Origin: a virus
Lineage: Duplodnaviria > Caudoviricetes
Length of the DNA stretch: 64,000 nt
IMG/VR virus record: IMGVR_UViG_3300046518_000260
Coordinates: 1-64,000 of that record
Strand: one strand, 5' to 3'
This document shows positions 1 to 64,000 of the stretch, piece by piece. The notes beneath the pieces are model-generated. The model ran no database searches. It saw nothing but the letters and a program-made list of their open reading frames with translations, and was not told the DNA's origin. The number at the start of each line of letters is the position of its first letter. Position 1 is the stretch's first letter. Both the position numbers and the translations under genes were made by a program.

Positions 1-782
1 TCCGCCTTCAAGGCTTTGCCGGTCTGCGTTTCCACCGGAGGCGTTACGACTACTACGTCATTGGTGCCTTCGATGCTCATTTCCATGCCCTCAAGGGACA
101 GGTCTTTCATGAACAACTTGATCGCATTTTTCACTTCCAGAGTGACCAAGCGAGCGTCGTTCCTTGACTTCACTATCCCGTTGGAGACAAGCATTTTCTC
201 GAATTCAGCCAGACTTTGCGGAGCATCGTCTTCGTTGCCGAGATCAGGAGCGCCCATTTCGGAATACTCAGGGTTTTCCGACTTGTAGAACTCCATAACG
301 CATTCGTCGTTCGCAGGGAACGGAACAATGGATACCTCAAACAAGTCACCCTTGACAAGTTCGAAATAGTCTTGATTGTTACCATCCTGCCGAATGTTGT
401 ATTCTTTGAGAAAGAAACCGATCGAAAAGCTCAAGCCGCCTGCCGACTTAATTGCCTCATGCATATCGGCGGCGTAGCTGATTGCAAGGTTCAGCTGTGC
501 TTCGATCCATAGGCGACCATTACGGGTCTCCAAAACTTTGATCGCGCCAGCTACCGACTTCCAATCATGATTGATCAGAAGCTTGATGCCCTTTGGACCT
601 TGCAGCCCGCGCGACTGAATTGCTTCATCGAACGCGCCCGGCAGGACAACGTCCCGGTAGCTGTCCAATCCCGGCGTCGACGCCCAACCGGCAATATAGC
701 CTTCAGGGATATCATCCCCAAGGGCTTTCTTGACGGCTTCAAGTTCTGCAGCTGTCGCTTTTTCAAGCTTCAGCTCAAGCAT
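1..782 (-). CDS. HK97-family prohead protease (C-terminus runs off window start)
   Basis: Manual translation from ATG 782, just after the portal stop: MLELKLEKA...GYIAGWAST...DSYRDVVLPGAF...LLINHDW...GLSFSIGF...LFEVSIVPFPAN. Missing from the ORF track because it is open at the edge. Confidence 0.9.
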   Translation of the reverse strand, partial: MLELKLEKATAAELEAVKKALGDDIPEGYIAGWASTPGLDSYRDVVLPGAFDEAIQSRGLQGPKGIKLLINHDWKSVAGAIKVLETRNGRLWIEAQLNLAISYAADMHEAIKSAGGLSFSIGFFLKEYNIRQDGNNQDYFELVKGDLFEVSIVPFPANDECVMEFYKSENPEYSEMGAPDLGNEDDAPQSLAEFEKMLVSNGIVKSRNDARLVTLEVKNAIKLFMKDLSLEGMEMSIEGTNDVVVVTPPVETQTGKALKA

Positions 783-783
783 C

Positions 784-2082
784 TTAGCTTGAGGGCGTTG
801 GTTTGTCGGTGCCCGTTTGAGACGGAGCTGGGATTGGTTTCGCATCTTTATACTTCTCCGCTGATGCGGGGAACCCGCATAGAATTCTCTTCTCTTGGTC
901 TGTAAGGAATGTCACACCCTGCAAGGTTTTCGCCTTGTTGGCGCGTGCGTCCGCCAGACCGGTAATCGTGTCGTAGTCGAACCTGATGCGGCAACCTGCC
1001 GTGCACAAGGCTTCCGTCAACGCATCCGCGATCGGTCCCAAGTAGTTAGGGATGATCGTGTCCTCGAAGAACGACCGTCGCGAGCTTTCGTAGTTACCCG
1101 CGAACTTGGCAGCGTCAGAAGAACCGATGCCCGCGAGCGCGACTGGAATGCCCCAATTGGAGTAAATAAGTCGCTGCATATCATCCATCGGGATTTTCGT
1201 ATGGATGTCAGTCATGCCGTTGTCGAGCTTGTCGACTTTAATGCTGGTGTTCGCCAGGAAAAGAATGCTTCCGCTCTCTTCGTTGCCAACCTTGCGATCT
1301 TCAAACTCTTCTTCGATCTCGTCCTGCTGATCGCTGTCAAGTGTCTTTTCACCTGAAATGACATACTTGATGTTCGGGTGGCCGGAAGCGGTATCAGCTG
1401 CCCGCTGCAACAACAGTTTCGAGATCTGTGAAGGTAGACCGATTGCGTTAAGGGGAGTATTGTTCCCCTTGCGCATGTAGCCGTTGTTGATTATTCCTTC
1501 GAGGTCGGGTGTGATGTATTCGTACCCGAACGGGGATGTGAAAGTTCCATCAAATTTTGGGTCGACCTTACGGCGCGGTGGTAGATTTTCTTCGCCGTTG
1601 GGACCATATTCGTAGTGGTCGACAATACCGTTCTTTGCGATGATGGTTTTGAAGCATCCTTGGGATAAGGGGTAAATCGCATTTGGACCTCCTGTGGTCA
1701 GCGAACCAACCTTGATCGCAAAACGACCGAATGCCGCTTTGTTCATACCAAGCCAGTAGCGCAGCTGTGATGCTGACATTCCATCATTCGGATGATCAAG
1801 TACATCCTGAATGATCTTCATTTTCTTCTTGTCAGCAGTTTCTTTCGAATTGGGGTCTTGCTCAACATACCAAGTGACATCCTGACAAGCAAGAGCGATC
1901 TTGTGCATGCATCGGTAAACGACAGGATGATGCAATGCATCCTTAGCGCTGACCATTTCGTGATATGTGATGCCTGACGTCCGGTAGCCACCGAAAATCT
2001 GCAACGCATATTTCGACGGGTCTTTAAGAATGTCACGGACAGGCCGGGCCTTCTGGCGGAAAAAGTCGAGAGGGCTTCTCAT
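784..2082 (-). CDS. phage portal protein (HK97-like)
   Basis: 432 aa between TerL and protease; portal-like segments (HPVVYRCMHKIA, LDHPND, WGIPVALAG, NYESSRRSFFEDTIIP). Confidence 0.9.
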   Translation of the reverse strand: MRSPLDFFRQKARPVRDILKDPSKYALQIFGGYRTSGITYHEMVSAKDALHHPVVYRCMHKIALACQDVTWYVEQDPNSKETADKKKMKIIQDVLDHPNDGMSASQLRYWLGMNKAAFGRFAIKVGSLTTGGPNAIYPLSQGCFKTIIAKNGIVDHYEYGPNGEENLPPRRKVDPKFDGTFTSPFGYEYITPDLEGIINNGYMRKGNNTPLNAIGLPSQISKLLLQRAADTASGHPNIKYVISGEKTLDSDQQDEIEEEFEDRKVGNEESGSILFLANTSIKVDKLDNGMTDIHTKIPMDDMQRLIYSNWGIPVALAGIGSSDAAKFAGNYESSRRSFFEDTIIPNYLGPIADALTEALCTAGCRIRFDYDTITGLADARANKAKTLQGVTFLTDQEKRILCGFPASAEKYKDAKPIPAPSQTGTDKPTPSS

Positions 2083-3284
2083 TAAAATTTAAACCTCTTG
2101 ATGAAAGTTTTTCCGCTACCGCGTACTTCTTCCGTTGCATACCGAATAGCGTCCCATCCGTGGTTGTCGCTATCACAAGCAATCGGCAGTATTTTGTTCG
2201 TCAGCTTCTCGACCTGCCAACTATAAAGTCGAGCTTCGTTGTGCATATTAACGCATTCAGGAGCTATGACAATTTCATAACCCTGAAGCCAAGTGATACC
2301 GGTGCGAATACTACCGGAACCCTTCTTGGATGCAACCGTGTTGAAACCCTTTGTGCGCAGATATGCAATATCTTCCGGGCGCGAGCTGTCTGCAACGATC
2401 GGGTATTGCCGCACTTGGTTTACCGTGCGCATCATGTCAGGCAAGTCACGCAAACTGAAATTGCCGTACATTTCTTCGGCAATATAAATCTGCTTCGTCT
2501 TTTCAAATACATATAGCTTGATCAGTGCGGACGGATCACCACTGAACCCAAAGTCCATACCGAAGTGTGGGCGGTCTAGCTCTGTGACTTCAAGCCTGCC
2601 CTTGCGCCAGTTCGTAAAGATGCGTGAGCTATCCAGCTCGTCGTACTCACCAAGCCAGATGTGCTTATAGCGATTAAAGTTCGCCTTGCGCATACGCTCC
2701 ATATCGGCTGGCATGCGGGTCTGATAGAACCACGGATTGTCATTGACCGAAACTTTTTGGATGTATGAATTGACCGGAGGGTGTGCCCCACGGAACAGCT
2801 TGTCGATCGGGTCATCCGGCGAGACGGGGTTCCAGCTTGCCCAAATCTCCGCGCCGGGTTTACGAATGGTCGGCAACAGAATTTCTAGCGAAGCTTCCGA
2901 AACGTTACGGGCTTCTTCTATCCAGAAAATATCAACGTCATCGAGAGACTTGATGCTTTCCTTGTTGCGCTCAAGACCGACGAACGTGAAGCGCGAACCG
3001 TTGCGCTTGTGAACTATCTCGTTGTGCGTGATCGTGAATTCTTTTTCAAGCCCCAGGAACTTGATGCGGTTTTCGATGGTGGACTTGGAGCTGTCCCTGA
3101 TCGAGTTCTGGAACTGACGACCGCAGACGATACGGGTCGAGCGCGCGTTTGCAATGATAACAAGTGCCGTGGCGATGCCGTATGATTTGGCCGTGCCACG
3201 ACCGCCGTAAAGCGCCTTATAGGAATAAGGTTGCAGGAGCGGCCCGAATGCCTCGCCGAGAGGAACACTTAAGACCGCACCCAT
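2082..3284 (-). CDS. terL: terminase large subunit (PBSX-like)
   Basis: YGGRGTAKS Walker A, FWIEEA Walker B, GMDFGFSGDP and DNHGWDAIRY nuclease motifs. Confidence 0.95.
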   Translation of the reverse strand: MGAVLSVPLGEAFGPLLQPYSYKALYGGRGTAKSYGIATALVIIANARSTRIVCGRQFQNSIRDSSKSTIENRIKFLGLEKEFTITHNEIVHKRNGSRFTFVGLERNKESIKSLDDVDIFWIEEARNVSEASLEILLPTIRKPGAEIWASWNPVSPDDPIDKLFRGAHPPVNSYIQKVSVNDNPWFYQTRMPADMERMRKANFNRYKHIWLGEYDELDSSRIFTNWRKGRLEVTELDRPHFGMDFGFSGDPSALIKLYVFEKTKQIYIAEEMYGNFSLRDLPDMMRTVNQVRQYPIVADSSRPEDIAYLRTKGFNTVASKKGSGSIRTGITWLQGYEIVIAPECVNMHNEARLYSWQVEKLTNKILPIACDSDNHGWDAIRYATEEVRGSGKTFIKRFKF

Positions 3285-3287
3285 TTA

Positions 3288-3464
3288 TCAGACCTTCGTG
3301 CGCTGAGCAGAAGAGTTTGGATTGCTGGCAACAGGGGTCTGTGCACGCGACACAATTGACTGACTGTCGACAATGGTCGAGGTCGGAGCGCTGCGTTGCG
3401 TCCCGGAATTACGACTGACTACATTGCTGCTCACGCGGGCTTTTCCGCAAGAGGAACATGCCAT
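3288..3464 (-). CDS. small CxxC protein, 58 aa
   Basis: GGAGA SD before ATG 3464; MACSSCGK start; stop 3 nt before terL. Confidence 0.6.
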   Translation of the reverse strand: MACSSCGKARVSSNVVSRNSGTQRSAPTSTIVDSQSIVSRAQTPVASNPNSSAQRTKV

Positions 3465-3481
3465 GTTATTCTCCTTTTCGA

Positions 3482-3733
3482 TTATGTAAGGATAAGTATC
3501 ACGACCATCGGTATCAGCGCAAGCAGAAAACCGAATGTCGCACCGCGCCAAAAGAAACAGATTGGGCAGAACGGTTCTAGCCAGAACAACTCGGCGAAGA
3601 GCGTCCAGCGCGAATTGCGGGGGAGTTCATATCCCATGAGCGCGGTCTCGAAGACCCAATCAATGAGTTTGCGAACACTCTCCCGAATGCGCTTCCATTT
3701 CCGGGCTTTCCGGATGCGCTCGATGGTGTTCAT
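3482..3733 (-). CDS. small membrane protein
   Basis: 83 aa, basic N-terminus, hydrophobic C-terminal helix; overlaps upstream gene (ATGA-type). Confidence 0.6.
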   Translation of the reverse strand: MNTIERIRKARKWKRIRESVRKLIDWVFETALMGYELPRNSRWTLFAELFWLEPFCPICFFWRGATFGFLLALIPMVVILILT

Positions 3734-4014
3734 TGTGAAGCCTTAGCCCGCTCGATCATTGCTGAGATGCGGGCTGAGTTCGCGTTGAAGCGTGCCAGCT
3801 TCTTGCGGATCAAATTGATGCGTGACATGTACATCCGCATCTGTGCGCGGGAAATGTCTTTCTTGCCGGTAGCCATGGCCTCAGCTCGTTTCTCGTCGAT
3901 CTGAGCTGACATTTTCTTCAGGTCGTCCAGAAAGCCTTGCACGACAGAATACCTGTCAGCGTGCTTGACTTCGTTCTTTTCTTCCAACTTTGCGAGTGTG
4001 CCGTTCTCGTTCAT
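3730..4014 (-). CDS. hypothetical coiled-coil protein
   Basis: 94 aa, GGAG SD, in operon. Confidence 0.65.
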   Translation of the reverse strand: MNENGTLAKLEEKNEVKHADRYSVVQGFLDDLKKMSAQIDEKRAEAMATGKKDISRAQMRMYMSRINLIRKKLARFNANSARISAMIERAKASQ

Positions 4015-4023
4015 TGGTAGCTC

Positions 4024-4365
4024 CTATTTCATGTTACGTAGGTCGCGGAGATACTCGCGAACCTCTATACGGGTTTCGCGGAGCATGTCCTTAATGTCAC
4101 TCTTTATCTCACGCAGGCTGTCATGAAAACCTTCAATTGCAGCGACTTGCTCTAAAGTAGCCTTGGTGTTTTCATTGAAAGCGTGGACGATCTCGTCAGC
4201 CTTCTTATTGCTTATCAGCGCCGCTGCTACTTCAAAAGTCTCATTGAAATTGCTGCCACGGTTACGAGGATTGCGGCCCTTCGAAATCCCGAAGAAAGAA
4301 GCGATACCGCCAACAAGGATCAAAAGCGCTGTGGCGGTATCTTGAAGAGTGAAGGGCCATGCCAT
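4024..4365 (-). CDS. N-terminal TM + coiled-coil protein (holin/antiholin-like candidate)
   Basis: ALLILVGGIASFFGI TM followed by charged helix. Confidence 0.55.
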   Translation of the reverse strand: MAWPFTLQDTATALLILVGGIASFFGISKGRNPRNRGSNFNETFEVAAALISNKKADEIVHAFNENTKATLEQVAAIEGFHDSLREIKSDIKDMLRETRIEVREYLRDLRNMK

Positions 4366-4368
4366 TTA

Positions 4369-4812
4369 TTAGGGCTTTCTAAGCACGTCTGACCATGACC
4401 TATATATGTTCAGCGTTTCCATTAAAACAAGTGTCGAGTAAGCAACGGGAAATGACCACGACCCAATGCCATTGTAGGCCGAACCCAGGAAACCGATGCA
4501 GAAAAAGCCCCAAAAGGCGAGACCGCAGTAAGAAGCAGTGACGCGCATGTGGGGCGAATATTTGAAACCTTGAAATGTCCCGTTGACTACGAGTGCGATA
4601 AGCCGCACGAGCGCAACGAGTAGAAGCCAGATCGCCCAGCCGGGCTGTGTTGCCCAACTCTGCAGAATTCGAAACGACGGACTGTCAATGAACATATCCC
4701 GTTGATATATCAACGCCGCTGCGAGTAGGATGGAGGGCCAAACCATCAACCATTCTGTTGCCCGAATTTGCCAGTGCTGCTTAACGCCATTGTAGACGCG
4801 GAGGACGATCAT
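4369..4812 (-). CDS. multi-TM protein, holin candidate
   Basis: About 4 hydrophobic segments; GGAG SD 6 nt before ATG 4812 (MIVLRV). Confidence 0.55.
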   Translation of the reverse strand: MIVLRVYNGVKQHWQIRATEWLMVWPSILLAAALIYQRDMFIDSPSFRILQSWATQPGWAIWLLLVALVRLIALVVNGTFQGFKYSPHMRVTASYCGLAFWGFFCIGFLGSAYNGIGSWSFPVAYSTLVLMETLNIYRSWSDVLRKP

Positions 4813-4816
4813 GCTA

Positions 4817-4836
4817 AGCTCCAAGGGGTTGGAGCT
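4817..4836 (-). promoter_or_regulatory. hairpin occluding the SD of the holin-like gene
   Basis: mRNA AGCUCCAA-CCCC-UUGGAGCU, 8-bp stem; GGAG SD lies in the 3' arm. Confidence 0.55.
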
Positions 4837-4907
4837 CTGTAAATCGGAATGTTGCCCGTTACGCCAGTCACGCTGATCTGAACACGACAAATGGATCACC
4901 CTTCAAC

Positions 4908-5933
4908 CTAGACGATCGCAAATGTCACACCCGCTGGTTTCCCTGAAGCGTGGTCAGCTTTAACGTAGCTGATGCCGCCGTCTCTGGAAAGGTAGCCAGT
5001 GTTCAGTTCACCGTCAATGGCAACATAAATGGTATTGCCTTCAATTGCAACATGTCGATTGACAGAGCCTGTGGTTTGTAGAAAACCGGTCGCATCTTGC
5101 CATGACGTTCCGCCGTCGTCAGAAAACATTGCAAACCGGGTTGATCCGAATAGGATCATTTTGTCGCCGTCAATATCATCATGAACGGCGTAAGCAGCAT
5201 TCTGCCCTTGAATTACATCAGGGCCTGAAGTTGTCAGAACGGTCCATGTGCCGCTGGTGCCGGTAGCGCTTTGGTATACCGTCGTACCGCCCGCTTTAAA
5301 ACCCAGATACCGTGCGCTCACAGCATCCCAGACCACATTTAGCTGTCCGCCTGTGATACCGGAAGCGACAGTAGTGACCGCAAGCGCACCATGCGTCGGG
5401 TCGGCAACCGAACCAGTTATCAGGAACATATTGTTCCCGTTGCCTTCATAGGCAAGCGACATCCGCCCGTTTGGGTCAACTGACGACTGCATGGCTATCC
5501 CGAACAAGCGTCCATGGCCTGCATCGAGAACATTCGACCATACTTTTCCGTCCAGCGACTGAGCGACAATATATGTGCCGCCGGAATTGCCCGGCTCATC
5601 AAAAGCGATAAACCTGCCCCAATACTCAATCCATTCGATGCGGGTGCACTTGAGCGTTGGCGCTGAAACGATGTTCCATGTACTGCCCAAGTCTTCGCTC
5701 CAAAGGAATTCCTTGCCTGCGACAGTAGTGCAGCCGACCAGGATGCCTAGCGATGTGCTATAGGCAATCCCTTTGTGGTTTAGGAAAGGATCGTTCTTGG
5801 TAGCGATCGTAACGTCTGGTGGAATGTCATCCACAGGCGCAGTGAAACCGTTGCCAACGACAATAAACGTAGGCAATGAGTTTTGGCCGCTTGGGTGAAT
5901 GACCAGCGGCATATGTTTTGTAGAGAAATTCAT
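4908..5933 (-). CDS. Asp-box/BNR beta-propeller protein (virion/receptor-binding candidate)
   Basis: SxDxGxTW-like boxes: WSEDLGSTW, SLDGKVW, FSDDGGTSW, LSRDGGISY. Confidence 0.65.
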   Translation of the reverse strand: MNFSTKHMPLVIHPSGQNSLPTFIVVGNGFTAPVDDIPPDVTIATKNDPFLNHKGIAYSTSLGILVGCTTVAGKEFLWSEDLGSTWNIVSAPTLKCTRIEWIEYWGRFIAFDEPGNSGGTYIVAQSLDGKVWSNVLDAGHGRLFGIAMQSSVDPNGRMSLAYEGNGNNMFLITGSVADPTHGALAVTTVASGITGGQLNVVWDAVSARYLGFKAGGTTVYQSATGTSGTWTVLTTSGPDVIQGQNAAYAVHDDIDGDKMILFGSTRFAMFSDDGGTSWQDATGFLQTTGSVNRHVAIEGNTIYVAIDGELNTGYLSRDGGISYVKADHASGKPAGVTFAIV

Positions 5934-5940
5934 GATAGCC

Positions 5941-8073
5941 TCAAGGCTGGAGAATGATGAATGTCAGTCTCGAGCTTGCCTGATTTTCACCAGTCAGCGT
6001 CGTGCCGTATCTGCCGTAAGTGAACTTGATATCCATGTTACGTTGAGCCTCTATTTCTAGATCGAACGCATATGCGCCGTAAGACCATTCGATTGCGCCA
6101 CCATGCTGAGCGTCGCCAGTCAGCTCCATGCCATAGGCGCCATACGTCATGTCAATTTCATCAGACTTGGCAATTTTCAACTGCATGACATAGGCAGCAT
6201 ATGCAAAATCAATGAATGAACCAATTTGCGATGTGCCAGTCAGGTCCATATCGTAGTTGCCATACGACCACGCAATGGTCAATGGCTTCTGCACGTCGGC
6301 CTCCAGCTCAAAGGCGTATGAGCCGTACGACCAGTCTATAGTGCCGCCGCTTGGCGCATCAAGCTCCCATTCCATCGTGAACGGGCTATAGTTGAAATTG
6401 ACAAACGTGCCGAACTTATTGCTAAGCTCCATGTTGAAGATATAGCCACCATATGACCAAGCAATGTTGGAAGGTAGGGCTGGAGTGCCAAGATCTATCT
6501 CGAATGAATATGGCTGATACGACCAAGCAATATCACCGTCGATTGGCCCCAAGATGGACATCCGGTACGGCTGATAAGACCATGCAATGTCTACTGGATC
6601 GATATAACCAAGTGTGATTGCCATCTGCAATGGCTGATAAGACCATGCAATGTTAGTCAGATCTTTCTCTTTGATCAACAGATCTATTGCGAAATCATAG
6701 GTGCCGTATGACCATGCGATAACAGCGAATTCGTCCTGTTCTTCTGTGAGCGTTACGCCGTCTGATGTCAGCGATATGGCCGGGCCACGGAACATCGTTG
6801 GTACTGCGTCAGGATAATCCTGAACGAATTGCAGCATACCGACATTCATCGCCAGTGGGCCATATGACCATGCGACCTGCGCGCCTATCTGCGCAGTGCC
6901 GGTAATGTCCATATCATAACTGCCGTATGACCATGCGACCGACACCTCTGGCATACTGTATCCAGAGATATCCATGTCGTATGAACCATACGACCAAGCA
7001 ACCGACATTTGTGGAGTGATATAGCCGGTAATGCCCATGGTGAGGGCACCGTACGACCATGCAATCGTTGCTTCGTCAATGTCTGTCGTGACGACTACAG
7101 AATAAACGACGATGCCAGCGCCGCCTTGGTTGATCATGAATGTATTGCGGTCGGAGCTAACCTTAATCGTGCGAGCAGAGACCGCCGTATAACCGGTACT
7201 GTCGGTAACTTCGGTATATGTGTCTGTCAGCCCTGTGCGTTTATACAACCGCCAGTCAAACGCGCCCGTCGTCGTCGCAACAAATATGAAGTCGGCACCG
7301 ATGTAACTCATCGCGCCGATCGTGCCAGAAACCGGGTTTGTTATGGTCGAGCTGATGTCAGATACTGTCGTAGTGGTAAGAAATTTCAACAGTTTTAGAT
7401 TGTTAATAAATGACGTGCAAAGATGCAAGCCGTCGCTTGAAACGGCGACGCGGGCATAGCTGCCGGTCGTGAATAGATCAGTGACGACCCAAGTGCTTAC
7501 AGGTCGTCTTATGATTTTCAGACCAGTGGTATGACCGACGACAACCATCAAGCTATCAGGTGACCAGCAAGCATCGTTAGGTGTGCCTGAAGTAACAGCC
7601 TGGAATAGTGTAGTGTTCGGGGTGAAGCTCGCACCCGTGCCGGTAACGGTATGGATCGTCACGCCGTAAGACGGACCTGCCGAATACAGAAGGTAGAAGT
7701 ACAGACCGTTCGGGCTGAACTCGATTTTCTTTACTGCCGAACCTACGGCGAAGCTACCATTCGCTGTCCATGCGGTCGCGGCACTGGTTTTGTAGAACAT
7801 GTAGCAAGTCAGATTGATCGAGACGATCATGACCTGATTGCCAGAGCCGTCAGGGTTCTGGATGCCAATGCAAACCTTGGTCGTCGCTACGGTAGTGTAC
7901 GGTGTCAACGCTGTTGAATAATTCAGCGCACCGTCGCGCTTCGCCATGGTGTTTGATGTCGACGTACCGTTCAATCCCTCAACGAGGATGGCATCGTTCG
8001 ACATGCCACCTTCGACGTTGGAGCTAGGGTTGGCGGCAGCGACGATGCTTCTTGGGACGAACGTGAACGACAT
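5941..8073 (-). CDS. beta-propeller + 16x AWSYG-repeat fibre-like protein
   Basis: WD40-like FSPNG/WSPDS/VSSDG blades, then about 20-aa xIAWSYGxYxMxI repeats. Confidence 0.65.
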   Translation of the reverse strand: MSFTFVPRSIVAAANPSSNVEGGMSNDAILVEGLNGTSTSNTMAKRDGALNYSTALTPYTTVATTKVCIGIQNPDGSGNQVMIVSINLTCYMFYKTSAATAWTANGSFAVGSAVKKIEFSPNGLYFYLLYSAGPSYGVTIHTVTGTGASFTPNTTLFQAVTSGTPNDACWSPDSLMVVVGHTTGLKIIRRPVSTWVVTDLFTTGSYARVAVSSDGLHLCTSFINNLKLLKFLTTTTVSDISSTITNPVSGTIGAMSYIGADFIFVATTTGAFDWRLYKRTGLTDTYTEVTDSTGYTAVSARTIKVSSDRNTFMINQGGAGIVVYSVVVTTDIDEATIAWSYGALTMGITGYITPQMSVAWSYGSYDMDISGYSMPEVSVAWSYGSYDMDITGTAQIGAQVAWSYGPLAMNVGMLQFVQDYPDAVPTMFRGPAISLTSDGVTLTEEQDEFAVIAWSYGTYDFAIDLLIKEKDLTNIAWSYQPLQMAITLGYIDPVDIAWSYQPYRMSILGPIDGDIAWSYQPYSFEIDLGTPALPSNIAWSYGGYIFNMELSNKFGTFVNFNYSPFTMEWELDAPSGGTIDWSYGSYAFELEADVQKPLTIAWSYGNYDMDLTGTSQIGSFIDFAYAAYVMQLKIAKSDEIDMTYGAYGMELTGDAQHGGAIEWSYGAYAFDLEIEAQRNMDIKFTYGRYGTTLTGENQASSRLTFIILQP

Positions 8074-9519
8074 TTACAGCAACCAACGAACGAGTGCATC
8101 ACTTGCGGGAGAGATCACGGCAGTATAGTTTTCTTCTACAACGCGATCTTCCCCAAAGTCGACGAAGACAAGGGGTGTGTCGTTGGTTGCGTCATAGATC
8201 AATGCTTTGCGGAACGTGATGTTGCCACCAAAGATGATCTGTCTGGCAGGATCAGCGGTCAGGCCGACTTGGCTGGTGTTGATTGGTGCCCTGTCAACAT
8301 TTTCGAATGGTACGCCACCGACAGGCCATCCATGACCAGAGACTTCATATGCACCGGCATTGCTGACGGCGCTAGAAGTGGTGTCAGAGACCGTGAATAT
8401 GGCAGAATTGTTGAGCAACATTACCTTAATGTTGTCAGCGTCGTAAGTCGCAAGCGTGAGCGGCTCTACAGCGGCGCTGTACAGGCTGCCAAGGGGTACT
8501 GGCACGCGCTCGTGGCCTGAGACGGCCTGTACTACCACGGAAGCGGGAAGGTTTGCCATAAGGGCGTCTGTGGCCGTGTAAGTGGCATCAGAATTGCGCT
8601 TGTAGGCTTTCTTAAGCCCGCCATCAATCAGAAAGCGACCATCGGCCGACCATTCCAGCAGCTTGCCAAAACCGGCTAGGGTATTGGTCTTCTGGAGCAT
8701 GCCGCCTTGGCGCTTGTAGATGCAAGTCGTGTATGTGCCAGCGTTGTTGAAGCTGACAGCGACGTAACGGCTATCAAAGCGGCAAGCAACATGGACGACA
8801 TCACCAACTCCTGCTTCTGTAAAGACATGTTCCTGGGTGGCGTATGTGGTAAAGTCGAGCGACCAGCATTCAATGACGCCGCCTGCTCCGCCGACAACCA
8901 TATAAACACTGTTCGGCGTGAAGTCAACGGCAAGCGGGACAATGGTCATGTCAGCCATGCTGCCGAACGTGCCAAAGACAGGGATGTCGGTCGGCAGGGT
9001 TTTGGCATTGGCCCGATACATCCGGCAGAAGCCGAGCACGGGCGCTGCGCCGAGCAAGAAGTTTTCGTCGGCAGTCATACCAACGCACGGTGCGTCAGAG
9101 AACCATGGCCCGGAGCCTTGGTTAGTGAACACGTCAGCGTTGAAAGATTTCCAGCTATTGCCAGACGAGGCTGTGCCGGTAATGCAGATCGTGCCGAGGA
9201 TATTATTGATCTCGCTCAGGAACGATTTGAAATTGCCGTTGCTGATCGCCCCAAAGCTGACGTCTGCCGTGGCGATAGCATCGAGCGAATAGGCCGTCAT
9301 TTTAGACTGACCAGAAACAGCAGTGTTCTGCCTTGTCGCCAAAACGCGATCGCCCTCCTTGGTAAATCCAAGGAAGGGCAATTCAAGCGCAGCCAAGACA
9401 TGAGTTAACGCGCCGGAGCCGACCTGCACGAAAGCGCTTTCGTCAGTCGCTAGTTCGAAGATGCGGAGCGTATTGTCCCCGACCGTCCAAACGGCGAGAC
9501 GTGGATTTCCTTGCAGCAC
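8074..9519 (-). CDS. WD40-like propeller fused to phage virion beta-sandwich domain
   Basis: GTG start with GAGG SD; DFTPNS, CRFDSR, WSADGR blades; C-terminal DNIKVMLL...EVSGHGW...ALIYD...VFVDFG resembles a common phage structural domain. Confidence 0.6.
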   Translation of the reverse strand: MLQGNPRLAVWTVGDNTLRIFELATDESAFVQVGSGALTHVLAALELPFLGFTKEGDRVLATRQNTAVSGQSKMTAYSLDAIATADVSFGAISNGNFKSFLSEINNILGTICITGTASSGNSWKSFNADVFTNQGSGPWFSDAPCVGMTADENFLLGAAPVLGFCRMYRANAKTLPTDIPVFGTFGSMADMTIVPLAVDFTPNSVYMVVGGAGGVIECWSLDFTTYATQEHVFTEAGVGDVVHVACRFDSRYVAVSFNNAGTYTTCIYKRQGGMLQKTNTLAGFGKLLEWSADGRFLIDGGLKKAYKRNSDATYTATDALMANLPASVVVQAVSGHERVPVPLGSLYSAAVEPLTLATYDADNIKVMLLNNSAIFTVSDTTSSAVSNAGAYEVSGHGWPVGGVPFENVDRAPINTSQVGLTADPARQIIFGGNITFRKALIYDATNDTPLVFVDFGEDRVVEENYTAVISPASDALVRWLL

Positions 9520-9553
9520 GGTAAGTCCTCGACGTTAGAGTAAAGCCGAAGTC

Positions 9554-9979
9554 TTATTCAGGATGCGTGGCAGTCCACGAAACGATCTTGACTTCGACGC
9601 CTGCGACGATATCGACGTTGGCGAGCTTTGCATCGCCGGTGCCTGCCGTGACCGAGACGTCAAGGTCGGCGCGAGCGGTGTTGTCCTTATCGAACACACG
9701 GCCCCAAGTCGCAGTCCCGGTAGCAGCGGCAGTCGCATCAGCAACAGCGTTTGCCGTGGCCTGAGCGCCGCCTGTCACGGCGACCGAGTTTGCGAACAGC
9801 GGAGCCGGGAGCACGAATTCGACGAGCATGACCTGAGCGCCGATGGCCGTAGCGACCGAAGCCGGGCGCGCGCCGTTGTAAAGTCGAAGATGGCCCGCTG
9901 CTCCGGCGCCGAGGTCGAACTGATCGTTGATGGCGTCGCATGCGACACGAGCAGAGGCATTGTCAATCTTGACTGTCAT
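9554..9979 (-). CDS. small virion structural protein
   Basis: 141 aa; GHLRLYNGARP...GTATWGRV...DVSVTAGTGD pattern typical of phage structural proteins next to fibre genes. Confidence 0.6.
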   Translation of the reverse strand: MTVKIDNASARVACDAINDQFDLGAGAAGHLRLYNGARPASVATAIGAQVMLVEFVLPAPLFANSVAVTGGAQATANAVADATAAATGTATWGRVFDKDNTARADLDVSVTAGTGDAKLANVDIVAGVEVKIVSWTATHPE

Positions 9980-10027
9980 CGCGTGACCTTTCCGTCAACT
10001 GGTCAATTATCATTGAGTGCCCGCATA

Positions 10028-11680
10028 CTACGGCACATAGTCCAGTATACGCAAGCCCAGAAGCGTCATCCCAAGGTCTGAAAATGCAATGGTCGTGGTA
10101 GACACTATGGAAAACATATCGCCGGGCAACAGGTCAACGGCAGCGTTGAAAATGACCGTTGGTGTAGCGCCAGCGAACGCAACCGTACCTAGCACCGTCG
10201 CATTCCTGCGGATTTCGAAATTGGCAGTAAAGCCGCCCGCTGCATCGGCGAAGAACTGCGAACCGGTAAGATGGATCGGCAGCTTAAGCGCCTTGGCAAC
10301 CTTGTAGATCATCAGCGGCTCACCAGCGGCAAGCGATACGGTCTTGCCGACCGCCAACTCCACCTCTAGCGTCTGCCCTTCGTTCGAGCGCGGCAGGGCT
10401 GCGTCGATGCTTTTCAGGTGATTGTAAACACTGAGGTTATCAGCGCCCGCGAGCAGCGCATAGTTGACTGGCGTGTACTGCCCATGGATGTTGCGGGCAT
10501 TTTCGCCATACAGATTGGTCCCGGCCGGAACTGCCCCAAGTGGATCATACTTGAAACTCAGGAATACGAACGGGCACGAGTTTGGTTTCGACAAAGCGCC
10601 ATAGGAGCCATCAGGCTGCATGGTCGCGCCGCCAAGAACGAACAAGGCCCCTTGGCCTGCGTCGCATGTGGAGACGATCGAGTTGCCGAGCAAGTCCTTT
10701 TCGATATAACCGAAGTCGGTGGCGAAGATCGTACCCTTCTGATGGGTGATGCGGCCGATGTGGAACATCTTGCCGATCGACACCAGCGAGTTGGCAACGT
10801 TCAGATGCAGGCGGGTGGCCTCCGACCCTTCGTCAATGATGACGTCAAGGTGGGAAAGCTGCAACGCATCGATTGCTTCGACTTCGCCGACAATGGAGCC
10901 GCCAGAGAAGTGATAGAAGCCAGTGCAATTGCCCGTGAACCTGACAACCACGCCTTCTTTGCCGTCGGCATTGCTGATGGTGACATTGCGGCAGTTCAGC
11001 CCGCCGCCAGCGGCAGCAATGAGCAATGCCGGTTGTCCAGCGTTGGGGTTGTGCAACTTGAGGTCTTCGCATTTGCAGCCGCTGACCCCGTTCGGCATGG
11101 TGTGCTGACCATTGATCACAACTGCGGCGCTGTCGATGGTGGCAAAGCCCTTGAGCATGACGCCAGTCTTGAACGTAACGCTTTCATTGTATGTGCCGGG
11201 TGCAATCATCACCACATCGCCAACTCCGGCTGATAGCATAGATGACGCTATGGTCAGCTTTGGTTCAGCCAGCGTGCCGGGCGCTGCATCGTTGCCCGTG
11301 GTCGTGTCGACATAGATCAGGGTGTTATCGCCCCAAGCGACCAGACTGTCAGGATCGATAGCAGCGGTCAACGGGTCGCCAGCCGAGCCGTCGCCAGTGA
11401 TGACGACCGAAGGGCTATCCTGAGTGACAACGGTCACGGAGCCGGAAGGCGATATTTCGGTCCAGTCAGCCGGATTGAACGGTCCAGGGGCGACCGGCCC
11501 CAAAGCGACAAAGAGCTGACCATTGTGGCGGGTCTGCTGATCTGTGACGTAGCTGGAGGTTTCGCTGAACTCCGGCAGCAAGTTGACGACGCCCGGCGGT
11601 GGGATCAACGGCGGCATCTGATTGCTTGGGAGTTGTGAGTTGGCCGGGACTACGCACGGCGGCTTGCAAACAAAGTCCAC
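10028..11680 (-). CDS. fibre/tailspike with CBM-like module and right-handed beta-helix
   Basis: GTG with AGGAG SD; IYVDTTTGND...KLTIA...GDVVMIAPGTYNE pectin-lyase-like start. Confidence 0.7.
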   Translation of the reverse strand: MDFVCKPPCVVPANSQLPSNQMPPLIPPPGVVNLLPEFSETSSYVTDQQTRHNGQLFVALGPVAPGPFNPADWTEISPSGSVTVVTQDSPSVVITGDGSAGDPLTAAIDPDSLVAWGDNTLIYVDTTTGNDAAPGTLAEPKLTIASSMLSAGVGDVVMIAPGTYNESVTFKTGVMLKGFATIDSAAVVINGQHTMPNGVSGCKCEDLKLHNPNAGQPALLIAAAGGGLNCRNVTISNADGKEGVVVRFTGNCTGFYHFSGGSIVGEVEAIDALQLSHLDVIIDEGSEATRLHLNVANSLVSIGKMFHIGRITHQKGTIFATDFGYIEKDLLGNSIVSTCDAGQGALFVLGGATMQPDGSYGALSKPNSCPFVFLSFKYDPLGAVPAGTNLYGENARNIHGQYTPVNYALLAGADNLSVYNHLKSIDAALPRSNEGQTLEVELAVGKTVSLAAGEPLMIYKVAKALKLPIHLTGSQFFADAAGGFTANFEIRRNATVLGTVAFAGATPTVIFNAAVDLLPGDMFSIVSTTTIAFSDLGMTLLGLRILDYVP

Positions 11681-11694
11681 GGTCTCATTCTCCT

Positions 11695-11731
11695 AAGAAA
11701 AGAGCCGCAACCGGGATTAACCAGCTGCGGC
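11695..11731 (-). terminator. intrinsic terminator upstream of fibre module
   Basis: GCCGCAGCTGG/CCGGTTGCGGC stem then TCTTTTCTT on minus strand. Confidence 0.6.
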
Positions 11732-11808
11732 CAAGGTGCCTGTGTGTATCAGGCGGGGAACAACGGTCGAGGCAGGAACGCAACGTGGACTTATATCCTG
11801 CCCCTAGC

Positions 11809-12291
11809 TCAGTCAAGCAGCAGATTTCTGCGCTGGATAAAGAAGTCTTTGTTCGGGAACGGCGTGTGTGAATGCTCATCTCCGAACCAGTTTTCATTCA
11901 GCATGTCGCGCAGCAAGTCAGCTTGGAAAAACTTTACTGTGCGCCGGGCTGGTATCCACTTGTAGCGCCGAGGAGCCGCCAGAATATCGCCTTCGACATA
12001 GGGCTTCTGTCCGGCCTTCTGGACATAGTAGCCTTTGTGTTCGACGACAACGAACGTCCCAAGACCGGTGACTTCCAAACGACCGCCGTACATTGCCAGC
12101 GTCAGAACGATGTCGTCAATGCTTGCCTGACTGACCCGTTCTTTCTTCTGTTGTTCCAGCTGCGCCTTCTTGGAGAAATTGGCCCGCTGGATCATTTTCT
12201 GACCAGCTTCGATAATCTCCTGCGAAGCCTTGTTCTTCTGAACCGCCGTAGAGAATGGCGTGTTCGTATTCATGACTACTTCTGCTACCAT
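11809..12291 (-). CDS. HU/IHF-like DNA-binding protein with N-terminal extension
   Basis: LEVTGLGTFVVV...IPARRTVKF...LRDMLN matches the HU/IHF beta-arm signature. Confidence 0.7.
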   Translation of the reverse strand: MVAEVVMNTNTPFSTAVQKNKASQEIIEAGQKMIQRANFSKKAQLEQQKKERVSQASIDDIVLTLAMYGGRLEVTGLGTFVVVEHKGYYVQKAGQKPYVEGDILAAPRRYKWIPARRTVKFFQADLLRDMLNENWFGDEHSHTPFPNKDFFIQRRNLLLD

Positions 12292-12302
12292 AGGAGTGCC
12301 GC

Positions 12303-12860
12303 CTACGTGTTTTCGATATCGACCTGATCTTCTGACTGAAGGTCGGGGTTAAGTGACTTGGCCTGATCTGCGCTGAGGAAGTTCCCCTGCGGGATCAGGC
12401 TGATTGCGATTGTGGTCGGGCCGAGCTCGCGGCCGTCCGCGCCCGTCAGTTCCATATGCGACTTGTCGCCGAACACCTTTGGCATCATCTTGCTCATCAC
12501 CCATTTGCGAGTGTTGATCATGACTTCTGCGCGCCTGATAGCCTTACCGTTGATGGTCGGCCCGCCAGTGCCCATGACGGCGTCGTCGGTCGCGTCGTCA
12601 GCGATCTCGATGATTTGCTCCATATGTGAATAAGAGCGCTCCTGGATCGAAAACTTGACCTTGTCGTCGAAAATGGAATTGTGGAAGCGCCAACGCCTGA
12701 TCGCACCGAGCGACGTGCCTGCCTCGTCGGCGGCTTCAGACAGCGTCTTGCCGTCGACAACGTACATGCAGAACATGTTACCGATGTCTTCGTCATAGTC
12801 GCCGGTCATTTTTTCAGCGGCACTGAGAATATCACCAATGCCAATTGGCTTGTCAGACAC
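12303..12860 (-). CDS. terS: terminase small subunit
   Basis: N-terminal HTH; EQIIEIADD...TRKWVMSKMMPKVFGDK...ELTGADG pattern of Sf6/P22-like TerS. Confidence 0.85.
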   Translation of the reverse strand: MSDKPIGIGDILSAAEKMTGDYDEDIGNMFCMYVVDGKTLSEAADEAGTSLGAIRRWRFHNSIFDDKVKFSIQERSYSHMEQIIEIADDATDDAVMGTGGPTINGKAIRRAEVMINTRKWVMSKMMPKVFGDKSHMELTGADGRELGPTTIAISLIPQGNFLSADQAKSLNPDLQSEDQVDIENT

Positions 12861-12918
12861 TGTGCGATGCTCCGTTATTCCTGAACGTTATAAAGGAGCA
12901 CCGGTCCGCGCGCAAGGG

Positions 12919-13344
12919 CTAGACACCCAGAAAATATTCAACCATGGCCGCTAACAACGTCGGCATGTCGTCATTCCACAGCGCGAAAGCGTCGGTGATT
13001 TTATAGCCTTCGCGCCAATGCTCGGCCCAATGACCGGGATAGGCGAAGCCGTCCCAATTGCCCCTCTTATCACGGACCCCAACGAGTAAAACGGCCCTGC
13101 CGCCAGCTCGGTGAAAATTGTGATGCCAGACAACCTGCGCCGGACGCACCTCTTTCGTGATAACTAGGTGATCTTTCAGCCCGCCGACCTTCAATTCGAC
13201 CGGTAAAAGCCGATTTGTCTTGGGTTCCATCAGCTGTAAGTCGGGATATCCGCCGTTGGACCCTATGCCCGGTTCATAGGCGCACGACCAATGCGGCCAT
13301 TTTCCGCGTACGAAACGCTTAAAATCAAGCTCTTCTTTGTTCAT
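12919..13344 (-). CDS. PD-(D/E)xK nuclease, VRR-NUC/resolvase-like
   Basis: GYPDL...PVELKV...RPAQVVWH; GAGG SD before ATG 13344. Confidence 0.75.
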   Translation of the reverse strand: MNKEELDFKRFVRGKWPHWSCAYEPGIGSNGGYPDLQLMEPKTNRLLPVELKVGGLKDHLVITKEVRPAQVVWHHNFHRAGGRAVLLVGVRDKRGNWDGFAYPGHWAEHWREGYKITDAFALWNDDMPTLLAAMVEYFLGV

Positions 13345-13409
13345 TTTTACCCTCAAATACCTGATATTTTGGCATTTAATAGGGCAAAATATGCCTGATT
13401 TACAGCCAT

Positions 13410-13784
13410 TTAGCGCAGATTAAAGCTATGTTTGCCGGTTTTCTGGCCTTCGATGACCTTTTCAACGTCGCTGATAAGCTTGGAGCCTACGTCATGCGGC
13501 ACTACGGCTGGCAGGTGCCCGGCCCCAAGGAATGCGGAGGCGTCCGGGATGGATTTGTTGCCATTCAGACCGCGACGCAGCTCCTCGACCTTGTGCGCGT
13601 GTTCATCCAGCAACTTGAACCGGCAATGGTCAAAGATGGGCAGCGGCAGCGCCATCTCAGCGCCTGTATCGAACAGGATAAGCACAAAACCCTTGCGCGC
13701 CTTGGTGTCGAACTTGATCGCGTGCCCAAAGTGGTGCATTTCGGTGAAATTCGTGGGGATAACATCAATCTTGAAATTTGACAA
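13410..13784 (-). CDS. hypothetical protein (start uncertain)
   Basis: Open frame filling the operon; TTG 13784 chosen tentatively. Confidence 0.45.
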   Translation of the reverse strand: MSNFKIDVIPTNFTEMHHFGHAIKFDTKARKGFVLILFDTGAEMALPLPIFDHCRFKLLDEHAHKVEELRRGLNGNKSIPDASAFLGAGHLPAVVPHDVGSKLISDVEKVIEGQKTGKHSFNLR

Positions 13785-13995
13785 CGCCGTAATCCCATTC
13801 GTGGTTAAGAAAGATGATGCAATCCAGCTCGTCGTCAGGAATTTCACCGTAATTTGTGATCCCTTTCTTGTGCCAGTTCCAATCGCGGCTCAGCTGCCAG
13901 CCTTTCGATATCAGAAACCGCCCGATCGGAGCCGTATCGATCGAGTTAAACCGGGCGCGCATCCCGGCCCGTTCTTCTTCAGTTGCTTGCGGCAT
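13765..13995 (-). CDS. hypothetical protein
   Basis: 76 aa, in operon. Confidence 0.55.
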   Translation of the reverse strand: MPQATEEERAGMRARFNSIDTAPIGRFLISKGWQLSRDWNWHKKGITNYGEIPDDELDCIIFLNHEWDYGVVKFQD

Positions 13996-14004
13996 TGACG
14001 GTCC

Positions 14005-14232
14005 TCATGTTAGCCATAGGTCACTGCAATTCACGTCGCTTGCACATCCACTGGTAAACCAGATGATCGTGCATCTCCAAACGACGGCATTGACGCTGTT
14101 ATCGCTGACGACATCACCTTCGGCATTCTCGCACCAGCTTTCATCGACAGTGCCGCCATGGCCGTGTTCGTCCTCGACCCTTGTGCCTTTCGGCAATAAT
14201 TCGTCATCATTTGCTTTAATTCTAGACGACAT
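14005..14232 (-). CDS. hypothetical protein
   Basis: 75 aa, SH3-like GTRV...GTV pattern. Confidence 0.55.
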   Translation of the reverse strand: MSSRIKANDDELLPKGTRVEDEHGHGGTVDESWCENAEGDVVSDNSVNAVVWRCTIIWFTSGCASDVNCSDLWLT

Positions 14233-14407
14233 AGTTCACCCTTATCCAAATGACCCACACCACAACTGCGAACAGCGTGCAGAGTAGATAAAGAATTGAC
14301 AGAAAATAACGATCAAACCACGTCTCGGGTTGACTGATTTCCAGCGTGGAGACCCAATAATACGGATAAATGCTGAGAATGATTGGCAGTAAAACTGACC
14401 ATGACAT
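14222..14407 (-). CDS. small membrane protein
   Basis: 61 aa, two hydrophobic stretches. Confidence 0.5.
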   Translation of the reverse strand: MSWSVLLPIILSIYPYYWVSTLEISQPETWFDRYFLSILYLLCTLFAVVVWVIWIRVNYVV

Positions 14408-14563
14408 CGGGCGGGCGCTCCCGGGTTAGAGTTTATCCATTCTGACGCACCAACTCATATCGCTTTTCAGGGCTTGCGGGTCAGCGTCGCCATAATCTAG
14501 TTCCTAGAGCCGGGCTGCAAGTCCTCGTTGGTCCGCCAGCCTGCGCCAGAATGAATTCATGTT

Positions 14564-14746
14564 ACTGTGACCCAGAGGTAGGGGGACCTTGGGAGGATAA
14601 CCTCTGGGTCACAGTGTTACCAAGAGCAGGGAATGTCCTTGGCAATGGGTCCGGAGGGCGAACCCGTCAGTGAACTCCCTCCGGTATGGTCCTAGCCGAG
14701 TTTAACGGCGTCGCTCCTACGATCACGCCCGTAAAAGATAGGAGCG
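14564..14746. repeat. three consecutive inverted repeats
   Basis: 16-bp perfect IR 14564-79/14600-15; 8-bp IR 14651-58/14677-84; 8-bp IR 14712-19/14739-46. Confidence 0.8.
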
Positions 14747-15116
14747 TTTATGCGCAATCGGACCATAAGCAATATTGGAAGTCCGAGCATGGAGACGACT
14801 TCACACCCGGACTTACCGATCATGACCATTGCTGGTCAGAGGATTTTCACCCTGCCGCCAGCAGCTTCGATCCTTACAGCCGAATGGCATCCCTACCATA
14901 CACAGCTGAAATTCACAGGCGCGGGTCACGCCCAAGGCAATTCTTAGATCATCGGCTGCTCGGGGCGCATCCATCCCGACTTGCGGCAGCATGACGCCTT
15001 TCAACGTCTACCAACCATGATCCAGCGGCGAAACTAGATTGACTGGACCAACCACGTTTCTGCAACCATAAATAACTGTTATTTTAGCTAGGGCAATACT
15101 GAAAATGCGTTTCTGC

Positions 15117-15154
15117 AAAAGAAAAACCCCGGCACAGGAGAGCACCGGGGTTTT
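15117..15154 (-). terminator. intrinsic terminator
   Basis: AAAACCCCGG/CCGGGGTTTT stem followed by TTTTTCTTTT on minus strand. Confidence 0.8.
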
Positions 15155-15288
15155 CATTGGGAGGATCGAAGCCGAGCAAGCGTTGTCCATCCAGAACACC
15201 CTGACCATATGCCAGCGCAGCTTCACTGACAAGTAGATAATATAACCCACAGCTACCCGATACAGGCAGCGGTTAAGCGGGTCTGGGA

Positions 15289-15579
15289 CTATTGGTCATA
15301 GGAACCTCGGCGGGCCATTATTCTACCGCCGACGCCGGAGAGCGATCCGCTGTACATGGTAAACGGACCATGGGTCATCTGTCCGTGGTAGCCGCCTGAC
15401 ACGATGGTCTCGCGGGAACCTGCATAGAGTTTTAGCGCCTTGTTGAACTCGCGACTGCAAATCTGCATCACCTTGCTGGTCTTCATCTGATCAACTTTAA
15501 TGTCGCGTTCATACAGGACCTTCGGGGTGCCGTGGGCTGTACGACTTTCGATAAGGATGGTGAAGGGGATTTGGTTCAT
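15289..15579 (-). CDS. hypothetical protein
   Basis: 96 aa ORF ending upstream of terminator. Confidence 0.6.
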   Translation of the reverse strand: MNQIPFTILIESRTAHGTPKVLYERDIKVDQMKTSKVMQICSREFNKALKLYAGSRETIVSGGYHGQMTHGPFTMYSGSLSGVGGRIMARRGSYDQ

Positions 15580-15857
15580 GGACCGTGGGCCTTGGTGAGA
15601 GGTAGTATTGCGGAGTTCATTGGTCTTACCCGTACGAGCTGTTCTCCCAGGATGGGCGCTCCGTCCGCATTCGTCTCAATACCGTCGAGGCCATTACCAT
15701 GGCCCGGGAACCTTGCATGTCTATAGACCGAGGTTTTGCCGGTATTGGTTAGAACGTGTACAGGGTTATGCGTTCCATGAAAAGTTAATTTGCCAGAAAT
15801 CCAGTTGGCTCTTTCGGCGGATCGGGGACATCTATTCTCTATGCATCGAATTTTCAA
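15576..15857 (-). CDS. hypothetical protein (TTG start, weak)
   Basis: ATGA overlap with next gene; no clear SD. Confidence 0.35.
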   Translation of the reverse strand: MKIRCIENRCPRSAERANWISGKLTFHGTHNPVHVLTNTGKTSVYRHARFPGHGNGLDGIETNADGAPILGEQLVRVRPMNSAILPLTKAHGP

Positions 15858-16024
15858 CTATTTACGTGGCCCCTGGGACCTTCTTGCAGGCTGCTAGTTA
15901 ACTGATTTTCTAAAAGCTGAGAATTACAAACGCTCGGAGACGCGACGCCGCCCGCCCTCAGAAACCCGTTTGGAGTAGATTGGATTTAACTTAAATTTTA
16001 ATGATTAAAGTTTTAACGGTGCGA

Positions 16025-16088
16025 TTAACTAATTATTAAGGTTAATAAGGGGTTAACGGTGCCTGATTGTTGGTTAATGAATGGTTAA
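16025..16088. promoter_or_regulatory. three CtrA-consensus boxes
   Basis: TTAA-N7-TTAA at 16025, 16042, 16074. Confidence 0.7.
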
Positions 16089-16462
16089 TAAGCGCTGGAT
16101 TTAAAATGTTTAAAGAAACGTTTAAAGTTTTAAGTTGCATAACAGGCATTATGGAACCATAGCGTTTTAGTGGGCTATTAAGCCATGCCATAGAGCCGCC
16201 ATACAAGGCCGTGGGCGCGTGGTTAGGGGTTAGGCTAGGGTAGTAGCTGGTAGGCACGGCATGCGCATGGGACAGGCTGCTAAGTGCCTCTGTTTACGTT
16301 ATCTTTGTGCTTGGTAGGCGGGTTGTTAGAACGGCGGTAAAAGGCCCGTTGACCGAGGATCGATAGTATATATTGGGTGCGCAGGTAATTTGCCGAGAGT
16401 GAGATGCAGAAGTCAGGGTTAAATGCGTCTCCCCAAGTATACTTGCCGGGCTCGCGCGCCGA

Positions 16463-16471
16463 TTATCCACA
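16463..16471 (+). promoter_or_regulatory. perfect DnaA box
   Basis: TTATCCACA in a 1-kb non-coding island; single copy only. Confidence 0.4.
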
Positions 16472-16824
16472 ACGCCACAACAAACTGGAGTTTAAGCGGG
16501 GTCCGATCTACCATGCGAAATATAGCCTGTATATTAGCAATGGTTAATACGTTCACATTTACAAATTTGAGGGCAGTTCCACAAGGTGGTATAAATATAT
16601 TTCTTCTTAATTATAATACTACTATACCTAACTAAATAAAAAGTTGCTCTCTCTATATATGAGAAAGTATTTATATACGAACCTATACCTTGCAGGTTGT
16701 AATTCATTCCTTTCTAAGCCTTTGCTTTTGTTGGGTTCCTTGGTCCACGGGCCACGCACAAAGTTGTGTTCACTTTTTTTACCCGCATAGGTTCGCGCGG
16801 CCAAACCGCCCAAAAAGGCCAACT

Positions 16825-16853
16825 TTGCAAACCAATGCATTAACCTATATACT
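16825..16853 (+). promoter_or_regulatory. sigma70-type promoter
   Basis: TTGCAA-N17-TATACT upstream of ATG 16890. Confidence 0.7.
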
Positions 16854-16889
16854 ACCATAGCAAAACACAACCGAAGGGACACTATACAC

Positions 16890-17375
16890 ATGCGCAGCAA
16901 CTTTAACCCGTATCCGCAAAAAGATGAAGATGATTTTAATAAACTGGTAGCTGAATTACAGCTTAAGCAAAATCTAATATTGCTAGCCATACAGCAATTC
17001 AACGAAACCGCTGCCGCAACCGTGCCGCTGCTGGTAAAGCACCATACCAAGCGGAGGTTGCGCGTACAGCATGCGTTAAAGGATCTGAGACAAACGCTGC
17101 ATAGCGCCAATATCATGCGCGCCCAAGCCATGGATGCTGCCTATACCACGGCAATGACCGATGTTGAAATTTTGCGCGGAGACTATCACGATAAAATAGC
17201 CGCAGAAAAGGCACAGGAGGCCGTAGAACGCGAAGAAAAGCGCACGCTTGCCTATGACGAGGACACGGGCCGATACAGCGTTCTACGGCGCTCTGAGCGG
17301 GTCGGGCCGGACGGTACTATGGTGGTTAAACGGGAAAAGGTTGTAATTTCCCCGGACCACAAGTATTTGAAGTAA
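16890..17375 (+). CDS. hypothetical coiled-coil early protein
   Basis: 161 aa, GAAGGG SD, own promoter. Confidence 0.75.
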   Translation: MRSNFNPYPQKDEDDFNKLVAELQLKQNLILLAIQQFNETAAATVPLLVKHHTKRRLRVQHALKDLRQTLHSANIMRAQAMDAAYTTAMTDVEILRGDYHDKIAAEKAQEAVEREEKRTLAYDEDTGRYSVLRRSERVGPDGTMVVKREKVVISPDHKYLK

Positions 17376-17506
17376 TTGCCATAGCAAGCCATACAGGCCC
17401 ATGGGCCGCGTTTACACCTCCGCTGGTCCTACCATACCAACCACTAGCAGAGATCGCGCTCACGGGCTTGTGTGGCGATGTAATTTTTTATGAAAGGTTT
17501 AATCAA

Positions 17507-17731
17507 ATGCATCCGACCCCTAGCGCTACGGGCTATGCCTACCAAGCAATTATAGACAAATTTGCTGAAGATTGTATTCAAATGCAACGCAACTTAACGG
17601 CTATTGCCGTGCAGTCCTTACAACCCACGGCCAAGGCCCAAGGTTTTGAAAGCGTTGGCGAATTGCAGGCAATTTTAAACAACTGCCAGATGCGTCTTGT
17701 AGATATCTCTAATAAACACTTTTCTACTTAA
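17507..17731 (+). CDS. hypothetical protein
   Basis: GAAAGG SD, ATG 17507, 74 aa. Confidence 0.6.
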   Translation: MHPTPSATGYAYQAIIDKFAEDCIQMQRNLTAIAVQSLQPTAKAQGFESVGELQAILNNCQMRLVDISNKHFST

Positions 17732-17736
17732 CCCCG

Positions 17737-17821
17737 CCCTTGGCCGCTAGGCCAAGGGTCCTCTACCCTTTTAATAAAATGCCATCTATCGCACACAAAT
17801 AAGCCCGGCAACGTGCCGGGC
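17737..17821. terminator. convergent hairpin pair flanking a 22-bp motif
   Basis: CCCTTGGCC/GGCCAAGGG (17737-58) and GCCCGGCA/TGCCGGGC (17803-21). Confidence 0.6.
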
Positions 17822-17843
17822 CTCTACCTACATTAGAAAATGC

Positions 17844-18206
17844 TTACCAAGCTTCAATATTGGCAACCGCCCACTGGTTACACACCCATGCGTAAAGCAC
17901 GTTGCTCTGGTTTTCGTTGTTAACAACGTGTGCATGCCATGCGCAGGTTGTAGGGTTGAAAACGTACATAACTTCGCCGTTTTCGCCAAAGTTAAATTCG
18001 CGGTAATACTCGCCCACGGCAATGCAGCGTTCGTCAAAGTAGCTGGCATCCATTTGCGCAAGCCCGCGTGCAGGGTTTGGCTTGCGCTGGTCAAACTTGG
18101 TTTCGGTCTTAGCGAATTTGTGCATCAGGCTAACCGGCAGCAGCAGGTCTTCCTTGGCGTTGTACGCGGCGGCAATTACTGCGGGGTCCAAAATTTCGTT
18201 TTCCAT
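17844..18206 (-). CDS. hypothetical protein
   Basis: 120 aa, GGAG SD. Confidence 0.7.
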   Translation of the reverse strand: MENEILDPAVIAAAYNAKEDLLLPVSLMHKFAKTETKFDQRKPNPARGLAQMDASYFDERCIAVGEYYREFNFGENGEVMYVFNPTTCAWHAHVVNNENQSNVLYAWVCNQWAVANIEAW

Positions 18207-18229
18207 GGCTTGTACTCCGGTTTGCGGGC

Positions 18230-18496
18230 TTACTTAAGCAGCGCCCAAAATTGTTCGTCTTGTTCAGAACTCCAGCCCAAGCGGGCCATTTCGTATATCG
18301 TTGTTACCGCATCCACCTGTTCGGGCGTTACCGCCGCGCGGGCTATGGTGGCAACCTGCTCAGGCGTAGGCTTGTTGTCCGTGTTCGCCTTACGGGCGAG
18401 TTCGGCCTTGCGGGCCTTTGCAGCGGCGGCATCTACTACCCGCCCAAGGCCCGCGACATTGGCGTCATGCACTGTATCTGGTGTCTTGTTACCCAC
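18230..18496 (-). CDS. hypothetical protein
   Basis: 88 aa, GTG start with AAGGGG SD, own promoter. Confidence 0.7.
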   Translation of the reverse strand: MGNKTPDTVHDANVAGLGRVVDAAAAKARKAELARKANTDNKPTPEQVATIARAAVTPEQVDAVTTIYEMARLGWSSEQDEQFWALLK

Positions 18497-18529
18497 GGGC
18501 CTAGCCCCTTCGCTTGTTTGCTGCCCTTG

Positions 18530-18557
18530 ATTATAAGGATTTCAACGGCAATGGCAA
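18530..18557 (-). promoter_or_regulatory. early promoter
   Basis: TTGCCA-N16-TATAAT with GAAATCCT before -10. Confidence 0.8.
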
Positions 18558-18587
18558 CCCGCTTAATTCCTGCCAGTTGGGCCTTGG

Positions 18588-18603
18588 TTAAAATTCAGTT
18601 AAC
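18588..18603. promoter_or_regulatory. CtrA-consensus box
   Basis: TTAA-AATTCAG-TTAAC. Confidence 0.7.
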
Positions 18604-18608
18604 CCGCA

Positions 18609-18711
18609 CAGCGCCACAGAGAGGCCCGTACAGGCGATTTCGCCCTTGGCCGGTATATCCATACCAACCGACCCCTGTTCTGCTAACTCCTTGTAATCGT
18701 TACATAATTTG
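18609..18711 (+). repeat. 103-bp cassette, copy A
   Basis: Ungapped match to 19781-19883, 18 mismatches by hand count. Confidence 0.9.
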
Positions 18712-18745
18712 CTTTTACCGCCTTGGACCCACGGGCCACGGGCCT

Positions 18746-18761
18746 TTAACGACTTATTAAC
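18746..18761. promoter_or_regulatory. CtrA-consensus box
   Basis: TTAA-CGACTTA-TTAAC. Confidence 0.7.
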
Positions 18762-18779
18762 CACACCCGCAACACCCGC

Positions 18780-18807
18780 TTGCCGTCCGCGCCGAAATCC
18801 TTATAAT
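18780..18807 (+). promoter_or_regulatory. early promoter
   Basis: TTGCCG-N16-TATAAT, GAAATCCT before -10. Confidence 0.8.
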
Positions 18808-18837
18808 TAGGGCAGCAAACAAGCAAAGGGGTTTTCC

Positions 18838-18915
18838 ATGGTTACGGGTATTGTGATTTACATGCTGATTTGCACCTGCGTTCTCGCGGGTGGCTTTGTG
18901 TACAGCCGGGCATAA
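18838..18915 (+). CDS. 25-aa hydrophobic peptide
   Basis: MVTGIVIYMLICTCVLAGGFVYSRA; AAGGGG SD; first ORF after promoter. Confidence 0.5.
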   Translation: MVTGIVIYMLICTCVLAGGFVYSRA

Positions 18916-18924
18916 GGGGCGCAC

Positions 18925-19104
18925 ATGTTTTCCTACCAAAAAGTTGGCGGCTTGCGTTTTGTGAAAATTGGCCCGTTCACCTTTATGTTTTGCAAAAGCA
19001 GCAAGGCAGCCCGCGCACGGGCGCGGCACAGAAAGGCGGCACGGCTGCTAGCTTGCAGCTACCGGGATTTAGCTAACGGGCTTGTGGCAAGGGAAAGGGC
19101 TTAG
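18925..19104 (+). CDS. 59-aa basic protein
   Basis: MFSYQKVGGLRFVKIGPFTFMFC...; AAGGGG SD; below ORF-track cutoff. Confidence 0.65.
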   Translation: MFSYQKVGGLRFVKIGPFTFMFCKSSKAARARARHRKAARLLACSYRDLANGLVARERA

Positions 19105-19195
19105 GCCCTTTTTCCAACACCGATCGTTAAACTTTTAATAAAATTTTAGATATCGGTGCTAGGGCTTGGGGCCGTAGCCCCTTGCCTTTTCTGCG

Positions 19196-19624
19196 TTATA
19201 GGCCGGGCTGCATGCCGGGCCACCATGCGCTACCAAAGCCGCCCTCCGGCTTTAGAAATTCCCGGGCTGCCAGCATAAAATCCAACGGGCAAGCGCCGGT
19301 AAATTCCAAGTTGTTAAATTCGGGCGCAACCTGCATGCTTTTCGCAGTTAACCCGCTGCCGCGCCAACGCATTGCGCCGTTCTGCATATAGCCGTGCATT
19401 TGCACCTTGCCAAATTCGCCAAACGTGTTGCGGCTACGGCTGCCATCGTTGCGGGTTTGGCCGAACCAAACGTCCAACGTTACAAAGCTACCATAGTCGC
19501 ATGCGCGTATGGTTACGTTGCCATCTTCACGCACGGCCACCAACGTTGCGCGCGCGTTGGTTTCGTGGGCAACCGTTACCGGGCGCAGGTCCGGTATTGC
19601 CGCCACCAAGTTCTGAAATTCCAT
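19196..19624 (-). CDS. hypothetical protein
   Basis: 142 aa, GGGAG SD, own promoter. Confidence 0.75.
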   Translation of the reverse strand: MEFQNLVAAIPDLRPVTVAHETNARATLVAVREDGNVTIRACDYGSFVTLDVWFGQTRNDGSRSRNTFGEFGKVQMHGYMQNGAMRWRGSGLTAKSMQVAPEFNNLEFTGACPLDFMLAAREFLKPEGGFGSAWWPGMQPGL

Positions 19625-19652
19625 GCCGTAAACTCCCTTGTTGTGTACCCCG

Positions 19653-19680
19653 ATTATAAGGATTTCCGTTTTGGTGGCAA
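19653..19680 (-). promoter_or_regulatory. early promoter
   Basis: TTGCCA-N16-TATAAT, GAAATCCT before -10. Confidence 0.8.
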
Positions 19681-19719
19681 GCCCCTATTTCGCGCTTAGC
19701 AAGCGCCTTGGGGCCATGG

Positions 19720-19735
19720 TTAATTTTCAGTTAAC
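19720..19735. promoter_or_regulatory. CtrA-consensus box
   Basis: TTAA-TTTTCAG-TTAAC. Confidence 0.7.
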
Positions 19736-19780
19736 AGCATTTTCAGCCTACCAAACCCCTGCAAAACCGCCATAGCCCCT

Positions 19781-19883
19781 CAGCGCCACAGAGAAGCCCG
19801 TACAGGCGATTTCAGTGCTGCCCGGTCCTACCATACCGACCGACCTGCGTTCTGCTAACTCCTTGTTTTCATTACATAATTTG
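19781..19883 (+). repeat. 103-bp cassette, copy B
   Basis: CAGCGCCACAGAGARGCCCGTACAGGCGATTTC...GTTCTGCTAACTCCTTGT...TTACATAATTTG. Confidence 0.9.
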
Positions 19884-19952
19884 GCTTTTGGCCGAATTTT
19901 ACCCCAAAAGGGCGAAATTTACCATTTGTTAACCGCTTTTCCATGTGCCCGC

Positions 19953-19980
19953 TTGCCAGTTGGGCGGAAATCCTTATAAT
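19953..19980 (+). promoter_or_regulatory. early promoter
   Basis: TTGCCA-N16-TATAAT, GAAATCCT before -10; near-CtrA box TTTA-N7-TTAAC at 19918. Confidence 0.8.
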
Positions 19981-20013
19981 CAGGGCAACACCAACGCCAA
20001 GGAGCACCGCGCC

Positions 20014-20232
20014 ATGAAAACCCTACCCGCCCACACTACCCGCTATTTCGCCGAGCAGGCTTACTTTTTGTTTTTCACGCGCGGCACGATTAAGCCGCTG
20101 AAAAACAAAACCGTATACGGCATTGAGCTGACCTGCCTGTACGGCAACGGCCAAGTTACCTGCACCTACGAAATTGCAGGCAAGCAAGTAACCAAAGTTG
20201 AGCGGGTGCGCAAAAGCTGGTCTAGCCTGTAA
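20014..20232 (+). CDS. hypothetical protein
   Basis: AAGGAG SD, MKTLPAH..., 72 aa. Confidence 0.75.
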   Translation: MKTLPAHTTRYFAEQAYFLFFTRGTIKPLKNKTVYGIELTCLYGNGQVTCTYEIAGKQVTKVERVRKSWSSL

Positions 20233-20341
20233 GCACTGAGGGCAGCAGCCGTAAGGCTGCATTGCCTTTGCCCGATATCTAAAATTTTAATAAAATGCCA
20301 TCTATCGGGGCTAGGCTTGGGGCGTTTAGCCCCTTGCCGTT

Positions 20342-20554
20342 TCAGCAGAACCGTACCGCAAATACCCCGCTCAGCCCTGCCAGCGCCGCATCTAGCAGCC
20401 GGTCCGCGTAGTCGGCGTCGCCGCCCTGTTCGGTTTCGTCCGCCACAAGCGCAGCCCGCAGCCGGGCAATCGCCTCTTCGCGCGTGTCGCCTTGGCCGGT
20501 AATGCCCGTGGGCTCGCCATTTTCGGTCAGTTCGGCATAAATTGCATTTTCCAT
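20342..20554 (-). CDS. hypothetical acidic protein
   Basis: 70 aa, GAGG SD. Confidence 0.7.
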   Translation of the reverse strand: MENAIYAELTENGEPTGITGQGDTREEAIARLRAALVADETEQGGDADYADRLLDAALAGLSGVFAVRFC

Positions 20555-20560
20555 AGCCTC

Positions 20561-20758
20561 TTAGCCCTTTGCTGCGTTGTCAGCCGCAATGGCGGCTTCG
20601 TTGCGGTCCATTACCATACCCTTAATCCACTCGCGGTTGCAATTCATGTAACCGGTTGCATCTACGCGGCGGTAAAAGTCGTTGGTGTTAAGCAGGTCGT
20701 GTTCGCGGGTGGCGGGGTTCCATACCAGCCCGGTAACAGTCCAAATTGCCTTGTCCAT
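20561..20758 (-). CDS. hypothetical protein
   Basis: 65 aa from MDKAIW, GAGAGGG SD. Confidence 0.7.
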   Translation of the reverse strand: MDKAIWTVTGLVWNPATREHDLLNTNDFYRRVDATGYMNCNREWIKGMVMDRNEAAIAADNAAKG

Positions 20759-20791
20759 AGCGTTGCCCTCTCGGCGTGTTTGCCTGCTCCG

Positions 20792-20819
20792 ATTATACTG
20801 ATATCCCAAGCCCGGTAAA
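20792..20819 (-). promoter_or_regulatory. early promoter
   Basis: TTTACC-N16-TATAAT. Confidence 0.6.
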
Positions 20820-20839
20820 GCCGCCTCTTGGGGCCATGG

Positions 20840-21044
20840 TTAACGGGCCGATAACGATCGTCCTTAATAAACATGGTTAACGCCGCCTTAGCGATCGCCC
20901 CGCGTTAACCTTAATTCTTTACCTTAACAGATCGTTAACATTAACCTTTCATTAACCTTATCAATTAAGGTTAACGGGCCGTTAATATTAATCATCTGTT
21001 AACCATATTCGTTAACGTTAACAAGCGGTTAACGCAATCGTTAA
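20840..21044. repeat. 47-bp-period degenerate tandem array of CtrA-consensus boxes
   Basis: Units start 20877, 20924, 20971, 21018; perfect TTAA-N7-TTAA at 20924, 20941, 20971, 20988, 21018. Confidence 0.85.
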
Positions 21045-21139
21045 AATGCAACTCACCGCTCTGCGCCGCCCTCCGCCGGTCGCCAGCTTAGGCTGGCGCA
21101 CAACCGGCTGGCAGCGCCGCCGTACAGGCATGCGCGCCC

Positions 21140-21174
21140 GGCTGATATATAGCGCTAGGGTAATCTAGATACAG
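21140..21174. repeat. conserved box, copy 1
   Basis: GGCTGATATATAGCGCTAGGGTAATCTAGATACAG; similar to 32903-32935. Confidence 0.7.
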
Positions 21175-21343
21175 GTAACGTCAGAATATACTCACACATA
21201 ACTTTGACCATGGCGCGCTCAGCCTCAGAGGCACGCTCCAGCGCTTCCGCCACCTTGGGAGGTGCTACGGTAGCCGCGCGCCACTCTGCCGTTCTAAGGG
21301 CTCCTACGGCGCTTTCAAGCCTAAACAATATATCCTGTTTCAT
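21155..21343 (-). CDS. hypothetical protein
   Basis: 62 aa, AGGT SD. Confidence 0.6.
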   Translation of the reverse strand: MKQDILFRLESAVGALRTAEWRAATVAPPKVAEALERASEAERAMVKVMCEYILTLPVSRLP

Positions 21344-21354
21344 GCTGCACCTAC

Positions 21355-21454
21355 AAAATCAGACCGGCCATCATCCCCGCAGGAAATCAGACCGGCCACT
21401 TGGTTTCAGGAATATCGGACCGGCCACCCATGCGGGGGAATATCGGACCGGTCA
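21355..21454. repeat. 28-nt-period direct-repeat array (4 units)
   Basis: RAA(T)ATCRGACCGGYCA at 21355, 21383, 21410, 21438 with variable 11-12 nt spacers. Confidence 0.9.
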
Positions 21455-21700
21455 GTCATCCCGCATAGCGCGGTATTGTCCGTCAGGCATGCATGCCGCG
21501 TCGGTCTCGTCAATCTCGTTGCCCTTCTCGTCAAGCACGGGCTTGCCGGAAGCATCGACAATCGTATACCACGGTTGCGCCCAAACGGCTCGTTGCATGG
21601 CGTCACAACGGGCAAAGGTCATCGGTCCGATAGCCGTGACTTCGCGCTGCCCTCCGCCCGGCAAGTTGTGCAGGAGCAGGAATACAACAAGTTCTTTCAT
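21452..21700 (-). CDS. hypothetical protein
   Basis: 82 aa, ATGA overlap. Confidence 0.65.
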   Translation of the reverse strand: MKELVVFLLLHNLPGGGQREVTAIGPMTFARCDAMQRAVWAQPWYTIVDASGKPVLDEKGNEIDETDAACMPDGQYRAMRDD

Positions 21701-21855
21701 GGCTTCACCGTTTCAATTTTGGTTACAGACAGGTGACCTTCCCCAAGCCGGAAGGCAATGAAAACCTTAGCGGCGGCGAGCACGCGCTCCTTTTCCGCCG
21801 CATGGGTGACGTGGTTCGGCACGTCGTATTCAATGACTACGCGCAAGCGTTTCAT
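21697..21855 (-). CDS. hypothetical protein
   Basis: MKRLRVVIEY..., GAGG SD. Confidence 0.6.
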   Translation of the reverse strand: MKRLRVVIEYDVPNHVTHAAEKERVLAAAKVFIAFRLGEGHLSVTKIETVKP

Positions 21856-22124
21856 GTCAACCTCGTTATCGGCGGCTGCAAGATCGCGTTGATCTGCACA
21901 CCGATTTCCATATAGTCCCACACATACGCACGGTCTCTGTCGTTGCCAGCATAGAAATCGCAGTAGTTGCGGGCCGCTGCCAACGTGCTCGGGTAGTCGT
22001 CCTGAACGACCACATACAACACCTTGTCTTCAACCGTTGTGTGGCTAAAGTCGCTATCCATACCGCCGCTCGTGGCAACGCGATGGTGCACGGTCCCACG
22101 GTATTTCATGGTTAACAGCTTCAC
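21852..22124 (-). CDS. hypothetical protein
   Basis: AAGGAG SD with GTG overlapping upstream stop. Confidence 0.6.
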   Translation of the reverse strand: MKLLTMKYRGTVHHRVATSGGMDSDFSHTTVEDKVLYVVVQDDYPSTLAAARNYCDFYAGNDRDRAYVWDYMEIGVQINAILQPPITRLT

Positions 22125-22300
22125 AGGCCCTGCTCCTTCACCCATTGCTGCAAGGCTTCCGTGACCTTAACAGCGGTTTCATGCATCTGCTCGCGGGCTG
22201 CCATGCGCTTGCCGCCCGGCTCCTGCTCAACAAGCCCGTGCGTCGTCTTGGCGGCTGCATAGTTGTTCAGCAAGCCGCGTATGTCCAACATCGTTACCAT
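22121..22300 (-). CDS. hypothetical protein
   Basis: TGATG overlap, GGGAG SD. Confidence 0.6.
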   Translation of the reverse strand: MVTMLDIRGLLNNYAAAKTTHGLVEQEPGGKRMAAREQMHETAVKVTEALQQWVKEQGL

Positions 22301-22575
22301 CAGTCTCGCTCCCATTTGCCACAGCGCTTGCAATAGCGCGTCGGTCCAGCCGCATCAAAACCTTGCTGCCAAAGGTGTTCACACTCCATCTTTGGGGCCG
22401 GATTAGCCGCAAGGAATTCGTCCACGGCGCGCATCAGCTCAACCGTCGCTTCCCTGTACAGCGTGACCGCCGCCGTTGCATCTGCCATGGAAATGACTTG
22501 GTCAATGGCGGTTGCGCACTTTGCCGCCTCAGTGCGCAAGTCTTCAATCGTCTTGGTCTTCGTCGCTTTCGTCAT
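22300..22575 (-). CDS. hypothetical protein with C-terminal Cys/His zinc-ribbon-like motif
   Basis: CEHLW...YCKRCG; AAGGGG SD. Confidence 0.65.
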   Translation of the reverse strand: MTKATKTKTIEDLRTEAAKCATAIDQVISMADATAAVTLYREATVELMRAVDEFLAANPAPKMECEHLWQQGFDAAGPTRYCKRCGKWERD

Positions 22576-22744
22576 CGTCTTCGTCCCCTTCTGCCTCTTC
22601 GGCTTCGTCCAGCAGTTTTCCCCACTTGGCCTCATATTCAGCTTCGGTCATAGGCTTGCGCTTTGCGTCCGCTATTTCAGCTTCCGCCCGGCGCTTTTCA
22701 GCCTCGGCCTCAATCCATTCTTCAAGACCCTTGATGGTTCCCAT
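22544..22744 (-). CDS. very acidic small protein
   Basis: Ends EEAEGDEDDDESDEDQDD; GAAGGA SD. Confidence 0.6.
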   Translation of the reverse strand: MGTIKGLEEWIEAEAEKRRAEAEIADAKRKPMTEAEYEAKWGKLLDEAEEAEGDEDDDESDEDQDD

Positions 22745-22754
22745 TTCGGTTCCT

Positions 22755-23135
22755 TCAGCGTACCAGCATCTTCAAAATCTTCATCATGTCGCGGTCAAAC
22801 TTCTCGCCGTCGGTCAACACCCGACGCGGCTTGCGTTCGCGGTCATGAATGTATTCGCGAATAAGTTCGCGGTCTTTCAGGTCACGGGCAATCTGCCGGG
22901 CGGCTTCTTCCTTGCGGCGCTGTTCGGTTTCAGCGTTGCCTTCCGCCAGCTTTTCAGCAATCTCGTGCTGCCGGGCTGCGTAGGTTTCCAGCTCGCCCAA
23001 TGCCAGCTTAGCCCGGTTGGTCAGCATTACCAGCGGCACGCCATTATCTTCAGCCACGCTGGCAAGTGCCACTTTGGGGTCGGTCCCGTTCAGCAGTTCA
23101 GCCTTAACGTCTTCAATCGCTGTAAGAATGTCCAT
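22755..23135 (-). CDS. hypothetical protein
   Basis: AAGGAG SD, MDILTAIE...; promoter TTGCGT-N16-TATGGT at 23161-23188. Confidence 0.75.
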   Translation of the reverse strand: MDILTAIEDVKAELLNGTDPKVALASVAEDNGVPLVMLTNRAKLALGELETYAARQHEIAEKLAEGNAETEQRRKEEAARQIARDLKDRELIREYIHDRERKPRRVLTDGEKFDRDMMKILKMLVR

Positions 23136-23211
23136 GTGCCTTGCTCCTTGTGTTGAAATCACCATACTGATTTCCACGGGCCACGCAACCGCAACCCTGA
23201 ACAATGGTTAA

Positions 23212-23403
23212 TTATTCCTTATGCTCCAGCCGCCAAAGGTAGGGCAGCAACGCCTTAAGCCTTGGCAGATCATAGCCGCTATCCAGCAGCAACGCGACCG
23301 AATAGAACATGCGTTCCTTTTGCGGCAAGCCCTCGACCAGCATCTCCGCCGTGCGGGCTAGCTCTTGGTCCAGCGTGCCGCCTATTCGTGGTTCATCAAA
23401 CAT
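23212..23403 (-). CDS. hypothetical protein
   Basis: 63 aa, AAGGAGG SD. Confidence 0.65.
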   Translation of the reverse strand: MFDEPRIGGTLDQELARTAEMLVEGLPQKERMFYSVALLLDSGYDLPRLKALLPYLWRLEHKE

Positions 23404-23843
23404 GCGACTGCCTCCTTGCGCAAGTCGGCGGCAAGCCGCCAGTCGGTTTCCTCGGGCCTCAGCACGCGAATATCAAGCCACGAATTGCGGTTGCAGCCGA
23501 ACACGGTCCGCGACCACTTGGAAGCGGTATCGAATAGCACAGCATTGCCGCTTATCTGCGCTTCAATCCTGCCATCCTTGACAACCGCAAGGAAGCGTTC
23601 GGTCCGGTATGTCATGTACATCTTTGTTCCATGCGGCAGCGTCACCGCGCCCCATACCAGCGGCTTGCCGACGCGCTCCTGCCGGGCAAGCAACTTTACC
23701 CGCCAATCTTCGCTAAGCCGTTCAACGGCTTGCTGCATGGCGTTTTCGAACAGGTCTAGCGGGTTAACCCTGCCGCTGGTCAGGCGCACGACCTTTTCGT
23801 ACAGCTTGCGCGGCACAGGGATGTATATGTGGTCTTTGTCCAT
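23382..23843 (-). CDS. RHH-like + RAMA/DUF4357-like DNA-binding protein
   Basis: IYIPVPRKLYEKV N-terminus; LVWGAVTLPHGTKMYMTY...TASKWS...NRNSWLDI...WRLAADLR C-terminus. Confidence 0.5.
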   Translation of the reverse strand: MDKDHIYIPVPRKLYEKVVRLTSGRVNPLDLFENAMQQAVERLSEDWRVKLLARQERVGKPLVWGAVTLPHGTKMYMTYRTERFLAVVKDGRIEAQISGNAVLFDTASKWSRTVFGCNRNSWLDIRVLRPEETDWRLAADLRKEAVACLMNHE

Positions 23844-24292
23844 CAGTATACCTGCCCGCGACCGCGCCCGGTCCGCTCATACGCAAGGTCAGGCTTTTGG
23901 GTCGTGCTCGTGTATTCCACGGCCAAGGTCCGCCTGCGACCGCGCCCGTTGCAAAACCATGTCGTCGTCAGCTGGTGCCCGATACGGTCCATCCACAGCC
24001 CTTCACCGCGCCACCATGGCATCCCAACAAAGCCAAGTCCGACCAGCGTCTTGCGCAACTCTACCAAGTCCTCGGCGTGCGCCATCGGCAATTCCCACCG
24101 CGTCGTCAGTATGGTCGCAATGCTTTGGTGCGCATTGGGGAAGTCGCCATCCGGAATTCCCCTATGGCTGGTGTAGCGGCTGGTCGCCGTGGCGGTTTTC
24201 TCCGAGACAAACTCGTACTCCATGGCAACCATGAACGCGGTAATTGTCTTGCGCACGGGCAAGGTGCGCGGCTTCTTTACGGGCTTGCTCAT
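23843..24292 (-). CDS. hypothetical protein
   Basis: 149 aa, overlapping stops/starts. Confidence 0.65.
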   Translation of the reverse strand: MSKPVKKPRTLPVRKTITAFMVAMEYEFVSEKTATATSRYTSHRGIPDGDFPNAHQSIATILTTRWELPMAHAEDLVELRKTLVGLGFVGMPWWRGEGLWMDRIGHQLTTTWFCNGRGRRRTLAVEYTSTTQKPDLAYERTGRGRGQVY

Positions 24293-24477
24293 TAGCGTCT
24301 ATCCTCCACCGCATCAAACGTCTTGCCGTCATGGCGCACGGTCCATTTCAGGGCCTCAACGCTCTTGGCCTGATACACCTCAATCACGCGACGCGGCTGC
24401 CCGTCAGGTCCGCCTACCAACGCTCCCATGACGGGAAATTTGTTGCTAACGCCATTCATAATTTCCAGCGTGTTCAT
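24292..24477 (-). CDS. hypothetical protein
   Basis: 61 aa. Confidence 0.6.
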   Translation of the reverse strand: MNTLEIMNGVSNKFPVMGALVGGPDGQPRRVIEVYQAKSVEALKWTVRHDGKTFDAVEDRR

Positions 24478-24914
24478 GCGCCTATTAACTCCGTCAGCCC
24501 CAAGGTTTCCAGTACCGTGTCGGCGTATGCAGCTTCGCGCGGGAAGTCCACAATGTCGCCAATGGAAAGCACGCCATTTTCGTCGCGCACAAATACCACG
24601 GTCCGCGCCGTGTTCGGCTCTTCAATGCAAATCTCGGTAAAGGCCGTGGTCCCTAAATCGTCCCACATCGTGGGCACTGGAAATTCGGTCGCCTCGTTAA
24701 GCGCATCGCTCAGGGCCTCTAATTCTTCACGCAAGGCATTAGCCCGCGCGGTCATGGCCGCAAGCTCCGAACGCTTTACCATCGTCGGGCCGCGCTGGCA
24801 CAAACTGGCGCTCAGCAGCGGCCAAGTCTTGGCGCGCTCGCCTTGGAACCTTTGGGCCGCAAGCCCGATATTCTCAAGCTTCACGGCAATGTCGGTCAAC
24901 TGTGCTCGGTTCAT
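24474..24914 (-). CDS. hypothetical protein
   Basis: AAGGAG SD before MNRAQL. Confidence 0.7.
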   Translation of the reverse strand: MNRAQLTDIAVKLENIGLAAQRFQGERAKTWPLLSASLCQRGPTMVKRSELAAMTARANALREELEALSDALNEATEFPVPTMWDDLGTTAFTEICIEEPNTARTVVFVRDENGVLSIGDIVDFPREAAYADTVLETLGLTELIGA

Positions 24915-25011
24915 GGTCAGTGCTCCTTGTTCGTTGATCCCATAAAGCATTTCCCGGAACCGGGCGCAATGCCTATCGTTACAACATGGTTAACAAATCG
25001 CCCTATGGCCT

Positions 25012-25105
25012 CAGAGCCACAGAGAAGCCCGTACAAGCGATCTCTGTGTGATCGAGTATATCCATACCGACCCAAAGCTCCGAGGCTATCTACTTGTAAT
25101 CGTTA
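25012..25105 (+). repeat. diverged third copy of the 103-bp cassette
   Basis: CAGAGCCACAGAGAAGCCCGTACAAGCGATCTC...GTATATCCATACC...CTTGTAATCGTTA. Confidence 0.75.
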
Positions 25106-25110
25106 TACTT

Positions 25111-25320
25111 TTAGCCGCGCTCCCGTGGTATTCCATTCATTGCCATGAAGTGCGCCGCTTGTGCGATCAGCTCCATAGCGGTTGCCAGCCGGTCTATTGC
25201 CTCGACGGTTTCCCACCGCAACGCAAAATCCTTTTGCTCACTGTTCAGCCGTTCGTCGGTCAATACCGCATGCCGGTTCTTGCTCCGCGTTGCGAAGTCA
25301 GCCCTTGGGGTCTCTTCCAT
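25111..25320 (-). CDS. hypothetical protein
   Basis: GGAGG SD before MEETPR. Confidence 0.55.
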   Translation of the reverse strand: MEETPRADFATRSKNRHAVLTDERLNSEQKDFALRWETVEAIDRLATAMELIAQAAHFMAMNGIPRERG

Positions 25321-25528
25321 CCATTTCCTCCAATACCGCGCGAGCAAGGTGCTCCGCTTCCATGTGCAGTTTAGCGATTTCCTGCCTGATACGCTGACGC
25401 CAAAAGCCGTATTGACGGCGCTGCAATGCCAGCGGCGGTCCGCGTCTCAGTGCCCGTTCCAACTCGTTGGCGCGAGCGACCGCGCCAATCATCCGCATTA
25501 ATGCCGTGCGCCGCATGGCTAAATCCAA
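25298..25528 (-). CDS. hypothetical protein (start uncertain)
   Basis: Fills operon. Confidence 0.5.
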   Translation of the reverse strand: MDLAMRRTALMRMIGAVARANELERALRRGPPLALQRRQYGFWRQRIRQEIAKLHMEAEHLARAVLEEMDGRDPKG

Positions 25529-26157
25529 GCCTTGACGGCAAGCTCGACATCGCGCCGGTAAAAGCCGCCAGCAACCGACTGTACTGCGTGGACGTAGTTG
25601 CTACCTTGCCAAATCCGCATGGTCAGTGACGTGCCGCTCGTGTTAAACGTGCAGTCCAGTCCCACGGCTTTGATAAAAGCCTCAGCCCACTTGTAATGCA
25701 CTTCGTATTCAGCATCGCTAGGGGCGTTTAGAACGGTCTCCAGCGCGTCCTTGGCTTTGTAGGTGCGTAGCCACTCCAACCGCGCCGTTGCGTTCTTGAG
25801 CCAATCTAGGGCCTCTGAGGGCACATCTGGCACATCTGGCGCAGCTGGTGCCACCACTTCCGCACAGTACAACGGGCCAACGCCGAACGCGGCATCACAT
25901 TTCCTGCATCGCGATGAATAATAGTCAGGTTCGGCTGTCCCCCAAGTATGCGGAATTCGCTTGGGGTCGATCTTGTCAGCCCGCATAGACGCCGACCGCG
26001 ACCAAAGCACAATGCCGTCACCGTCCAAGCACGCAACGTTGAAATCGCCCTTGTCGGCGTATACCACAATCAGGTTTCCCGGGCCATCAATCGGCGTCAT
26101 CGAAACAATGTATTCCAGCCCGTAAGGCGCAAGCGCGTCCCGAATTTTCTCAAGCAT
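25519..26157 (-). CDS. hypothetical protein
   Basis: 212 aa, GGAG SD, CxxC...C motif in the middle. Confidence 0.7.
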   Translation of the reverse strand: MLEKIRDALAPYGLEYIVSMTPIDGPGNLIVVYADKGDFNVACLDGDGIVLWSRSASMRADKIDPKRIPHTWGTAEPDYYSSRCRKCDAAFGVGPLYCAEVVAPAAPDVPDVPSEALDWLKNATARLEWLRTYKAKDALETVLNAPSDAEYEVHYKWAEAFIKAVGLDCTFNTSGTSLTMRIWQGSNYVHAVQSVAGGFYRRDVELAVKAWI

Positions 26158-26276
26158 TTTTCCCTGCTCCGTTAATTGATTATAGTGTCCCCGCCATCCC
26201 TAGCGGGGACACCATGCCATGGTCGCGTTGGCGGACAAACGACCATGCCGGTATTGCTAGGACAGGTTGAATTACC

Positions 26277-26576
26277 CTAGCAATTCTTCAAGCTCGCTTC
26301 CATGCTGTCAGCCAACCGCGTCACCGCTTCGGCGTTCCAAACTTCGTCAGTTGTCAGCTCAATATCGACCGTGCCGACCAACTGGAACATCACCGGATTA
26401 AATGCCCGGTTCGGCTTGCTCACATAGGAAAAGGCAAACTTGCGGTCTGCAATGGTCACGTTGATAATTCCGACCATAAAGTCCAGCAACAACTCTTCCG
26501 GTATGTCGTCGGTGAACAAGAGTTGCCCTTGCGCATTAAGAAAATGCACGGTTATCTTGCCGTCTTGGCTATGCAT
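26277..26576 (-). CDS. hypothetical protein
   Basis: TAATG overlap, AAAGGA SD. Confidence 0.65.
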   Translation of the reverse strand: MHSQDGKITVHFLNAQGQLLFTDDIPEELLLDFMVGIINVTIADRKFAFSYVSKPNRAFNPVMFQLVGTVDIELTTDEVWNAEAVTRLADSMEASLKNC

Positions 26577-26830
26577 TAGAATATCCTTTTCCACCAAGGC
26601 AAGCCGCGCGCTTCCCGCACGTCCTTTTGCCGTTTCATAAATCCCATCAGGTCAAGCGCTTGCTTGCCTTCATCCATCTGCCAAAGCAGGTCTATGGAAG
26701 CTTCCATATCCAACTCAACTTCGGCCTGCTCACCGGCCTCGGTCGTAAAGGCAAAGCATACGCGGCTGAACGCGCGGTTCACGGTCCCGACAATTCGGGT
26801 GTCCAGCATTTGGGCGATCTTAATGGTCAC
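26576..26830 (-). CDS. hypothetical protein
   Basis: 84 aa. Confidence 0.6.
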   Translation of the reverse strand: MTIKIAQMLDTRIVGTVNRAFSRVCFAFTTEAGEQAEVELDMEASIDLLWQMDEGKQALDLMGFMKRQKDVREARGLPWWKRIF

Positions 26831-27023
26831 GGCCTATCCCCGGAAATGTAATAATGACCTTTGTCTGATGCGGCGCATAGCCCAATTCTTCGGCTATCTC
26901 GCAAGCCACGACAACGGCTGCAACGAGTTGGTGTGGCTGGTAAATATCTACCCTAGCCACATGACGGTCCAGCGGTCCAACCTGAAGCCGGACCGCCGCT
27001 GTTTTCGTTTTGGCCTTAGCCAT
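26820..27023 (-). CDS. hypothetical protein
   Basis: 67 aa. Confidence 0.55.
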   Translation of the reverse strand: MAKAKTKTAAVRLQVGPLDRHVARVDIYQPHQLVAAVVVACEIAEELGYAPHQTKVIITFPGIGRDH

Positions 27024-27702
27024 GGGTCAACGCCAGCTTGTCGTCCTTTTCGCCTTCGAGATGTCGGGCCAAATTTATTTTGTCCGCGAACTCTTTGGCA
27101 AGCTCGGTCTCGCCGACCTTAATGTTCTTGCTCGTCAAGCCTGTCTTGTTCTCGTTCATCCATGCCTGCGCCTCGTCCACATGCACCAGCGCCCGGCTAT
27201 GGCCGCCCGTTGCCGTGGCAAGTTGCTCCTGTGCATCAATCAAGCGCCGAATACGGAAGTAAAAGGCGTCGCACACATCTTCCATGCTTTTCTTCATGGA
27301 AAAGTAAGTGCGTTTGCGGTATTCCGCCGCTTGGTGGCGCAGCTGGTCAACCACAAAGGGCAGCATCAGCGCTAGCGTTATCCGCGAGCTTTCTCGGCCA
27401 ACCGCAAGGTAAGCGGTCATGCCGGGCTGCTTCTGGCGGAACACCTTGCAGCCGTAATATTCAGCCATGATCGGCGGAATAAGGTCGTGCCATTTGCGGT
27501 TAGTAAACGGCGCTACAAAGACCACTGACTGGTCAATCGCGTCGGTCTTCACCACGTCGCCAATTTCCAGCTGGTGCTCTTCCAGCATTTGCTGAGCCTT
27601 GGCCGCGAAGCTAGCGGCTTCATGCTCGTTGTCCGTGCCACCCGCCTTTGCGAGCAGGGCGGCAATTTTCTTCTTCAGCTTCTCCACGTTTTGCTTGCTC
27701 AT
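27016..27702 (-). CDS. DUF2786-family protein
   Basis: KIAALLAKAGGTDNEHEAASFAAKAQQMLEEHQL N-terminal motif; promoter TTGTAG-N16-TAGTGT at 27744-27771. Confidence 0.75.
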   Translation of the reverse strand: MSKQNVEKLKKKIAALLAKAGGTDNEHEAASFAAKAQQMLEEHQLEIGDVVKTDAIDQSVVFVAPFTNRKWHDLIPPIMAEYYGCKVFRQKQPGMTAYLAVGRESSRITLALMLPFVVDQLRHQAAEYRKRTYFSMKKSMEDVCDAFYFRIRRLIDAQEQLATATGGHSRALVHVDEAQAWMNENKTGLTSKNIKVGETELAKEFADKINLARHLEGEKDDKLALTHG

Positions 27703-27796
27703 TTCGATACTCCTTGGGGCTGCGTCATGCCGCCCTTGAATTCACACTATACTTTCCCTCCGTCTCTACAACTCTATTCAGTGAACATGGTTAATA

Positions 27797-27952
27797 TTAA
27801 TCTGTGTTAACGGCCTTGTTCACAAACAGAATTGTATAGTGGTCGGGGTTCTCGGTCATGGAAACTACTTCCCAACCGACCGCTGCCAACTCACCAATCA
27901 CTTCTTCGATTTCGTTGGCGTCTCGGGCTAGCCGGACCGTATATTGGCTCAC
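27797..27952 (-). CDS. small DUF4177-like protein
   Basis: GGGGAG SD, GTG; ELAAVGWEVVS motif. Confidence 0.55.
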   Translation of the reverse strand: MSQYTVRLARDANEIEEVIGELAAVGWEVVSMTENPDHYTILFVNKAVNTD

Positions 27953-28188
27953 AGTAACTCCCCTTTGCTTGGTTCCGCCTTGGCCGTGAAGCACGGGCAA
28001 ACAGCGCAATGTTCTATTAAGATGGACGCCTTTAGCGGAGGCCACTTGAAATCGTACTGTCGCGTAACGCTGACCGGCATGGCATATGCAGGGACCGTGA
28101 AGCCGCAACTATAGGCCCAATTCTTCCGCACGCGCACAACGCCATCAGTGTCCGGCTTCGCCTGCAGATGGATGCAATGTTTACTCAC
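27949..28188 (-). CDS. Cys-containing hypothetical protein
   Basis: GAGG SD, GTG 28188. Confidence 0.5.
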   Translation of the reverse strand: MSKHCIHLQAKPDTDGVVRVRKNWAYSCGFTVPAYAMPVSVTRQYDFKWPPLKASILIEHCAVCPCFTAKAEPSKGELL

Positions 28189-28546
28189 CGCCGTCGTCCT
28201 CTTCCGGTATCTGTGCCACCAAAGGCGCGGCGGTATCGCTGAACGCCCGGCTAGGGCGGATGCGGCTTTCGGCATTGCGGCGCACTGGTCCGTCGGCGTC
28301 GAAGTCGTCTGCAAATACCACGTCGATTTCGTTGCTGGTAACTTGCCAGCCCGTGGCGCTCCGCCGGTCCGCAACCACGGTCACGGGCTTGTCGCCTTGC
28401 AGGGCTTTTATCGCCTTGCTGTTATCCGTCGGGTGCTGCATCGCCGACATTACCATGACCGGCGCTCCATTTCCGAGATTGTTATACTTGTGCTTGAAGC
28501 CAAGGCAATCAGCGTAACTGCGGACCCAATACAGCGTCTTGGTCAT
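28181..28546 (-). CDS. hypothetical protein
   Basis: 121 aa, GGAG SD. Confidence 0.65.
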   Translation of the reverse strand: MTKTLYWVRSYADCLGFKHKYNNLGNGAPVMVMSAMQHPTDNSKAIKALQGDKPVTVVADRRSATGWQVTSNEIDVVFADDFDADGPVRRNAESRIRPSRAFSDTAAPLVAQIPEEDDGGE

Positions 28547-28746
28547 GTCGGCTCCCTGTACGAAACCCGCACGCGTTCTGGGAAAACATACCAGTAACGC
28601 TCTGGCGTTCTGGCAAGCTCACGCATGGCCTGAGCGCGCAAGTGGTCCACAAGTGGGCCGCTGGTCCTGCCGTACCAAACGCCATTCTGGAGCCACTCCA
28701 GTAGCAGCGGTTCGGCCTTCACTGTTCGGGATGATTGTCCAGCCAT
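28543..28746 (-). CDS. hypothetical protein (start may be GTG 28722)
   Basis: Operon fit. Confidence 0.5.
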   Translation of the reverse strand: MAGQSSRTVKAEPLLLEWLQNGVWYGRTSGPLVDHLRAQAMRELARTPERYWYVFPERVRVSYREPT

Positions 28747-28916
28747 TCCTTAGCCGCTCCTATCAGTTTGAATTGCACCTTGGGGTCAGCCTGCCCGATA
28801 ATGATCTCGGCAAACTTGCGCTTCATGCCGTCGGACACATCCGTGCCGCGCATCAGGTGTCGCCCCATGGTCTCAAGCGAACTATCGCTCCAGCGGGTCA
28901 TAGGTCCTCGCTCCAT
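28719..28916 (-). CDS. hypothetical protein
   Basis: 65 aa. Confidence 0.55.
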   Translation of the reverse strand: MERGPMTRWSDSSLETMGRHLMRGTDVSDGMKRKFAEIIIGQADPKVQFKLIGAAKEWLDNHPEQ

Positions 28917-29332
28917 GTGTCTAGCTGGTAGTAGAACGTTTCCGCCTGCTCCTGCTCGCTATAGGTACGGTGCCAGTCGTGTGACCAAACCTCCGGGCCT
29001 TCCAGTATATCGTACCGTAGAGCGAAGACCAGCCATCCCCAAGGGTAAACACCCATACCGGGCTCAAATCGCCTGTACTCGCCCCTGAGCAGCCCTTGTG
29101 CTGGTCGTGCCACGGTATGGCCGAACAAATTCTGCTCCGCCTCACGCAATATGCCAATGTGCACGTCCATGTCGTCAATGTATGCTGGCTCGCGACCGTC
29201 CCAATGGATGACCTTGTGCCAGACTTTGCCGACCATAACCGCTTCGATTGGGTCCATTTCAATCTTAAGCAGGTTGCCGATCTGGCTCGCTTCCTGCTCG
29301 AAAATCACCCGTAAATGTGTCAACCTGCCCAC
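28898..29332 (-). CDS. hypothetical protein
   Basis: 144 aa, GGAG SD, GTG. Confidence 0.6.
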   Translation of the reverse strand: MGRLTHLRVIFEQEASQIGNLLKIEMDPIEAVMVGKVWHKVIHWDGREPAYIDDMDVHIGILREAEQNLFGHTVARPAQGLLRGEYRRFEPGMGVYPWGWLVFALRYDILEGPEVWSHDWHRTYSEQEQAETFYYQLDTWSEDL

Positions 29333-29391
29333 GCTTGCTCACTCCAATTTCAAACGGAAGATAGGGCGGGTTTCCCCGCCCTTGTATCGTG

Positions 29392-30366
29392 TTAGACCAG
29401 CTCGCCCGTGTAACCTGCCATCTGCAGCAAGTAGTCCTTAACGTCAAGCTTCACCTTGGCAAGTTGCCCGAAAGTGGAGTTTGTCAGCCGGGCTGCCGGG
29501 CTACGGCCTGCAACGTGGTCGGCGTAGTGGGTTACGCCATTCAGCAAGCCCCAAGCGTTTTCCGGGATTGCGCCCGGCGCTGAAACAACCGAGTGCAGCA
29601 CCTCAGCCAATACCGGGCTCTGTGCGTCTGGGTTGACCAGCAACATTTTCACGTCGCTGGCATGCTCGGCCATATCCGGCTGGAAGAACGTTGCCAGCGT
29701 CCGCACAGTGTCGTAAGCCGACATCTGCAGGCTGCTAAGCGCTTCGGCTTCCATCTTGTGGACAGCCACGCTTTCACGGGCAAAGGCAAACGTTTCCTTA
29801 GCCTTGGACATGTCAAAGTCCTTCATGTGGTTCTGCCGGTATTCGGTCGCGCCGCCACGGGCGTTTGCCATTGTCAGCGTATTCTGGCAAACCACGCGGA
29901 CCATTGTGGTCATGGCGCGGATTGATGAACCGGGCGCATGGCTGTTCGAAAGCAGCACATAGCCGTTCACAGTGTCACGGCCTTTCAGGGTAAAGCCCTT
30001 GTTGATGTTCGCCAGCGCCCAAATGGTCTTCCCGTCGTACAGGCTGCCAGCGGTTTCCAGCGTGGCGCTACCAGCGTCCACAAAGTCCCGGAAAAATTCC
30101 ATCAGCTCGGCGTTCTGGAAAGGCTTCCAGCCCGTCGAAGAAACCGAAAGAATGCGCTTGTCGGTGTCGCGGGTAACGGCAACCTTGTTCGGCACGGCAA
30201 CCTCTTCGTCGCCAATCTTCACGAACATCGGGTGCTGCGATACAGCCCAATCAAGGCCCGCTGCCTTGGTCATTTCTTCGATGGAAGCGCCCTGCTCCAG
30301 CTTGTTGCCAAGACCGTGCCACGGGGTTGCGCCAACGTATGCCATGGTTTCAACTTCTGCACTCAT
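29392..30366 (-). CDS. DUF932-family protein
   Basis: MAYVGATPWHGLG...AAGLDW...FQN...ETAGSLYDGK...LLSNSH...TMVRVVCQNTL; GGAG SD. Confidence 0.85.
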   Translation of the reverse strand: MSAEVETMAYVGATPWHGLGNKLEQGASIEEMTKAAGLDWAVSQHPMFVKIGDEEVAVPNKVAVTRDTDKRILSVSSTGWKPFQNAELMEFFRDFVDAGSATLETAGSLYDGKTIWALANINKGFTLKGRDTVNGYVLLSNSHAPGSSIRAMTTMVRVVCQNTLTMANARGGATEYRQNHMKDFDMSKAKETFAFARESVAVHKMEAEALSSLQMSAYDTVRTLATFFQPDMAEHASDVKMLLVNPDAQSPVLAEVLHSVVSAPGAIPENAWGLLNGVTHYADHVAGRSPAARLTNSTFGQLAKVKLDVKDYLLQMAGYTGELV

Positions 30367-30418
30367 TTTCGTCACTCCTGTTTTGCGACCTTCTCGGTTC
30401 GCCGTTGCCAATGAGAGC

Positions 30419-30492
30419 AACCTAAACGAACATGTCAGGAAATGCAAGGCAGTTTGCCAAGGTTCGGCGGTAATAGTTAATGAAAAGTTAAC
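30419..30492 (-). promoter_or_regulatory. promoter with upstream CtrA-consensus box
   Basis: TTGCAT-N17-TAGGTT (30447-30419); TTAA-TGAAAAG-TTAAC at 30477. Confidence 0.6.
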
Positions 30493-30612
30493 GGGCGTTT
30501 TAGGTAGGCGACGCGCCACGGGCTGGCACTAGCTAGAAAGGGCGGCAAACCGGCTAGATTGGCCCGTGACGCGCGTTAGCGGGCTAAGCGGTACAATGTA
30601 CCCGCCAATACC

Positions 30613-30921
30613 TCAAACGCTACTGGAGGCCTGCTCGTTGGCTTCGGGCAGGTCCGGTAACAGTCCGAGGAATTCACGTTCGTGATCGTTGCCAACATCG
30701 TCAGCGCTAAGGAACCAATTGTCGTAGGCTTCTACGATCGTGGCGTCGCTGTACGGCGCAATCTCTTCCTTGAATTTGTAGCGCAGGTTTCGCACCAAAC
30801 TTTCGTTCCGAAATTCCACCTGCTCAGCCGTCAGCCTTCCCCAATTTGGGTCGTGTGGGACAGGCGACATTTCCGCCAATGCCTTTTCCATGTGGGCCTT
30901 CATCTCTTCCGAGTTGGTCAT
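30613..30921 (-). CDS. hypothetical protein
   Basis: 102 aa, AAGGAGG SD. Confidence 0.75.
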   Translation of the reverse strand: MTNSEEMKAHMEKALAEMSPVPHDPNWGRLTAEQVEFRNESLVRNLRYKFKEEIAPYSDATIVEAYDNWFLSADDVGNDHEREFLGLLPDLPEANEQASSSV

Positions 30922-31037
30922 GCTGTCCTCCTTCTATGCAACGTTACTAAAATGCAAGGCAGTTTGCAACGCAATAAACAACAAGGTATTTTACGCCTAA
31001 AGAGGTAGCCCGACATTTCAGCCGGGCTTGCCAAGTG

Positions 31038-31295
31038 CTAAGCGGTAATATCGTCAAACAGCGTGCCGCCGTTCGGCCAATCTGGACCAAAGCGCATCGC
31101 CATAAACGTCACCCCGTCGTCCCACGTGAAGTAAAGGACTTCGCCTGCTTCCAGCTTGTGCACGGTCGCGCCTTCGGCCTTGGCTGCATAGGCCACCCGC
31201 CAGTTAAGCAGGTAGTCTGTCAACGTGTTACCGCTGCCAAAGTCGCCATTAGCAAGCCGCGCGGACAGGTCCGCATGCGTGAGCAGTTCTTCCAT
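31038..31295 (-). CDS. hypothetical protein
   Basis: 85 aa, AGGAG SD. Confidence 0.7.
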   Translation of the reverse strand: MEELLTHADLSARLANGDFGSGNTLTDYLLNWRVAYAAKAEGATVHKLEAGEVLYFTWDDGVTFMAMRFGPDWPNGGTLFDDITA

Positions 31296-31360
31296 AATAT
31301 CTCCTATGTTGTTAACCTTGACAGTCTAGCAACCGCCGCTGTAAAATACAAGGTATTTTA

Positions 31361-31395
31361 TTAAAAAAGAAAAGCCCGGCATTTGCGCCGGGCTT
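31361..31395 (-). terminator. intrinsic terminator
   Basis: AAGCCCGGC/GCCGGGCTT stem then TTCTTTTTT. Confidence 0.8.
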
Positions 31396-31414
31396 GTTGG
31401 TGCAGGCTTGAAGG

Positions 31415-32329
31415 TTACTTGGCCTTCTTGTCAGCGGCAGCCTTGTCGGCAGCGACGGCGGCTTCGGAAGCAGCCTTGTCAGCGGCAGCCTTTTCGTCGG
31501 CAGCGGCCTTGTCGGCAATCTTCTTGTCTTCCTTGGCCTTCTTGTCGGCGTCAGCCTTGGTCTTCTTTTCGAGATCGGCAGCGTCCTTTTCGGCCTTCTT
31601 CTTGGCCTTGGCTTCTTCTTCAGCCTTGGCCTTTTCGCCGGCGACGGCTTCGGCACTGACGCGGGCTGCATCGAGGGCAGCAATCTCGGCAGCGCGCTCT
31701 TCAGGCGTTGCGCCAGTCAGGAACACGATGTTGCCCTTGTCCAAGTCGTACTGCAAGTCCACGTAACGACCGCCACCCGACTTCGTCAGGTATTCCTCGG
31801 TCGTGCAACCCGGATTTGCAATGATGTATTGCAAGGCATTGATGCCGACGCCCGTGCCGCCAATTCGGCGGCCGTTCAGGGCAGCGCCGGACCGTGCATA
31901 AAACTTGTTGGAAAGCGGCGAAGAACGGCCTTCGGCGGCTGCCTTGTTGGCCTTTTCCTTCGCAGGCTTCTTGGTCTTCAGCGCCGAAGCAAGCTTTTCG
32001 GTTTCGCTGGAACCGGCAGCCGGTGCAGCCTTCATGGAAGCCGCAACTTCCGTCAGCTTTTCAGCAAGCGCAGCCGAACCGATCTTGCGGTCCTTGAAAC
32101 CGGCAACCTTCTTCGGCGCAATCTTGTTGTACGCCTCGACGATCGATGCCAGCGTAATTTCGTTGTCTTCGGCAATGCCTTCAGCCGTGGTGATCGGTGC
32201 CTTGTCCGGGAAAGCCGTGGTAAAGCCGTCCTTGCCGTCAAGTTCGAGGAAGGCGCGAATTTTGACGCCATCCCAAGCTACGAAAAATGCTGCCGTTGCT
32301 GCCGCTGCCGTCGTTACGATATCATTCAT
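31415..32329 (-). CDS. protein with wHTH-like core and Lys/Ala-rich histone-H1-like tail
   Basis: GGAG SD before MNDIV; AKKKAEKDAAD...DKAAADKKAK; promoter TTGCAA-N16-TATAAG at 32417-32390. Confidence 0.75.
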   Translation of the reverse strand: MNDIVTTAAAATAAFFVAWDGVKIRAFLELDGKDGFTTAFPDKAPITTAEGIAEDNEITLASIVEAYNKIAPKKVAGFKDRKIGSAALAEKLTEVAASMKAAPAAGSSETEKLASALKTKKPAKEKANKAAAEGRSSPLSNKFYARSGAALNGRRIGGTGVGINALQYIIANPGCTTEEYLTKSGGGRYVDLQYDLDKGNIVFLTGATPEERAAEIAALDAARVSAEAVAGEKAKAEEEAKAKKKAEKDAADLEKKTKADADKKAKEDKKIADKAAADEKAAADKAASEAAVAADKAAADKKAK

Positions 32330-32539
32330 TGCCGTTACTCCGTTGGGTTTGGTTTGATTTGTCGGCCTCGTTTGCCGCCGATGACCATACTTATAATCCA
32401 TTCTCCGAACATTGCAAACGAAAAAATGGCCTCGGGCAAATTTTTCAGCAACTTTGGCCTAAGCCTTTGTTTTTGTTCGCATAAAACTTCACTCCCCTGC
32501 ATTTGCCACACGGCCCACGGCCCCAAAGTGACGGGCTAC

Positions 32540-32795
32540 ACTCTATATATACATGAGAGCTGATATTTAAAATTGTTCATAATTTTATGTAAAATACAAC
32601 CATTGGGGAATTAAGTAAAATTGTAGAAATAGTTTAATGAAAGTTTTATCATTTACAGATTGTCTAAAACTTTATCAATTATGATTTAAGTAAAAGTTTA
32701 TCAATTAAAGTTTATCTAAAATTGTATCAAACTGCCTTTTATTAAAATTGTATCTATCAACTATGTGGCATTTTATTAAAATGCAATCTATCAGC
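32540..32795. other. very AT-rich island with short iterated motifs (origin candidate)
   Basis: AAA(G/C/A)TT(T/G)(T)ATC at about 32640, 32667, 32693, 32707, 32718, 32744; 34-bp-period direct repeat at 32737/32771. Confidence 0.5.
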
Positions 32796-32902
32796 TTTTG
32801 CTGCGCCGCAGCACGGCCTTGCCGCCGCCCGGTTGCCGGGCCTGCCTCCCGCGAGCGGGCGAGCGCGGCGCACGGAGCGGGGAAACCGGGGCAGCGGCGC
32901 GC

Positions 32903-32935
32903 GGCTGATATAAAGCGCTGGGAAATTAGATACAG
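32903..32935. repeat. conserved box, copy 2
   Basis: GGCTGATATAAAGCGCTGGGAAATTAGATACAG. Confidence 0.7.
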
Positions 32936-33122
32936 TGAGCGATCAATGACCATGGATATTACTAGACGCAGCTCGGCCCGACGCACGGCTTCCGGGGTCC
33001 AAGGGGAATGTGAGCGTCGGGCCTAAATATATCTGGGCGTAATCCGCAACAGATGGTTCGCATGATGCTTCGGGTTCTATGGGCCTCACCTGACCTTTCT
33101 ATTGTCAGAGCAAACTTGGGGC

Positions 33123-33195
33123 AAAATCAGACCGGCCATTCTCTCCGGAGAAAATCAGACCGGCCATCGATCGCCAGGAAAATCAGACCGGCCAT
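33123..33195. repeat. 28-nt-period direct-repeat array (3 units)
   Basis: AAAATCAGACCGGCCAT exact at 33123, 33151, 33179 with unique 11-nt spacers. Confidence 0.95.
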
Positions 33196-33939
33196 TCAAG
33201 TTGAAACTTTATCGGCCACCAGCCCGGCAATCAGTTTCGCCTTGGCGGCTTTGAAGTCTTTTTCCCGTTCGCCGGAAACGACACCGTCAACCACACTCTG
33301 CGCTTCTGCGACAATGGCCCGGCATTCAAGCATGACGGAAACTTCAACTTCGCTGAGCACGAACTTGAAAACATTCTCCGGGATCGGCTCGTGGTAGTTG
33401 AACCTACCGCTGACTTCCCATGTCATTTCATAGTCGCCAGGATGCGCATAGGTAGTCGAAGATTTGGCAGGCTTCAACCGAGCAGGATCGTACTTTTTGA
33501 CCGGCTCAGCGATAGCATCCCAATCTACCACTAGAGGTTCAGGTTCAGGGGCGAACGGAGCTCTGTTCCATTCTTCCAATGCATAGTCCAGCGCTTCGGC
33601 GAAGTCGCGGGCCTTCTTGATCGCTCTGGTGTAATTGTTGATCTTGAAATCAGAGTTCAAGTTGACCGTAGCGATGATCGCTTTCCCGGTTAACGCCGCT
33701 CCAAGCTCGACGAGGGTGCCGCTATGTGCTTCACCCTGCTCGCGGAACAGAATGAAAATGTCACACTCGGCAGCTTCACTGATGCATGCTGCCCAAAGGT
33801 CGTCCCAATCGTGGGTGCTTCCGGGCTCAGCTTGATCGATCCAACTTGAAACGATCCTGAAACCGTCTGCACGCAGATCGCGCCAGCGCTGTGCCCATGT
33901 GGCCTTGCTCGCGATATAAATCTTTGGCCGCTTGTCCAT
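33196..33939 (-). CDS. nucleoside 2-deoxyribosyltransferase-like domain protein
   Basis: KIYIAS...SSWID...ISEAAECDIFILF...SGTLVELGAAL; GGAG SD. Confidence 0.65.
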   Translation of the reverse strand: MDKRPKIYIASKATWAQRWRDLRADGFRIVSSWIDQAEPGSTHDWDDLWAACISEAAECDIFILFREQGEAHSGTLVELGAALTGKAIIATVNLNSDFKINNYTRAIKKARDFAEALDYALEEWNRAPFAPEPEPLVVDWDAIAEPVKKYDPARLKPAKSSTTYAHPGDYEMTWEVSGRFNYHEPIPENVFKFVLSEVEVSVMLECRAIVAEAQSVVDGVVSGEREKDFKAAKAKLIAGLVADKVST

Positions 33940-33940
33940 T

Positions 33941-34681
33941 CTATTCTCCGATCGCAACGTTATGATATTTGTCGTCAATGTCGTTCAGCAGCACGGCGAC
34001 GAACTCTTCCAGCCCAGAGCCAGGCACCAATTCCACAGCACGAACTTTCTTGTGCCATTTGGCTGTGATCATTGCCCGTGCTTCAAGAAGAGCCTCCAAC
34101 TTGCCGTTGCGCTTGGCGTCTGTCTGTGTAGACTTGATGGCTGCCAACGCCACGCGGGCCTCAGGAGGCTCAAGCCCCAACTGGATGACATTAACAACGG
34201 AGATCGGCATGGTATCGCCGAATATTGCCGCTACATCTGCTAACGTCAGCGGTTGCTCAGCTGCCTTTGGTTCAAGCTCGTCACTTGATTGGGGCTTCGT
34301 CGACCATTTGTGATGCCACATGAACGCAAGGTAGATCGCAACGTCGCGCGGGTCGCCTTTGTCAATATGATGGAACATGCCGCGCCTGCACGAATGCTCC
34401 CAATTATCTTCCTTCCACCCTTCTGGATGGTATCCGTACTTCTCTTGCGCCGCGAACGCCTTCTGCTTCAATGCTTCTGCGAATTCATCGATAAGTGTAT
34501 CGATCGGCCAGTCTGGAACACCCTTGGGGAACTTGTCCAAGAACACCTTCCATTCAGGCCATTCTCGGTCGAGCACATCCCATTCGCCATGGGTCCATGC
34601 GCTGAGGAAACTTTGCACTTCAGAACCGGTTACAAGGGCGAACTGAAGAGCGGCATGTATATTTTCGTAAGGGTGGCTCAC
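33941..34681 (-). CDS. conserved phage protein
   Basis: EFAEALKQKAFAAQEKYGY...HHIDKGDPRDVAIYLAFMWHH helical motif. Confidence 0.65.
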   Translation of the reverse strand: MSHPYENIHAALQFALVTGSEVQSFLSAWTHGEWDVLDREWPEWKVFLDKFPKGVPDWPIDTLIDEFAEALKQKAFAAQEKYGYHPEGWKEDNWEHSCRRGMFHHIDKGDPRDVAIYLAFMWHHKWSTKPQSSDELEPKAAEQPLTLADVAAIFGDTMPISVVNVIQLGLEPPEARVALAAIKSTQTDAKRNGKLEALLEARAMITAKWHKKVRAVELVPGSGLEEFVAVLLNDIDDKYHNVAIGE

Positions 34682-34683
34682 TG

Positions 34684-35169
34684 CTATCTCCCAAGGATGT
34701 AGTCAGGTCGACGGGCATTGTTCGGCGGACAAACAGCCAGGATGCGCCAACCGTCGTCGAGTTTCTTTTGCACGTCTTCTGTGCAGGCGTCGTCCAGCCA
34801 CGTGACATTCTTGATCGCCATTAGCGCGAAATCTGGAATGGTTATCTGCACCGCATGACCGTTCATCAGCATTCTGGCTTTATCACCATACTTTTCATCA
34901 GCCGTGATGCGATCATGCATGCGGGTCAGCATGGTGCCTTTGTACGGCTCTGCCGTCATGGCTATGCCGCCTTCAAACAACTCCATGTATTCCGGCCACA
35001 TCAGGCGCTCTGCGCTCCAATGATGGTACGCCGCCTTGTCTTCGGCTTCGACCCACTCAGCGAGCGATTTATTGTCACGCTTTATAGTGGGCCAGATATT
35101 ATAGAACAATTCTTTCTGTTCTGGCGTGGACTTTTCATACCAGCCATAGCTCGGCGATACTATCAACAT
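34684..35169 (-). CDS. conserved phage protein
   Basis: DDACTEDVQKKLDDGWRILAVCPP...RRPDYILGR. Confidence 0.65.
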   Translation of the reverse strand: MLIVSPSYGWYEKSTPEQKELFYNIWPTIKRDNKSLAEWVEAEDKAAYHHWSAERLMWPEYMELFEGGIAMTAEPYKGTMLTRMHDRITADEKYGDKARMLMNGHAVQITIPDFALMAIKNVTWLDDACTEDVQKKLDDGWRILAVCPPNNARRPDYILGR

Positions 35170-35462
35170 TAGAATGTCTCCACGATGCCATATTGGTCGA
35201 GGCCAAGCGTTGCATCGACCAGCGGTTGCGGCAGGTTCTTGTTTTCCAACAAGTGTTTGCCTACGACAAGCGCCATCTCTTCAATAGCCTCGACAGTCGC
35301 CGGGTAGCTGTCGAGCGCGTCAGCCCAAGTGATGACGTCTGCCGGGCCAACCGGTTCGCCTGTGACCGTGTCAGTCTCTTGCTCAACGACCGGATCGAAT
35401 TCGTACAGGGCTTGCGCAAGGCGTTTATACCTTTCATTCATACCAGTTAAGTCTTGTGTCAT
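35169..35462 (-). CDS. hypothetical protein
   Basis: AGGAG SD. Confidence 0.65.
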   Translation of the reverse strand: MTQDLTGMNERYKRLAQALYEFDPVVEQETDTVTGEPVGPADVITWADALDSYPATVEAIEEMALVVGKHLLENKNLPQPLVDATLGLDQYGIVETF

Positions 35463-36117
35463 AAGGCTTAATCTCCTCTACTTTGACCATGGTCTGCCAA
35501 CGGTCTGTGCTGTCACCAAACAATGACATTTGACCGTCGTACTTTACATTCAGGACGCGCTTGCGGGTGAACCATATCACCGCCTGCAATTGGTTTGGGA
35601 TCAATCCCAATTGGTTCGCCAGCCGCTTGGTCGTCGATGCGACTTCCTTGTATACGCGCGGGCTGACGATGTTTTCCTTCATGGTTCCATCGTTGCCGCG
35701 ATAAGCGCCGACCATGTGCCCGTCAATAGTGACGAACTCCTTGTGGTCCGGAAACAAGATATTGTGATAGAATGCCCGTATCTTAGGCCCACGGGCCGTC
35801 AGAAGAAAGTCTTGCTGCTTTGTCACGTATGCATAGGCCCTGTCACGGCAGCCCTTGTAGGTGGCAACCGTAATGTCGTCAACTTGCGCGCCTCTGCGCA
35901 CCCCTTCCAGCACACTGATAAGTGACCGGAGGTTCCCCAAGTAGTCACTATTGGGGCTGAGCGCGACGAACGCTGCCGTCACTTCCCGCACGTCATGACC
36001 GTAGACTTTGGCGATTGAATGCATCATCTGATGATACCGCCAATACGCCAACTTACCTTCGGTCAGGTCAGTGGTGTCCGCCTGCTCGAACATCCGTTTC
36101 AGGTTAGCGTGGCTCAC
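35434..36117 (-). CDS. HhH-superfamily DNA glycosylase-like phage protein (DUF7178-like)
   Basis: AAFVALSPN...GPKIRAFYHNI...VTIDGH...LIPNQLQAVIW. Confidence 0.6.
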   Translation of the reverse strand: MSHANLKRMFEQADTTDLTEGKLAYWRYHQMMHSIAKVYGHDVREVTAAFVALSPNSDYLGNLRSLISVLEGVRRGAQVDDITVATYKGCRDRAYAYVTKQQDFLLTARGPKIRAFYHNILFPDHKEFVTIDGHMVGAYRGNDGTMKENIVSPRVYKEVASTTKRLANQLGLIPNQLQAVIWFTRKRVLNVKYDGQMSLFGDSTDRWQTMVKVEEIKPYDTRLNWYE

Positions 36118-36398
36118 CCGAGTAACAACTGTGCTTTTCGTTCATCAAGGTCAATGGCCCCAACAACGTCACCCGTGCACAGTCGGCCGAGTGCGTCCTG
36201 GAACAACTGCCCGGTCCAGCTGATATGCGCCAGCCGGGTTGCCGACTTCGTGGTTGCGCCGTCCATCATCAGCCGGACGAAGCCGCTGCCTGACTTTGCA
36301 TACAAATATCCATTCCAAGTATACAGCTCGGTCTGGGAGTAAACTCCGTTCGTGACCAAGATAGCCGCTTCGCCTTCAACCTGCTTAAAGAAACTCAT
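36114..36398 (-). CDS. hypothetical protein
   Basis: 94 aa, GTGA overlap. Confidence 0.65.
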   Translation of the reverse strand: MSFFKQVEGEAAILVTNGVYSQTELYTWNGYLYAKSGSGFVRLMMDGATTKSATRLAHISWTGQLFQDALGRLCTGDVVGAIDLDERKAQLLLG

Positions 36399-36562
36399 TG
36401 TTTCGCCCTATGGTCCGTCTGGACATCAGTGTTAATAGTCTTGCCTCTTGGGTCTGTAAGGCATGTCGTCACCGTTGCCAAAATGAACAATAGGACAATG
36501 GCCGCTAGCCATTTCCAAATATTTACTTCGTGAGGATTGCGACGACGCCAAACGCCCATCAT
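36395..36562 (-). CDS. 55-aa single-TM protein
   Basis: AGGAG SD; MMGVWRRRNPHEVNIWKWLAAIVLLFILATVTTC...; not in ORF track. Confidence 0.65.
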   Translation of the reverse strand: MMGVWRRRNPHEVNIWKWLAAIVLLFILATVTTCLTDPRGKTINTDVQTDHRAKQ

Positions 36563-36573
36563 TAATCTCCTGT

Positions 36574-36612
36574 TAAAAGCCCTGTCGGCGAGTGCCGTAC
36601 ACCGACAGGGCT
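36574..36612 (-). terminator. intrinsic terminator
   Basis: AGCCCTGTCGG/CCGACAGGGCT 11-bp stem then TTT. Confidence 0.65.
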
Positions 36613-36645
36613 AGTCCTAGGCCGGGTTGAGTTGGAGAGACCGAC

Positions 36646-36978
36646 CTAAGCTTCTTCCTTCGTGCCGATGCGGACGAAGGTGTTTATGGTTTCTGTTATC
36701 GTGCGCTTGTGCTTCTTGCAGTAATTACGCAATAGCACGGCGGCGTCAGGTTCCAACCGCAAATTGATCCGACCCGTGGTCATTTTGCCGCGCTTGATCC
36801 CCAACTCCCAAAGCTTGGAATAAATCGAGGCTGGCGTGCGACCGAGCGCCCGGCCAATTTCCTTGGCCGTATGGCCGCGCGCATCCATTGCACGGGCTTT
36901 GTCGATATCTTCCTGTATCCACAACCGGGCGCTCATCGGCGTCGGTCTTTTAACAATCTTCCTTGGCATAACATCCAT
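36646..36978 (-). CDS. GcrA-N-like HTH fused to RHH-like domain; transcription regulator
   Basis: WIQEDIDKARAMDARGHTAKEIGRALGRTPASIYSKLWELG then RINLRLEPDAAVLLRNYC. Confidence 0.6.
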   Translation of the reverse strand: MDVMPRKIVKRPTPMSARLWIQEDIDKARAMDARGHTAKEIGRALGRTPASIYSKLWELGIKRGKMTTGRINLRLEPDAAVLLRNYCKKHKRTITETINTFVRIGTKEEA

Positions 36979-37280
36979 TATAGTAACCGCCTTGAAGCCG
37001 GGACATGGTTCACAGGTCCGTGGGCCTTCTCAATCATATGATGGAACACGCGCAAGACGCGATCTTTCGGCCATTCTTCATTGAGCAGATACCAAAGCTC
37101 GGCACCTTGCTGCATGTCAAAACCGATATATTCATAGATTGGACGCCACGTAGGCCATTTTTCAATGCCCATGTGCTGCATGATATGCCCGGCAATATCT
37201 GTTTCTAGTCTAAGGTTGTCGTACTCCGGGTCGTCTTCACAAAGACGGAGTACGGCGATCGCGTTTTCTTTGGGCGTCAT
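36978..37280 (-). CDS. hypothetical protein
   Basis: AAGGAG SD before MTPKE. Confidence 0.7.
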   Translation of the reverse strand: MTPKENAIAVLRLCEDDPEYDNLRLETDIAGHIMQHMGIEKWPTWRPIYEYIGFDMQQGAELWYLLNEEWPKDRVLRVFHHMIEKAHGPVNHVPASRRLL

Positions 37281-37356
37281 TTGTGGCTCCTTGACCTTGA
37301 CACTGTGGCACGTTTCGGCCATTAATGGCAAGGTATTTTATTAACTGACGAGCCTG

Positions 37357-37635
37357 CTAACCCAATGTTCCTGCGGGAAACATGAGCGGGTATCCAAAGT
37401 CGCTGTTGTCACTGAACAGGACCATACTCAGGTCAGTGTGCGGCCCGCTAAGGCCCGGCAACCTGCCGCCGTTGCTTGCCAGCAGCGCGTCAATAAACTG
37501 AACTTTGGAACCGACCGTGTAGATGCGGAACAATTCAGCGCTAATGAAGCATTTGCCTTCGGTATAGTATTTTCCGCTTTCACGGAAGTAGTATGCGGTC
37601 CACGGTTCGCCGACTTTTTGTAATGCGTCTGTCAT
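37357..37635 (-). CDS. hypothetical protein
   Basis: YYFRESGKYYTEG motif. Confidence 0.65.
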   Translation of the reverse strand: MTDALQKVGEPWTAYYFRESGKYYTEGKCFISAELFRIYTVGSKVQFIDALLASNGGRLPGLSGPHTDLSMVLFSDNSDFGYPLMFPAGTLG

Positions 37636-37916
37636 TTTATGCCCAATACCCTTTGGAATTCGTCTTGTTTTTCGGAGGCTCCAAGATCATAAGCCGCCTC
37701 CAGGATGTGGAGAATGGACTGCAGATCGTAGTAGCCCTTCTCCGTGTTGGGGAACGTCGCCACGGTATACTCGCGGCGGCGCAATTCAAGCCTATCTGCT
37801 TTTGACTTCGGGGCGCGGTTCCATTCCTTCATGCACTGGACGGTTATCCCGGCGCATACTCTGAACACATCCCAATCCGGAGAGTATCTATCTGGCAGAA
37901 CGAATTCGTTCTTCAC
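37632..37916 (-). CDS. hypothetical protein
   Basis: 94 aa. Confidence 0.6.
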   Translation of the reverse strand: MKNEFVLPDRYSPDWDVFRVCAGITVQCMKEWNRAPKSKADRLELRRREYTVATFPNTEKGYYDLQSILHILEAAYDLGASEKQDEFQRVLGIK

Positions 37917-38476
37917 TAGACTATGAACCTCGACTTCAACTCATACTTGATGCTGGTCTTATCGAACTTGATTGGGATCGCCTGTTGCAAGTTGATCTTC
38001 TTCATCATGGCGATAAGGTCGCAGCAAATGATGACGTCGGAAAGCTCGTCGGCCAAGTCCCCAACGGTTGCTCTAGAACCGGCAAGGCCCAGGATTTCCC
38101 GCTGCATCTTCTTGACGACGTTGCCGACTTCGCCAGCTTCGCCGATCATTTCAGCAAAGCGGAACATCATGTCGATCTTGTGCGACGGGTCCCATTCCGC
38201 GTCGCGCAGAACATTGCTAGCGCGCAGGCGCTGCATAAAGTCAACCATATATGTATTCTCCTGTTTCGGTGGTATGATTTCAAGTGCTCGCGGATGGCAC
38301 GGTACGGCATGCTTTTCGCCATTGAACCGGACCTTGACGTAGTGGGTGTCGCTGCCGCGATGATGCTCCACCACACCAATGTCACCAAAGCGCACGCCCG
38401 GTTCGCTCCATGTCACGAACATGCCAACATTGAACGTAATTTCATAATAGTCTTCAATGTACTGGTAGTCGCTCAC
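37916..38476 (-). CDS. mazG: MazG-like NTP pyrophosphohydrolase with SH3-like N-terminal extension
   Basis: EMIGEAGEVGNVVKK...LADELSDVIICCD...KFDKT; internal AGGAG + ATG 38248. Confidence 0.8.
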   Translation of the reverse strand: MSDYQYIEDYYEITFNVGMFVTWSEPGVRFGDIGVVEHHRGSDTHYVKVRFNGEKHAVPCHPRALEIIPPKQENTYMVDFMQRLRASNVLRDAEWDPSHKIDMMFRFAEMIGEAGEVGNVVKKMQREILGLAGSRATVGDLADELSDVIICCDLIAMMKKINLQQAIPIKFDKTSIKYELKSRFIV

Positions 38477-39213
38477 AGCTTTATTCTCCGGCTTGGGGCG
38501 GCGGGCATTTCGTCACCCGGCTGGAAGTTCACGAGGCACGGTTCGATATAGACGATCTTGGTCTGCTCGTTCCCAGGACCGTAGTGCTGCCGTCGCGTAT
38601 AACCGGCACGCAGATGCACGCGCATCTTGCCGCCGCTGACGTGCTTCGTCGCCTTGCCGTTACGGTCATAGACTGTTGCGATCCGTATGACCGTAACGGC
38701 AGGAATAAGGGAGCGGCCCTTGCGCTCGCGCTGCTTGTTCAGGGCGTCGCAGGTAATGTGCGTCTTTTCAATGCCCTTGGTGTTCAGGAACAAAAGCGCC
38801 ATGGTCGCCGCTGCTATGATCGCGTGCCCGTGCTGCATCTGCTCCGGGCCATTGCAGACCATGCCGTCCTTTTCGATATACAGGTCGGCTTGCGGACAAG
38901 CATAGACCGTGCGGTCGGTTGGTAGGTGCAGGAATATCGCGGTGCACTTTATGCACTCGCCCTTGTCGATCATCAGGATGAACCAGCGGAACTGTTCGGT
39001 CGCCGAGAATTCCATGACCATTGGGGAATATGGCAACTTCATGATGCCTGCCTCGACCAAGGCTTGCACAGACTTGAACGCATCCTCGCGCTGGATGATC
39101 TGAACAACGTCATTCTCGACCAGATATTTCGCGGAGTTTTGGTAGAGTTCTCTCACTTCATGATTGATGCCAGCCCAAGTGATCCGGTGTTGTGCCGTGT
39201 AAACCCGATCCAT
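38473..39213 (-). CDS. conserved phage protein
   Basis: KRERKGR...RVHLRAGYTRRQHYGPG...VYIEP C-terminal motif. Confidence 0.7.
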   Translation of the reverse strand: MDRVYTAQHRITWAGINHEVRELYQNSAKYLVENDVVQIIQREDAFKSVQALVEAGIMKLPYSPMVMEFSATEQFRWFILMIDKGECIKCTAIFLHLPTDRTVYACPQADLYIEKDGMVCNGPEQMQHGHAIIAAATMALLFLNTKGIEKTHITCDALNKQRERKGRSLIPAVTVIRIATVYDRNGKATKHVSGGKMRVHLRAGYTRRQHYGPGNEQTKIVYIEPCLVNFQPGDEMPAAPSRRIKL

Positions 39214-39360
39214 TTACTTGCCTCGCACGAGTGAGACGACCATGGCAACGGCGAAGCATGCACCGTAGGCGGCAGCATAGGCAAATGATGTTCCCATAAT
39301 CAGCACACCAAACCAGACGGCAAAACTTTGGAACGCGAAGTCCAGAAATTGCATCAGCAT
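39214..39360 (-). CDS. 48-aa membrane peptide
   Basis: MLMQFLDFAFQSFAVWFGVLIMG...; fills operon gap exactly. Confidence 0.6.
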   Translation of the reverse strand: MLMQFLDFAFQSFAVWFGVLIMGTSFAYAAAYGACFAVAMVVSLVRGK

Positions 39361-39650
39361 TAAAGCAGGCTCCCGACGGGCGACTGACCGTTTAGGAAAC
39401 GATCCCAGCCGCTGAATGTATTGACAATGCCGAGCTGTGCGGCAGTGATGACGAAATGCGGAGCCTCAATATCGCACCGCTCGACCCCGTAAAGTTCAAT
39501 GTGTGCGAAGAAACGGCGCATATAATTTTCTTCTAATGCACCAGCCTGTGTCAGTTCCCATTGGGGTTTTACTGACAGAATGTTTTCCCACGCTGAAATA
39601 TATGCGACCTGCATTTTTTGTACTTGCTGTTTGTTCTTGATTGTAGACAC
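39360..39650 (-). CDS. hypothetical protein
   Basis: GTG, GGAGAG SD. Confidence 0.6.
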   Translation of the reverse strand: MSTIKNKQQVQKMQVAYISAWENILSVKPQWELTQAGALEENYMRRFFAHIELYGVERCDIEAPHFVITAAQLGIVNTFSGWDRFLNGQSPVGSLL

Positions 39651-39859
39651 GACTTGCTCTCCGCTCTATGTTGGCTAACTTGGCATGTGGCAAAATAAAA
39701 GGCAAGCTATTTTATACACAAGAAAACATAGCAATTACAACGGTCTACAAAAATAAAAGTTTTTGAGGTTGCATGGCAATTAAAACCTATTAAAAGTGGT
39801 AAACGAGCCAAAATGTGAACGGATAGCTCGTTTACAAGCGCTCTTGGAGCAATAATCAA

Positions 39860-40693
39860 ATGACAAAAGCGATTGCAAAAGCTGAGACCCCAAAGGTTCC
39901 GGCGACGGGGTTTGCTGCCGGGCGTTTCGACACTGGCAAAACGGGCCTCGAGAATGTTACGTCGAAGGATCTGTTGATCCCTCGCCTAACGATCCTCCAA
40001 GCACTGAGCCCACAGTGCGTTGAAGGTAAGCCTGAGTATCGTGAAGAGCTGCGGCCCGGCATGATCTACGACACGGGCCTGAGCGAGCACTTCAACAAGG
40101 AACTTGGCTTTGTTCCTGTCCACTTCGACAAGCAGTGGATTGAATGGGCTCCGCGCGAAACTGGCAAGGGCCTTATCAACATTTACGACAATGATGATAT
40201 TATGGCGCAGACCGAAGAAGACATCAACGGTCGTGATGCGCTGCCCAACGGCAACTACATCGTCGAGACAGCCCAAATCTACGGCCTCAATCTCAACGCC
40301 AAGTTGCGCCCGAGTTTCATCGCCCTCACAGGCATGCAGCTCAAGAAGGCCCGCCGCTGGCTGACGCTGGCAACCTCTGAAGAGATCGAACGGCCGGACG
40401 GAACTGTGTTCCAGGCACCGTTCTACTATCGGAGCTACAAGCTGACCACGACGCCCGAAAGCAATGCCAAGGGCAATTGGGTCGGTTGGGTCATCGACCG
40501 CGCCCGGTCCATTCCCGAGTTTGCCGAGAAGGACGAAGCCGCTGCTGAACGTTTGTTCACCAAGGCTATTTCGTTCAAGGAAAGCATCGATGCCGGTCTT
40601 GCCAAGGCCGACACTTCGACGCTCGACGATGGTGCGGGTGCTTCTGCAGGCGGCAAGCGCGGCGGCAGCAAAGACACAGGGCAGGAAATGTAA
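39860..40693 (+). CDS. probable ssDNA-binding/recombination protein
   Basis: DLLIPRLTILQALSP...PGMIY...WIEW...NAKGNWVGW; first gene of replication operon. Confidence 0.5.
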   Translation: MTKAIAKAETPKVPATGFAAGRFDTGKTGLENVTSKDLLIPRLTILQALSPQCVEGKPEYREELRPGMIYDTGLSEHFNKELGFVPVHFDKQWIEWAPRETGKGLINIYDNDDIMAQTEEDINGRDALPNGNYIVETAQIYGLNLNAKLRPSFIALTGMQLKKARRWLTLATSEEIERPDGTVFQAPFYYRSYKLTTTPESNAKGNWVGWVIDRARSIPEFAEKDEAAAERLFTKAISFKESIDAGLAKADTSTLDDGAGASAGGKRGGSKDTGQEM

Positions 40694-41331
40694 TGGAGCT
40701 ACTCGACAGAATAGCGCAACAAGTGGAGGCAGCTACGGCTGCCTCCGGCAACACCGAAAAGATCGTTAAGCTTGTCGAAGAAGCCAGCGATCTGCAGGAC
40801 GAGATCGAAGGCATGATGGAGATGCTGAAGACCCGCATTGGGCGCTTCAATCGCATCAAGCAATACGAGCTTGTTGAAGCAATGAAACTCGCCAACACTG
40901 GCGAGTACAAGACCCTCGACAGAAAGATCAAGGTAAAACTTGATAATTATGTCAGCGGTTCGCTCCCCAAGGAGGAACACGACCGTGAATTTGCACTTGG
41001 GGAACTGATCAGGGTCGGCGGACAACGGTTGATCAAGACCGGTATTTCGGTCGACTTCCCGAAGTCGATGCACAATGCCGCCAGTGTGGTGTTCGGCAAG
41101 CTTGCCGATCTGTGCAAGGAAATCGCGGTTGACGGCGAAGACGTCGAGCCTACCATGACCGAAGGCGTCCATGCCGCCAGCCTTCAGGCGTTTGCCAAGG
41201 AACTGATCAAGACTGGCAGCGACGTCAAGCTTGACGTGCTTGGGCTTTCTTCTGGACAGGTTGCCAAGTTCGAGTTTTACGACGAGAACGGCAAGAAGAA
41301 AAAGAAGTTGAGCCTTGAAGATGTTAAATAG
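40693..41331 (+). CDS. conserved phage replication-module protein
   Basis: 212 aa, TAATG overlap. Confidence 0.6.
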   Translation: MELLDRIAQQVEAATAASGNTEKIVKLVEEASDLQDEIEGMMEMLKTRIGRFNRIKQYELVEAMKLANTGEYKTLDRKIKVKLDNYVSGSLPKEEHDREFALGELIRVGGQRLIKTGISVDFPKSMHNAASVVFGKLADLCKEIAVDGEDVEPTMTEGVHAASLQAFAKELIKTGSDVKLDVLGLSSGQVAKFEFYDENGKKKKKLSLEDVK

Positions 41332-41959
41332 CGAACACGTAGTAAAGCGGGACATGCAGAACTTGCTCGAAGTTATCGCGCAAGCCAGCAATGTTCAGCG
41401 GTACTCGCGTGACTTTATGGTCCATCGGGAACACCTGCTTGACCATATCGGCTTCATGTGCGTGTTCTGCTACTTCGTGGCCGGGCGTCTCAGCGAACAG
41501 GGTTATACCGTTCGTTTGGGGCGCCTGCTCAGCCGGGCGGTTGCCCATGACCTTGAAGAAGTAATCACGGGCGACGTACCGCGCCCAACGAAACATTCGT
41601 CGCCGGAAGTTACGGCGGCGCTGAAAGTCCATGAAGTTGTTGCCGTCAACAGATTGATTGCTATCCTTCGTGTGGACTTTGCTCAGGATTGGGCAGAAGC
41701 CAAGGCGGACGACCTCGAAGGCGATATCATCAAGCTTGGTGACATGGCGGCGGTCGTCTATAAGACCATGAGTGAAGTTGCCATGTTGGGCAACAAGTCT
41801 TTCATCCGCGTCTCGGACGAGATCACGGTGGAGATGGACAAGCTTGTGTTGAAAATGAAAGACCATCCCCTTGAATGGATCGTGTTAGAGCTTAGCGATC
41901 TATTGGCCCGCTCGCGGTCCGGGGACATCAGATTTGGAGCTTTCTTCAAAGGACTATAA
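41321..41959 (+). CDS. HD-domain 5'-deoxynucleotidase (YfbR/DatZ-like)
   Basis: VQRYS...EHLLDH...AHDLEEVITGDVPRPTK...IIKLGD. Confidence 0.85.
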   Translation: MLNSEHVVKRDMQNLLEVIAQASNVQRYSRDFMVHREHLLDHIGFMCVFCYFVAGRLSEQGYTVRLGRLLSRAVAHDLEEVITGDVPRPTKHSSPEVTAALKVHEVVAVNRLIAILRVDFAQDWAEAKADDLEGDIIKLGDMAAVVYKTMSEVAMLGNKSFIRVSDEITVEMDKLVLKMKDHPLEWIVLELSDLLARSRSGDIRFGAFFKGL

Positions 41960-41963
41960 GGCA

Positions 41964-43103
41964 ATGATAACAGGAGCAGGCATCGACATTCATGTCGATC
42001 GTATGCCTAACGGCGTGAATGTCGCTAAAGCATGGGGCACGTCACGCCCCAACGACAAGACGAGCAAGCTTGTTGATGTGTTGAAAGTCGACACACCCGT
42101 CAACGAAATTGAGGATTTCATCCTCACCGTCAAATGCCCGATCATCTTCCGCGAAATGTTGTTCAGCCTGAGAGACCATGTCGCTTGGGCGCGCACCAGT
42201 CGCGTTGACGACCTTAACCGTTGGGAAGTGTACTATCAGTATGCTGACCATCCCGGCGTCAAGGAATGCTACAAATCCATGATGTCGGCGCAAGTGCGCA
42301 ACGAAGCCCAGGACAACTTCCGCGAATGGTTGCCGATGGTTTACCTGACTTCGTTCACCCTCAAGCTTTCGGCCCGGACCCTGATCAGGTTTACCCAAGG
42401 CATCAACGAACTGCGCAAGAGTATCAGCCTTGAGCGCAGCCCCAAGCTTTGGGATATGGTCAACGACTTCTACAAAGAACTGCGTTGGGCCATCAACCAA
42501 AGCATCTATCAGGACTTGCCGATCGAAACATACGGGGCGGAAAACATCTTCCCTATGTGCGACAATATTGATGTTGCCAACGTCTCAGTGATGCAGGAAT
42601 TCGTCTACTGCTACGTTACCGACGTTCCTGTCAGTCTGCGGGCGCAGTTGGTGCGTCATCGGCCGGTCATGATCCGTGATACTATGCGGAACTTCCTGAC
42701 TGAAGATGGCGTGACCATGCCTATCCGTTCGCCTGTTGATGTTGCCATGGTCATGTCACTTGAGACGGCGCAGAACATGGTCAAGAAGCGCAACTGCTGG
42801 ATCGCTCAGGAGGACTTGTGGTCCCCAATCGTCAAGCAGCTGAACAAGGCCCTCGGGCCGAGCGACGGTTTTATCCTGCCTTGCACCAACAAGACGGAAT
42901 GCCCGGTCGCGCAGGACAATCAGTTGCGCTATGACGGCAAGGACCCGGCACCGCCTTGCCCTATATGGTGCGGCATGGGTGCCAAGCCCGTGACGTTTAA
43001 TCAACGTACCGATGTGTTGCGGTATATTGAAAAGCGCACCAATAGCACCAAGTTCTGGCAGGGTCAGGTCCAGTCACAACTCGCAGAAGAAGAAGGAGCG
43101 TAG
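41964..43103 (+). CDS. tandem ThyX/Thy1-like protein, divergent
   Basis: Domain 1 SLR-x7-TSR and FREWLP...SARTL; domain 2 RAQLVRHR and KKRNCWIAQ. Confidence 0.6.
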   Translation: MITGAGIDIHVDRMPNGVNVAKAWGTSRPNDKTSKLVDVLKVDTPVNEIEDFILTVKCPIIFREMLFSLRDHVAWARTSRVDDLNRWEVYYQYADHPGVKECYKSMMSAQVRNEAQDNFREWLPMVYLTSFTLKLSARTLIRFTQGINELRKSISLERSPKLWDMVNDFYKELRWAINQSIYQDLPIETYGAENIFPMCDNIDVANVSVMQEFVYCYVTDVPVSLRAQLVRHRPVMIRDTMRNFLTEDGVTMPIRSPVDVAMVMSLETAQNMVKKRNCWIAQEDLWSPIVKQLNKALGPSDGFILPCTNKTECPVAQDNQLRYDGKDPAPPCPIWCGMGAKPVTFNQRTDVLRYIEKRTNSTKFWQGQVQSQLAEEEGA

Positions 43104-43107
43104 GCCC

Positions 43108-43629
43108 ATGAGCCGATTTAAGTATGACGTGTATCTGGCAGGCCCGTTCTTCAACGACAAGCAGAAGGCCACCATGCACGCAGCCAAGGAAATGCTGCAA
43201 AGCCATGGCCTGATCGTCTGCGACCCGCAGGACCTTAGCCCGGTGCTCGTCGACCTGCCGCCGGAAGAGCGGAAGAAGCATGTGAAGGATATCTTCACCA
43301 ACAACATCGATGCAATGAACAGGAGCTTTGCCCTGCTCGCCTGCATCGATGACCGTGATACCGGCACTAGCTTTGAGCTTGGGTACTGCTTCGCCTCGTT
43401 CAAGGAGAAAGGTCCGATACTGACCTTCAGTTCGCAAGGTTTTGGGGCGAACGTCATGTTGTCTGAGGCGACAAATGCGCATTTTGAAACGCTTGGCGAT
43501 CTTGATGTCGGCCTACGCATTATCGGTAATTATCTGGTATGGTCTAGCGGTGCTCGTTCATCATATTTTTACAGCCAACTCTTCGCTGGTTATAAGACTA
43601 TTGGCAGCAAGGCAGTTGCGGTAGAATGA
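43108..43629 (+). CDS. nucleoside 2-deoxyribosyltransferase / dNMP N-glycosidase family
   Basis: VYLAGPFFN...DPQ...IFTNNIDAM...DTGTSFELGY. Confidence 0.85.
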   Translation: MSRFKYDVYLAGPFFNDKQKATMHAAKEMLQSHGLIVCDPQDLSPVLVDLPPEERKKHVKDIFTNNIDAMNRSFALLACIDDRDTGTSFELGYCFASFKEKGPILTFSSQGFGANVMLSEATNAHFETLGDLDVGLRIIGNYLVWSSGARSSYFYSQLFAGYKTIGSKAVAVE

Positions 43630-44078
43630 CAGTTGTCCTGCTAGTCGACCTTGAGGGTGTTCTGTTCAACAACGCCCAAAGGCTCCATCTGTTCAAAGCT
43701 GCACAGTGGGCCGAGTACGAAACTTCATTCCCGGACGACACAGTTTATCCGGTAATGAGCCAGTTCCTTTCTTCCGTGTATTGGTCAACCTTCGAGCTTG
43801 TCATTGTTACCGGTCGGTATCAGAAATACTATGACCAGACAGTGGAGCAAATGCGCAAGGTGAACATCCACCCGGAACATCTGTTGATGCGGGATAACTT
43901 CGACATCCCCAAGACGAAGGAGCCGGAACTCAAGCTGCAACTGCTTGACGAGATCAAACGCCTTTACCCGGAACCGGGCACGATGTTCATTGCACTTGAA
44001 GATCGTGACGATGTGGTCGAGGCATATCGCAACGCTGGCATTGAATGCTGGCAGGTCAGAAATGGAAGTATCGGATGA
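43626..44078 (+). CDS. HAD phosphatase (T4 PNK phosphatase-like)
   Basis: VDLEGVL, VTGR, LLMR, K, LEDRDDVV motifs. Confidence 0.8.
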   Translation: MTVVLLVDLEGVLFNNAQRLHLFKAAQWAEYETSFPDDTVYPVMSQFLSSVYWSTFELVIVTGRYQKYYDQTVEQMRKVNIHPEHLLMRDNFDIPKTKEPELKLQLLDEIKRLYPEPGTMFIALEDRDDVVEAYRNAGIECWQVRNGSIG

Positions 44079-44653
44079 AAGAATTACCAGAAGTGAAGCA
44101 AGTTCGGCCATACGTTGCGGCCGAACTTGAAAAGAAGGCCAAGATTTACGAGGAACGCAACAAGCTTTATGGCGACAACTACAAGCGCCATGGACTTGTC
44201 ATGCAGGCATTGTTCCCTTATGGCCTTGCCGTCACCAACGTCGAGAACCATAACCGGCTCGGAGTGTTCACGCAGATGGTTGCCAAGCTGACCCGCTACG
44301 CTGAAAACTTCCAGCGCGGCGGTCATGACGACAGCCTTGACGACCTGACGGTATATACCATGATGCTCAAGGAACTGGACATGGAGGCTGCCAGCATGGC
44401 GGAATACCATGGCTACGAGGAAGCTGCCCAAGCTGCGACCAATGAGCCGGAGGTCCAGGCGCGTGAAGCCGATAGCTTTCTCGGCCGATACCCGGACCCA
44501 ACCGCCGCAGACGCATTCGTCTATGGACGGACAGTTGTACGACCCGGCGCTGGAGAAGATAGCGAACAGGTTGCGCCAGAACCTCCGGCTCTAGACCAGC
44601 TTGAGCATAACTCAGACGCGCCGCCTGCCGTCCTGGAAGTCCCGCAAAAATGA
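44075..44653 (+). CDS. all-alpha pyrophosphatase-like domain (Nmad1/DUF6378-like) with acidic tail
   Basis: ERNKLYGDNY...AKLTRY...DDSLDDLTVY. Confidence 0.55.
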   Translation: MKELPEVKQVRPYVAAELEKKAKIYEERNKLYGDNYKRHGLVMQALFPYGLAVTNVENHNRLGVFTQMVAKLTRYAENFQRGGHDDSLDDLTVYTMMLKELDMEAASMAEYHGYEEAAQAATNEPEVQAREADSFLGRYPDPTAADAFVYGRTVVRPGAGEDSEQVAPEPPALDQLEHNSDAPPAVLEVPQK

Positions 44654-45186
44654 GGGACTTGGTATTCGATACCGAGACGACCGATCTTATTGATAACATC
44701 GGTCGTCCCCTTTCCAAGCAGCCATATGTGATTGAATTTTTCGGCATCACTGTGGAGCGGGAAGCTCGCGAAGTCACCGAAGAAACTTTGTCTTTGTTGA
44801 TCAAGCCGCCGTTCGTTATTACCGAAACCACGACCCAGATCACCGGCATCACTGCGCCGATGCTCGTCAATGCCCCAACCTTCTCGTTTGTGGCAAAGCA
44901 AATCAAAGATTACGTCGAAAGCCATGATCGTATCGTTGCCCATAATGCCGGGTACGATAAAGACATGCTTGAGATTGAATTCAAACGGCTAGGTGTGGAG
45001 ATAAACCTGCCGGAAGTGATTTGCACCATTGAAGGTACGGAACACCTGAAAGGCTACCGCCTCAACCTTGGGGCGTTGCACACTGAATTGTTCGGCGCAG
45101 ACTTCGCTGACCACCATAGAGCCGAGCCGGATACGCGGGCAACTGCCCGCTGTTATGTTGAACTCTTGAACAGGGGAATTCTATGA
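44650..45186 (+). CDS. dnaQ: DnaQ-like DEDDh 3'-5' exonuclease
   Basis: FDTETT, AHNAGYD, HHRAEPD. Confidence 0.9.
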   Translation: MRDLVFDTETTDLIDNIGRPLSKQPYVIEFFGITVEREAREVTEETLSLLIKPPFVITETTTQITGITAPMLVNAPTFSFVAKQIKDYVESHDRIVAHNAGYDKDMLEIEFKRLGVEINLPEVICTIEGTEHLKGYRLNLGALHTELFGADFADHHRAEPDTRATARCYVELLNRGIL

Positions 45187-45590
45187 AGAAGCCACGCACC
45201 GGACCCAATCAGCATATGCAGTCGCTGCAAGCGATTGTCAAGATGTTTGAGGAAGGCAAGGCTAAACAGTTCGCAATCGTCTGTGATGCACATGTCATGG
45301 GCGAGCTAGTTGACCGTGGCGGCGCTGCCGTACAGGCGCTAGGCTACCCGGTTTTGTATAGCCGTCACATGGCCTCGATAAGCGGCGGCACCAACGATAA
45401 TAAGAAAGGCTTGGGGCTTGAGATCAATTACCTCGCCCTGAACCACGATACTATCGACCGGTTGCGCGGTCGGCCTCTGTACGTTTTCAATATTGCCGAA
45501 ATGGGTGTGCACACTTTGTCATTGGACAACCTGCGCCACCTCGACGACCTGATTGCCGAAATGAACTCCAGGATGGAACTACCCCAATGA
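45183..45590 (+). CDS. hypothetical protein
   Basis: 135 aa, ATGA overlaps on both sides. Confidence 0.65.
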   Translation: MKKPRTGPNQHMQSLQAIVKMFEEGKAKQFAIVCDAHVMGELVDRGGAAVQALGYPVLYSRHMASISGGTNDNKKGLGLEINYLALNHDTIDRLRGRPLYVFNIAEMGVHTLSLDNLRHLDDLIAEMNSRMELPQ

Positions 45591-48565
45591 AAGTCATGAC
45601 CGGATATTCCTACGGCCACTCTGCAGGCCACATCGAAGAAGTCATGGACCGCATTGTTGCATGCGGATATCCGGCTGCGCCTATCTCTGACTTTTGTTCA
45701 ACTTTTGGGTTCGTCCAGTGGCGGAAGCTCGCCAAGAAGAAGAACCTCAAACCTATATATGGGGTTACTATCAATGTCACCAATGGCCCGCAAGACAAGC
45801 GCCCGGCGACGTGTGAATTTACGTTCTACGCCAAAGACAACATCCTCGCAATCCACGACCTTATTGAGCTTGCCACAAATCAATTTCGCTATACGCCCCT
45901 TCTCACCTATGAGCAAGTTGCACGGGCGAAGGGTGTTATCAAAATCATTGGTCATCGAGCAAGACTTGAGCTCGTGGAGCCCGATGAAGATACATATGTC
46001 GGTGTCACACCTGCGGTCTATCCCGGCTATTTTAAGCAAGCCGAAGAGCTCGGGTTCCAGTTCATTGCGTCCAGCGAAAACCGCTATACTGGCAAAAATG
46101 ACCGCATCCTATACGAAACTCTTATGGGTCGCAATAAACAGACGCAGAGCTATCCACAATATATACTCGATCCGGAAGAATGGCGGGTGGCCGTTGCAAA
46201 ATGTCAAGCTTCGGACGCACGGCTTGATGAAGCACGAGAGAATTTTCTACGAGCGATGGAGAAGTGCAATGCTCTCCTGCCACAAGGTACACTCCTTACA
46301 CCTGTCAAGGATAAGACACTCCGACAACTGTGTGTGGCGGGTGCCGAACGCCTACGGTGCAACCTCGACGATCCGGTTTATTCGGCGCGCCTTGACCGTG
46401 AGCTGACCCTTATTGACGACAAGGGTTTTGAGGACTACTTCTACATCGTGTCTGAAATGATTGCATGGTCCAAGGAGCGCATGCTGGTAGGGCCGGGCCG
46501 TGGTTCCAGCTCAGGCAGTCTGGTATGCTACCTCCTTGGGATCACGATGATTGACCCAATACCATACGGATTGCTGTTCGAGCGTTTCATCGACATCAAC
46601 CGCATGGACTTGCCTGACATCGACATCGACTTTAGCGAACAACGCCGTTCCTTGGTGTTCGAACACATGGCAGATCTGTACGGCAAGGACCGTACCGCGC
46701 GCCTTGGCACCGTGTCGTTGTACAAGCCGAAATCGGTTATTGAAGCGGCGGCGCAGAACCTTGGCGTGCCGTTCTGGCTGACCAATCCCGTGCGCGACAG
46801 TATGATTGAAACATCATCAGGTGACGCGCGTGCACTAAAGGCCATCGAAGACACGTTCGAGAAGACGCCTGCCGGGCAAAAGCTGATGCAGGCGCATCCT
46901 GAAATGGCAATCGCCATGCGGATGGAAGGCCACCCTAACAACAAATCACAGCATGCGGCAGGCGTCATCGTTACCGCGCGTCCGGTCAAGGAATATGTGG
47001 CCGTTGACAGCATCACGGGCGGCACCTACTGCAACAAGAAGGATGCCGAAGAGCTCAACCTTCTTAAGATCGATGCTTTGGGGCTGACCCAATTGTCCGT
47101 CTTTGAGGACGCGCTTGACCTGATAGGCAAAGGCAGCGCTTGGCTTGATGCTATACCGACGGAGGACCAGGATGCATTTCGCGTACTTAACGAGCAGAAG
47201 TTCTCAGGAGTATTTCAGTTTGAAGGTGCAGCGCTGCAACGAGTTTCGAAAGAGGTCAATATTACGTGCCTCGACGATATCATCTCACTTACAGCGCTCG
47301 CCCGCCCGGGACCTTTGTCGTCGGGAAGCACGGCGCACTGGATCAAACGCAAGGCAGGCAAGGAAGAAGTCCGCATCCCTCATCCCGTATTCGAGCCGTA
47401 CCTCCTTGATACGTTTGGGGTCGTTGTTTATCAAGAACAAATCATGTCTATCGTGCGCGAAGTCGGGGGACTTTCTTGGGAGGACACCTCAAATCTACGT
47501 AAAGCAATGTCAAAATCTCTTGGACGTGAATTTTTTGACGGCTTTGGAAATCCATTTAAGGAGGAGTGCGTCAAGAAGGGAGTTCCGTTTGATATCGCCT
47601 TCGACGTCTGGGATAGTCTCTGCGCATTTGGGGCTTGGTGTTTCAACAAATCTCATGCGGTGGCGTATGGCCTTATCAGCTATCAATGCGCTTATCTCAA
47701 AGCACACTATCCGCTTGAATTTGCAGCTGCCACACTGACACATAAGGGCTCTGACGCCGATGGAATTGCCAAGCAGCTAAAGCAACTCCGAGAAATGCGC
47801 GATGAAGGTGTCAGCTATATTGCCGCACACGAAGAGCTCTCCACCGACAAGTGGCGCGTCGGCGTGGTTGACGGTGAGAAGTTGCTAATTGGACCCGTTC
47901 AAAACGTTAAGGGAATTGGCCCAAAGCTAGTTCAGGAGATCATGACGGCGCGCGCAATGAGCTTGCCTTTACCGGCGCGTGCAGCTAAGCTGTTAAGCTC
48001 ACCTAAGACGAAAGTTGACACCCTTGCCCCAATCGCTGACGCCTTTAGACGGGTTATGCCTGACCCGCGTGAGCGGAACATTCTCAACCCACCGACACCT
48101 CTCAATGAGATACAGGTCACGGGGCAAGAATACGACGTCTTGGTATTTGTCATTATGGCAAAGATCAACCCTAAAGACGAAAACGAAGACATCAACGTTG
48201 CAAAACGTGGTGGCAAGCGGCTCAGCGGGCCGCACCTTTCCTTGGGGCTGCATCTGGCTGATGATACTGACAATATCTATGCCAAGGTGGGACGTTACGA
48301 CTACGAGGATATAGCTAAACCTATCATTGATCGCGGGCGAGCAAGCAAGGCATTATACGCGATCAAGGGGACGGTGCCTAAAGACTTCAGAATGATTAAT
48401 ATCAAACTGGTTCGGTATATTGGCGATATCGATCCAAAGTTTGAAACGGCACAACAGGAGCAGACCGTTGAGAGCGGGACCGATACTGGAACGACTACTG
48501 GTAGTTACGGGAGCTATGTGCGGGGCGACATCCTTAGCTCTGGAAGTCAAGCGCCCAATCCCTAA
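45587..48565 (+). CDS. dnaE: DNA polymerase III alpha subunit (family C)
   Basis: GPGRGSSSGSLV, LLFERF, DLPDIDID, LKIDALG, FNKSHAVAY, C-terminal OB fold. Confidence 0.95.
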   Translation: MKVMTGYSYGHSAGHIEEVMDRIVACGYPAAPISDFCSTFGFVQWRKLAKKKNLKPIYGVTINVTNGPQDKRPATCEFTFYAKDNILAIHDLIELATNQFRYTPLLTYEQVARAKGVIKIIGHRARLELVEPDEDTYVGVTPAVYPGYFKQAEELGFQFIASSENRYTGKNDRILYETLMGRNKQTQSYPQYILDPEEWRVAVAKCQASDARLDEARENFLRAMEKCNALLPQGTLLTPVKDKTLRQLCVAGAERLRCNLDDPVYSARLDRELTLIDDKGFEDYFYIVSEMIAWSKERMLVGPGRGSSSGSLVCYLLGITMIDPIPYGLLFERFIDINRMDLPDIDIDFSEQRRSLVFEHMADLYGKDRTARLGTVSLYKPKSVIEAAAQNLGVPFWLTNPVRDSMIETSSGDARALKAIEDTFEKTPAGQKLMQAHPEMAIAMRMEGHPNNKSQHAAGVIVTARPVKEYVAVDSITGGTYCNKKDAEELNLLKIDALGLTQLSVFEDALDLIGKGSAWLDAIPTEDQDAFRVLNEQKFSGVFQFEGAALQRVSKEVNITCLDDIISLTALARPGPLSSGSTAHWIKRKAGKEEVRIPHPVFEPYLLDTFGVVVYQEQIMSIVREVGGLSWEDTSNLRKAMSKSLGREFFDGFGNPFKEECVKKGVPFDIAFDVWDSLCAFGAWCFNKSHAVAYGLISYQCAYLKAHYPLEFAAATLTHKGSDADGIAKQLKQLREMRDEGVSYIAAHEELSTDKWRVGVVDGEKLLIGPVQNVKGIGPKLVQEIMTARAMSLPLPARAAKLLSSPKTKVDTLAPIADAFRRVMPDPRERNILNPPTPLNEIQVTGQEYDVLVFVIMAKINPKDENEDINVAKRGGKRLSGPHLSLGLHLADDTDNIYAKVGRYDYEDIAKPIIDRGRASKALYAIKGTVPKDFRMINIKLVRYIGDIDPKFETAQQEQTVESGTDTGTTTGSYGSYVRGDILSSGSQAPNP

Positions 48566-48647
48566 AGACGTGCTGATTAAATGGAGCCGGGAGCTACGGG
48601 AAGCTGCCGCGCTGGTTGACCAATTGTTGGGCGGTAACAAATCATGA
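48468..48647 (+). CDS. 59-aa protein overlapping the dnaE 3' end
   Basis: AGGAG SD 7 nt before TTG 48468; ATGA overlap with primase. Confidence 0.5.
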   Translation: MRAGPILERLLVVTGAMCGATSLALEVKRPIPKDVLIKWSRELREAAALVDQLLGGNKS

Positions 48648-50857
48648 TATCCGATCTTTACGACATTCCATCCGTAGCACAATATCTACGGCGGATTAAG
48701 GCCGAAACGCGCGGTCTATATACCGCCGTTATCCGTGAAAAGCGCGGCAAATATTTCAAAGACCTGAACCGTATCGAGTTTGACCCGGCCGATGGCAAGG
48801 TGTCGACTGATGACAGCATCGCCCCAAGCGAGCTGGAGCAGCAGAATATCACGGCTGAATGGACTACGGTCACGTTCCCAGAATATGTGACGCCTGCCCG
48901 CGCGATCAACCTGCCACAAGCGCTGATGGAAGCCGACGCCAACGCCGTCTTTGAATTCAAGGACCGTTGGGGCAAAATCCTGATGCTGCAACAGCGTCTC
49001 GACCCAAAAGATGACATGGAAGAGAAGCGTTATATACCGTGGACTTATTGGTCAGATGACCAGTGGCGCAAGATTGAACCACCGACGCTCCTGCCGCTGT
49101 ATGGCTTGGACAAGATCGGTGACTATACGACAGTGTTCATCCATGAAGGTGCCAAGGCAGCACGGGCCATGCACCGTCTGTTAGAGGACAACAAGGCATA
49201 TCACCCGTGGCTGGAAGAGCTCCGGGCCGGGGCGCATGTAGGCTGGTCAGGTGGCGCACTCAACCCGCGCCGTACAGACTGGTTCCCGCTGGAAGACATG
49301 GGCATAAAGCGTGCCTTCATTGTTTCAGACAATGACAAGCCCGGTCGCGAAGCCGTAGCGCCTATTTCGCAGAAGCTGCGCATGCAGACCTTCCATGTGC
49401 AGTTCACGGACGAATGGCCGTCGGCCTTTGACCTTGCTGACGAGTTCCCCAAGAAGATGTTTGCCAAGCTGGAAGGTAAGGAAATCTATCGCGGGCCAAT
49501 GTTCGAAAGCTGCGTCCATCCTGCCACATGGATGACAGACGAAGTCAAGCAGCCCAAGGGGCGACCGGCATATTTTCTGCGCCCGCATGTTACGGAAGAA
49601 TGGTTCTATGTCGACCGTGCGGACATGTTTGTCAATTTGGAGCGCCCGCACATCGCTGGTAACGAAAAGATCATCAATACCATGCTGGCAAGTTTCAGTG
49701 ATACCTCCGATACCTGCCGGTTGATCTCCAAGAAATATTCAGGCCGAATGTCCCGGCTCTGCTACCGCCCTGACGTTGTCGGCCGCAAAGTTACCGAAGG
49801 CAATACGTCTGCGATCAACATGCACATCCCTCCGGCTATCCGTTCCATGCCCGGCAACCCGGAACCTTTTCTGGAGTTCATGCGTTATCTGGTAGTGAAG
49901 CCGGAAGAATGCAAGGAGGCCCTGCGCTGGTGTGCTACCCTGATAGCCAAGCCGGAAGTGCGGATGTTGTACGGTCTGCTCCTGATCTCTGAAATGCAGG
50001 GCGTCGGCAAATCTACTTTGTCAAGCCGCATCCTTGCGCCGTTGGTCGGCATGAGCAATGTCGGCTTCCCTACTGAAAACGACATTGTGGAGAGCCAGTT
50101 CAATTCGTGGATGGCAAACAAGCGTCTCGTCGTTGTCAGTGAAATCTATTCAGGTCACTCCTGGAAAGCCTACAACAAACTGAAGACCTACATCACCGAC
50201 ACGGAGATCATGGTCAACGAGAAACAACAGAAGCGCTACCAGACAGAAAATTGGGCGCACTTCATTGCCAGCTCGAATTCGGTTAAGGCCATGAAGATTG
50301 AAGACGAGGACCGCCGTTGGTTGTGTCCAGAATGTACTGAAATAAAATGGCCTGCCAAGAAGTTCAAAGAGTTTAACGAATGGATTAATGCCGGTGGCCT
50401 TGCCATCATCAAGCATTGGGCCGAAAACTTTGGGGACTATGTGGCGGTCGGCGAAGCAGCCCCAATGACGACCAAGAAAAAAGAAATGATTGCTGCTTCC
50501 AGAACTCCGGAAGAAGTGCGGGCTGCCGAGCTTGCCGAGCGTATCATATTCGAAGAAGTGCACGTCGCCCTCTCGACCCGTGACATTGAAGTCTGGTCAA
50601 GGTACGATAGCAAGGGCAAATCTTTCAGCACTGCACATGATCTGCGCAAGGCCATGCTGAACGAAGGTATGGTCGCCCACAGCAAGCGCATCCGCATCGG
50701 CGGCGTGCTGCAATACGTTCTGCTCAGCCCGGCACTGTTTGCCGCGCATCAGGCCGTGTTTGAAGAGCCTGAGTTGGAAGAGAAGACCATTGCTGAGCTT
50801 ATCCGCAAGCACATCAAGTATCCGCAAGATATCGCACCCATGTCTTCCGCTGCATAA
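48644..50857 (+). CDS. TOPRIM primase fused to SF3/D5-like helicase
   Basis: IHEGAKAA, SDNDKPG (TOPRIM); QGVGKSTL, VVSEI, SSN (SF3). Confidence 0.85.
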   Translation: MISDLYDIPSVAQYLRRIKAETRGLYTAVIREKRGKYFKDLNRIEFDPADGKVSTDDSIAPSELEQQNITAEWTTVTFPEYVTPARAINLPQALMEADANAVFEFKDRWGKILMLQQRLDPKDDMEEKRYIPWTYWSDDQWRKIEPPTLLPLYGLDKIGDYTTVFIHEGAKAARAMHRLLEDNKAYHPWLEELRAGAHVGWSGGALNPRRTDWFPLEDMGIKRAFIVSDNDKPGREAVAPISQKLRMQTFHVQFTDEWPSAFDLADEFPKKMFAKLEGKEIYRGPMFESCVHPATWMTDEVKQPKGRPAYFLRPHVTEEWFYVDRADMFVNLERPHIAGNEKIINTMLASFSDTSDTCRLISKKYSGRMSRLCYRPDVVGRKVTEGNTSAINMHIPPAIRSMPGNPEPFLEFMRYLVVKPEECKEALRWCATLIAKPEVRMLYGLLLISEMQGVGKSTLSSRILAPLVGMSNVGFPTENDIVESQFNSWMANKRLVVVSEIYSGHSWKAYNKLKTYITDTEIMVNEKQQKRYQTENWAHFIASSNSVKAMKIEDEDRRWLCPECTEIKWPAKKFKEFNEWINAGGLAIIKHWAENFGDYVAVGEAAPMTTKKKEMIAASRTPEEVRAAELAERIIFEEVHVALSTRDIEVWSRYDSKGKSFSTAHDLRKAMLNEGMVAHSKRIRIGGVLQYVLLSPALFAAHQAVFEEPELEEKTIAELIRKHIKYPQDIAPMSSAA

Positions 50858-50915
50858 CTGCCTTGCCTTTTAAAAGGCGGCATGGCACAACGGGTCAGTT
50901 AAGTAGGATTGAGTA

Positions 50916-52613
50916 ATGATTTTAACGGCAAACAATGAAACCTGCGTTGCTCGTGTTGATAAAGGGCAGGCATTCGGGAAGCGGCTCATGGGCTTTCTCG
51001 AAAAGGTTGCCGGGCGCAAGAATTTCACCAAGGACGGAAGCGGCTATTGGTTCGAAACTTCGCAGCGTAATATCGAATATTGGCTGGAAGCATTCCCTGA
51101 GTGCACGCTCGTCGACGCTCGGCAGAAGTCCAAGGTCAACATTATTGACCAATCGCTGTTCGGCAATGTGCGCAAGCCGCGCCCGCCGTTCCAGATTGTC
51201 AAGCAGCCGTATGCTCACCAAACGCGCGGTTTCGAAAAGACCAAGGACTTGACGCTGAGCGCCCTGTTCATGGGCACAGGGACCGGCAAGACCAAAGTCT
51301 CGATCGATAAAGCGGTTTATCTTTGGTCCCAACATTTGATCGACGCCCTGCTCATTCTGACCAAGAAGGGCGTGCATGAACAGTGGGTCGACGAACAGCT
51401 ACCGGAGCACATCCATGAAAGCATACCGTATGTCGCGCACGCTTGGGAAGGCTTCACGACTGTTCGCGAAAAACAGGCGTTTGATAAGGTGCTTAATGCG
51501 TCTGAGAAACTCCGGGTTTTCTCTATTAATCTCGATGCGATTTCATCCAAGAACGGCTTCAACGCTGTTATGCGGTTTATTAAACGAGCGGGTGGGCGTG
51601 TCTACGCTATCGTTGACGAAAGCCAGGACGCTAAGGACCCTGAGAGCAATCGAGGCCAGACACTCCAGGAGATAAGGGATGAATGTCTCTATCGGTCGGT
51701 TCTGTCGGGCACCCCGATCGGGAAGAACCTCGAAGACGTTTGGGGTCAGTTCCATTTTCTTGACACCGACATTATCGGCCACGAATACAAGACGCCGTTC
51801 CGTGCTGAATATTGCAAGATGGGCGGCTTCCAAGGCAAGGCGGTTGTCGGCCATAAGGACTTGGAAAAGTTCTATGGCCGCATCGATAGCGTGACGTTCC
51901 GGGCTACCAAAGAAGACGAGCTTGACCTGCCGGAAAAGCTGTACGAACGCAAGGCGTTCAAGCTGACGACCAAGCAGCAAGCCGTATATGACAAGCTAAA
52001 GAAAGAGTTTATCGTCCGGCTTGAGAACGATGCTACCGTGACCGTTGACCATGCGGCCACCATGGTCATGCGCCTGCAACAGATCGCATGCGGCTTCGTG
52101 GTGGATGAGGACGGCACGACCCAGAAGTTGGACAACCCAAGGATTGACTTGCTGGAAAGCCTTGATGACGACATCGGCCGGAAGGAAAAGAAGATCGTTT
52201 GGTGCCGGTTCAAGGAAGACTACGTCAATCTGAAGACGCTGTTTGGTTCCCGGGCCGTGGACTACGTAGGCCATACCTCTGACGAAGATCGCAAGCTCAA
52301 CAAAGGATTGTTCCTTGACAAAAACTCTGGAAAAGACATCCTTATTTCTAACCCATCTTCGGGCGGAACGGGGCTCAATCTTCAGGGCGAGTGTGCCTAT
52401 GCGATTTATTATTCCAATTCCTACAACGCTATTCACCGCTGGCAGTCGGAAGACCGTATCCACAGGATCGGCACCTACAAGACCTGCCACTTCATCGACC
52501 TGATTGCCAGCCGTACAGTTGACAATCGGATACAACAGAACCTAAGACAGAAAAAGGACTTCTCGCAGCTCGTACTGGACGATATTCGCAAGATGATTTT
52601 TGAGGCAGCATGA
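50916..52613 (+). CDS. SNF2-like SF2 helicase
   Basis: GTGTGKT, VDESQ, LSGTP, GTGLNLQ, QSEDRIHRIG. Confidence 0.9.
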   Translation: MILTANNETCVARVDKGQAFGKRLMGFLEKVAGRKNFTKDGSGYWFETSQRNIEYWLEAFPECTLVDARQKSKVNIIDQSLFGNVRKPRPPFQIVKQPYAHQTRGFEKTKDLTLSALFMGTGTGKTKVSIDKAVYLWSQHLIDALLILTKKGVHEQWVDEQLPEHIHESIPYVAHAWEGFTTVREKQAFDKVLNASEKLRVFSINLDAISSKNGFNAVMRFIKRAGGRVYAIVDESQDAKDPESNRGQTLQEIRDECLYRSVLSGTPIGKNLEDVWGQFHFLDTDIIGHEYKTPFRAEYCKMGGFQGKAVVGHKDLEKFYGRIDSVTFRATKEDELDLPEKLYERKAFKLTTKQQAVYDKLKKEFIVRLENDATVTVDHAATMVMRLQQIACGFVVDEDGTTQKLDNPRIDLLESLDDDIGRKEKKIVWCRFKEDYVNLKTLFGSRAVDYVGHTSDEDRKLNKGLFLDKNSGKDILISNPSSGGTGLNLQGECAYAIYYSNSYNAIHRWQSEDRIHRIGTYKTCHFIDLIASRTVDNRIQQNLRQKKDFSQLVLDDIRKMIFEAA

Positions 52614-52936
52614 TGCGCTATTCCGACAAACAACTTATCCTCCTACGAGCCTTCTCTGAGTTCCTCAAGAAAGGAATTAACCATGTTCCGCTTGATGATC
52701 TTATCTGTGTTGTCAAAGACGAGATTGACCCGCATAATGCCCACGTCAACTTCCGCTCGGGTATCAACGCCTGTATCCGAGATCTTCAACGCAAAGTCCC
52801 AAAGGAGGGTTTGCTCCTTAACGGCAACGACAAAGTCGGCCGTGGCAATAAGTCTGAGTTTCTCGTGAGTGGTCCTTACGAGGAAGTGTACAAGAGGGAA
52901 AACGCGCGGCGCTTGCAGAGCGAAGTTGCCGCATAA
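52610..52936 (+). CDS. hypothetical, possible wHTH
   Basis: 108 aa; helix-helix-wing pattern ending GRGNKSEF. Confidence 0.6.
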   Translation: MMRYSDKQLILLRAFSEFLKKGINHVPLDDLICVVKDEIDPHNAHVNFRSGINACIRDLQRKVPKEGLLLNGNDKVGRGNKSEFLVSGPYEEVYKRENARRLQSEVAA

Positions 52937-52951
52937 CCGAGCAGGGAGCAC

Positions 52952-53113
52952 ATGCAGTTCAGAGTTAAAGTTGAGAGCCGGACGACCGGTTCTCTTTACA
53001 CCCTTGATGTTGTCGCTAAAAATCCAGAGGCGGCAGCACAGATCGTTCGTAGCGAACACAAGGACGCTACGATCATCACTATCAAGAAAACCAAGACGCC
53101 GCAAACGGCATAA
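52952..53113 (+). CDS. 53-aa protein
   Basis: AGGGAG SD; MQFRVKVESRTTG...; not in ORF track. Confidence 0.65.
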   Translation: MQFRVKVESRTTGSLYTLDVVAKNPEAAAQIVRSEHKDATIITIKKTKTPQTA

Positions 53114-53127
53114 CAGGAGAGACTATA

Positions 53128-53529
53128 ATGACTACACTATCAGCACCGACATTCGGCGACGTAGAAAAGACCAGCTCATTGCGCGAAGTGCTCGACGCTG
53201 CTTCCGCCCGCCCGACCAGCATTATTGCTGCGCAACCGGTCAAGTCGGTCGCCGACTACCGCCCGCCTGCGAAGGTGATCACGCCTGCAGAAATCGTCGA
53301 CGCCAGCTACAAGAAAATTGCCGATGAAATCTCGGCTACCAATAGCGCCATCAAGTCCAAGCAGGCCCGCATCGACGAACTGATGGAGGGTATCAGCCGC
53401 ATGGGTCGCGATATCCTTGAGCTTGGGGTCGAGCTCGGCGAACTGCAACGGCACAAGAATACGCTCGGCATTTCGCTTTCGGTGGCGGAATGGAACATTG
53501 CACCACGCGGCTTGCCAACGGCCAATTAG
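53128..53529 (+). CDS. coiled-coil hypothetical protein
   Basis: AGGAG SD, 133 aa. Confidence 0.7.
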   Translation: MTTLSAPTFGDVEKTSSLREVLDAASARPTSIIAAQPVKSVADYRPPAKVITPAEIVDASYKKIADEISATNSAIKSKQARIDELMEGISRMGRDILELGVELGELQRHKNTLGISLSVAEWNIAPRGLPTAN

Positions 53530-53574
53530 GGCTGGCGGCTAGGGTAGTACCCGGCAGCACCAGAAAACGCACAG

Positions 53575-53610
53575 AGGCCGCTAGATTTGGCAACCTAGCG
53601 GCCTTTATTT
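53575..53610. terminator. terminator between convergent replication and late operons
   Basis: AGGCCGCTAG/CTAGCGGCCT stem then TTATTT. Confidence 0.75.
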
Positions 53611-53857
53611 ATTGGGTAGCACCTGCGAGCTTGTAACCGTGGGCGGAAAGCTCTCCTGGGGTGTAAACCTTGGCACGGCCAAGGCGGACGATAGTTCGGT
53701 TAATGTTATCCTGATCAGCAGCGGTTTTGCCTTGTGTGCCAATGAGATCAGTTCCCACCACTCGGCGCATTGCCACCACATCGATTGTGCTGCCAGTCCC
53801 ACATCCGCTTGCGAGCGAGACAAGCATCATAATCGATAGCACCTTCCTCGGCAGCAT
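53609..53857 (-). CDS. o-spanin (lipoprotein), overlapping i-spanin
   Basis: MLPRKVLSIMMLVSLASG-C lipobox; alternative start 53830. Confidence 0.7.
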   Translation of the reverse strand: MLPRKVLSIMMLVSLASGCGTGSTIDVVAMRRVVGTDLIGTQGKTAADQDNINRTIVRLGRAKVYTPGELSAHGYKLAGATQ

Positions 53858-54002
53858 TGCCGAGTTTGTTGTTATTCTTCCGCACGTCTTCAAGTGCCGT
53901 CTCCTTGCCGTAATTGTAGATCTTGTATCCAGTGACGCCGAAGGCGGTGATCGCTAAGACCGCCGCCCCAAGGATTAAAGCCATTCTGATATTTAGGTTC
54001 AT
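53748..54002 (-). CDS. i-spanin
   Basis: N-terminal TM ALILGAAVLAITAFGV then coiled coil; directly after endolysin. Confidence 0.75.
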   Translation of the reverse strand: MNLNIRMALILGAAVLAITAFGVTGYKIYNYGKETALEDVRKNNNKLGNAAEEGAIDYDACLARKRMWDWQHNRCGGNAPSGGN

Positions 54003-55105
54003 GCGGCCCTCGTTTCCACGCCAAGATTTGTATGGCGTTTCTTATACAGACCGTAGCCCGCATATGCCAGACCAGCAACGATCACAACAGCGGAGGCAAC
54101 TCCGAGGTACGTGGTCAAGTGATCAACAATCGCGGTGCCCGTATAAGGGGCTAGCTGGTCCTTGGCCGCACTAAGCTGTTGCTTGGCAGTCTCCAAGCCA
54201 GCAGTACCGCCGATCCCGGCGAACAAACCTTGCTTGACTTCCTGAGTGTCCAGCGGCTTTTGCTGACCGACCTTTTCCTGCGGTGAAGTCTTGTAGCGCT
54301 GCAATGCCTCAACCGTCTGCGGTCCGGCGACGCCATCGATGTCAAGGCCATTGTTCTTTTGGAACACCTTGACCGCGCGCTCGGTCGAAGCGCCGTAGTC
54401 ACCATCGACCGTGACCGAAAAGCCAGCCCGCACCAGCAAGCCTTGCAGTTCGCGGACCTTGGCTCCGGACGAACCAGAACGCAGCATACCGGCAGAAGTC
54501 GGAGCAGGTGCCGGAGCGCCTTCCAAGTCCTCGTATGCCTGCTTCATCTTGGTATCGTATTTGTTCTTGGCATAACCAGCGCCGTTCCAAATACGGGCAA
54601 CCGCTGACCAATCAAGGCGGCGCAGATGGGGAATGACGCCTGACTTATCCATGAAGGCGAACATGATTGCCAGCTGACCACTAAGGCCAGACTGCATGGT
54701 CTTTTCGAAATCTTCAGCAGATGCGAAGCCCAACCATTTCCAGTGGGCACCCATGATTTGACCGACGCCCCAAGAGCATGAACTGATGGCGGCTGTAACG
54801 TCGATCAGCTTGCCGCGTTCAAGGATGTTGTAGCGGGCCGTCTGGCTTGCCGGGTTCGGGATGCCGCCAACCTTTGGGCTGGCAAGTCCGGCCTTGCGCG
54901 CAGATGCTTGGAACTTGGACGGAACCAACTTATCGAAATAGTGACCTTCCCAACGGATGATCGCCTTCAGTATATTGCCGACCAGAGTGCCGGTATCCGC
55001 GTTGGTTTCGACCCGCATGAAAGCAAGGCAGGCGTTCAAGGCGACGCCCTTCTGCGATGCATACTGACCTACGAGTTTAATGTCTTGTGCCGTTAACGCT
55101 GTCAT
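53999..55105 (-). CDS. endolysin: N-acetylmuramidase (DUF3380-like) + PG-binding domain + C-terminal TM
   Basis: IRWEGHYF, SWGVGQIMG, WNGAGY; LRSGSSGAKVRELQ...DGVAGPQT; GAGG SD before MTALT. Confidence 0.9.
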   Translation of the reverse strand: MTALTAQDIKLVGQYASQKGVALNACLAFMRVETNADTGTLVGNILKAIIRWEGHYFDKLVPSKFQASARKAGLASPKVGGIPNPASQTARYNILERGKLIDVTAAISSCSWGVGQIMGAHWKWLGFASAEDFEKTMQSGLSGQLAIMFAFMDKSGVIPHLRRLDWSAVARIWNGAGYAKNKYDTKMKQAYEDLEGAPAPAPTSAGMLRSGSSGAKVRELQGLLVRAGFSVTVDGDYGASTERAVKVFQKNNGLDIDGVAGPQTVEALQRYKTSPQEKVGQQKPLDTQEVKQGLFAGIGGTAGLETAKQQLSAAKDQLAPYTGTAIVDHLTTYLGVASAVVIVAGLAYAGYGLYKKRHTNLGVETRAA

Positions 55106-55112
55106 AATATCC

Positions 55113-57239
55113 TCAGACTGTTTGTAGGTCTCCCGAGAGAACGAAGGTTTCGCTCCCGATGCATTTGAGCATGAATGAAACTCCGACCTTATTCCGCAAG
55201 GAAAGCGTGTCAGGAGTGATGATGGTAACGCCTGCACCCTCAACGAATGAGAGCTGCCCTGCGCCAATATTGACACCAGCAATCACGTCGCCGTCATTGA
55301 ACTGGTCTGGGTCGACCTGATAGGTCTTTGCTGCCGCGTTGTCGAAGATCAGATAGCCGTCGGCATGATCAGAAGTCGAAAGGTTCGGTATCAGTGAAAG
55401 CAAGAACGAAGGGCGGCTGCGACCCATCGACTTGAACGTCAAGCCGCTGTTGCCGACCGTGAAGGCGGTAAATGCCGGAATGTCATCGTTTGCCTGATAG
55501 ACACCCCAAGGTGTCAAAACATTGTCGCCGCTGTTGACTGGCTTGGTGACATCGTATGTCGCATAGATCGCACCCTTGGGATTGACCATGGTCCATGCGT
55601 TGGCCGAGCCGTCAGTCACGACGACAAAGCCTGCACCAGCTGCTATGTCGCTGTTTGCCCGATAAAGCGTGCCGTATCCATAGGCAGTATAGTTCAGGTT
55701 AATGACGAGATCGCCATTCTTGTATGCCTGCGCAATCGCCCAATCGCTGCGATACTTATCGCGCTCACCGACGATGTATGCCTTGGTCGCATCAAACGGC
55801 CCGACCGGCTTGCCGCCTAGTGTGCGGTAAATCGAGCCTTGGTATTCGAACAGCTCTCGATCTACATAGGTCTGGTCTTCAGCAAACTGCCGCAAGATCA
55901 GATTGGTCGCAAGGTTGACCAAACGCCATGTTGATCCGCTGGACCCAATGTTGCCTCCCGTTGGGGGAGTGTTGATCGGGATATCACCATTGGCGGCGTA
56001 GAACGTGCCGATGTAAGACACGATTTCGTCGATGGTGTAGGTCTTGGTTGTGTCGTAAGTCACACCAAGCGACGGGCTGAGTTCGCGCCATGTAGCGCCA
56101 GCAACGCCGATCACAAAAGCCGTATTGGTTGGGATCACATCGTTGGCGGCATAGATGTTCCCGGCATGCTCAACAGCGTCGTCTTTGCTGTAAGCCGAAG
56201 CCAGGAGCCACGGGCCGCGATAGATGTTTTTCTCGCCACCGACCACATCCCAATTGGCAGCGTTGAATGCGCCCGGCGCGATCGTCTGCTTTGCCCTATA
56301 CAGCAAGCCGCCAATCACAACCACGGAATTCTTGCCGTAGGTCAGGTCTGCCGAGAAGTCGTTGATGTAGCACTGATTGAGGATGACAAGCCGCCACGTC
56401 TGACCGGTTTCACCGACGACGAAAGGCGTATTGGCCGGTATAGTATCATTGGCGGCATAGTATTGTCCGTTGTTCAGAACGATCGTGTCTTTGAGGTACT
56501 GCTGCGTTTGGTCGTAAGGCAACGTACCGCCGCTCGGGCTTACCTCGTACCACGTAGCGCCTATCGTGCCGATGACAAATTCCGTACCTGCCGGGATGGC
56601 AGCATTCGGCGAGTACAGCCGACCATTGCGCCGCACAAGGTAATTCGTTGAAGGGTATTCGCGGGCCTGCAACCATTCGCCGGTATACAGCTGGAAAGTG
56701 ATAGCCTGCGTCGTTCTGATCTCGCCATTACGGCAATAGATCATATAGTCGTCGGCCGTGTTCGGATATGACGTCGGTCCGGCGCACAGCTCTTCCTGGA
56801 TTTTGACCATGAGGCTGTCATCACCACGGATCAACCATTTGCGGATGGTCGTGCCGTCGCAATACAGAATTGAAGCTTCTGCTTCGCCGCCGTCACTTTC
56901 CGCAACGCTACAGCTCAGTGAGCCGCCAATCTGTCCTGCAAGTTCGGCGACGAATTCTTCGAACGCCTCGGACATGTTGTCCAGCGCGGAGCAATCCCAA
57001 ACGCGGCCCGGTGCCATGGCTACGAAGAAGTTCACCAGTTCAGCGACAACCGCGTTCATCTGGGAATTTGGAATGCGCACGCCGCAATCGTCAGGCAAGG
57101 CCGTGACGTCACAGGTCGAGCCGAACGGTAGCGGTGGCGCTACCGGGTTTTCTACATTCGGCTGAGCGACAGGCAGGCCCGTGTCCGGATCACGGACAAT
57201 AAGTCCACCAGCGCTTTGATCGGGGAAAATGCTTGGCAT
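55113..57239 (-). CDS. tail fibre with 8 CBM5/12-like repeats
   Basis: Repeats of (W/Y/F)xxxxxYxxxxxVxxNGxxYxANxxIPxxTxF...GxTW. Confidence 0.75.
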   Translation of the reverse strand: MPSIFPDQSAGGLIVRDPDTGLPVAQPNVENPVAPPLPFGSTCDVTALPDDCGVRIPNSQMNAVVAELVNFFVAMAPGRVWDCSALDNMSEAFEEFVAELAGQIGGSLSCSVAESDGGEAEASILYCDGTTIRKWLIRGDDSLMVKIQEELCAGPTSYPNTADDYMIYCRNGEIRTTQAITFQLYTGEWLQAREYPSTNYLVRRNGRLYSPNAAIPAGTEFVIGTIGATWYEVSPSGGTLPYDQTQQYLKDTIVLNNGQYYAANDTIPANTPFVVGETGQTWRLVILNQCYINDFSADLTYGKNSVVVIGGLLYRAKQTIAPGAFNAANWDVVGGEKNIYRGPWLLASAYSKDDAVEHAGNIYAANDVIPTNTAFVIGVAGATWRELSPSLGVTYDTTKTYTIDEIVSYIGTFYAANGDIPINTPPTGGNIGSSGSTWRLVNLATNLILRQFAEDQTYVDRELFEYQGSIYRTLGGKPVGPFDATKAYIVGERDKYRSDWAIAQAYKNGDLVINLNYTAYGYGTLYRANSDIAAGAGFVVVTDGSANAWTMVNPKGAIYATYDVTKPVNSGDNVLTPWGVYQANDDIPAFTAFTVGNSGLTFKSMGRSRPSFLLSLIPNLSTSDHADGYLIFDNAAAKTYQVDPDQFNDGDVIAGVNIGAGQLSFVEGAGVTIITPDTLSLRNKVGVSFMLKCIGSETFVLSGDLQTV

Positions 57240-57250
57240 GTATTTATCCC

Positions 57251-58153
57251 TTAGCCGTTGTAATCGACGCGGGTTGCGCCCCAAACGGACAATGCTTGGA
57301 AGTTGCCGCCAGTGCTTGAACCGTCGTAGCTGATGATGTCGCCGCCGTTATTCAGCGCGATCGCAAGGCCATTGTGGTTCAGCCACCAAACGCCGTCGGG
57401 TGCCTTGAAGAAAGCGTGGGTGCTTTCGCCGTGGATGTTGTTGGAATTGCCGGTATCGCCAGCAACTGCGATGCGGTTGAAGTCGCCGGAAGAAGTGGAG
57501 GACGGAACCCAACTTGCCGCACCGAAGCGGACATTGCCGTTGTTCGGGACCATGGCTTGGCAGACGCCAGCCGTGTATCCAGCCATGCTGAGGTTGCCAG
57601 ACGCGCCGCCCGTACCGACGAACGTCCCAAGGAATGAGACCGGCCGGAAAGCGCCGAGTGACTGCGGCGTTGTAGGTGTCGGAACGCTCCCGAGGATGTT
57701 TGCTTTCAGGTCGCCGAACGTGATCTTGCGAGCTGAACCAACCGCGTTCTCGTTGAAGCCGATGGTGTCGTCGTCGCTGATACCGGCAAGATCGAAGATA
57801 CCCGGCGCCAGCGAGAGAATGCTTTTCATGCTGGCGATGCCGCTAGCGCCGTCAAAGCAACCTGCGATGAAATCGTCCGTGTCAGGAACCTTGCCCGGCA
57901 GGGAACACAGCGCCGTCAGCTTGATGATTGCTCGCTGAAGGTTGTCCAGCTTTGAGCAATCATAGGCAATGTCAGCACCATTGACCGCGTTGATAAGTTC
58001 AGAGATTATGGCGTTCGTTGCAACCGGATCGAAGCGCGGATTGCAGTCAGCCCGATAGAACAACGGGTCGCAGCCCGCAAGCACATTCGGGCTAAGGACT
58101 GCGTTGCGCGTGTTCGCGGGAGTAGTGCCGCCGCTTGGAAACAAACCAGCCAT
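57251..58153 (-). CDS. short tail fibre / baseplate-attached protein
   Basis: N-terminus paralogous to 55113 fibre (NAxxxELxN...DCSxLDN). Confidence 0.65.
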   Translation of the reverse strand: MAGLFPSGGTTPANTRNAVLSPNVLAGCDPLFYRADCNPRFDPVATNAIISELINAVNGADIAYDCSKLDNLQRAIIKLTALCSLPGKVPDTDDFIAGCFDGASGIASMKSILSLAPGIFDLAGISDDDTIGFNENAVGSARKITFGDLKANILGSVPTPTTPQSLGAFRPVSFLGTFVGTGGASGNLSMAGYTAGVCQAMVPNNGNVRFGAASWVPSSTSSGDFNRIAVAGDTGNSNNIHGESTHAFFKAPDGVWWLNHNGLAIALNNGGDIISYDGSSTGGNFQALSVWGATRVDYNG

Positions 58154-58165
58154 TTCAAGTCCTCG

Positions 58166-59050
58166 TTATGGTTGTCTGACTAGACAAATCTTGCAGCACG
58201 TCGGCAGCATCGATCTTACAATGCAATGTGCCGCCAAGGTCAATGGATAAGCTTTGGCTGGTCCGCCGACACATATTCCGTGGCCGGGCGTCAGGTAAAG
58301 TTTAACCTGCTTCTGACCCTGGAGTATAGTGGTTTCAGTTCGCTGACCAGTGTCTTTAAGCACGACGTTAGCGAAGTCGGCAGTCGGTCGAAGGATAAGG
58401 CATGGCGGTTCGCCAGTGGCCGGATCATAGTTGGGGTCGAGCACCAATTCCGAATACAACGAACTCAGAATGAAATTGATCGAGCACAAGTTTTCGATGA
58501 TGCCGTGACGCAGCCGCCACAACGCAATGATCACTCCGCGCTTGTAGATGCGCGTGAGTTCCTCACCAAAGGTCGGTGGGCAAAACTCGACGCCGCAAGG
58601 CCCGATAATCTCGTAAGGAGTGATGGGGCCGAGTTCAGGGGCGCGGCAGAAGGTGTTATAACAATCAATCCACCCGAGACGATCCAACCATTCATCCATG
58701 GTCGAATACGCGGTAAACGGATTGGCCTCTCTGACGGCAGGCCATAGCGCTCCCATGATATAGTAATGGAGCTTTTTGGCTGTATAGATAGAATGCAGCA
58801 CAAGGCTAGCGCACATATCTTTCTCGTCCCCAAAGGGTTCGGCACAATTGTCGTCGCATAGACCCCTGCACCCGATCGCGAGTTCCTTGGAAGCGTCCCA
58901 TAGGGGTCCAGATGGCAGAAGGGCGACAGCATTGCAGGCTAAACTCTCTGGTGAGATCGACAAGATGTCGGGAGGGCAGCAGCCGTCGGAAGGCATTTCG
59001 CCAACCGGCACGCAGCCGTCAATCCCGTTCTGGTAAACATAACCGTCCAT
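58166..59050 (-). CDS. baseplate wedge protein (Mu gp48/DUF2313-like position), Cys-rich
   Basis: ALLPSGPLW...EANPFTA...DEWLDRLG; follows baseplate J. Confidence 0.65.
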   Translation of the reverse strand: MDGYVYQNGIDGCVPVGEMPSDGCCPPDILSISPESLACNAVALLPSGPLWDASKELAIGCRGLCDDNCAEPFGDEKDMCASLVLHSIYTAKKLHYYIMGALWPAVREANPFTAYSTMDEWLDRLGWIDCYNTFCRAPELGPITPYEIIGPCGVEFCPPTFGEELTRIYKRGVIIALWRLRHGIIENLCSINFILSSLYSELVLDPNYDPATGEPPCLILRPTADFANVVLKDTGQRTETTILQGQKQVKLYLTPGHGICVGGPAKAYPLTLAAHCIVRSMLPTCCKICLVRQP

Positions 59051-59057
59051 TTGTCAA

Positions 59058-60233
59058 TCAATTCGGGTTGGTGAATTCAATGTCTGTTACCGTGATGCGG
59101 AAATCACAGAGCGGCTCCGCATCACCGCAAGTCGTAATCTGACTGTTCGCATCATTGGCCGTTATGAGGATGTCATAATTGCCGGTGCCTGCCATCAGCT
59201 GCGCGACGATGGAGTTCAGGTCTCGAAGATATAGGGTGTCAGATGGACACAGTCTTCCGACAAACTCCAGCAAGCGCTCTCTAATTTCATTGGCCGTTCC
59301 AGGAGAAGTGCAGGCCATGCCATCAATGGTGATGGTGACGGACGCTTCTCCGAACGTGTAGAGTTTGCCGGTGATACCCCAAGGGACTTGTCCTTGGCCG
59401 ATACCCTGAACGACCCCAAAGAGCCATTCCTGTATTTCGTCGATGACGTTCTGTGATGCTGCGCCAAAGTCGAAAACTCCGTCGAATATCGGGTAAAGTC
59501 GGATCGGCCGAGCGCAGTCAATGCCGCCTTGCCAGATGAGCGCATCTTCCGGTTCGCAGCATGTGCCGCCGCGTTCGCAGACACTCGTGATGCACGGCCA
59601 TTCAAGCAATTTCTGCTTGACCGCGTCAAGGCTGGCATTGGGCTTGTAGCGCATCCGTTCAAGGTAGCGCGTGCGGAACTGTTCGCATTCCTCTGCTACT
59701 GCGCCGCCGCAGAATTGCCCGCCGTAAATTGTCAGTGTTGAATTGATGCCTTCGATCGCTGCGTTCAGCTGCCCGCTGGTCGTGCCTGATTTCAGGTTGC
59801 CGTCGGTTCCCGGTTCCAGCGCCCGCATCCGCACGACCAGACTGCCGGATGTCGGCAATTGGCTCGGGAGCGTATTAGCGCTGATATATTGCTGCCCTGA
59901 AATGGTGGCTTCAAACGAAGCTGGAAGCGCCGAACCGGCAACTCCTGTCATCTGAATATAGCCAGAAGCAAACGTCGCTGGCTTGGGATAGAAGCCATCA
60001 TTCGCCGCCATAGTGACCAGATTGTCGCAGCATGCATAACGCGGATCGCGCTCGCGCCAAGACTGTTCGGAGATGGAGAAGAACTGCTCAGACATGGCAT
60101 AGTCGTTCGACACGACATACCACTCATTGCTTTCTGGTATGATATTCGCGCCGCCGAGCACGTTCGATGAGAACATCGACTTGATGCTCTCAAACAAGAC
60201 GCGCGGGTCTGGACGCTCGATTTCACATGCCAT
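59058..60233 (-). CDS. baseplate J-like protein
   Basis: PKPATFASGYI...RALEPGTDGN...GGAVAEECEQFRTRYLER. Confidence 0.85.
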   Translation of the reverse strand: MACEIERPDPRVLFESIKSMFSSNVLGGANIIPESNEWYVVSNDYAMSEQFFSISEQSWRERDPRYACCDNLVTMAANDGFYPKPATFASGYIQMTGVAGSALPASFEATISGQQYISANTLPSQLPTSGSLVVRMRALEPGTDGNLKSGTTSGQLNAAIEGINSTLTIYGGQFCGGAVAEECEQFRTRYLERMRYKPNASLDAVKQKLLEWPCITSVCERGGTCCEPEDALIWQGGIDCARPIRLYPIFDGVFDFGAASQNVIDEIQEWLFGVVQGIGQGQVPWGITGKLYTFGEASVTITIDGMACTSPGTANEIRERLLEFVGRLCPSDTLYLRDLNSIVAQLMAGTGNYDILITANDANSQITTCGDAEPLCDFRITVTDIEFTNPN

Positions 60234-60778
60234 TAATTCGATCCCCAGACCCAGGAGTTTTCAAGCCGATTGCCGGTAATGCCGACCCTTGAAGTCAGGC
60301 CGTCTTGGCTAATAATATCTATCGCTGCATCGAAAACGTTGCTGCCTAAATACTTTACTTTAACATCGACACTAAGAGCAACACCATACAACACAAGCTT
60401 GTGCAGCGATGTGGTCAAATTTGCCTGTATAAGCTTGATAGCTTCCGCAATGGTGTAGGTCGTAGGAATGTCGCGCAGGTTGGTGCCGACATTCAGGTTA
60501 TCACCATAGCTCTCGGACCAGTGCCCGCCACGCGCGCCCGGCCTGTAACCGCAAGCGCGGTCGGCCTTCTTGCCATTCGTGAGAATGATATTTAGCGCAA
60601 GACTGCGCACATAATTGTCATTCTTGAATGTGCGGCCTGCCTGTCCTCCCGGTACGTAGGATTTCAATCCAGAGGAGCCGCAGTTGGAATGACAGTAGCT
60701 CTGTTCGCCGCAAGCATCAGGCTGCGTCGTCCAGAAGATGCGGCGGCGTCCTTGAATTGGAACATTGCACTCAGCCAT
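60233..60778 (-). CDS. baseplate protein (Mu gp46-like)
   Basis: RGGHWSES motif; synteny between spike and J. Confidence 0.65.
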   Translation of the reverse strand: MAECNVPIQGRRRIFWTTQPDACGEQSYCHSNCGSSGLKSYVPGGQAGRTFKNDNYVRSLALNIILTNGKKADRACGYRPGARGGHWSESYGDNLNVGTNLRDIPTTYTIAEAIKLIQANLTTSLHKLVLYGVALSVDVKVKYLGSNVFDAAIDIISQDGLTSRVGITGNRLENSWVWGSN

Positions 60779-60779
60779 T

Positions 60780-61295
60780 TCATTCCTCGAATGGTGGGAT
60801 GTCGACCGTACCGTTTGAACTGTCTGGCGTCACGACGCGCACGTTGACCGTGGCTGTGCCTGATACTTCCAAGTCACCACGAATGATGACCTTGCCGTCT
60901 TTCACTTCCAGGATGCCCATCAGCGCGGCGAAGTTGTCCGTGATCCAAGCCCGTTTGGCATTGAACTCCAGCGCCTTGGCCGGGTCTTCAGGGTGCTGAA
61001 CGCCGCCCGTGCCTTCCTTCCATGCCCGCTGCTTATCCCTTGGGATAGTGACTAGGGCCAATTTCAGGCTTGGGTCAGAACCGCTGGCAAGCAGGAACAC
61101 TTCGGTATTCTTGTTTTCTGCGAAGTTGGCTCCGACCCCAAGGTTAATGAGGACGGCCTCTTCGTCAACTGTGCCGTTGCCGCGAACCTTGATGATCGCG
61201 CCGGTATCCAAATGCTGAATTTTGCCAAAGACGTGCCGCTCAATGCCATCTTGCATGTCGCGGTTTCTGCTCTGGAAATTTTCCATCGAAGTCAT
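60780..61295 (-). CDS. baseplate spike (Mu gp45/gpV-like)
   Basis: OB-like N-terminus and IRGDLEVSG beta-helix C-terminus. Confidence 0.7.
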   Translation of the reverse strand: MTSMENFQSRNRDMQDGIERHVFGKIQHLDTGAIIKVRGNGTVDEEAVLINLGVGANFAENKNTEVFLLASGSDPSLKLALVTIPRDKQRAWKEGTGGVQHPEDPAKALEFNAKRAWITDNFAALMGILEVKDGKVIIRGDLEVSGTATVNVRVVTPDSSNGTVDIPPFEE

Positions 61296-61307
61296 GCCGT
61301 TACTCCG

Positions 61308-62543
61308 TTATGGTAATTTCAATGGTGGCGTATTAATCTGAATACCGCCGAGAAAGTCAGGCTGTTGTATCACTGGCGCTTGCGAGAAGCTAGGTGAAAA
61401 CTGCAGATCGGCAGGCTCCCAGATGTCCATCGTTTCGACACCGAGTTGTGCCCGGCGCTGCTTGCCAATGCCCGCTTTGGTCGTCGTGGGAACGCCTGAA
61501 CTTGGCGCGGGTGGCGGCGCAAGCGTCAGCGTTGTCTTCAACGTACCTTGGGCGTCGACCGTATAATCGAGCTCAATAACTTCCATAACATTGAAGATAC
61601 CTTCAGGCGGAACTTCGACATAGTGCAGCGTCCCCAAATCCCAAGGCTGCCCTGATGGGGTCTGCACATGGAACACATCTATTGTGACTTTCAACGACTG
61701 AGCAGTGCGCTTGTCGCTTTCGAACTTGAGCCGACGGTCCAGCGCTTCCGGAGACGCGTCACCGTAATGCTGAATTATGAATGGAGTGTCTTTGTCAGTG
61801 CTTGCCTTCTTGGCTGACTTCAGAACATTCAGGACGGCTTCTTCGCCCCAAACAGTCTTGCTAATGCGCTGACCTTTAACCACAATGCGCGACTTGTCGT
61901 GGTCTTCGGACTGGTCCGCCGAGAACGAGAGAATGTTTGTGCCAAGAATAAGATCGTCGCCCATCTCTTGCGGCTCGTCGGTGAAGCGCAGCTTGCCGTC
62001 GCGGGTCTCGTAGAAGTAATGGCCGTTCTCGTTTCCGAGCCGTTGTAACTCGTAAAGAACATTGCATCCGTCCCGCAAGCAAACTCGTTCAAGTTTCACA
62101 TCCGCCGCCTGCCAGTCAAGCTCGACCTGAAAATCCTTTGTCAGTGCTTCCGCGACCTGCCGTGTTGTCGGCTTGAGCATCGTTCCGGTTTTGTGCTGGT
62201 GCGAACTGTCAATAAGATATTTTGTGCGACCGCGAGCGGAAAGGCTAACCGAATAGGCATTCGGAGATATTGATGAAGTAACTTCAGAAACAGCATCTTT
62301 GTTCGAATGCCCCTTGCCGTTGCGTTTGTCGATTGCCCCAAAGAAGGCTAGTTGTCCGCCGACATAGACGGAGATATCCCGACCGCGCAATGCCTGAACC
62401 ATGATTGGTGATTTAGGCATATAATTGAAGAACACGTCGCAGTCAAACGAACCTGTCAGGTCAGCCTTCTTGCGGGACAACTTCGCGCCGGTATATTGTT
62501 CCAGTTCTTTACCGTCAGCGAATATCTGGAAAGGCTTAGCCAT
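61308..62543 (-). CDS. baseplate hub / tail protein (Mu gp44-like)
   Basis: Synteny; SARGRTKYLIDSS, LILGTNILS, SRIVVKGQ. Confidence 0.75.
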   Translation of the reverse strand: MAKPFQIFADGKELEQYTGAKLSRKKADLTGSFDCDVFFNYMPKSPIMVQALRGRDISVYVGGQLAFFGAIDKRNGKGHSNKDAVSEVTSSISPNAYSVSLSARGRTKYLIDSSHQHKTGTMLKPTTRQVAEALTKDFQVELDWQAADVKLERVCLRDGCNVLYELQRLGNENGHYFYETRDGKLRFTDEPQEMGDDLILGTNILSFSADQSEDHDKSRIVVKGQRISKTVWGEEAVLNVLKSAKKASTDKDTPFIIQHYGDASPEALDRRLKFESDKRTAQSLKVTIDVFHVQTPSGQPWDLGTLHYVEVPPEGIFNVMEVIELDYTVDAQGTLKTTLTLAPPPAPSSGVPTTTKAGIGKQRRAQLGVETMDIWEPADLQFSPSFSQAPVIQQPDFLGGIQINTPPLKLP

Positions 62544-63729
62544 TTGCAGCCCTCGCAGCGATCACCTTCGGGCCAACCTGCCAAGGCCAACCATACGGAT
62601 TGCGCTGTTCAATATCCTTGAACTGCGTAGCGTCGCTCATGATCTGATAAGCCGCCACCAAGGAATGGACTGAGCTGGCGAACTGATATTCGACAACGGC
62701 CGGAGAGTTGTAGGCTCGATCGAGCAACTGCTTCTTGACGTCTTCAACGAAACGCGCCAGCTTGACATAGAGTTTGCTGTTGCATCGCTGCTGTGCGATC
62801 ACCAGTTCTTGGTTGAAGGCCCCAACGACAGTGTCGTATTGGCTGAACGCTTCTGCCATGTCTTTCGGCTGCGTTTCGAGTATTGCTCTGGCAAGGTAGC
62901 CCGCGCCTAGTGCGCGCATAAAAGTTTGCACGGCGTTTACAGAGCTCTCTCCGGTACGACCAACGAGAATTGAATTGGTGTTCTGGTTGATAAGGTTCCG
63001 GAACAGCGTCTGTTTGTCTGTGCTATCGCCATACTTGTCGACGAGCGCCATGCCATCGCGCATTGCAGGCAGCAACGTCTTTTTCTGGGAGAGCAGACCG
63101 CTATCAGTTGACAGTGTGTCATAGGCCGAAAGCGACCTGTACACATTCAGATTGTCTTCGTCCTTGGCAGCCTGCCCGTAGGCCAATGAAATTGATTGCA
63201 CCGCCGTTTGAGAAGTTCCGACGACGGCCGCGCGGTCGTAGAACGTGACCGTCTCAGGATGGTAGTCGTCATTGAAGCTTTCGGTCAGCGCATCAATAAG
63301 CGGATCAAGGACAAGACCAAGAAGCTGCCCAACAAGACTAAGACCATTGGGGAAGATTTCAGCTTCGACCATATCCATGTCGAACTCTGTAACGCCCTGC
63401 ATGTCCATCGGGTTATCGCGGACACGAAGCTGCTTACATGCGACAATGATAATACCTCGCGTAGGATGGACCAGAGGCCCAGGACCCGGCGTCTCGCAGA
63501 CTGCAATAAGAGCGGCTGCACGGAGCACATGGTCATTAGTAGCCAGACGACCGGCAATGCTATAAGTGCGAATAAGCCTGCCCATGTCCGCATATGCAGT
63601 TGTCTCTCCGAACGGAAACTCGCCCTCAGCGCCGCGTCGGCCGTGTTGACTATTCACTTCCATTGCATCAAAGGCAATGCCCTTGTAGCTGGCAGGAAGA
63701 TATGGATCTTTGTAACAAGCTTCAGCCAT
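62536..63729 (-). CDS. DNA circularization protein (Mu gp43-like)
   Basis: PASYKGIAF...GRRGAEGEFP...ADMGR...PGPLVHPTRG. Confidence 0.85.
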   Translation of the reverse strand: MAEACYKDPYLPASYKGIAFDAMEVNSQHGRRGAEGEFPFGETTAYADMGRLIRTYSIAGRLATNDHVLRAAALIAVCETPGPGPLVHPTRGIIIVACKQLRVRDNPMDMQGVTEFDMDMVEAEIFPNGLSLVGQLLGLVLDPLIDALTESFNDDYHPETVTFYDRAAVVGTSQTAVQSISLAYGQAAKDEDNLNVYRSLSAYDTLSTDSGLLSQKKTLLPAMRDGMALVDKYGDSTDKQTLFRNLINQNTNSILVGRTGESSVNAVQTFMRALGAGYLARAILETQPKDMAEAFSQYDTVVGAFNQELVIAQQRCNSKLYVKLARFVEDVKKQLLDRAYNSPAVVEYQFASSVHSLVAAYQIMSDATQFKDIEQRNPYGWPWQVGPKVIAARAANG

Positions 63730-64000
63730 TATCCGCCACTCTGAATGTTCGTGTTAGTCCCGGTATTCGGGACAGCTGCCGCTGGTGTCTGGTTGACATT
63801 TACGCCGAGCTGACCGACAGCTGCCCGCATGGCTGCGCCTGCCTGCGTACCGAACGCCGAAGCGATCGCCATCAACGCATTAGCCGCCGTGCCTCCGAAC
63901 GCATCAGCGGCAGCACCGAGCTTCGTAGAGCCAGTATCGAACGCGCTAAGAATTTCCTGCGATCCTGCCGTTACAGTCGTGCCGAGCTGTTCCACGCTTT
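63729..64000 (-). CDS. probable tape measure protein C-terminus (partial)
   Basis: Ala/Gly-rich frame open to the window end, immediately upstream of the DNA circularization gene. Confidence 0.6.
   Translation of the reverse strand, partial: SVEQLGTTVTAGSQEILSAFDTGSTKLGAAADAFGGTAANALMAIASAFGTQAGAAMRAAVGQLGVNVNQTPAAAVPNTGTNTNIQSGG

Follow-up and report, generated by a model that had tools for sequence, protein, structure and literature searches.

A TTAA array with a 47-bp grammar in an uncultured 75-kb myophage resembles CtrA-binding DNA of phage Delta

The DNA analyzed here, referred to below as the window, comprises the first 64 kb of an uncultured virus record of 75,275 bp, which is rated complete and whose two ends overlap by 127 bp. 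Between about 39 kb and 1 kb, all genes are carried by the minus strand. The upper part of this run is an early block (39-16.6 kb) of many small genes, most of them without a family match. At its 3′ side comes a gene-free gap of roughly 770 bp (window 15858-16627), and beyond the gap, still on the minus strand, follow terS, a tail-fiber-like protein, virion proteins, TerL, and the portal. Within the early block, at 20840-21044, lies a non-coding array of TTAA words with a GC content of about 39%, no credible open reading frame, and no Rfam match. A sigma-70-like promoter, TTTACC-N16-TATAAT, is found beside it on the minus strand at 20792-20819; this promoter is close to consensus and its −10 hexamer is perfect. 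The nearest TTAA word of the array stands 20 nt upstream of the TTTACC −35 hexamer, with 16 nt between this hexamer and the end of the nearest upstream TTAACCAT. The first gene below the promoter (20561-20758, minus strand) encodes 65 aa, with an ATG at 20758 and a ribosome-binding site, and opens a run of small minus-strand genes of no annotated function, about eight more in number, that reaches about 16630.

The array holds 18 TTAA words in 205 bp, starting at 20840, 20864, 20877, 20905, 20911, 20924, 20935, 20941, 20952, 20965, 20971, 20982, 20988, 20999, 21012, 21018, 21029, and 21041, where about two would be expected (1.8 from the array's own base composition); the average of the window is 2.9 per kb. 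Perfect TTAA-N7-TTAA boxes start at five positions (20924, 20941, 20971, 20988, and 21018) and one-mismatch boxes at two more (20840 and 20877), with two pairs of perfect boxes standing 17 bp apart (20924/20941 and 20971/20988). From 20924 on, the gaps between successive TTAA starts run 11,6,11,13,6 / 11,6,11,13,6 / 11,12, and 47 bp is the most frequent distance among all TTAA pairs of the array (10 pairs). A preliminary description of this DNA had reported a dense TTAA array with five perfect and two near-perfect boxes, back-to-back pairs 17 bp apart, and a 47-bp period, and these counts bear it out on each point. It had also recognized four units sharing five TTAA positions, which is accurate for the units at 20924 and 20971 but overstated for the outer two, as the unit at 20877 retains TTAA at positions 1 and 29 and that at 21018 at positions 1 and 12. 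Its statement that the spacers have diverged holds in part: the two full units are identical at 20 of 20 box positions and at 13 of 27 spacer positions, so the spacers have drifted, but not down to random level.

The building block of the array can be described as a double box, with TTAA at 0/11/17/28, and a 15-bp linker with one extra TTAA joins successive double boxes. Module A (20924-20955) consists of two full boxes at a distance of 17 bp. Module B (20971-21002) follows 47 bp after it and includes TTAACCAT at 20999, and a single perfect box C (21018-21032) stands a further 47 bp on, with the TTAA at 21041 ending the array. On the promoter-proximal side, the two one-mismatch boxes (20836-20891, minus strand) each end in TTAACCAT on the minus strand, these half-sites lying at 20836 and 20873, 37 bp apart. 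The 11-6-11-13-6 grammar can be read on the minus strand too, from 20955 down to 20905, and the array is quasi-palindromic, without a clear polarity. Tandem Repeats Finder reported no 47-bp period for the array, because the units have little in common beyond the boxes. What the copies do share besides TTAA is a C after the word and CC-T/A-TA after the fourth word, and these extra positions fit an extended TTAAC or TTAACCAT preference. At 10.5 bp per turn, 47 bp corresponds to about 4.5 helical turns, so that successive units lie on opposite sides of the helix.

At its right end, the array contains a promoter-like site on the plus strand (TTAACA-N18-TAAAAT, 21018-21047), a consensus match only, which is directed away from genes. 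It is followed at 21045-21174 by a GC-rich block with a motif of roughly 35 bp and no special RNA fold. We rejected this block as a structured RNA or terminator, given its fold z-scores of −0.5 to +0.9, the lack of an Rfam match, and the lack of a terminator-like site. Likewise, a short open reading frame at 21046-21168, considered as a counterpart of DELTA_120, is arginine-rich, has neither a ribosome-binding site nor any similarity, and was judged non-coding. The region from 20840 to 21215 has a parallel at 32560-32960, each consisting of an AT-rich repeat array, a GC-rich block of ~100 bp, and the ~35-bp motif, which is found only at 21140 and 32903. The repeats are 26/13-bp iterons at 32560-32960 and the TTAA array at 20840-21215. 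Upstream of each module stands a 15-19-nt word with the core ATCRGACCGGYCA, repeated at an exact 28-bp pitch in four copies at 21356-21454 and three copies at 33123-33197; the genome has no further copies of this word, which one related contig (L043, below) also carries. The 32.6-kb module, kept in all three relatives, resembles a major control region or an origin.

The array belongs to a larger set of boxes. The window contains 13 perfect TTAA-N7-TTAA boxes against 0.58 expected, a number reached by none of 100 shuffles, and across the 75-kb genome (0.77 expected) all 13 are confined to the minus-strand early block, from 16.0 to 36.6 kb. Eleven of them lie within 16.0-21.0 kb, five inside 110 bp. 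The 16-28 kb interval has nine TTAACCAT half-sites on the gene strand, against about 1 expected, and at least six box sites have sigma-70-like hexamers 9-35 nt downstream. Examples outside the array are a full box ending in TTAACCAT (19716-19734, minus strand), upstream of a TTGCCA-N17-TATAAT promoter, and a single perfect box (30477-30491, minus strand) upstream of the promoter of a DUF932 gene, this box being kept in three related phages. A second TTAA cluster at 15975-16135 (16 TTAA in 220 bp, with perfect boxes at 16025, 16042, and 16074 that include a 17-bp pair) sits in the ~770-bp gap ahead of the minus-strand terS/structural/TerL/portal block. The same gap also holds a very AT-rich stretch at 16540-16700. 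Promoters at 18-28 kb, together with promoters of two relatives (L043 and L046), share not only the upstream TTAACCAT but also an extended spacer/−10 word, in which GAAATCAG precedes TA...T.

Normalized positional entropy, calculated over 50 bins, was 0.618 for perfect boxes and 0.608 for boxes with at most one mismatch (random expectation 0.96 and 0.88); these values are approximate, as our sites were defined by consensus and not by the scoring matrix of Mascolo et al. 2022 (PMC9437464), whose class cut-off is 0.75. By its sequence features, namely clustered sites, an entropy below the cut-off, and intergenic or promoter placement, the phage would fall into their low-positional-entropy class.

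Homologues of the DUF932 protein (29392-30366) occur at 61-71% identity on 74-76 kb contigs, and three of these relatives, L043, L045, and L046, were compared with the phage. All four share gene order over the stretch from 39 down to 27 kb, beyond which synteny breaks down. Each relative has 2-10 TTAACCAT on the gene strand, against about 0.15 expected, and these sites precede TTGCNN-N17-TA...T promoters. Conservation of boxes relative to spacers was assessed at the DUF932 promoter. Here the relatives keep the box, both promoter hexamers (−35 and −10), and the ribosome-binding site, and the intervening DNA has diverged, which is direct evidence that the boxes of this lineage are under selection. 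A search for an orthologous array at the corresponding position of L043, L045, and L046 was negative; the largest TTAA cluster of L043 lies upstream of the orthologue of 31415-32401 and not at the array position. Viral-contig searches with the flanking proteins 19196-19624 and 22755-23204, used singly, found no relatives.

Protein similarities place the phage in a 75-kb myophage lineage distantly related to flagellum-binding Agrobacterium phages. All nine matches of the tail-fiber-like protein are in Agrobacterium and Rhizobium phages, and it is 29-31% identical to its counterparts in the flagellotropic phages 7-7-1 and Milano, which are also matched by the baseplate protein and by an 82-aa early protein. 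The tail-fiber similarity is a hint that this phage may likewise attach to flagella or pili, as phages of the low-entropy class do. These two Agrobacterium phages are the nearest cultured relatives by protein, through the baseplate, the tail-fiber-like protein, and one early protein at 29-42% identity. The DUF932 protein is nearest to Aminobacter and Rhizobium phages.

The whole 75-kb genome lacks GANTC, the CcrM/HinfI site, of which about 290 copies would be expected, all four variants being absent; L043, L045, and L046 have 0, 1, and 0 copies against 78, 57, and 62 expected. This absence points to strong selection against a GANTC-reading host enzyme. Taken with the protein homologues, four of which are nearest Rhizobiales phages, it also points to an alphaproteobacterial host, one that would be expected to have CtrA. 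Counting against an alphaproteobacterial host, and with it the CtrA reading, the structural module also resembles Synechococcus phages. The 1.5-Mb assembly that holds the L043 contig contained no CtrA equivalog and no 16S gene; the GC mismatch (40-43% vs 56%) suggests mis-binning and not a true host, so that the assembly is uninformative and carries no weight either way. The first 50 kb of 7-7-1 hold one perfect box, no TTAACCAT, and only a mild GANTC depletion, and its entropy of 0.87 lies outside the low-entropy class (PMC9437464). The box trait is therefore specific to the lineage of the phage studied here.

A blastn search of about 50,700 phage records, with the array and its surroundings (4 kb) as query, matched the Brevundimonas phages Delta, BabaJaga, Fanboy, and Poludnitsa. 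These matches fall on the array alone, at 71-78% identity over 85-118 bp; the other matches are few, short, and elsewhere in the query. In the Delta-like phages the matched stretch lies inside a large gap between divergent gene blocks, and in all four the TTAA gaps run 13,6,11,6,11,13,6,11, the same grammar as in the array. The array aligns to the Delta stretch without gaps and in the same TTAA register. Clusters of CtrA sites in phages of Alphaproteobacteria were described, with the term "lytic deferment," by Mascolo et al. 2022 (PMC9437464), and the matched Delta region is one of the clusters in that study. Moreover, the Delta stretch that aligns to the array is the 81-bp EMSA probe of the same work (PMC9437464, supplementary file 16), which was shifted with phosphorylated Caulobacter CtrA, and a ctrA-ts strain gave 4.5- to 6-fold derepression of a Delta reporter (PMC9437464). 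The authors proposed that such phages sense host CtrA to time their lytic program, and reported several independent origins of the CtrA-site trait (PMC9437464); a second paper found that Jorvik infection requires host ctrA. The idea of a delayed-lysis switch put forward in the preliminary description is thus the published lytic-deferment hypothesis and not a new one, and the array is a further example of an already described phage element. Its reading of the words as CtrA boxes is well supported, both by the ungapped, same-register alignment to a CtrA~P-binding probe and by the phage-wide, promoter-adjacent boxes. It had further taken the array geometry to be undescribed. The text of PMC9437464 is indeed silent on spacing, as it is on cooperativity, but its own probe, like several other phages, has the same grammar.

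The two elements share a dense array of TTAA and TTAA-N7-TTAA in non-coding DNA with identical 11-6-11-13-6 gaps, and strong GANTC under-representation is common to this phage and the Delta-like phages, being found in pieces of the latter. In other respects they are quite different. Delta, a phage of Caulobacterales, is a siphophage of 87 kb, whereas the phage described here is an unrelated 75-kb myophage, and no proteins in common were detected between them. Delta has 30 TTAA in a 1.3-kb gap between divergent blocks, as opposed to 18 in a ~400-bp gap between co-directional genes. The Delta promoter lies within its array, while here a clear promoter lies outside it and there are many further single-box promoters. 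In the phiCbK-like phages, Sphingomonas phage MMDA13, and Rhizobium phages Palo and Pasto, boxes are likewise concentrated regionally and near promoters, but their clusters stand in terminal repeats or large gaps and are mostly single sites. The MMDA13 repeats contain GTTAACCAT, and the phiCbK and Cp1R7A-A1 sites are CtrA-activated (PMC9437464). None of these phages (phiCbK-like, MMDA13, Palo, or Pasto) was matched in the blastn search around the array.

Multi-site promoters of the OmpR family include the ompF/ompC sites, the pho boxes, and the Caulobacter pilA and origin CtrA sites, and their sites are either contiguous in helical phase, in 10-11 bp repeats, or widely spaced. By analogy, the array may share with these promoters the use of adjacent sites whose hierarchical or cooperative occupancy sets a threshold. 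The array differs from them in that its dimer sites are spaced alternately by 17 and 30 bp, which puts neighboring sites on different sides of the helix, and a comparison with in-phase sites found no constant half-site spacing of 10-11 bp (gaps 11,6,11,13,6).

Taken together, these data make it likely that host CtrA~P binds the array and controls the adjacent promoter, within a phage-wide set of CtrA boxes. In this model, the array would be a multi-site docking platform for phosphorylated host CtrA, about 55 to 260 bp upstream of the sigma-70-type promoter that would drive the small minus-strand genes. It would form the largest node of a box set that also covers the single-box early promoters and the cluster at the packaging and structural block, and the set as a whole would couple phage transcription and the progress of infection to the level of host CtrA~P, that is, to the cell-cycle or motility state of the cell. 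This type of control would amount to lytic deferment, as proposed for other alphaproteobacterial phages. The extra double boxes could sharpen the response of the leftward promoter, and CtrA binding to the array would be cooperative.

As to the sign of the effect, we lean slightly toward activation of the leftward promoter, because the proximal box is placed as it is at the single-box promoters, upstream of the −35. Repression, as measured for Delta, is nearly as likely, being suggested by the Delta precedent and by the near-consensus promoter, which is unusual for activator-dependent control and counts against CtrA activation. Two further points count against control of the promoter in general: the array is absent from the same position in L043, and its roughly nine dimer sites are more than simple promoter control needs.

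The grammar itself is not confined to this phage and the Delta group. Searching for one full unit as an exact pattern with 24 fixed bases returned 4 IMG/VR contigs and 31 metagenome contigs; about a dozen of the latter are of intermediate GC content with TTAAC-rich arrays, and some, for example L021, hold several 47-bp units. The same pattern had four matches in about 186,000 prokaryote species genomes (one genome each), in archaeal metagenome-assembled genomes, Campylobacter, and a Bacteroidales metagenome-assembled genome, three of the four being AT-rich, and none in the alphaproteobacterial species among them. Altogether the grammar is present in about ten unrelated types of uncultured phage contig, which have essentially no proteins in common with the phage. 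Four other uncultured phage contigs carry TTAA arrays that use the same set of gaps (6, 7, 11, 13) in other orders, with periods of, for example, 17 or 60 bp (L005 10790-11200, L007 5030-5230, L013, and L038); in L005 and L007, further short tandem repeats of other kinds flank the array. A bolder proposal, which we regard as doubtful, is that the 47-bp unit, a double box with its linker TTAA, is a phage-specific CtrA super-site, missing from bacterial chromosomes and exchanged among or convergent in at least ten unrelated phage lineages. It would act as a cooperative, high-capacity CtrA~P trap or sensor that, with the multiplication of phage genomes, rewires the host cell cycle instead of only controlling one promoter.

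Related to this proposal is the possibility, raised as a decoy in the preliminary description, that arrays of this kind mainly serve as a sink, binding up CtrA~P during phage DNA replication, lowering its free level, and pushing the host toward a replication-permissive, non-motile state, with any effect on the promoter being secondary. Such titration is physically plausible, and it would account for a number of sites beyond the need of one promoter, for the second cluster at 15975-16135, and for the occurrence of the 47-bp grammar in so many unrelated phage contigs, the few and non-alphaproteobacterial matches among prokaryote genomes making it look phage-specific. We nevertheless think it unlikely, as the boxes keep a set position with respect to promoters, both in this phage and in the related ones, which argues for regulation in cis, and the Delta array acts on a reporter in cis. 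Furthermore, L043, a close relative, has no dense array at the same position, and titration was neither proposed nor tested in the literature searched.

It is improbable, in our view, that the boxes are read by something other than CtrA, such as a novel phage DNA-binding protein, SciP, a nucleoid protein, or another host factor. Tan and co-workers are said to have linked TTAACCAT to SciP as well in 2010, the early block offers many genes without a family match that could encode a reader, the units have conserved positions beyond TTAA, and the 6- and 13-bp gaps are not canonical CtrA spacings. Set against this, DNA with the same grammar from Delta binds purified CtrA~P, and no OmpR-type Trans_reg_C, GcrA, DUF1153 (SciP), or ROS_MUCR domain was matched in the phage proteins, nor was a phage-encoded CtrA or N6/N4 methyltransferase found. 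The array-bearing phages also have no proteins in common with this one; the sole shared product, the 82-aa open reading frame, occurs in 7-7-1 and Milano and not in the Delta-like phages, and 7-7-1 has its homologue yet is without the box set. With no reader gene of the CtrA type and with unrelated contigs bearing the array, a shared host factor is the simplest reader, and CtrA is the one for which there is direct evidence, from the Delta DNA.

A role as a replication origin, or as a CtrA-gated origin-like element of the kind found at the Caulobacter chromosome origin, seems very improbable. It would draw on the parallel module at 32.56-32.95 kb, which is conserved in the relatives and looks origin-like, since the array fills the slot that the 26-bp iterons take there and also adjoins a GC-rich block and the 35-bp motif. 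Within 20800-21100, however, there is no DnaA box (at most one mismatch), and the single perfect DnaA box at 16463 is within chance. An array with a GC content of about 39% is not a clear unwinding element, no initiator gene is adjacent, and GC skew tracks gene direction only. Finally, if the array were the decaying remains of a tandemly duplicated single-box promoter region, functional only in the proximal box, this could explain the 48% spacer identity between units and the lack of positional conservation in L043, but such a reading is scarcely credible when 20 of 20 box positions are kept between the full units despite spacer drift and unrelated phages maintain the same grammar.

If host CtrA~P does control the promoter next to the array, these results extend CtrA-based phage control, so far described in only a few phages in culture, to a 75-kb myophage lineage that is uncultured, and add another apparently independent origin of the CtrA-box strategy. 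It is plausible that the layout common to the Delta probe and the array is the functional unit for cooperative CtrA binding. Its box set and its complete loss of GANTC make the phage look finely adjusted to the cell-cycle circuit of Alphaproteobacteria. The new points are modest, namely the conserved 47-bp grammar and its association with total GANTC avoidance, and the advance is incremental, with no new type of system. Besides GANTC, two homopolymeric words are also scarce in the whole genome, CCCCC occurring once where 116 copies would be expected and GGGGG five times where 95 would be expected.

What the first reader, a model, noticed from the sequence alone, without database searches (positions are those of the whole stretch)
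21355..33195. Mini arrays: 16-17-nt repeat, unique 11-nt spacers, 28-nt period
Seen: 4 units at 21355-21454 and 3 exact units at 33123-33195 of AAAATCAGACCGGCCA(T). The period is fixed although the spacers are unrelated, and each array starts at a stop codon. The period is not a multiple of 3, so it is not coding. Spacers are too short for CRISPR and no cas gene is present. Inference: multimeric binding sites (RHH-type DNA binder) or repeated RNA elements (UGGCCGGUCUGAUUUU) for processing, antitermination or protein sponging.
Basis: seen in the sequence. Interest (0 to 1): 0.7.

Follow-up and report, generated by a model that had tools for sequence, protein, structure and literature searches.

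The report
Phased self-pairing boxes ending phage operons
Two short arrays of a conserved 17-base box, repeated every 28 bases, sit right after the last gene of two operons in an uncultured 75-kb phage and its relatives; they most likely act as punctuation at the end of the transcript, and they are not a CRISPR-like system.

Summary
There are 4 units at 21355-21454 and 3 exact units at 33123-33195, all at a 28-nt period (8 matches against 0.73 expected by chance).

The genes here lie on the minus strand, so the sense-strand unit is A-TGGCCGGTC-YGATTTT followed by about 12 free bases.

The same box occurs at the syntenic site in three related phages (2, 2 and 4 units) and at a second locus of one of them: 19 units in 6 arrays, with periods of 28 (11 intervals) or 29 (2 intervals). 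Twelve of 17 box positions never vary, although the flanking DNA cannot be aligned. A fifth relative carries a different 29-nt unit at both equivalent sites.

Every array abuts the end of an upstream gene (two lie inside open frames), is co-oriented with transcription, and opens a roughly 650-800-nt gene-free cassette: array, about 180 nt, a conserved block, a GC-rich block, AT-rich or CtrA-box repeats, then a promoter.

The core GGCCGGUC pairs with itself in the sense RNA only (two G.U pairs), so neighbouring boxes form hairpins followed by a U-rich tail.

Best reading (about 0.4): an RNA stem-loop module at the operon end, acting in termination, processing or insulation. Close rival (about 0.3): phased binding sites for an unidentified phage protein. 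No CRISPR, TIGR or ToxN-type (toxin-antitoxin) partner gene was found. Function is untested.

This scan had already noted the same arrays on this genome.

The parts
21355..21454 (-). Array 1: four units. Sense-strand order is 21454->21355: TGACCGGTCCGATATT, TGGCCGGTCCGATATT, TGGCCGGTCTGATTTC, TGGCCGGTCTGATTTT. Period 28.
33123..33195 (-). Array 2: three exact units ATGGCCGGTCTGATTTT, period 28. Syntenic with the arrays of relatives G001, G005:C2 and L027/L059.
21452..21700 (-). Last gene before array 1 (82 aa). Coding-like, with homologues in G001 and G005. Its TGA stop is the first three bases of the array.
33196..33978 (-). Last gene before array 2 (260 aa, weak nucleoside deoxyribosyltransferase-like hit). 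Its TGA stop abuts the first unit.
21155..21343 (-). 62-codon ORF directly after array 1. Its codon score (-0.05) lies below the 5th percentile of coding windows, and it has no homologues. It is probably non-coding spacer of the cassette.
21127..21180 (-). Conserved block of cassette 1 (CTGTATCTA..AGCGCT.TATATCAGCCG.GCGC), 175 nt after the array and 80% identical to the block of cassette 2.
32890..32941 (-). Conserved block of cassette 2, 182 nt after array 2.
32800..32889 (-). GC-rich block of cassette 2. Cassette 1 has its counterpart at about 21050-21126.
20924..21032 (.). Cluster of five full CtrA boxes (TTAA-N7-TTAA) closing cassette 1, followed by a sigma-70-like promoter at 20819-20792 (minus strand).
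32535..32799 (-). AT-rich repeat region of cassette 2 (TTTTAATAAAAT-type motifs, 26-nt period), ending in the conserved TCTCATGTATATATAGAGTGTAGC promoter-like box (32535-32560).
31415..32401 (-). First gene downstream of cassette 2: a conserved 328-aa protein with a Lys/Ala-rich helical tail, preceded by a conserved leader of about 130 nt in this phage (32402-32534; longer in relatives).

Best explanation
The arrays are punctuation at the end of an operon and act in the sense-strand transcript. Each unit carries the core GGCCGGUC, which is self-complementary in RNA through two G.U pairs, followed by a U-rich tail (YGAUUUU). Once the upstream operon has been transcribed past its last stop codon, neighbouring units pair into GC-rich hairpins of about 36 nt, each followed by UGAUUUUG. 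With four units they can form one long hairpin of about 23 bp.

These hairpins stop, pause or mark for cleavage the read-through transcript and protect its 3' end. The CtrA-regulated promoter cassette that follows is thereby insulated from upstream transcription.

The arrays grow by tandem duplication of the 28-nt unit. The roughly 12 bases between boxes lie in the loop and are free to drift.

Shown: anatomy, conservation, strand bias, position and pairing potential. Inferred: that the RNA structure forms, and that its role is termination, processing or insulation.
For: 1. Position. All 8 arrays (6 of this box type, 2 of the G006 type) begin at or within 19 nt of the end of an upstream gene, or inside an ORF that runs into them. 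All open a gene-free cassette of roughly 650-800 nt that ends in a promoter. The short ORFs inside the cassettes score as non-coding.
2. Orientation. All arrays are co-oriented with the flanking genes.
3. Pairing. Core-to-core pairing appears in the minimum-free-energy fold of every array. Adjacent-pair hairpins have -10.5 to -18.5 kcal/mol, and the sense strand is more stable than the antisense strand in 13 of 13 pairs because the imperfect positions are G.U in the sense strand and A.C in the antisense.
4. Tail. The last unit ends in TGATTT(T/C)G in 5 of 6 arrays (L027: CGATTTCG); the base after the tail is G in all 6.
5. No alternative terminator. The simple terminator scan finds nothing else terminator-like on the coding strand between the gene end and the next promoter.
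6. Different sequence, same property. In relative G006 the box sequence differs, yet the two units at the syntenic site differ from each other at exactly the positions that make them mutually complementary: fold -29.7 kcal/mol against -16.2 +/- 3.3 for shuffles, z = -4.1.
7. Analogy within the genome. At other promoter cassettes (19120-19194, 20272-20346) the same slot, between stop codon and AT-rich motif, holds an ordinary GC hairpin.
8. Growth by duplication. L027 has two identical neighbouring spacers.
Against: - Whole-array fold z-scores are modest: -0.2, -1.9, -2.5, -2.2 and +0.2.
- Hairpins within the spacers are no better than in shuffled spacers.
- Box positions that could change without loss of pairing (G2 to A, U7 to C) are almost never changed: 18 of 19 and 19 of 19 conserved. 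Something therefore reads the sequence, not only the structure.
- A loop does not need a period held at 28-29 nt.
- Array 2 has an odd number of units.
- The U-tract is interrupted. The G006 units are AU-rich with no U-tract, so a classical intrinsic terminator cannot be the shared function.
- The phage uses canonical terminators elsewhere (31395-31372).
- No expression data exist.
Confidence: 0.4

Rival explanations
1. The arrays are phased binding sites on DNA for a phage-encoded sequence-specific protein. The protein-coated array would form the upstream border of the regulatory cassette. It could act as a transcriptional roadblock, like the stoperators of mycobacteriophage L5, or as a distal operator or enhancer of the cassette promoter.
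For: - Twelve of 17 box positions are invariant in 19 units from five contigs of four or five phages whose flanks cannot be aligned.
- Conservation goes beyond what pairing requires.
- The period is held at 28-29 bp while the spacers are saturated with substitutions.
- The box occurs only in arrays, never alone.
- The motif is lineage-specific and is the same at both cassettes of a genome. G006 has its own unit at both cassettes and also lacks the whole early gene block 33.2-39.2 kb that the box-bearing phages share.
Against: - No candidate reader could be identified. The proteins shared only by box-bearing phages (34684-35169, 35434-36117, 36114-36398, 38473-39213) have no known DNA-binding fold.
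- 28-29 bp is 2.7 helical turns, which is poor for same-face cooperative binding.
- The two cassettes of each genome also resemble each other more than their orthologues in other blocks, so concerted evolution can explain the shared motif without a trans-acting factor.
- The imperfect palindrome positions are G.U-compatible on the sense strand only.
Confidence: 0.3
2. The arrays are iterons of a replication origin. The array would bind the phage initiator, and the GC-rich block plus AT-rich region would form the unwinding element. The second array would be an auxiliary site, as the crr region is in phage P4.
For: - Direct repeats lie beside a GC-rich block, an AT-rich repeat tract and CtrA boxes.
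- There are two distant loci in one genome, and the repeat sequence is lineage-specific.
- The phage encodes its own primase, helicase and polymerase.
Against: - The period is 28-29 bp, not the roughly 22 bp of iterons.
- The array is about 300 nt away from the AT-rich tract.
- There is no DnaA box in either cassette.
- The cumulative GC-skew minimum lies near 38-40 kb, not at the arrays.
- The arrays are far from the replication genes.
- Strict co-orientation with transcription is not expected of iterons.
Confidence: 0.1
3. The arrays are recombination linkers at cassette borders: conserved direct repeats that serve mainly as homology for swapping gene modules, like the PeSL (promoter-early stem-loop) cassettes of T4-type phages.
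For: - Array 1 lies exactly where homology with G001 and G005 stops. Gene 21452-21700 is conserved, while 13.9-21.4 kb is private to this phage.
- G006 differs from the others from the array upstream.
- Copy number varies: 2, 2, 3 and 4 units at one syntenic site.
Against: - 17-nt boxes are very short for homologous recombination.
- This reading does not explain the fixed period, the self-complementary core or the strand bias.
- Upstream of array 2, G000 and G001 are diverged orthologues, not swapped modules.
Confidence: 0.08
4. The arrays are small-RNA arrays. They would be processed into units of about 28 nt that act as guides for an unknown effector, or as decoys or antitoxins like the pseudo-ToxI repeats of phage PhiTE.
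For: - Repeat-spacer look, fixed period and transcription in the sense direction.
- Copy-number expansion with identical units in L027.
- Phages are known to carry TIGR arrays with 8-12-nt spacers (PMC12045711).
Against: - No Nop/Tas, TnpB-type, HNH, IS110 or ToxN domain was found in the complete genome.
- There is a single spacer per unit, not the dual spacers of TIGR arrays.
- Arrays have only 2-4 units.
- Spacers have no matches in the phage's own genome beyond chance.
- No array with this core exists in 185,579 species genomes apart from phage contigs and an unrelated tandem repeat.
- No Rfam family matches.
Confidence: 0.05
5. The arrays are neutral slippage duplications with no function.
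For: Two neighbouring spacers in L027 are identical, which shows that the unit does duplicate.
Against: - The box is conserved across five contigs of four or five phages while spacers and flanks are saturated.
- The site is syntenic and the orientation is always the same.
- The box is present at both cassettes of a genome.
Confidence: 0.03

Closest known systems
RNase III processing and 3'-stabilising hairpins between the early genes of phage T7/T3, and intrinsic terminators in general
   Same: Conserved intergenic stem-loops directly after stop codons, co-oriented with transcription and recurring at several operon junctions of one phage. A GC-rich stem is followed by a U-rich stretch.
   Different: Here the stem is formed by two copies of a direct repeat whose core is self-complementary, so the element is modular (2-4 units) and has a 28-nt period. 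The sequence is far more conserved than the structure requires. No cleavage or termination data exist.
Stoperators of mycobacteriophage L5 and relatives (asymmetric 13-bp repressor sites that block elongation)
   Same: An asymmetric box, always in one orientation relative to transcription, lying in short intergenic spaces next to stop and start codons.
   Different: As I recall them, stoperators are single sites scattered about 24-30 times over the genome and bound by the phage repressor. Here the box occurs only in two phased arrays, no repressor is known, and the phage looks lytic.
Iterons of plasmid and lambdoid or P4 phage origins
   Same: Arrays of 2-4 direct repeats of about 17 bp with lineage-specific sequence, near GC-rich and AT-rich tracts. 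There are two distant loci, as with P4 ori and crr.
   Different: The period is 28-29 bp rather than about 22 bp. The arrays are about 300 nt from the AT-rich tract. There are no DnaA boxes and no adjacent initiator gene, and the arrays are strictly co-oriented with transcription.
PeSL (promoter-early stem-loop) cassettes of T4-type phages (Arbiol et al. 2010; known to me only through scan note e1-5679520, paper not read)
   Same: Repeated regulatory punctuation (stem-loop plus promoter) that frames variable early-gene cassettes and coincides with mosaic junctions.
   Different: A PeSL is one compact unit of roughly 50-70 bp. Here the punctuation is a multi-part cassette of roughly 650-800 nt whose first part is the phased array.
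TIGR arrays, CRISPR mini-arrays and type III antitoxin repeats (ToxI)
   Same: Short repeats at a fixed period, with variable inserts, carried by phages.
   Different: There is a single spacer of 11-12 nt, only 2-4 units and no effector or toxin gene. The units are not identical over their whole length as ToxI repeats are.

Membership tests
CRISPR array | Repeats of about 23-55 nt separated by spacers of about 20-70 nt | tested here: not met
   The repeat is 16-17 nt and the spacer 11-12 nt.
CRISPR array | cas genes, or a host CRISPR system with the same repeat | tested here: inconclusive
   No TnpB/Cas12f-type or HNH domain was found in the genome. There is no array with this core in 185,579 species genomes. 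Individual Cas families were not all searched.
TIGR-Tas | A Nop-domain Tas protein encoded in the genome | tested here: not met
   PF01798 finds nothing in six frames of the complete 75-kb genome. The authors' custom profile was not available.
TIGR-Tas | [quoted passage not shown] | tested here: not met
   Each 28-nt unit has one repeat type and one spacer. Features taken from PMC12045711.
Type III toxin-antitoxin antitoxin array (ToxI-like) | Tandem units nearly identical over their whole length, followed by a terminator and a ToxN-type toxin gene | tested here: not met
   Only 17 of 28 nt are conserved. There is no ToxN domain in the genome. Other type III toxin families were not searched.
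Replication-origin iterons | Direct repeats of 17-22 bp at about 22-bp (two-turn) spacing, abutting an AT-rich unwinding element | tested here: not met
   The spacing is 28-29 bp and the AT-rich tract begins about 300 nt away.
Replication-origin iterons | A cognate initiator that binds the repeats, and origin activity | not testable with these tools
   No initiator could be identified. There are no DnaA boxes in the cassettes.
Intrinsic (Rho-independent) terminator | A GC-rich hairpin immediately followed by a U-tract on the transcribed strand | tested here: inconclusive
   Adjacent cores form hairpins with an 8-bp stem (-10.5 to -18.5 kcal/mol) followed by UGAUUUUG. However, the loop is about 20 nt, the U-tract is interrupted, and the G006 variant lacks both features.
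Stoperator-type operator | An asymmetric site, co-oriented with transcription and intergenic | tested here: met
Stoperator-type operator | Many single sites dispersed over the genome and bound by the phage repressor | tested here: not met
   The profile search finds the box only in the two arrays. No repressor is known.

The most novel reading that the evidence does not exclude
The arrays are transcribed and cut into units of about 28 nt, each a conserved handle plus an 11-12-nt variable part. These would work with a still unrecognised phage protein, for example one of the unknown early proteins shared only by box-bearing phages, as a minimal RNA-guided or RNA-decoy system distinct from CRISPR, TIGR and ToxI.
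Probability: 0.05. Interest if true: 0.8.

Novelty: new variant of a known kind. Interest (0 to 1): 0.42.

Why it matters
The arrays define a small, sharply conserved cis-element that marks the upstream border of the regulatory cassettes of an uncultured group of CtrA-box-bearing phages, probably of Alphaproteobacteria.

If the hairpin reading holds, this is a modular way of building operon-end structures from one self-complementary direct repeat, so that copy number could tune strength. It would also explain how a repeat-spacer look can arise without any acquisition machinery, which is a useful caution for array-hunting pipelines.

If a protein reads the box instead, the box would lead to a new phage regulator that acts together with host CtrA control. 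Either way the element is easy to test in a reporter construct.

Tried and rejected
- CRISPR, TIGR, IscB-type, IS110 and ToxIN readings: no Nop, TnpB-TNB, HNH, IS110 or ToxN domain in the genome.
- Rfam: no family at gathering thresholds; only chance-level hits at permissive thresholds. No tRNA or tmRNA.
- Spacer targets: no excess of matches in the phage's own genome.
- Nested spacer hairpins: looked convincing by eye (UUCUC-CGGA-GAGAA and similar) but are no better than shuffled spacers.
- sigma-54, IHF, CcrM, boxA and tRNA T-arm look-alikes: compared by eye with the consensus sequences as I remember them; the spacing or the letters do not fit. No DnaA box lies in either cassette.
- Coding reading: ORFs run through the arrays in L032 and in G006 cassette 2, but the proteins on either side show no significant similarity, and the short ORFs after the arrays in this genome score as non-coding.
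- Search for a reader protein: the KA-rich protein downstream of cassette 2 was modelled (pLDDT 68) and gave no PDB match. Atlas, PDB, Pfam and PHROG searches of five early proteins gave nothing usable.
- More relatives: the DUF932-based and leader-pattern-based scans of IMG/VR found none. A scan with the G006-type unit found only G006 itself. No cultured phage matches at DNA level.
- Planctomycetales link: one MAG (a genome assembled from a metagenome) holds dozens of 28-nt tandem arrays that share the 13-mer core. It was found by a pattern that imposed both the core and the period. The phage carries CtrA boxes, which point to an alphaproteobacterial host, so I treat this as coincidence.

Full report
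**Observation.** The + strand carries AAAATCAGACCGGCCA at 21355, 21383, 21411 and 21439 (0 to 3 mismatches) and at 33123, 33151 and 33179 (exact), always 28 nt apart. Eight matches at up to 3 mismatches compare with 0.73 expected from shuffles, and no shuffle reached 8. The repeat finder and TRF agree. The window is bases 1-64000 of a complete 75,275-bp IMG/VR phage record. It encodes a portal, a baseplate hub, and a polymerase, primase and helicase of its own. A profile of the unit finds no solitary copy anywhere in the genome.

**Strand and setting.** The genes of this region lie on the minus strand, so the sense-strand unit is A-TGGCCGGTC-YGATTTT followed by about 12 variable bases.
- Array 1 starts with the TGA stop of ORF 21452-21700. 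This is a real gene by codon score and has homologues in relatives.
- Array 2 starts one base after the TGA of ORF 33196-33978.
- The 62-codon ORF after array 1, and the small ORFs after array 2, score as non-coding and have no homologues.
- So both arrays open long gene-free regions.

**Relatives.** Pattern scans of IMG/VR, JGI metagenomes and 185,579 species genomes found the same box in only a handful of contigs.
- G001 is a 75.9-kb IMG/VR phage, syntenic with this one at about 65-75% nucleotide identity.
- G005:C2 is a 76.1-kb contig binned into a Saccharibacteria MAG.
- L027 and L059 are overlapping metagenome contigs of a third type.
- L032 comes from the same sample series as L027/L059.
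- At the site syntenic with array 2 these phages carry 2, 2 and 4 units. L032 carries 4 units in another context.

In all there are 19 units in 6 arrays. The period is 28 in 11 intervals and 29 in 2. Positions T1, G2, C4-T8, G11 and A12 are invariant and most others nearly so.

In the G000-G001 comparison the array aligns at 87.5% identity, while the 2.5 kb upstream cannot be aligned at all and the neighbouring protein is only 38% identical. This is purifying selection, not neutral slippage. In L027 two neighbouring spacers are identical, which shows that arrays grow by duplication of the 28-nt unit.

**A larger cassette.** A lead from earlier notes of this scan held up when I tested it. Each array is the first part of a multi-part cassette, in this order:
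1. the array;
2. a variable stretch of about 175-200 nt;
3. a conserved block (21127-21180 and 32890-32941, 80% identical);
4. a GC-rich block of about 100 nt;
5. AT-rich repeats. In cassette 1 these are five full CtrA boxes; the window holds 13 TTAA-N7-TTAA against 0.58 expected;
6. a promoter-like box and the next genes.

L032 shows the same layout and matches L027 in the block, so that phage type also has two cassettes. G001 and G005 have one. The CtrA boxes point to an alphaproteobacterial host. The best cultured hits of a neighbouring protein are Aminobacter and Rhizobium phages.

**The variant phage.** G006 (74.7 kb) shares the downstream gene and the cassette layout but lacks the box. 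At the syntenic site, directly at the TAA stop, it has two 29-nt units of another sequence (AAATCCGTTTTGCGATTTCGGTAGAATA). Two more such units sit at a second cassette 9 kb away. G006 also lacks the whole early gene block 33.2-39.2 kb that the box-bearing phages share. Within each genome the two cassettes resemble each other more than their orthologues do. That is concerted evolution, so a shared motif within a genome does not by itself prove a trans-acting reader.

**Pairing.** GGCCGGUC pairs with a second copy of itself over 8 bp if two G.U pairs are allowed; on the antisense strand the same positions are A.C.
- Core-to-core pairs appear in the minimum-free-energy fold of every array. Array 1 folds as one long hairpin in which spacer 1 also pairs with spacer 3 (CCCCGCA with UGCGGGG).
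- Adjacent-pair hairpins have -10.5 to -18.5 kcal/mol, and the sense strand beats the antisense in 13 of 13 pairs.
- Each core is followed by YGAUUUU. The last unit ends in UGAUUU(U/C)G in 5 of 6 arrays (CGAUUUCG in L027), and a G follows the tail in all 6.
- The two G006 units at the syntenic site differ from each other at exactly the three positions that make them mutually complementary: -29.7 kcal/mol against -16.2 +/- 3.3 for shuffles, z = -4.1. Here too one imperfect position is a sense-strand G.U.
- On the coding strand the simple scan finds no other terminator-like feature between the gene ends and the next promoters.
- At other promoter cassettes of this genome the slot between stop codon and AT-rich motif holds a plain GC hairpin.

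**Limits of the RNA reading.**
- Whole-array z-scores are modest.
- The nested spacer hairpins that look compensatory by eye are no better than in shuffled spacers.
- Positions that could change without loss of pairing are nevertheless conserved.
- A loop does not require a 28-29-nt period.
- The G006 units are AU-rich without a U-tract, so a classical intrinsic terminator cannot be the common denominator.

These points keep a sequence-specific reader, either a protein on DNA or a protein or RNase on RNA, as a close rival. I could not name such a protein. The HTH protein at 36646 is only 30-33% identical between them. The proteins shared only by box-bearing phages are of unknown function.

**Other readings.**
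- CRISPR fails on repeat and spacer length.
- TIGR fails on the dual-spacer unit and on the absence of a Nop protein.
- ToxI-type antitoxins fail on whole-unit identity and on the absence of ToxN.
- No TnpB-type, HNH or IS110 domain is present.
- Spacers have no excess of matches in the phage genome.
- Origin iterons fit poorly: 28-29-bp spacing, 300 nt to the AT tract, no DnaA box, and a GC-skew minimum elsewhere.

**Verdict.** This is a real, selected, lineage-specific cis-element of an uncultured phage group, and I read it as modular punctuation at the end of operons. The most likely mechanism is self-pairing of the boxes in the sense transcript, acting in termination, processing or insulation ahead of a CtrA-controlled promoter cassette (about 0.4). 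Protein binding to the phased boxes is nearly as likely (about 0.3). It is a new variant of known kinds of intergenic phage punctuation, not a new defence or guide system. All functional statements are inference.

Noticed in passing
window 20780-21454 and 32535-33195; also L032:985-1430 with L027:2552-3300, and G006 (L138 / G006:C1 about 1860-2392 and 10700-11464): A multi-part non-coding cassette of roughly 650-800 nt (array, about 180 nt, conserved block, GC-rich block, AT-rich or CtrA-box repeats, promoter) occurs twice per genome in three phage types and once in two others. Copies within a genome resemble each other more than orthologous copies do, which indicates concerted evolution.
   Followed up: partly
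window 32800-32889 and 21050-21126, plus the relatives listed: At the syntenic cassettes of relatives (G001, G005, L027, G006 c1) the GC-rich block is C-rich and G-poor on the sense strand; in this phage's cassette 2 only its first half is. It is G-rich at the second cassettes (G000 e1, L032, G006 c2). It could be a Rho-loading tract in one case and an R-loop or G-rich element in the other.
   Followed up: no
window 17760-17791, 19124-19155, 20276-20307, 32713-32793: A near-palindromic AT-rich motif of about 30 bp (..GATAGATGGCATTTTATTAAAAT..) recurs five times in intergenic gaps of the leftward early region. At 19120-19194 and 20272-20346 it is preceded by a small GC hairpin right after a stop codon. 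It is probably a phage promoter or operator family.
   Followed up: no
window 32402-32560: A promoter-like box TCTCATGTATATATAGAGTGTAGC (96% identical to G001) and a leader of about 130 nt here (up to about 190 nt in relatives) with strongly conserved islands (AAAACAATGGCTTAG, TTTTTCGTTTGCA) precede the gene of the Lys/Ala-rich protein in all five phages. It may be a regulatory leader RNA.
   Followed up: partly
window 31415-32401 (-): A conserved 328-aa protein with a confidently modelled N-terminal domain, a possible small winged-helix-like unit (residues 163-203, low confidence) and a long Lys/Ala-rich helix. It has no Pfam, PHROG or PDB match. It is the first gene after cassette 2.
   Followed up: partly
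loci L062-L132 (MAG CAZXUI01, uncultured Planctomycetales): At least 24 contigs of one MAG, mostly at contig ends, carry tandem arrays of a 28-nt unit AATCAGACCGGTCAGAGACCGGTCCCCC (hairpin GACCGGTC-AGA-GACCGGTC). Conserved flanking hairpins recur on one side. It shares the 13-mer core and the period with the phage box, probably by coincidence of the search pattern. It is an abundant, undescribed-looking genomic repeat family.
   Followed up: partly
L121 / G005:C2 (CAZCMS010000002.1, 76,146 bp): A complete-looking phage genome of this group is binned in a 'Candidatus Saccharibacteria' MAG. The group's CtrA boxes (seen in G000 and G006; not checked in this contig) and its Rhizobiales-phage protein affinities suggest mis-binning.
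   Followed up: no
window 13900-21450: About 7.5 kb downstream of array 1 has no detectable protein or DNA similarity to the three complete relatives. It is a hypervariable early region that begins exactly at the array.
   Followed up: partly

What the first reader, a model, noticed from the sequence alone, without database searches (positions are those of the whole stretch)
41321..48565. Candidate non-canonical nucleotide / DNA-modification pathway coupled to a private DnaE
Seen: tightly coupled run of HD deoxynucleotidase, divergent tandem ThyX-like, NDT/N-glycosidase, HAD phosphatase, all-alpha pyrophosphatase-like, DnaQ, unknown, DnaE. Known: base-substituting phages pair a synthetic enzyme with hydrolases that remove the canonical nucleotide (DatZ/MazZ in Z-DNA, dCTPase in hmC phages), and NDT-fold enzymes such as MilB and DNPH1 act on modified pyrimidine nucleotides. 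No PurZ, ThyA-type hydroxymethylase, Dpd/Que or glycosyltransferase is visible in this window. Inference: a pathway making an unrecognised pyrimidine modification, or aggressive dNTP pool remodelling.
Basis: partly seen in the sequence, partly recalled or inferred. Interest (0 to 1): 0.8.

Follow-up and report, generated by a model that had tools for sequence, protein, structure and literature searches.

The report
Phage thymidine-replacement enzyme trio beside DnaE
A complete 75-kb uncultured phage carries, welded to its own DNA polymerase genes, the same trio of enzymes (an altered ThyX, a deoxyribosyltransferase and an HD phosphatase) found in the few cultured phages shown to replace thymine with a bulky modified base. 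It therefore probably makes an unusual DNA pyrimidine, but nobody has looked at its DNA.

Summary
The gene run is real and translationally coupled; every junction from 39860 to 48565 is -11 to +4 nt. Six of the eight labels hold: YfbR-type HD hydrolase, NDT, HAD phosphatase, DnaQ, an unknown protein and DnaE. Two need correcting. The "pyrophosphatase-like" protein is an all-alpha DUF6378-like domain with no pyrophosphatase evidence. The ThyX-like protein is one full ThyX domain plus an unmatched 185-aa extension carrying RHR, not a shown tandem.

The core is a conserved trio. Of 71 related viral loci with the ThyX-like gene, 63 have the NDT and 58 the HD within two genes. Among 50,697 phage records the ThyX-like gene occurs in nine phages. 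These include SP-15, YerA41 and Carin-5, all experimentally thymidine-hypermodified, and all nine also carry this rare NDT. The HD subfamily is likewise concentrated in known or suspected T-modifying phages.

The genome has no PurZ, ThyA, canonical ThyX, dUTPase, dCMP deaminase or SDR, and I found no glycosyltransferase among the ORFs scanned. Best reading (0.6): a nucleotide-pool pathway that makes a C5-substituted dUMP in place of dTMP; the product is unknown. Ordinary thymidylate supply remains possible (about 0.27). The link to DnaE is clade synteny, not a requirement. This scan has found the same trio before on other DNA.

The parts
39860..40693 (+). Pam3 gp34-like protein, first gene of the coupled operon
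   Evidence: PF23977, 164 bits. Overlaps the next gene by 1 nt. Found upstream of the HD gene in 27 related loci.
40693..41331 (+). Pam3 gp33-like protein (DUF7307)
   Evidence: PF23984, 41.8 bits. Overlaps the HD start by 11 nt.
41321..41959 (+). YfbR-type HD phosphohydrolase (5'-deoxynucleotidase-like; DatZ/OxsA relatives)
   Evidence: PF12917, 73 bits; phrog_7076. Best solved relative is YfbR 2paq, then OxsA and DatZ. Family-invariant H42, H76, D77, E80, D85 and D141 align to YfbR H33, H68, D69, E72, D77 and D137. Below the NCBIfam equivalog cut-off (47 against 122).
41964..43103 (+). ThyX-derived protein, 379 aa: a full ThyX domain (3-192) plus an extension (200-379) with an RHR motif and four Cys
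   Evidence: Pfam Thy1 only 18 bits, TIGR02170 17.5 bits. AF2 model pLDDT 92. ThyX/PolB at Z 11.5-13, next best Z 4.5. 581 protein clusters at E<=1e-3. Homologues in YerA41, SP-15 and Carin-5.
43108..43629 (+). Nucleoside 2-deoxyribosyltransferase-fold enzyme
   Evidence: PF05014, 62 bits. Family profile against PDB: NDT 6evs 1e-19, DNPH1 only E 0.4-0.9. Invariant Y9, D81, D84, E90 and N115. 56% identical to the gene after ThyX-like in L004. tblastn hits in 72 of 78 loci held.
43626..44078 (+). HAD phosphatase of the PNKP-phosphatase type
   Evidence: PF25109, 48.6 bits; phrog_415. Present in only 9 of 74 loci compared.
44075..44653 (+). All-alpha DUF6378-like domain (about 100 aa) with a disordered tail; function unknown
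   Evidence: Helices 13-122. Weak DUF6378 hits in 17 of 31 relatives. The same domain is fused behind HAD_PNKP in phages EC150, Kyle and MTx (phrog_4889). It precedes DnaQ in 51 loci. No specific fold match.
44650..45186 (+). DnaQ-type 3'-5' proofreading exonuclease
   Evidence: PF00929, 65 bits; phrog_192.
45183..45590 (+). 135-aa unknown alpha/beta protein, found only in the closest relatives
   Evidence: No family hit. Homologues only in L004 and L005. Atlas models resemble the ATPase-fold half of terminases, TM 0.6-0.7, but I see no Walker A motif.
45587..48565 (+). DnaE-type replicative polymerase (PHP, NTPase and finger domains)
   Evidence: PF07733 211 bits, PF17657 131 bits, PF02811 41 bits; phrog_405 704 bits. 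Cultured relatives are at most 37% identical.
48644..50857 (+). DUF5906 primase/helicase-like protein
   Evidence: PF19263, 82 bits.
50916..52613 (+). SNF2-family helicase
   Evidence: PF00176, 58 bits.
37916..38476 (-). Candidate MazG-like NTP pyrophosphatase (C-terminal 100 aa), in the divergent early operon
   Evidence: phrog_229 at E 7.6e-4. All six weak PDB hits are DCTPP1/RS21-C6 or iMazG, E 0.1-0.8, with GEAGE and ELSD motifs aligned. Weak; only L003 and L004 share parts of it.

Best explanation
The block is the replication and nucleotide operon of a complete 75-kb phage. Its distinctive core is a conserved enzyme trio that most likely replaces dTMP with a C5-substituted deoxyuridylate in the nucleotide pool.

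Shown:
- The three genes are adjacent and co-inherited across a large viral family.
- They share a rare distribution with phages whose thymidine is hypermodified.

Inferred mechanism:
1. The ThyX-derived protein binds dUMP and flavin as ThyX does. It keeps equivalents of ThyX R147 and R165 in the ThyX domain and of Q75, R78, H79 and R80 in the extension. It installs a carbon substituent at uracil C5, but stops short of, or departs from, plain methylation.
2. The YfbR-type HD hydrolase, helped here by the HAD phosphatase and perhaps a MazG-like enzyme, dephosphorylates canonical deoxynucleotides, most plausibly thymidine nucleotides. This keeps T out of the DNA, much as DatZ excludes dATP in Z-genome phages.
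3. The NDT moves or releases deoxyribose from the resulting nucleosides.
4. The phage's own DnaQ-DnaE then polymerises the altered pool.

The chemical identity of the product is not determined. This genome lacks the SDR and glycosyltransferases of the large phages with pentyl-linked bases, so its product is probably simpler.
For: 1. Synteny. Of 71 loci with the ThyX-like gene (69 IMG/VR loci plus YerA41 and SP-15), 63 have the NDT and 58 the HD within two genes, at ThyX-like identities down to 26%.

2. Rare shared distribution in 50,697 phage records.
- ThyX-like occurs in 10 records, which are 9 phages: YerA41, vB_Yru_GN1, phiXF1, SP-15, Carin-5, Vibrio 150E35-1, Va2, 1.031.O and Streptococcus GXN1.
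- This NDT subfamily occurs in 9 records, 8 of them the same phages. SP-15's NDT is found by Pfam.
- All 5 genomes tested in full have both the NDT and a YfbR-like HD above the Pfam cut-off.
- Vibrio 150E35-1 has the same order, HD, ThyX-like, NDT.

3. Link to modified DNA. SP-15 carries 5-(4',5'-dihydroxypentyl)uracil. YerA41 and Carin-5 carry thymidine adducts of about 1 kDa on a (di)hydroxypentyl linker (PMC5977210, PMC9023294, PMC12686479).

4. The HD subfamily hits 27 records. 21 of them are ThyX-like phages or members of the suspected T-modifying group of PMC12686479 Table 1 and their close relatives: the RHph_TM30 group, LIS04, EP_H11 and IME392.

5. It is not a spare thymidylate synthase. 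SP-15 also has a canonical ThyX (82 bits) and Carin-5 a ThyA (231 bits).

6. Our protein fails both the Pfam and the TIGR thyX cut-offs and lacks an intact RHR-x7-S-x-R signature in one domain.

7. In a FastTree tree our clade is sister to YerA41 gp081.

8. All HD and NDT catalytic residues are conserved.
Against: - No data exist on this phage's DNA.
- Only three of the nine cultured carriers have been analysed chemically.
- Those three also have SDR reductases and glycosyltransferases. This genome has no SDR and no glycosyltransferase was found among the ORFs scanned, so it cannot make the same product.
- I found no dNMP kinase for a modified nucleotide, and no dUTPase, dCTP deaminase or dCMP deaminase to feed dUMP.
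- The genome has no other thymidylate synthase. The ThyX-like protein could therefore simply be its thymidylate synthase, as may also hold for YerA41 and 150E35-1.
- The genome assembled from a metagenome, so any modification does not block sequencing.
- Flavin binding and oligomeric state are untested.
Confidence: 0.6

Rival explanations
1. Ordinary thymidylate supply and pool balancing. The ThyX-like protein is a very divergent but genuine flavin-dependent thymidylate synthase. The HD nucleotidase and NDT recycle deoxyribose from host-DNA breakdown products so the pool matches the phage's base composition. The virion DNA is canonical.
For: - Residues 3-192 are a complete ThyX fold, with equivalents of R147 and R165 kept.
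- The genome has no other thymidylate synthase.
- The NDT is most like true base-swapping transferases.
- YfbR is a housekeeping 5'-deoxynucleotidase.
- The genome assembled normally from metagenomic reads.
- Most carriers have never been tested for modification.
Against: - SP-15 and Carin-5 keep a canonical ThyX or ThyA beside this protein.
- The family fails the thyX model cut-offs, and the Ser/Arg part of the signature is missing.
- Among cultured phages the trio's distribution is almost confined to proven or suspected T-modifiers. A generic salvage module would not be expected to show that.
Confidence: 0.27
2. A specific form of the main reading, and the guess made in the literature: the ThyX-like protein is a flavin-dependent dUMP hydroxymethylase. 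The DNA then carries 5-hydroxymethyl-dU, as in SPO1. The HD enzyme acts as the dTMPase or dTTPase.
For: - Kropinski 2018 proposed SP-15 gp130 as an hmdUMP synthase.
- Sieskind 2025 lists YerA41 QSM00782.1, which is the homologue of our protein, as the thymidylate synthase homolog among genes for 5hmdUMP synthesis.
- ThyX chemistry passes through an exocyclic methylene that water could trap (PMC8989533).
- The genome has none of the later tailoring enzymes I tested for.
Against: - No ThyX-type hydroxymethylase has been shown; every known one is ThyA-type (PMC8989533).
- It leaves the invariably linked NDT without a role.
- Per the titles cited in PMC5977210 (papers not held), SP-15's pentyl chain takes up label from ribose and is made at the nucleotide level. 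That does not point to a one-carbon hmU route.
Confidence: 0.2
3. Purine replacement as in Z-genome phages, with the HD protein acting as a DatZ-like dATPase.
For: The HD protein's best PHROG is the 'dATP triphosphohydrolase' family. DatZ 6zpa is a weak PDB hit at E 1e-3.
Against: - There is no adenylosuccinate-synthetase/PurZ homologue anywhere in the complete genome, while the control rang in 14 of 14 genomes.
- YfbR scores far better than DatZ.
- The partner enzymes are pyrimidine-directed.
Confidence: 0.02

Closest known systems
ThyX-derived proteins of thymidine-hypermodified phages: YerA41 gp081 (QSM00782.1), SP-15 gp130, Carin-5 gene 049
   Same: - Same family and length. tblastn gives 32% identity over 92% of the query to YerA41, and 22-23% to SP-15 and Carin-5.
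- Shared invariant W24, S27, R28, R63, R70, R80, Q116, D117, R138, R276, D318 and R322.
- The same NDT and YfbR-like HD partners occur in each genome.
   Different: - Those are 145-222-kb phages with an SP15-like PolA, SDR reductases and glycosyltransferases, and their genes are dispersed.
- Here the trio is contiguous in a 75-kb genome beside DnaQ-DnaE, with no SDR.
- The Cys4 set of our clade is missing in YerA41 and 150E35-1 and only partly kept in SP-15.
- None of these proteins has been assayed.
Flavin-dependent thymidylate synthase ThyX/FDTS (T. maritima TM0449, M. tuberculosis ThyX) and the UMP/dUMP methylase PolB
   Same: Residues 3-192 superpose on them at Z 11.5-13, rmsd 2.7-3.8, 166-181 residues aligned. 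R120, R138, Q228 and R231-H232-R233 align to R147, R165, Q75 and R78-H79-R80.
   Different: - 10-17% identity, and below the Pfam and TIGR cut-offs.
- The signature is split: the ThyX domain has R-D-H, and the extension has RHR but Met where the Ser should be.
- There is an extra 185-aa extension with no fold match.
hmU replacement pathway of Bacillus phages SPO1, SP8 and phi-e (my own knowledge; Warren 1980 review cited in PMC9023294)
   Same: The logic matches: a thymidylate-synthase relative makes a C5-modified dUMP while phage hydrolases destroy thymidine nucleotides.
   Different: That pathway uses a ThyA-type hydroxymethylase, has no NDT, and includes a dCMP deaminase and dUTPase. None of those is present here.
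Z-genome module PurZ/DatZ/MazZ
   Same: An HD-family hydrolase of the same superfamily as DatZ, encoded next to a base-synthesis enzyme and a private polymerase.
   Different: No PurZ. The chemistry is pyrimidine-directed, not purine-directed.
Nucleoside 2-deoxyribosyltransferases (6evs, 1s2d, 1f8x) versus DNPH1/Rcl
   Same: Pfam NDT above cut-off. The catalytic Tyr, Asp, Asp, Glu and Asn are conserved, and the C-terminus is conserved.
   Different: A viral subfamily found in only 9 of 50,697 phage records. Substrate is unknown.

Membership tests
ThyX / FDTS (PF02511, TIGR02170) | ThyX alpha/beta fold | tested here: met
   Residues 3-192: Z 11.5-13 to ThyX and PolB, next unrelated hit Z 4.5. 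Foldseek probability 1.00.
ThyX / FDTS (PF02511, TIGR02170) | Score above the curated family cut-offs | tested here: not met
   Pfam 18.0 against 24.8; TIGR02170 17.5 against 87.9. Some relatives do carry PF02511.
ThyX / FDTS (PF02511, TIGR02170) | Signature RHR-x7-S-x-R within one domain | tested here: not met
   The ThyX domain has R70-D71-H72...S79-R80. The extension has R231-H232-R233 followed by M241 where Ser is expected.
ThyX / FDTS (PF02511, TIGR02170) | Makes dTMP from dUMP with FAD, NADPH and CH2-THF; complements thyA | not testable with these tools
   Needs enzyme assays and genetics.
ThyX-derived family of T-hypermodified phages (SP-15 gp130, YerA41 gp081, Carin-5 049) | Full-length homology of about 350-410 aa with shared invariant residues | tested here: met
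   tblastn E 3e-39 to YerA41 over 92% of the query; 83% coverage to SP-15 and Carin-5. 15 universally invariant residues. Sister to YerA41 in a tree.
ThyX-derived family of T-hypermodified phages (SP-15 gp130, YerA41 gp081, Carin-5 049) | Co-occurrence with the NDT and the YfbR-like HD | tested here: met
   Adjacent here. 5 of 5 cultured genomes tested. 63 and 58 of 71 loci.
SP-15-type dihydroxypentyl-uracil system | SDR reductase accompanying the ThyX-like gene | tested here: not met
   No PF00106 match in the 75-kb genome. Present in YerA41, SP-15, Carin-5 and 19 related loci.
SP-15-type dihydroxypentyl-uracil system | Glycosyl- or phosphoglycosyl-transferases for the side chain | tested here: inconclusive
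   None among about 70 ORFs scanned with Pfam, PHROGs or NCBIfam. Many small ORFs were not scanned.
SP-15-type dihydroxypentyl-uracil system | Modified base present in virion DNA | not testable with these tools
YfbR-like HD 5'-deoxynucleotidase (PF12917) | Family score and the catalytic residues H, HD, E, D, D | tested here: met
   73 bits against 25.9. H42, H76, D77, E80, D85 and D141 are invariant in 46 of 46 relatives and align to the YfbR residues.
YfbR-like HD 5'-deoxynucleotidase (PF12917) | Orthology to E. coli YfbR (NCBIfam equivalog NF003009) | tested here: not met
   47 bits against a cut-off of 122.
Nucleoside 2-deoxyribosyltransferase (PF05014) | Family score and the catalytic Glu nucleophile with the Tyr, Asp and Asn set | tested here: met
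   62 bits against 28.8. Y9, D81, D84, E90 and N115 invariant. Profile E 1e-19 to 6evs.
DNPH1/Rcl dNMP N-glycosidase | Closer to DNPH1 than to the transferases | tested here: inconclusive
   Profile E 0.4-0.9 to DNPH1, against 1e-19 to 1e-5 for NDTs. Substrate cannot be read from sequence.
Z-genome system (PurZ/DatZ/MazZ) | PurZ (adenylosuccinate synthetase family) | tested here: not met
   No PF00709 match in the complete genome; the control rang in 14 of 14 genomes.
MazG-like all-alpha NTP pyrophosphatase (claimed for 44075-44653) | Family or fold match with the acidic metal-binding motifs | tested here: inconclusive
   No Pfam or NCBIfam hit. iMazG only at Foldseek E 1.5. The family-invariant residues R28, Y32, K71, R74, D86, S87 and D90 are not a MazG EExxE/ExxD set.

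The most novel reading that the evidence does not exclude
The trio is one linear pathway that turns a deoxynucleotide's own sugar into the side chain of the new base.
1. The HD enzyme strips the phosphate from a dNMP.
2. The NDT releases 2-deoxyribose, or holds it as a deoxyribosyl-enzyme intermediate.
3. The ThyX-derived flavoenzyme uses that aldehyde in place of the methylene of CH2-THF to reductively alkylate C5 of dUMP, giving a polyhydroxypentyl-dUMP.

This would explain three things: the strict three-gene linkage, the five-carbon linker of SP-15, YerA41 and Carin-5, and the old report that ribose label enters the SP-15 side chain. It would also mean that hundreds of uncultured phage lineages, including this DnaE clade, carry pentyl-type thymidine replacements.
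Probability: 0.12. Interest if true: 0.85.

Novelty: new variant of a known kind. Interest (0 to 1): 0.62.

Why it matters
How phages build the pentyl-linked thymidine replacements of SP-15, YerA41 and Carin-5 has been unknown since the 1970s. Published proposals name only a 'thymidylate synthase homolog'.

This locus shows that homologue in its most compact setting: three contiguous, translationally coupled genes plus a phosphatase, without the glycosylation machinery of the large phages. The trio also defines a large viral family, with 391 protein clusters at E<=1e-10.

That gives a small, clonable gene set for reconstituting the first committed steps. It also gives a genomic marker for predicting modified DNA in uncultured phages. 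That matters for restriction and CRISPR evasion, and for sequencing biases in viromes. If the product turns out to be plain dTMP, the result is still a new architecture of flavin-dependent thymidylate synthase.

Tried and rejected
- My first tblastn of the NDT against related loci found nothing. That was my error: the start was off by one base (43109 instead of 43108). Corrected.
- Cys4 as a catalytic Fe-S site: rejected. The four Cys are absent in YerA41 and 150E35-1 and only partly kept in SP-15, so a structural metal site is more likely.
- Fusion proteins as evidence of coupling. P0130 carries a DUF559 endonuclease in front of the ThyX-like part and P0087 an unidentified N-terminus. Neither is informative.
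- The 192-aa all-alpha protein. Foldseek against PDB, VIA wide search and a PDB profile search gave only generic helical or chance matches.
- The second half of the ThyX-like protein. It has no fold match in the whole-model search.
- The Walker & Mandel 1978 papers are not held. I used only their titles as cited in PMC5977210.
- A literature search for DNA analyses of phiXF1, Va2, GXN1 and 150E35-1 found nothing relevant.
- DNA-level search of the locus against phages matched only short DnaE stretches.

Full report
CONTEXT. The window is bases 1-64000 of a complete 75,275-bp virus record with direct terminal repeats. The arms encode portal, terminase, capsid and baseplate proteins. The middle holds small early genes on the minus strand. 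A plus-strand replication operon starts at 39860.

OBSERVATION. ORF listing and family scans confirm the run:
- YfbR-like HD hydrolase, 41321-41959
- ThyX-like protein, 41964-43103
- NDT, 43108-43629
- HAD PNKP-type phosphatase, 43626-44078
- all-alpha protein, 44075-44653
- DnaQ, 44650-45186
- 135-aa unknown, 45183-45590
- DnaE, 45587-48565

Two Pam3 gp34/gp33-like genes precede the run, and a DUF5906 primase/helicase-like gene and an SNF2 helicase follow it. All junctions from 39860 to the DnaE start are -11 to +4 nt, so this is one translationally coupled unit. The promoter and terminator scan gave nothing decisive inside the run.

CORRECTIONS TO THE OBSERVATION.

(a) The 'pyrophosphatase-like' protein has a confident helical core, but I found no evidence that it is a pyrophosphatase. 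Its family touches DUF6378 only weakly. Fold searches return generic hairpins. In other phages the same domain is fused behind a HAD_PNKP phosphatase (phrog_4889). Genes 43626-44078 and 44075-44653 therefore look like a split form of that fusion. In most relatives the domain stands alone directly upstream of DnaQ-DnaE.

(b) 'Tandem ThyX' is only half shown. The AF2 model (pLDDT 92) has a complete ThyX domain at 3-192, with Z 11.5-13 to ThyX and PolB and the next hit at Z 4.5. Residues 200-379 match nothing in the whole-model search. A profile alignment places R120 and R138 on ThyX R147 and R165. It places Q228 and R231-H232-R233 on Q75 and R78-H79-R80, but that second stretch is not significant by itself.

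(c) A better MazG-like candidate lies at 37916-38476 on the minus strand.

WHAT THE CORE IS. The ThyX-like protein has about 35 close homologues of the same length. A profile built from them finds 581 protein clusters in 1.84 billion representatives, 391 of them at E<=1e-10. I fetched 69 viral loci and clustered their ORFs. Of 71 loci with the ThyX-like gene, counting YerA41 and SP-15:
- 63 have an NDT (PF05014) within two genes;
- 58 have the YfbR-like HD within two genes;
- about 50 also have the DUF6378-like gene, DnaQ and DnaE nearby;
- 19 have an SDR reductase;
- 9 have the HAD.

Most misses are at contig ends. The trio is the conserved unit. The HAD, the 135-aa protein and the MazG-like ORF are specific to the closest relatives.

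LINK TO MODIFIED DNA. tblastn of the ThyX-like protein against 50,697 phage records finds only ten records. They are nine phages: YerA41, vB_Yru_GN1, phiXF1, SP-15, Carin-5, Vibrio 150E35-1, Va2, 1.031.O and Streptococcus GXN1.
- SP-15 carries 5-(4',5'-dihydroxypentyl)uracil bearing glucose and phosphoglucuronolactone (PMC5977210).
- YerA41 and Carin-5 carry thymidine adducts of about 1 kDa on a hydroxypentyl or dihydroxypentyl linker with a phosphate (PMC9023294; PMC12686479; PMC13697223).

The NDT subfamily is equally rare. It hits nine records, eight of which are the same phages. SP-15's NDT (gp127) lies three genes from gp130. All five genomes tested in full have both the NDT and the YfbR-like HD above the Pfam cut-offs. 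Vibrio 150E35-1 shows the same HD, ThyX-like, NDT order.

The HD subfamily hits 27 records, and 21 are tied to T modification. Nine are ThyX-like carriers. Twelve belong to the group named in Table 1 of PMC12686479 as having SP15-like polymerases and suspected T modification, or are their close relatives: the RHph_TM30 group, LIS04, EP_H11 and IME392. In a FastTree tree our clade (window, L004, L003) is sister to YerA41 gp081.

NOT A SPARE THYMIDYLATE SYNTHASE. SP-15 also has a canonical ThyX (82 bits) and Carin-5 a ThyA (231 bits). YerA41 and 150E35-1 have neither. Our protein is below the Pfam and TIGR thyX cut-offs. Across 53 non-redundant family members, 15 residues are universal and nine are arginines or near-invariant basic positions, which fits phosphate-bearing ligands. 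The four Cys of our clade are not universal, so they are not catalytic.

THE PARTNERS.
- HD: the metal and catalytic residues of YfbR are invariant in 46 of 46 relatives. It is not a YfbR orthologue.
- NDT: it keeps the catalytic Tyr, Asp, Asp, Glu and Asn set and a conserved C-terminus. Its profile matches true transferases at 1e-19 to 1e-5, but DNPH1 only at E 0.4-0.9.

WHAT THIS GENOME LACKS. It has no PurZ, ThyA, canonical ThyX, dUTPase/dCTP deaminase, dCMP deaminase or SDR. No glycosyltransferase was found among the scanned ORFs. SDRs occur in all three chemically verified phages, but not in phiXF1, 150E35-1 or here. If a modified base is made here, it is unlikely to be the full SP-15-type adduct.

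MECHANISM. The trio's linkage and distribution are shown. The rest is inferred:
- The ThyX-derived enzyme modifies C5 of dUMP. ThyX chemistry passes through a flavin N5 iminium and an exocyclic methylene (PMC8989533). Either step could be diverted to a product other than a methyl group.
- The HD, with the HAD and perhaps the MazG-like enzyme, removes canonical thymidine nucleotides. This is analogous to DatZ in Z-genome phages and to the dTMPase and dTTPase of hmU and uracil phages (the latter from my own knowledge).
- The NDT handles the resulting deoxynucleosides.

I put this general reading at 0.6. Its published special case, an hmdUMP synthase, I put at about 0.2. Ordinary dTMP synthesis plus salvage gets 0.27. 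Purine replacement gets 0.02.

A more speculative linear pathway, with deoxyribose as the alkyl donor, would explain the obligatory NDT and the five-carbon linker. It has no direct support, and I put it at 0.12.

DnaE COUPLING. Cultured DnaE relatives are at most 37% identical and mostly lack the trio. The verified modifiers use a PolA. The adjacency to DnaQ-DnaE is therefore a property of this uncultured clade, not of the pathway.

EARLIER SCAN NOTES. After I reached this reading I found that the scan had flagged the same trio on several other genomes, with the same closest relatives named. Other first-stage notes cover this same stretch. These agree with my reading but are not independent evidence.

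VERDICT. This is a real, strongly conserved module. It is a new compact variant of the still uncharacterised ThyX-based branch of phage thymidine modification. Its biochemistry and product are unproven.

Noticed in passing
window 37916-38476 (-): 186-aa ORF whose C-terminal 100 aa look like a MazG/DCTPP1-type all-alpha NTP pyrophosphatase, with GEAGE and ELSD motifs. All six weak PDB hits are of that family. MazG-like genes also sit beside the trio in Carin-5 and Vibrio 150E35-1.
   Followed up: partly
window 33196-33978 (-): 260-aa ORF with a weak, sub-threshold NDT hit (PF05014, 16.8 bits). It may be a second, degenerate NDT-fold protein.
   Followed up: no
window 43626-44653 (+): The HAD phosphatase and the following all-alpha domain are separate genes overlapping by 4 nt here. 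In phages EC150, Kyle and MTx they form one fused protein (BFVD hits, 34-43% identity).
   Followed up: partly
L001 10389-10925 (YerA41_086): This gene is annotated 'mannosyltransferase' in GenBank, but it is an NDT-fold protein (PF05014, 52.6 bits) of the same subfamily as the window's NDT.
   Followed up: yes
L001 6178-6942 (YerA41_080) and protein P0130: A DUF559 (Vsr-like) endonuclease sits immediately upstream of, or is fused to, the ThyX-like gene in two unrelated contexts. It may be a homing endonuclease targeting this gene.
   Followed up: no
L003 about 16066-19400: In this close relative DnaE is called as two ORFs of 358 and 747 aa. This could be a frameshift, an intein or intron, or an assembly error.
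   Followed up: no
L039 9703-10185 and 21 other loci: A 160-aa protein with a faint T4 endonuclease V (Pyr_excise) hit lies between the HD gene and the DUF6378-like gene in 22 marine-type relatives. It is absent from the window.
   Followed up: no
window 45183-45590 (+): The 135-aa protein between DnaQ and DnaE has Atlas models resembling the ATPase-fold half of large terminases (TM 0.6-0.7), but I see no Walker A motif. It occurs only in the closest relatives.
   Followed up: partly
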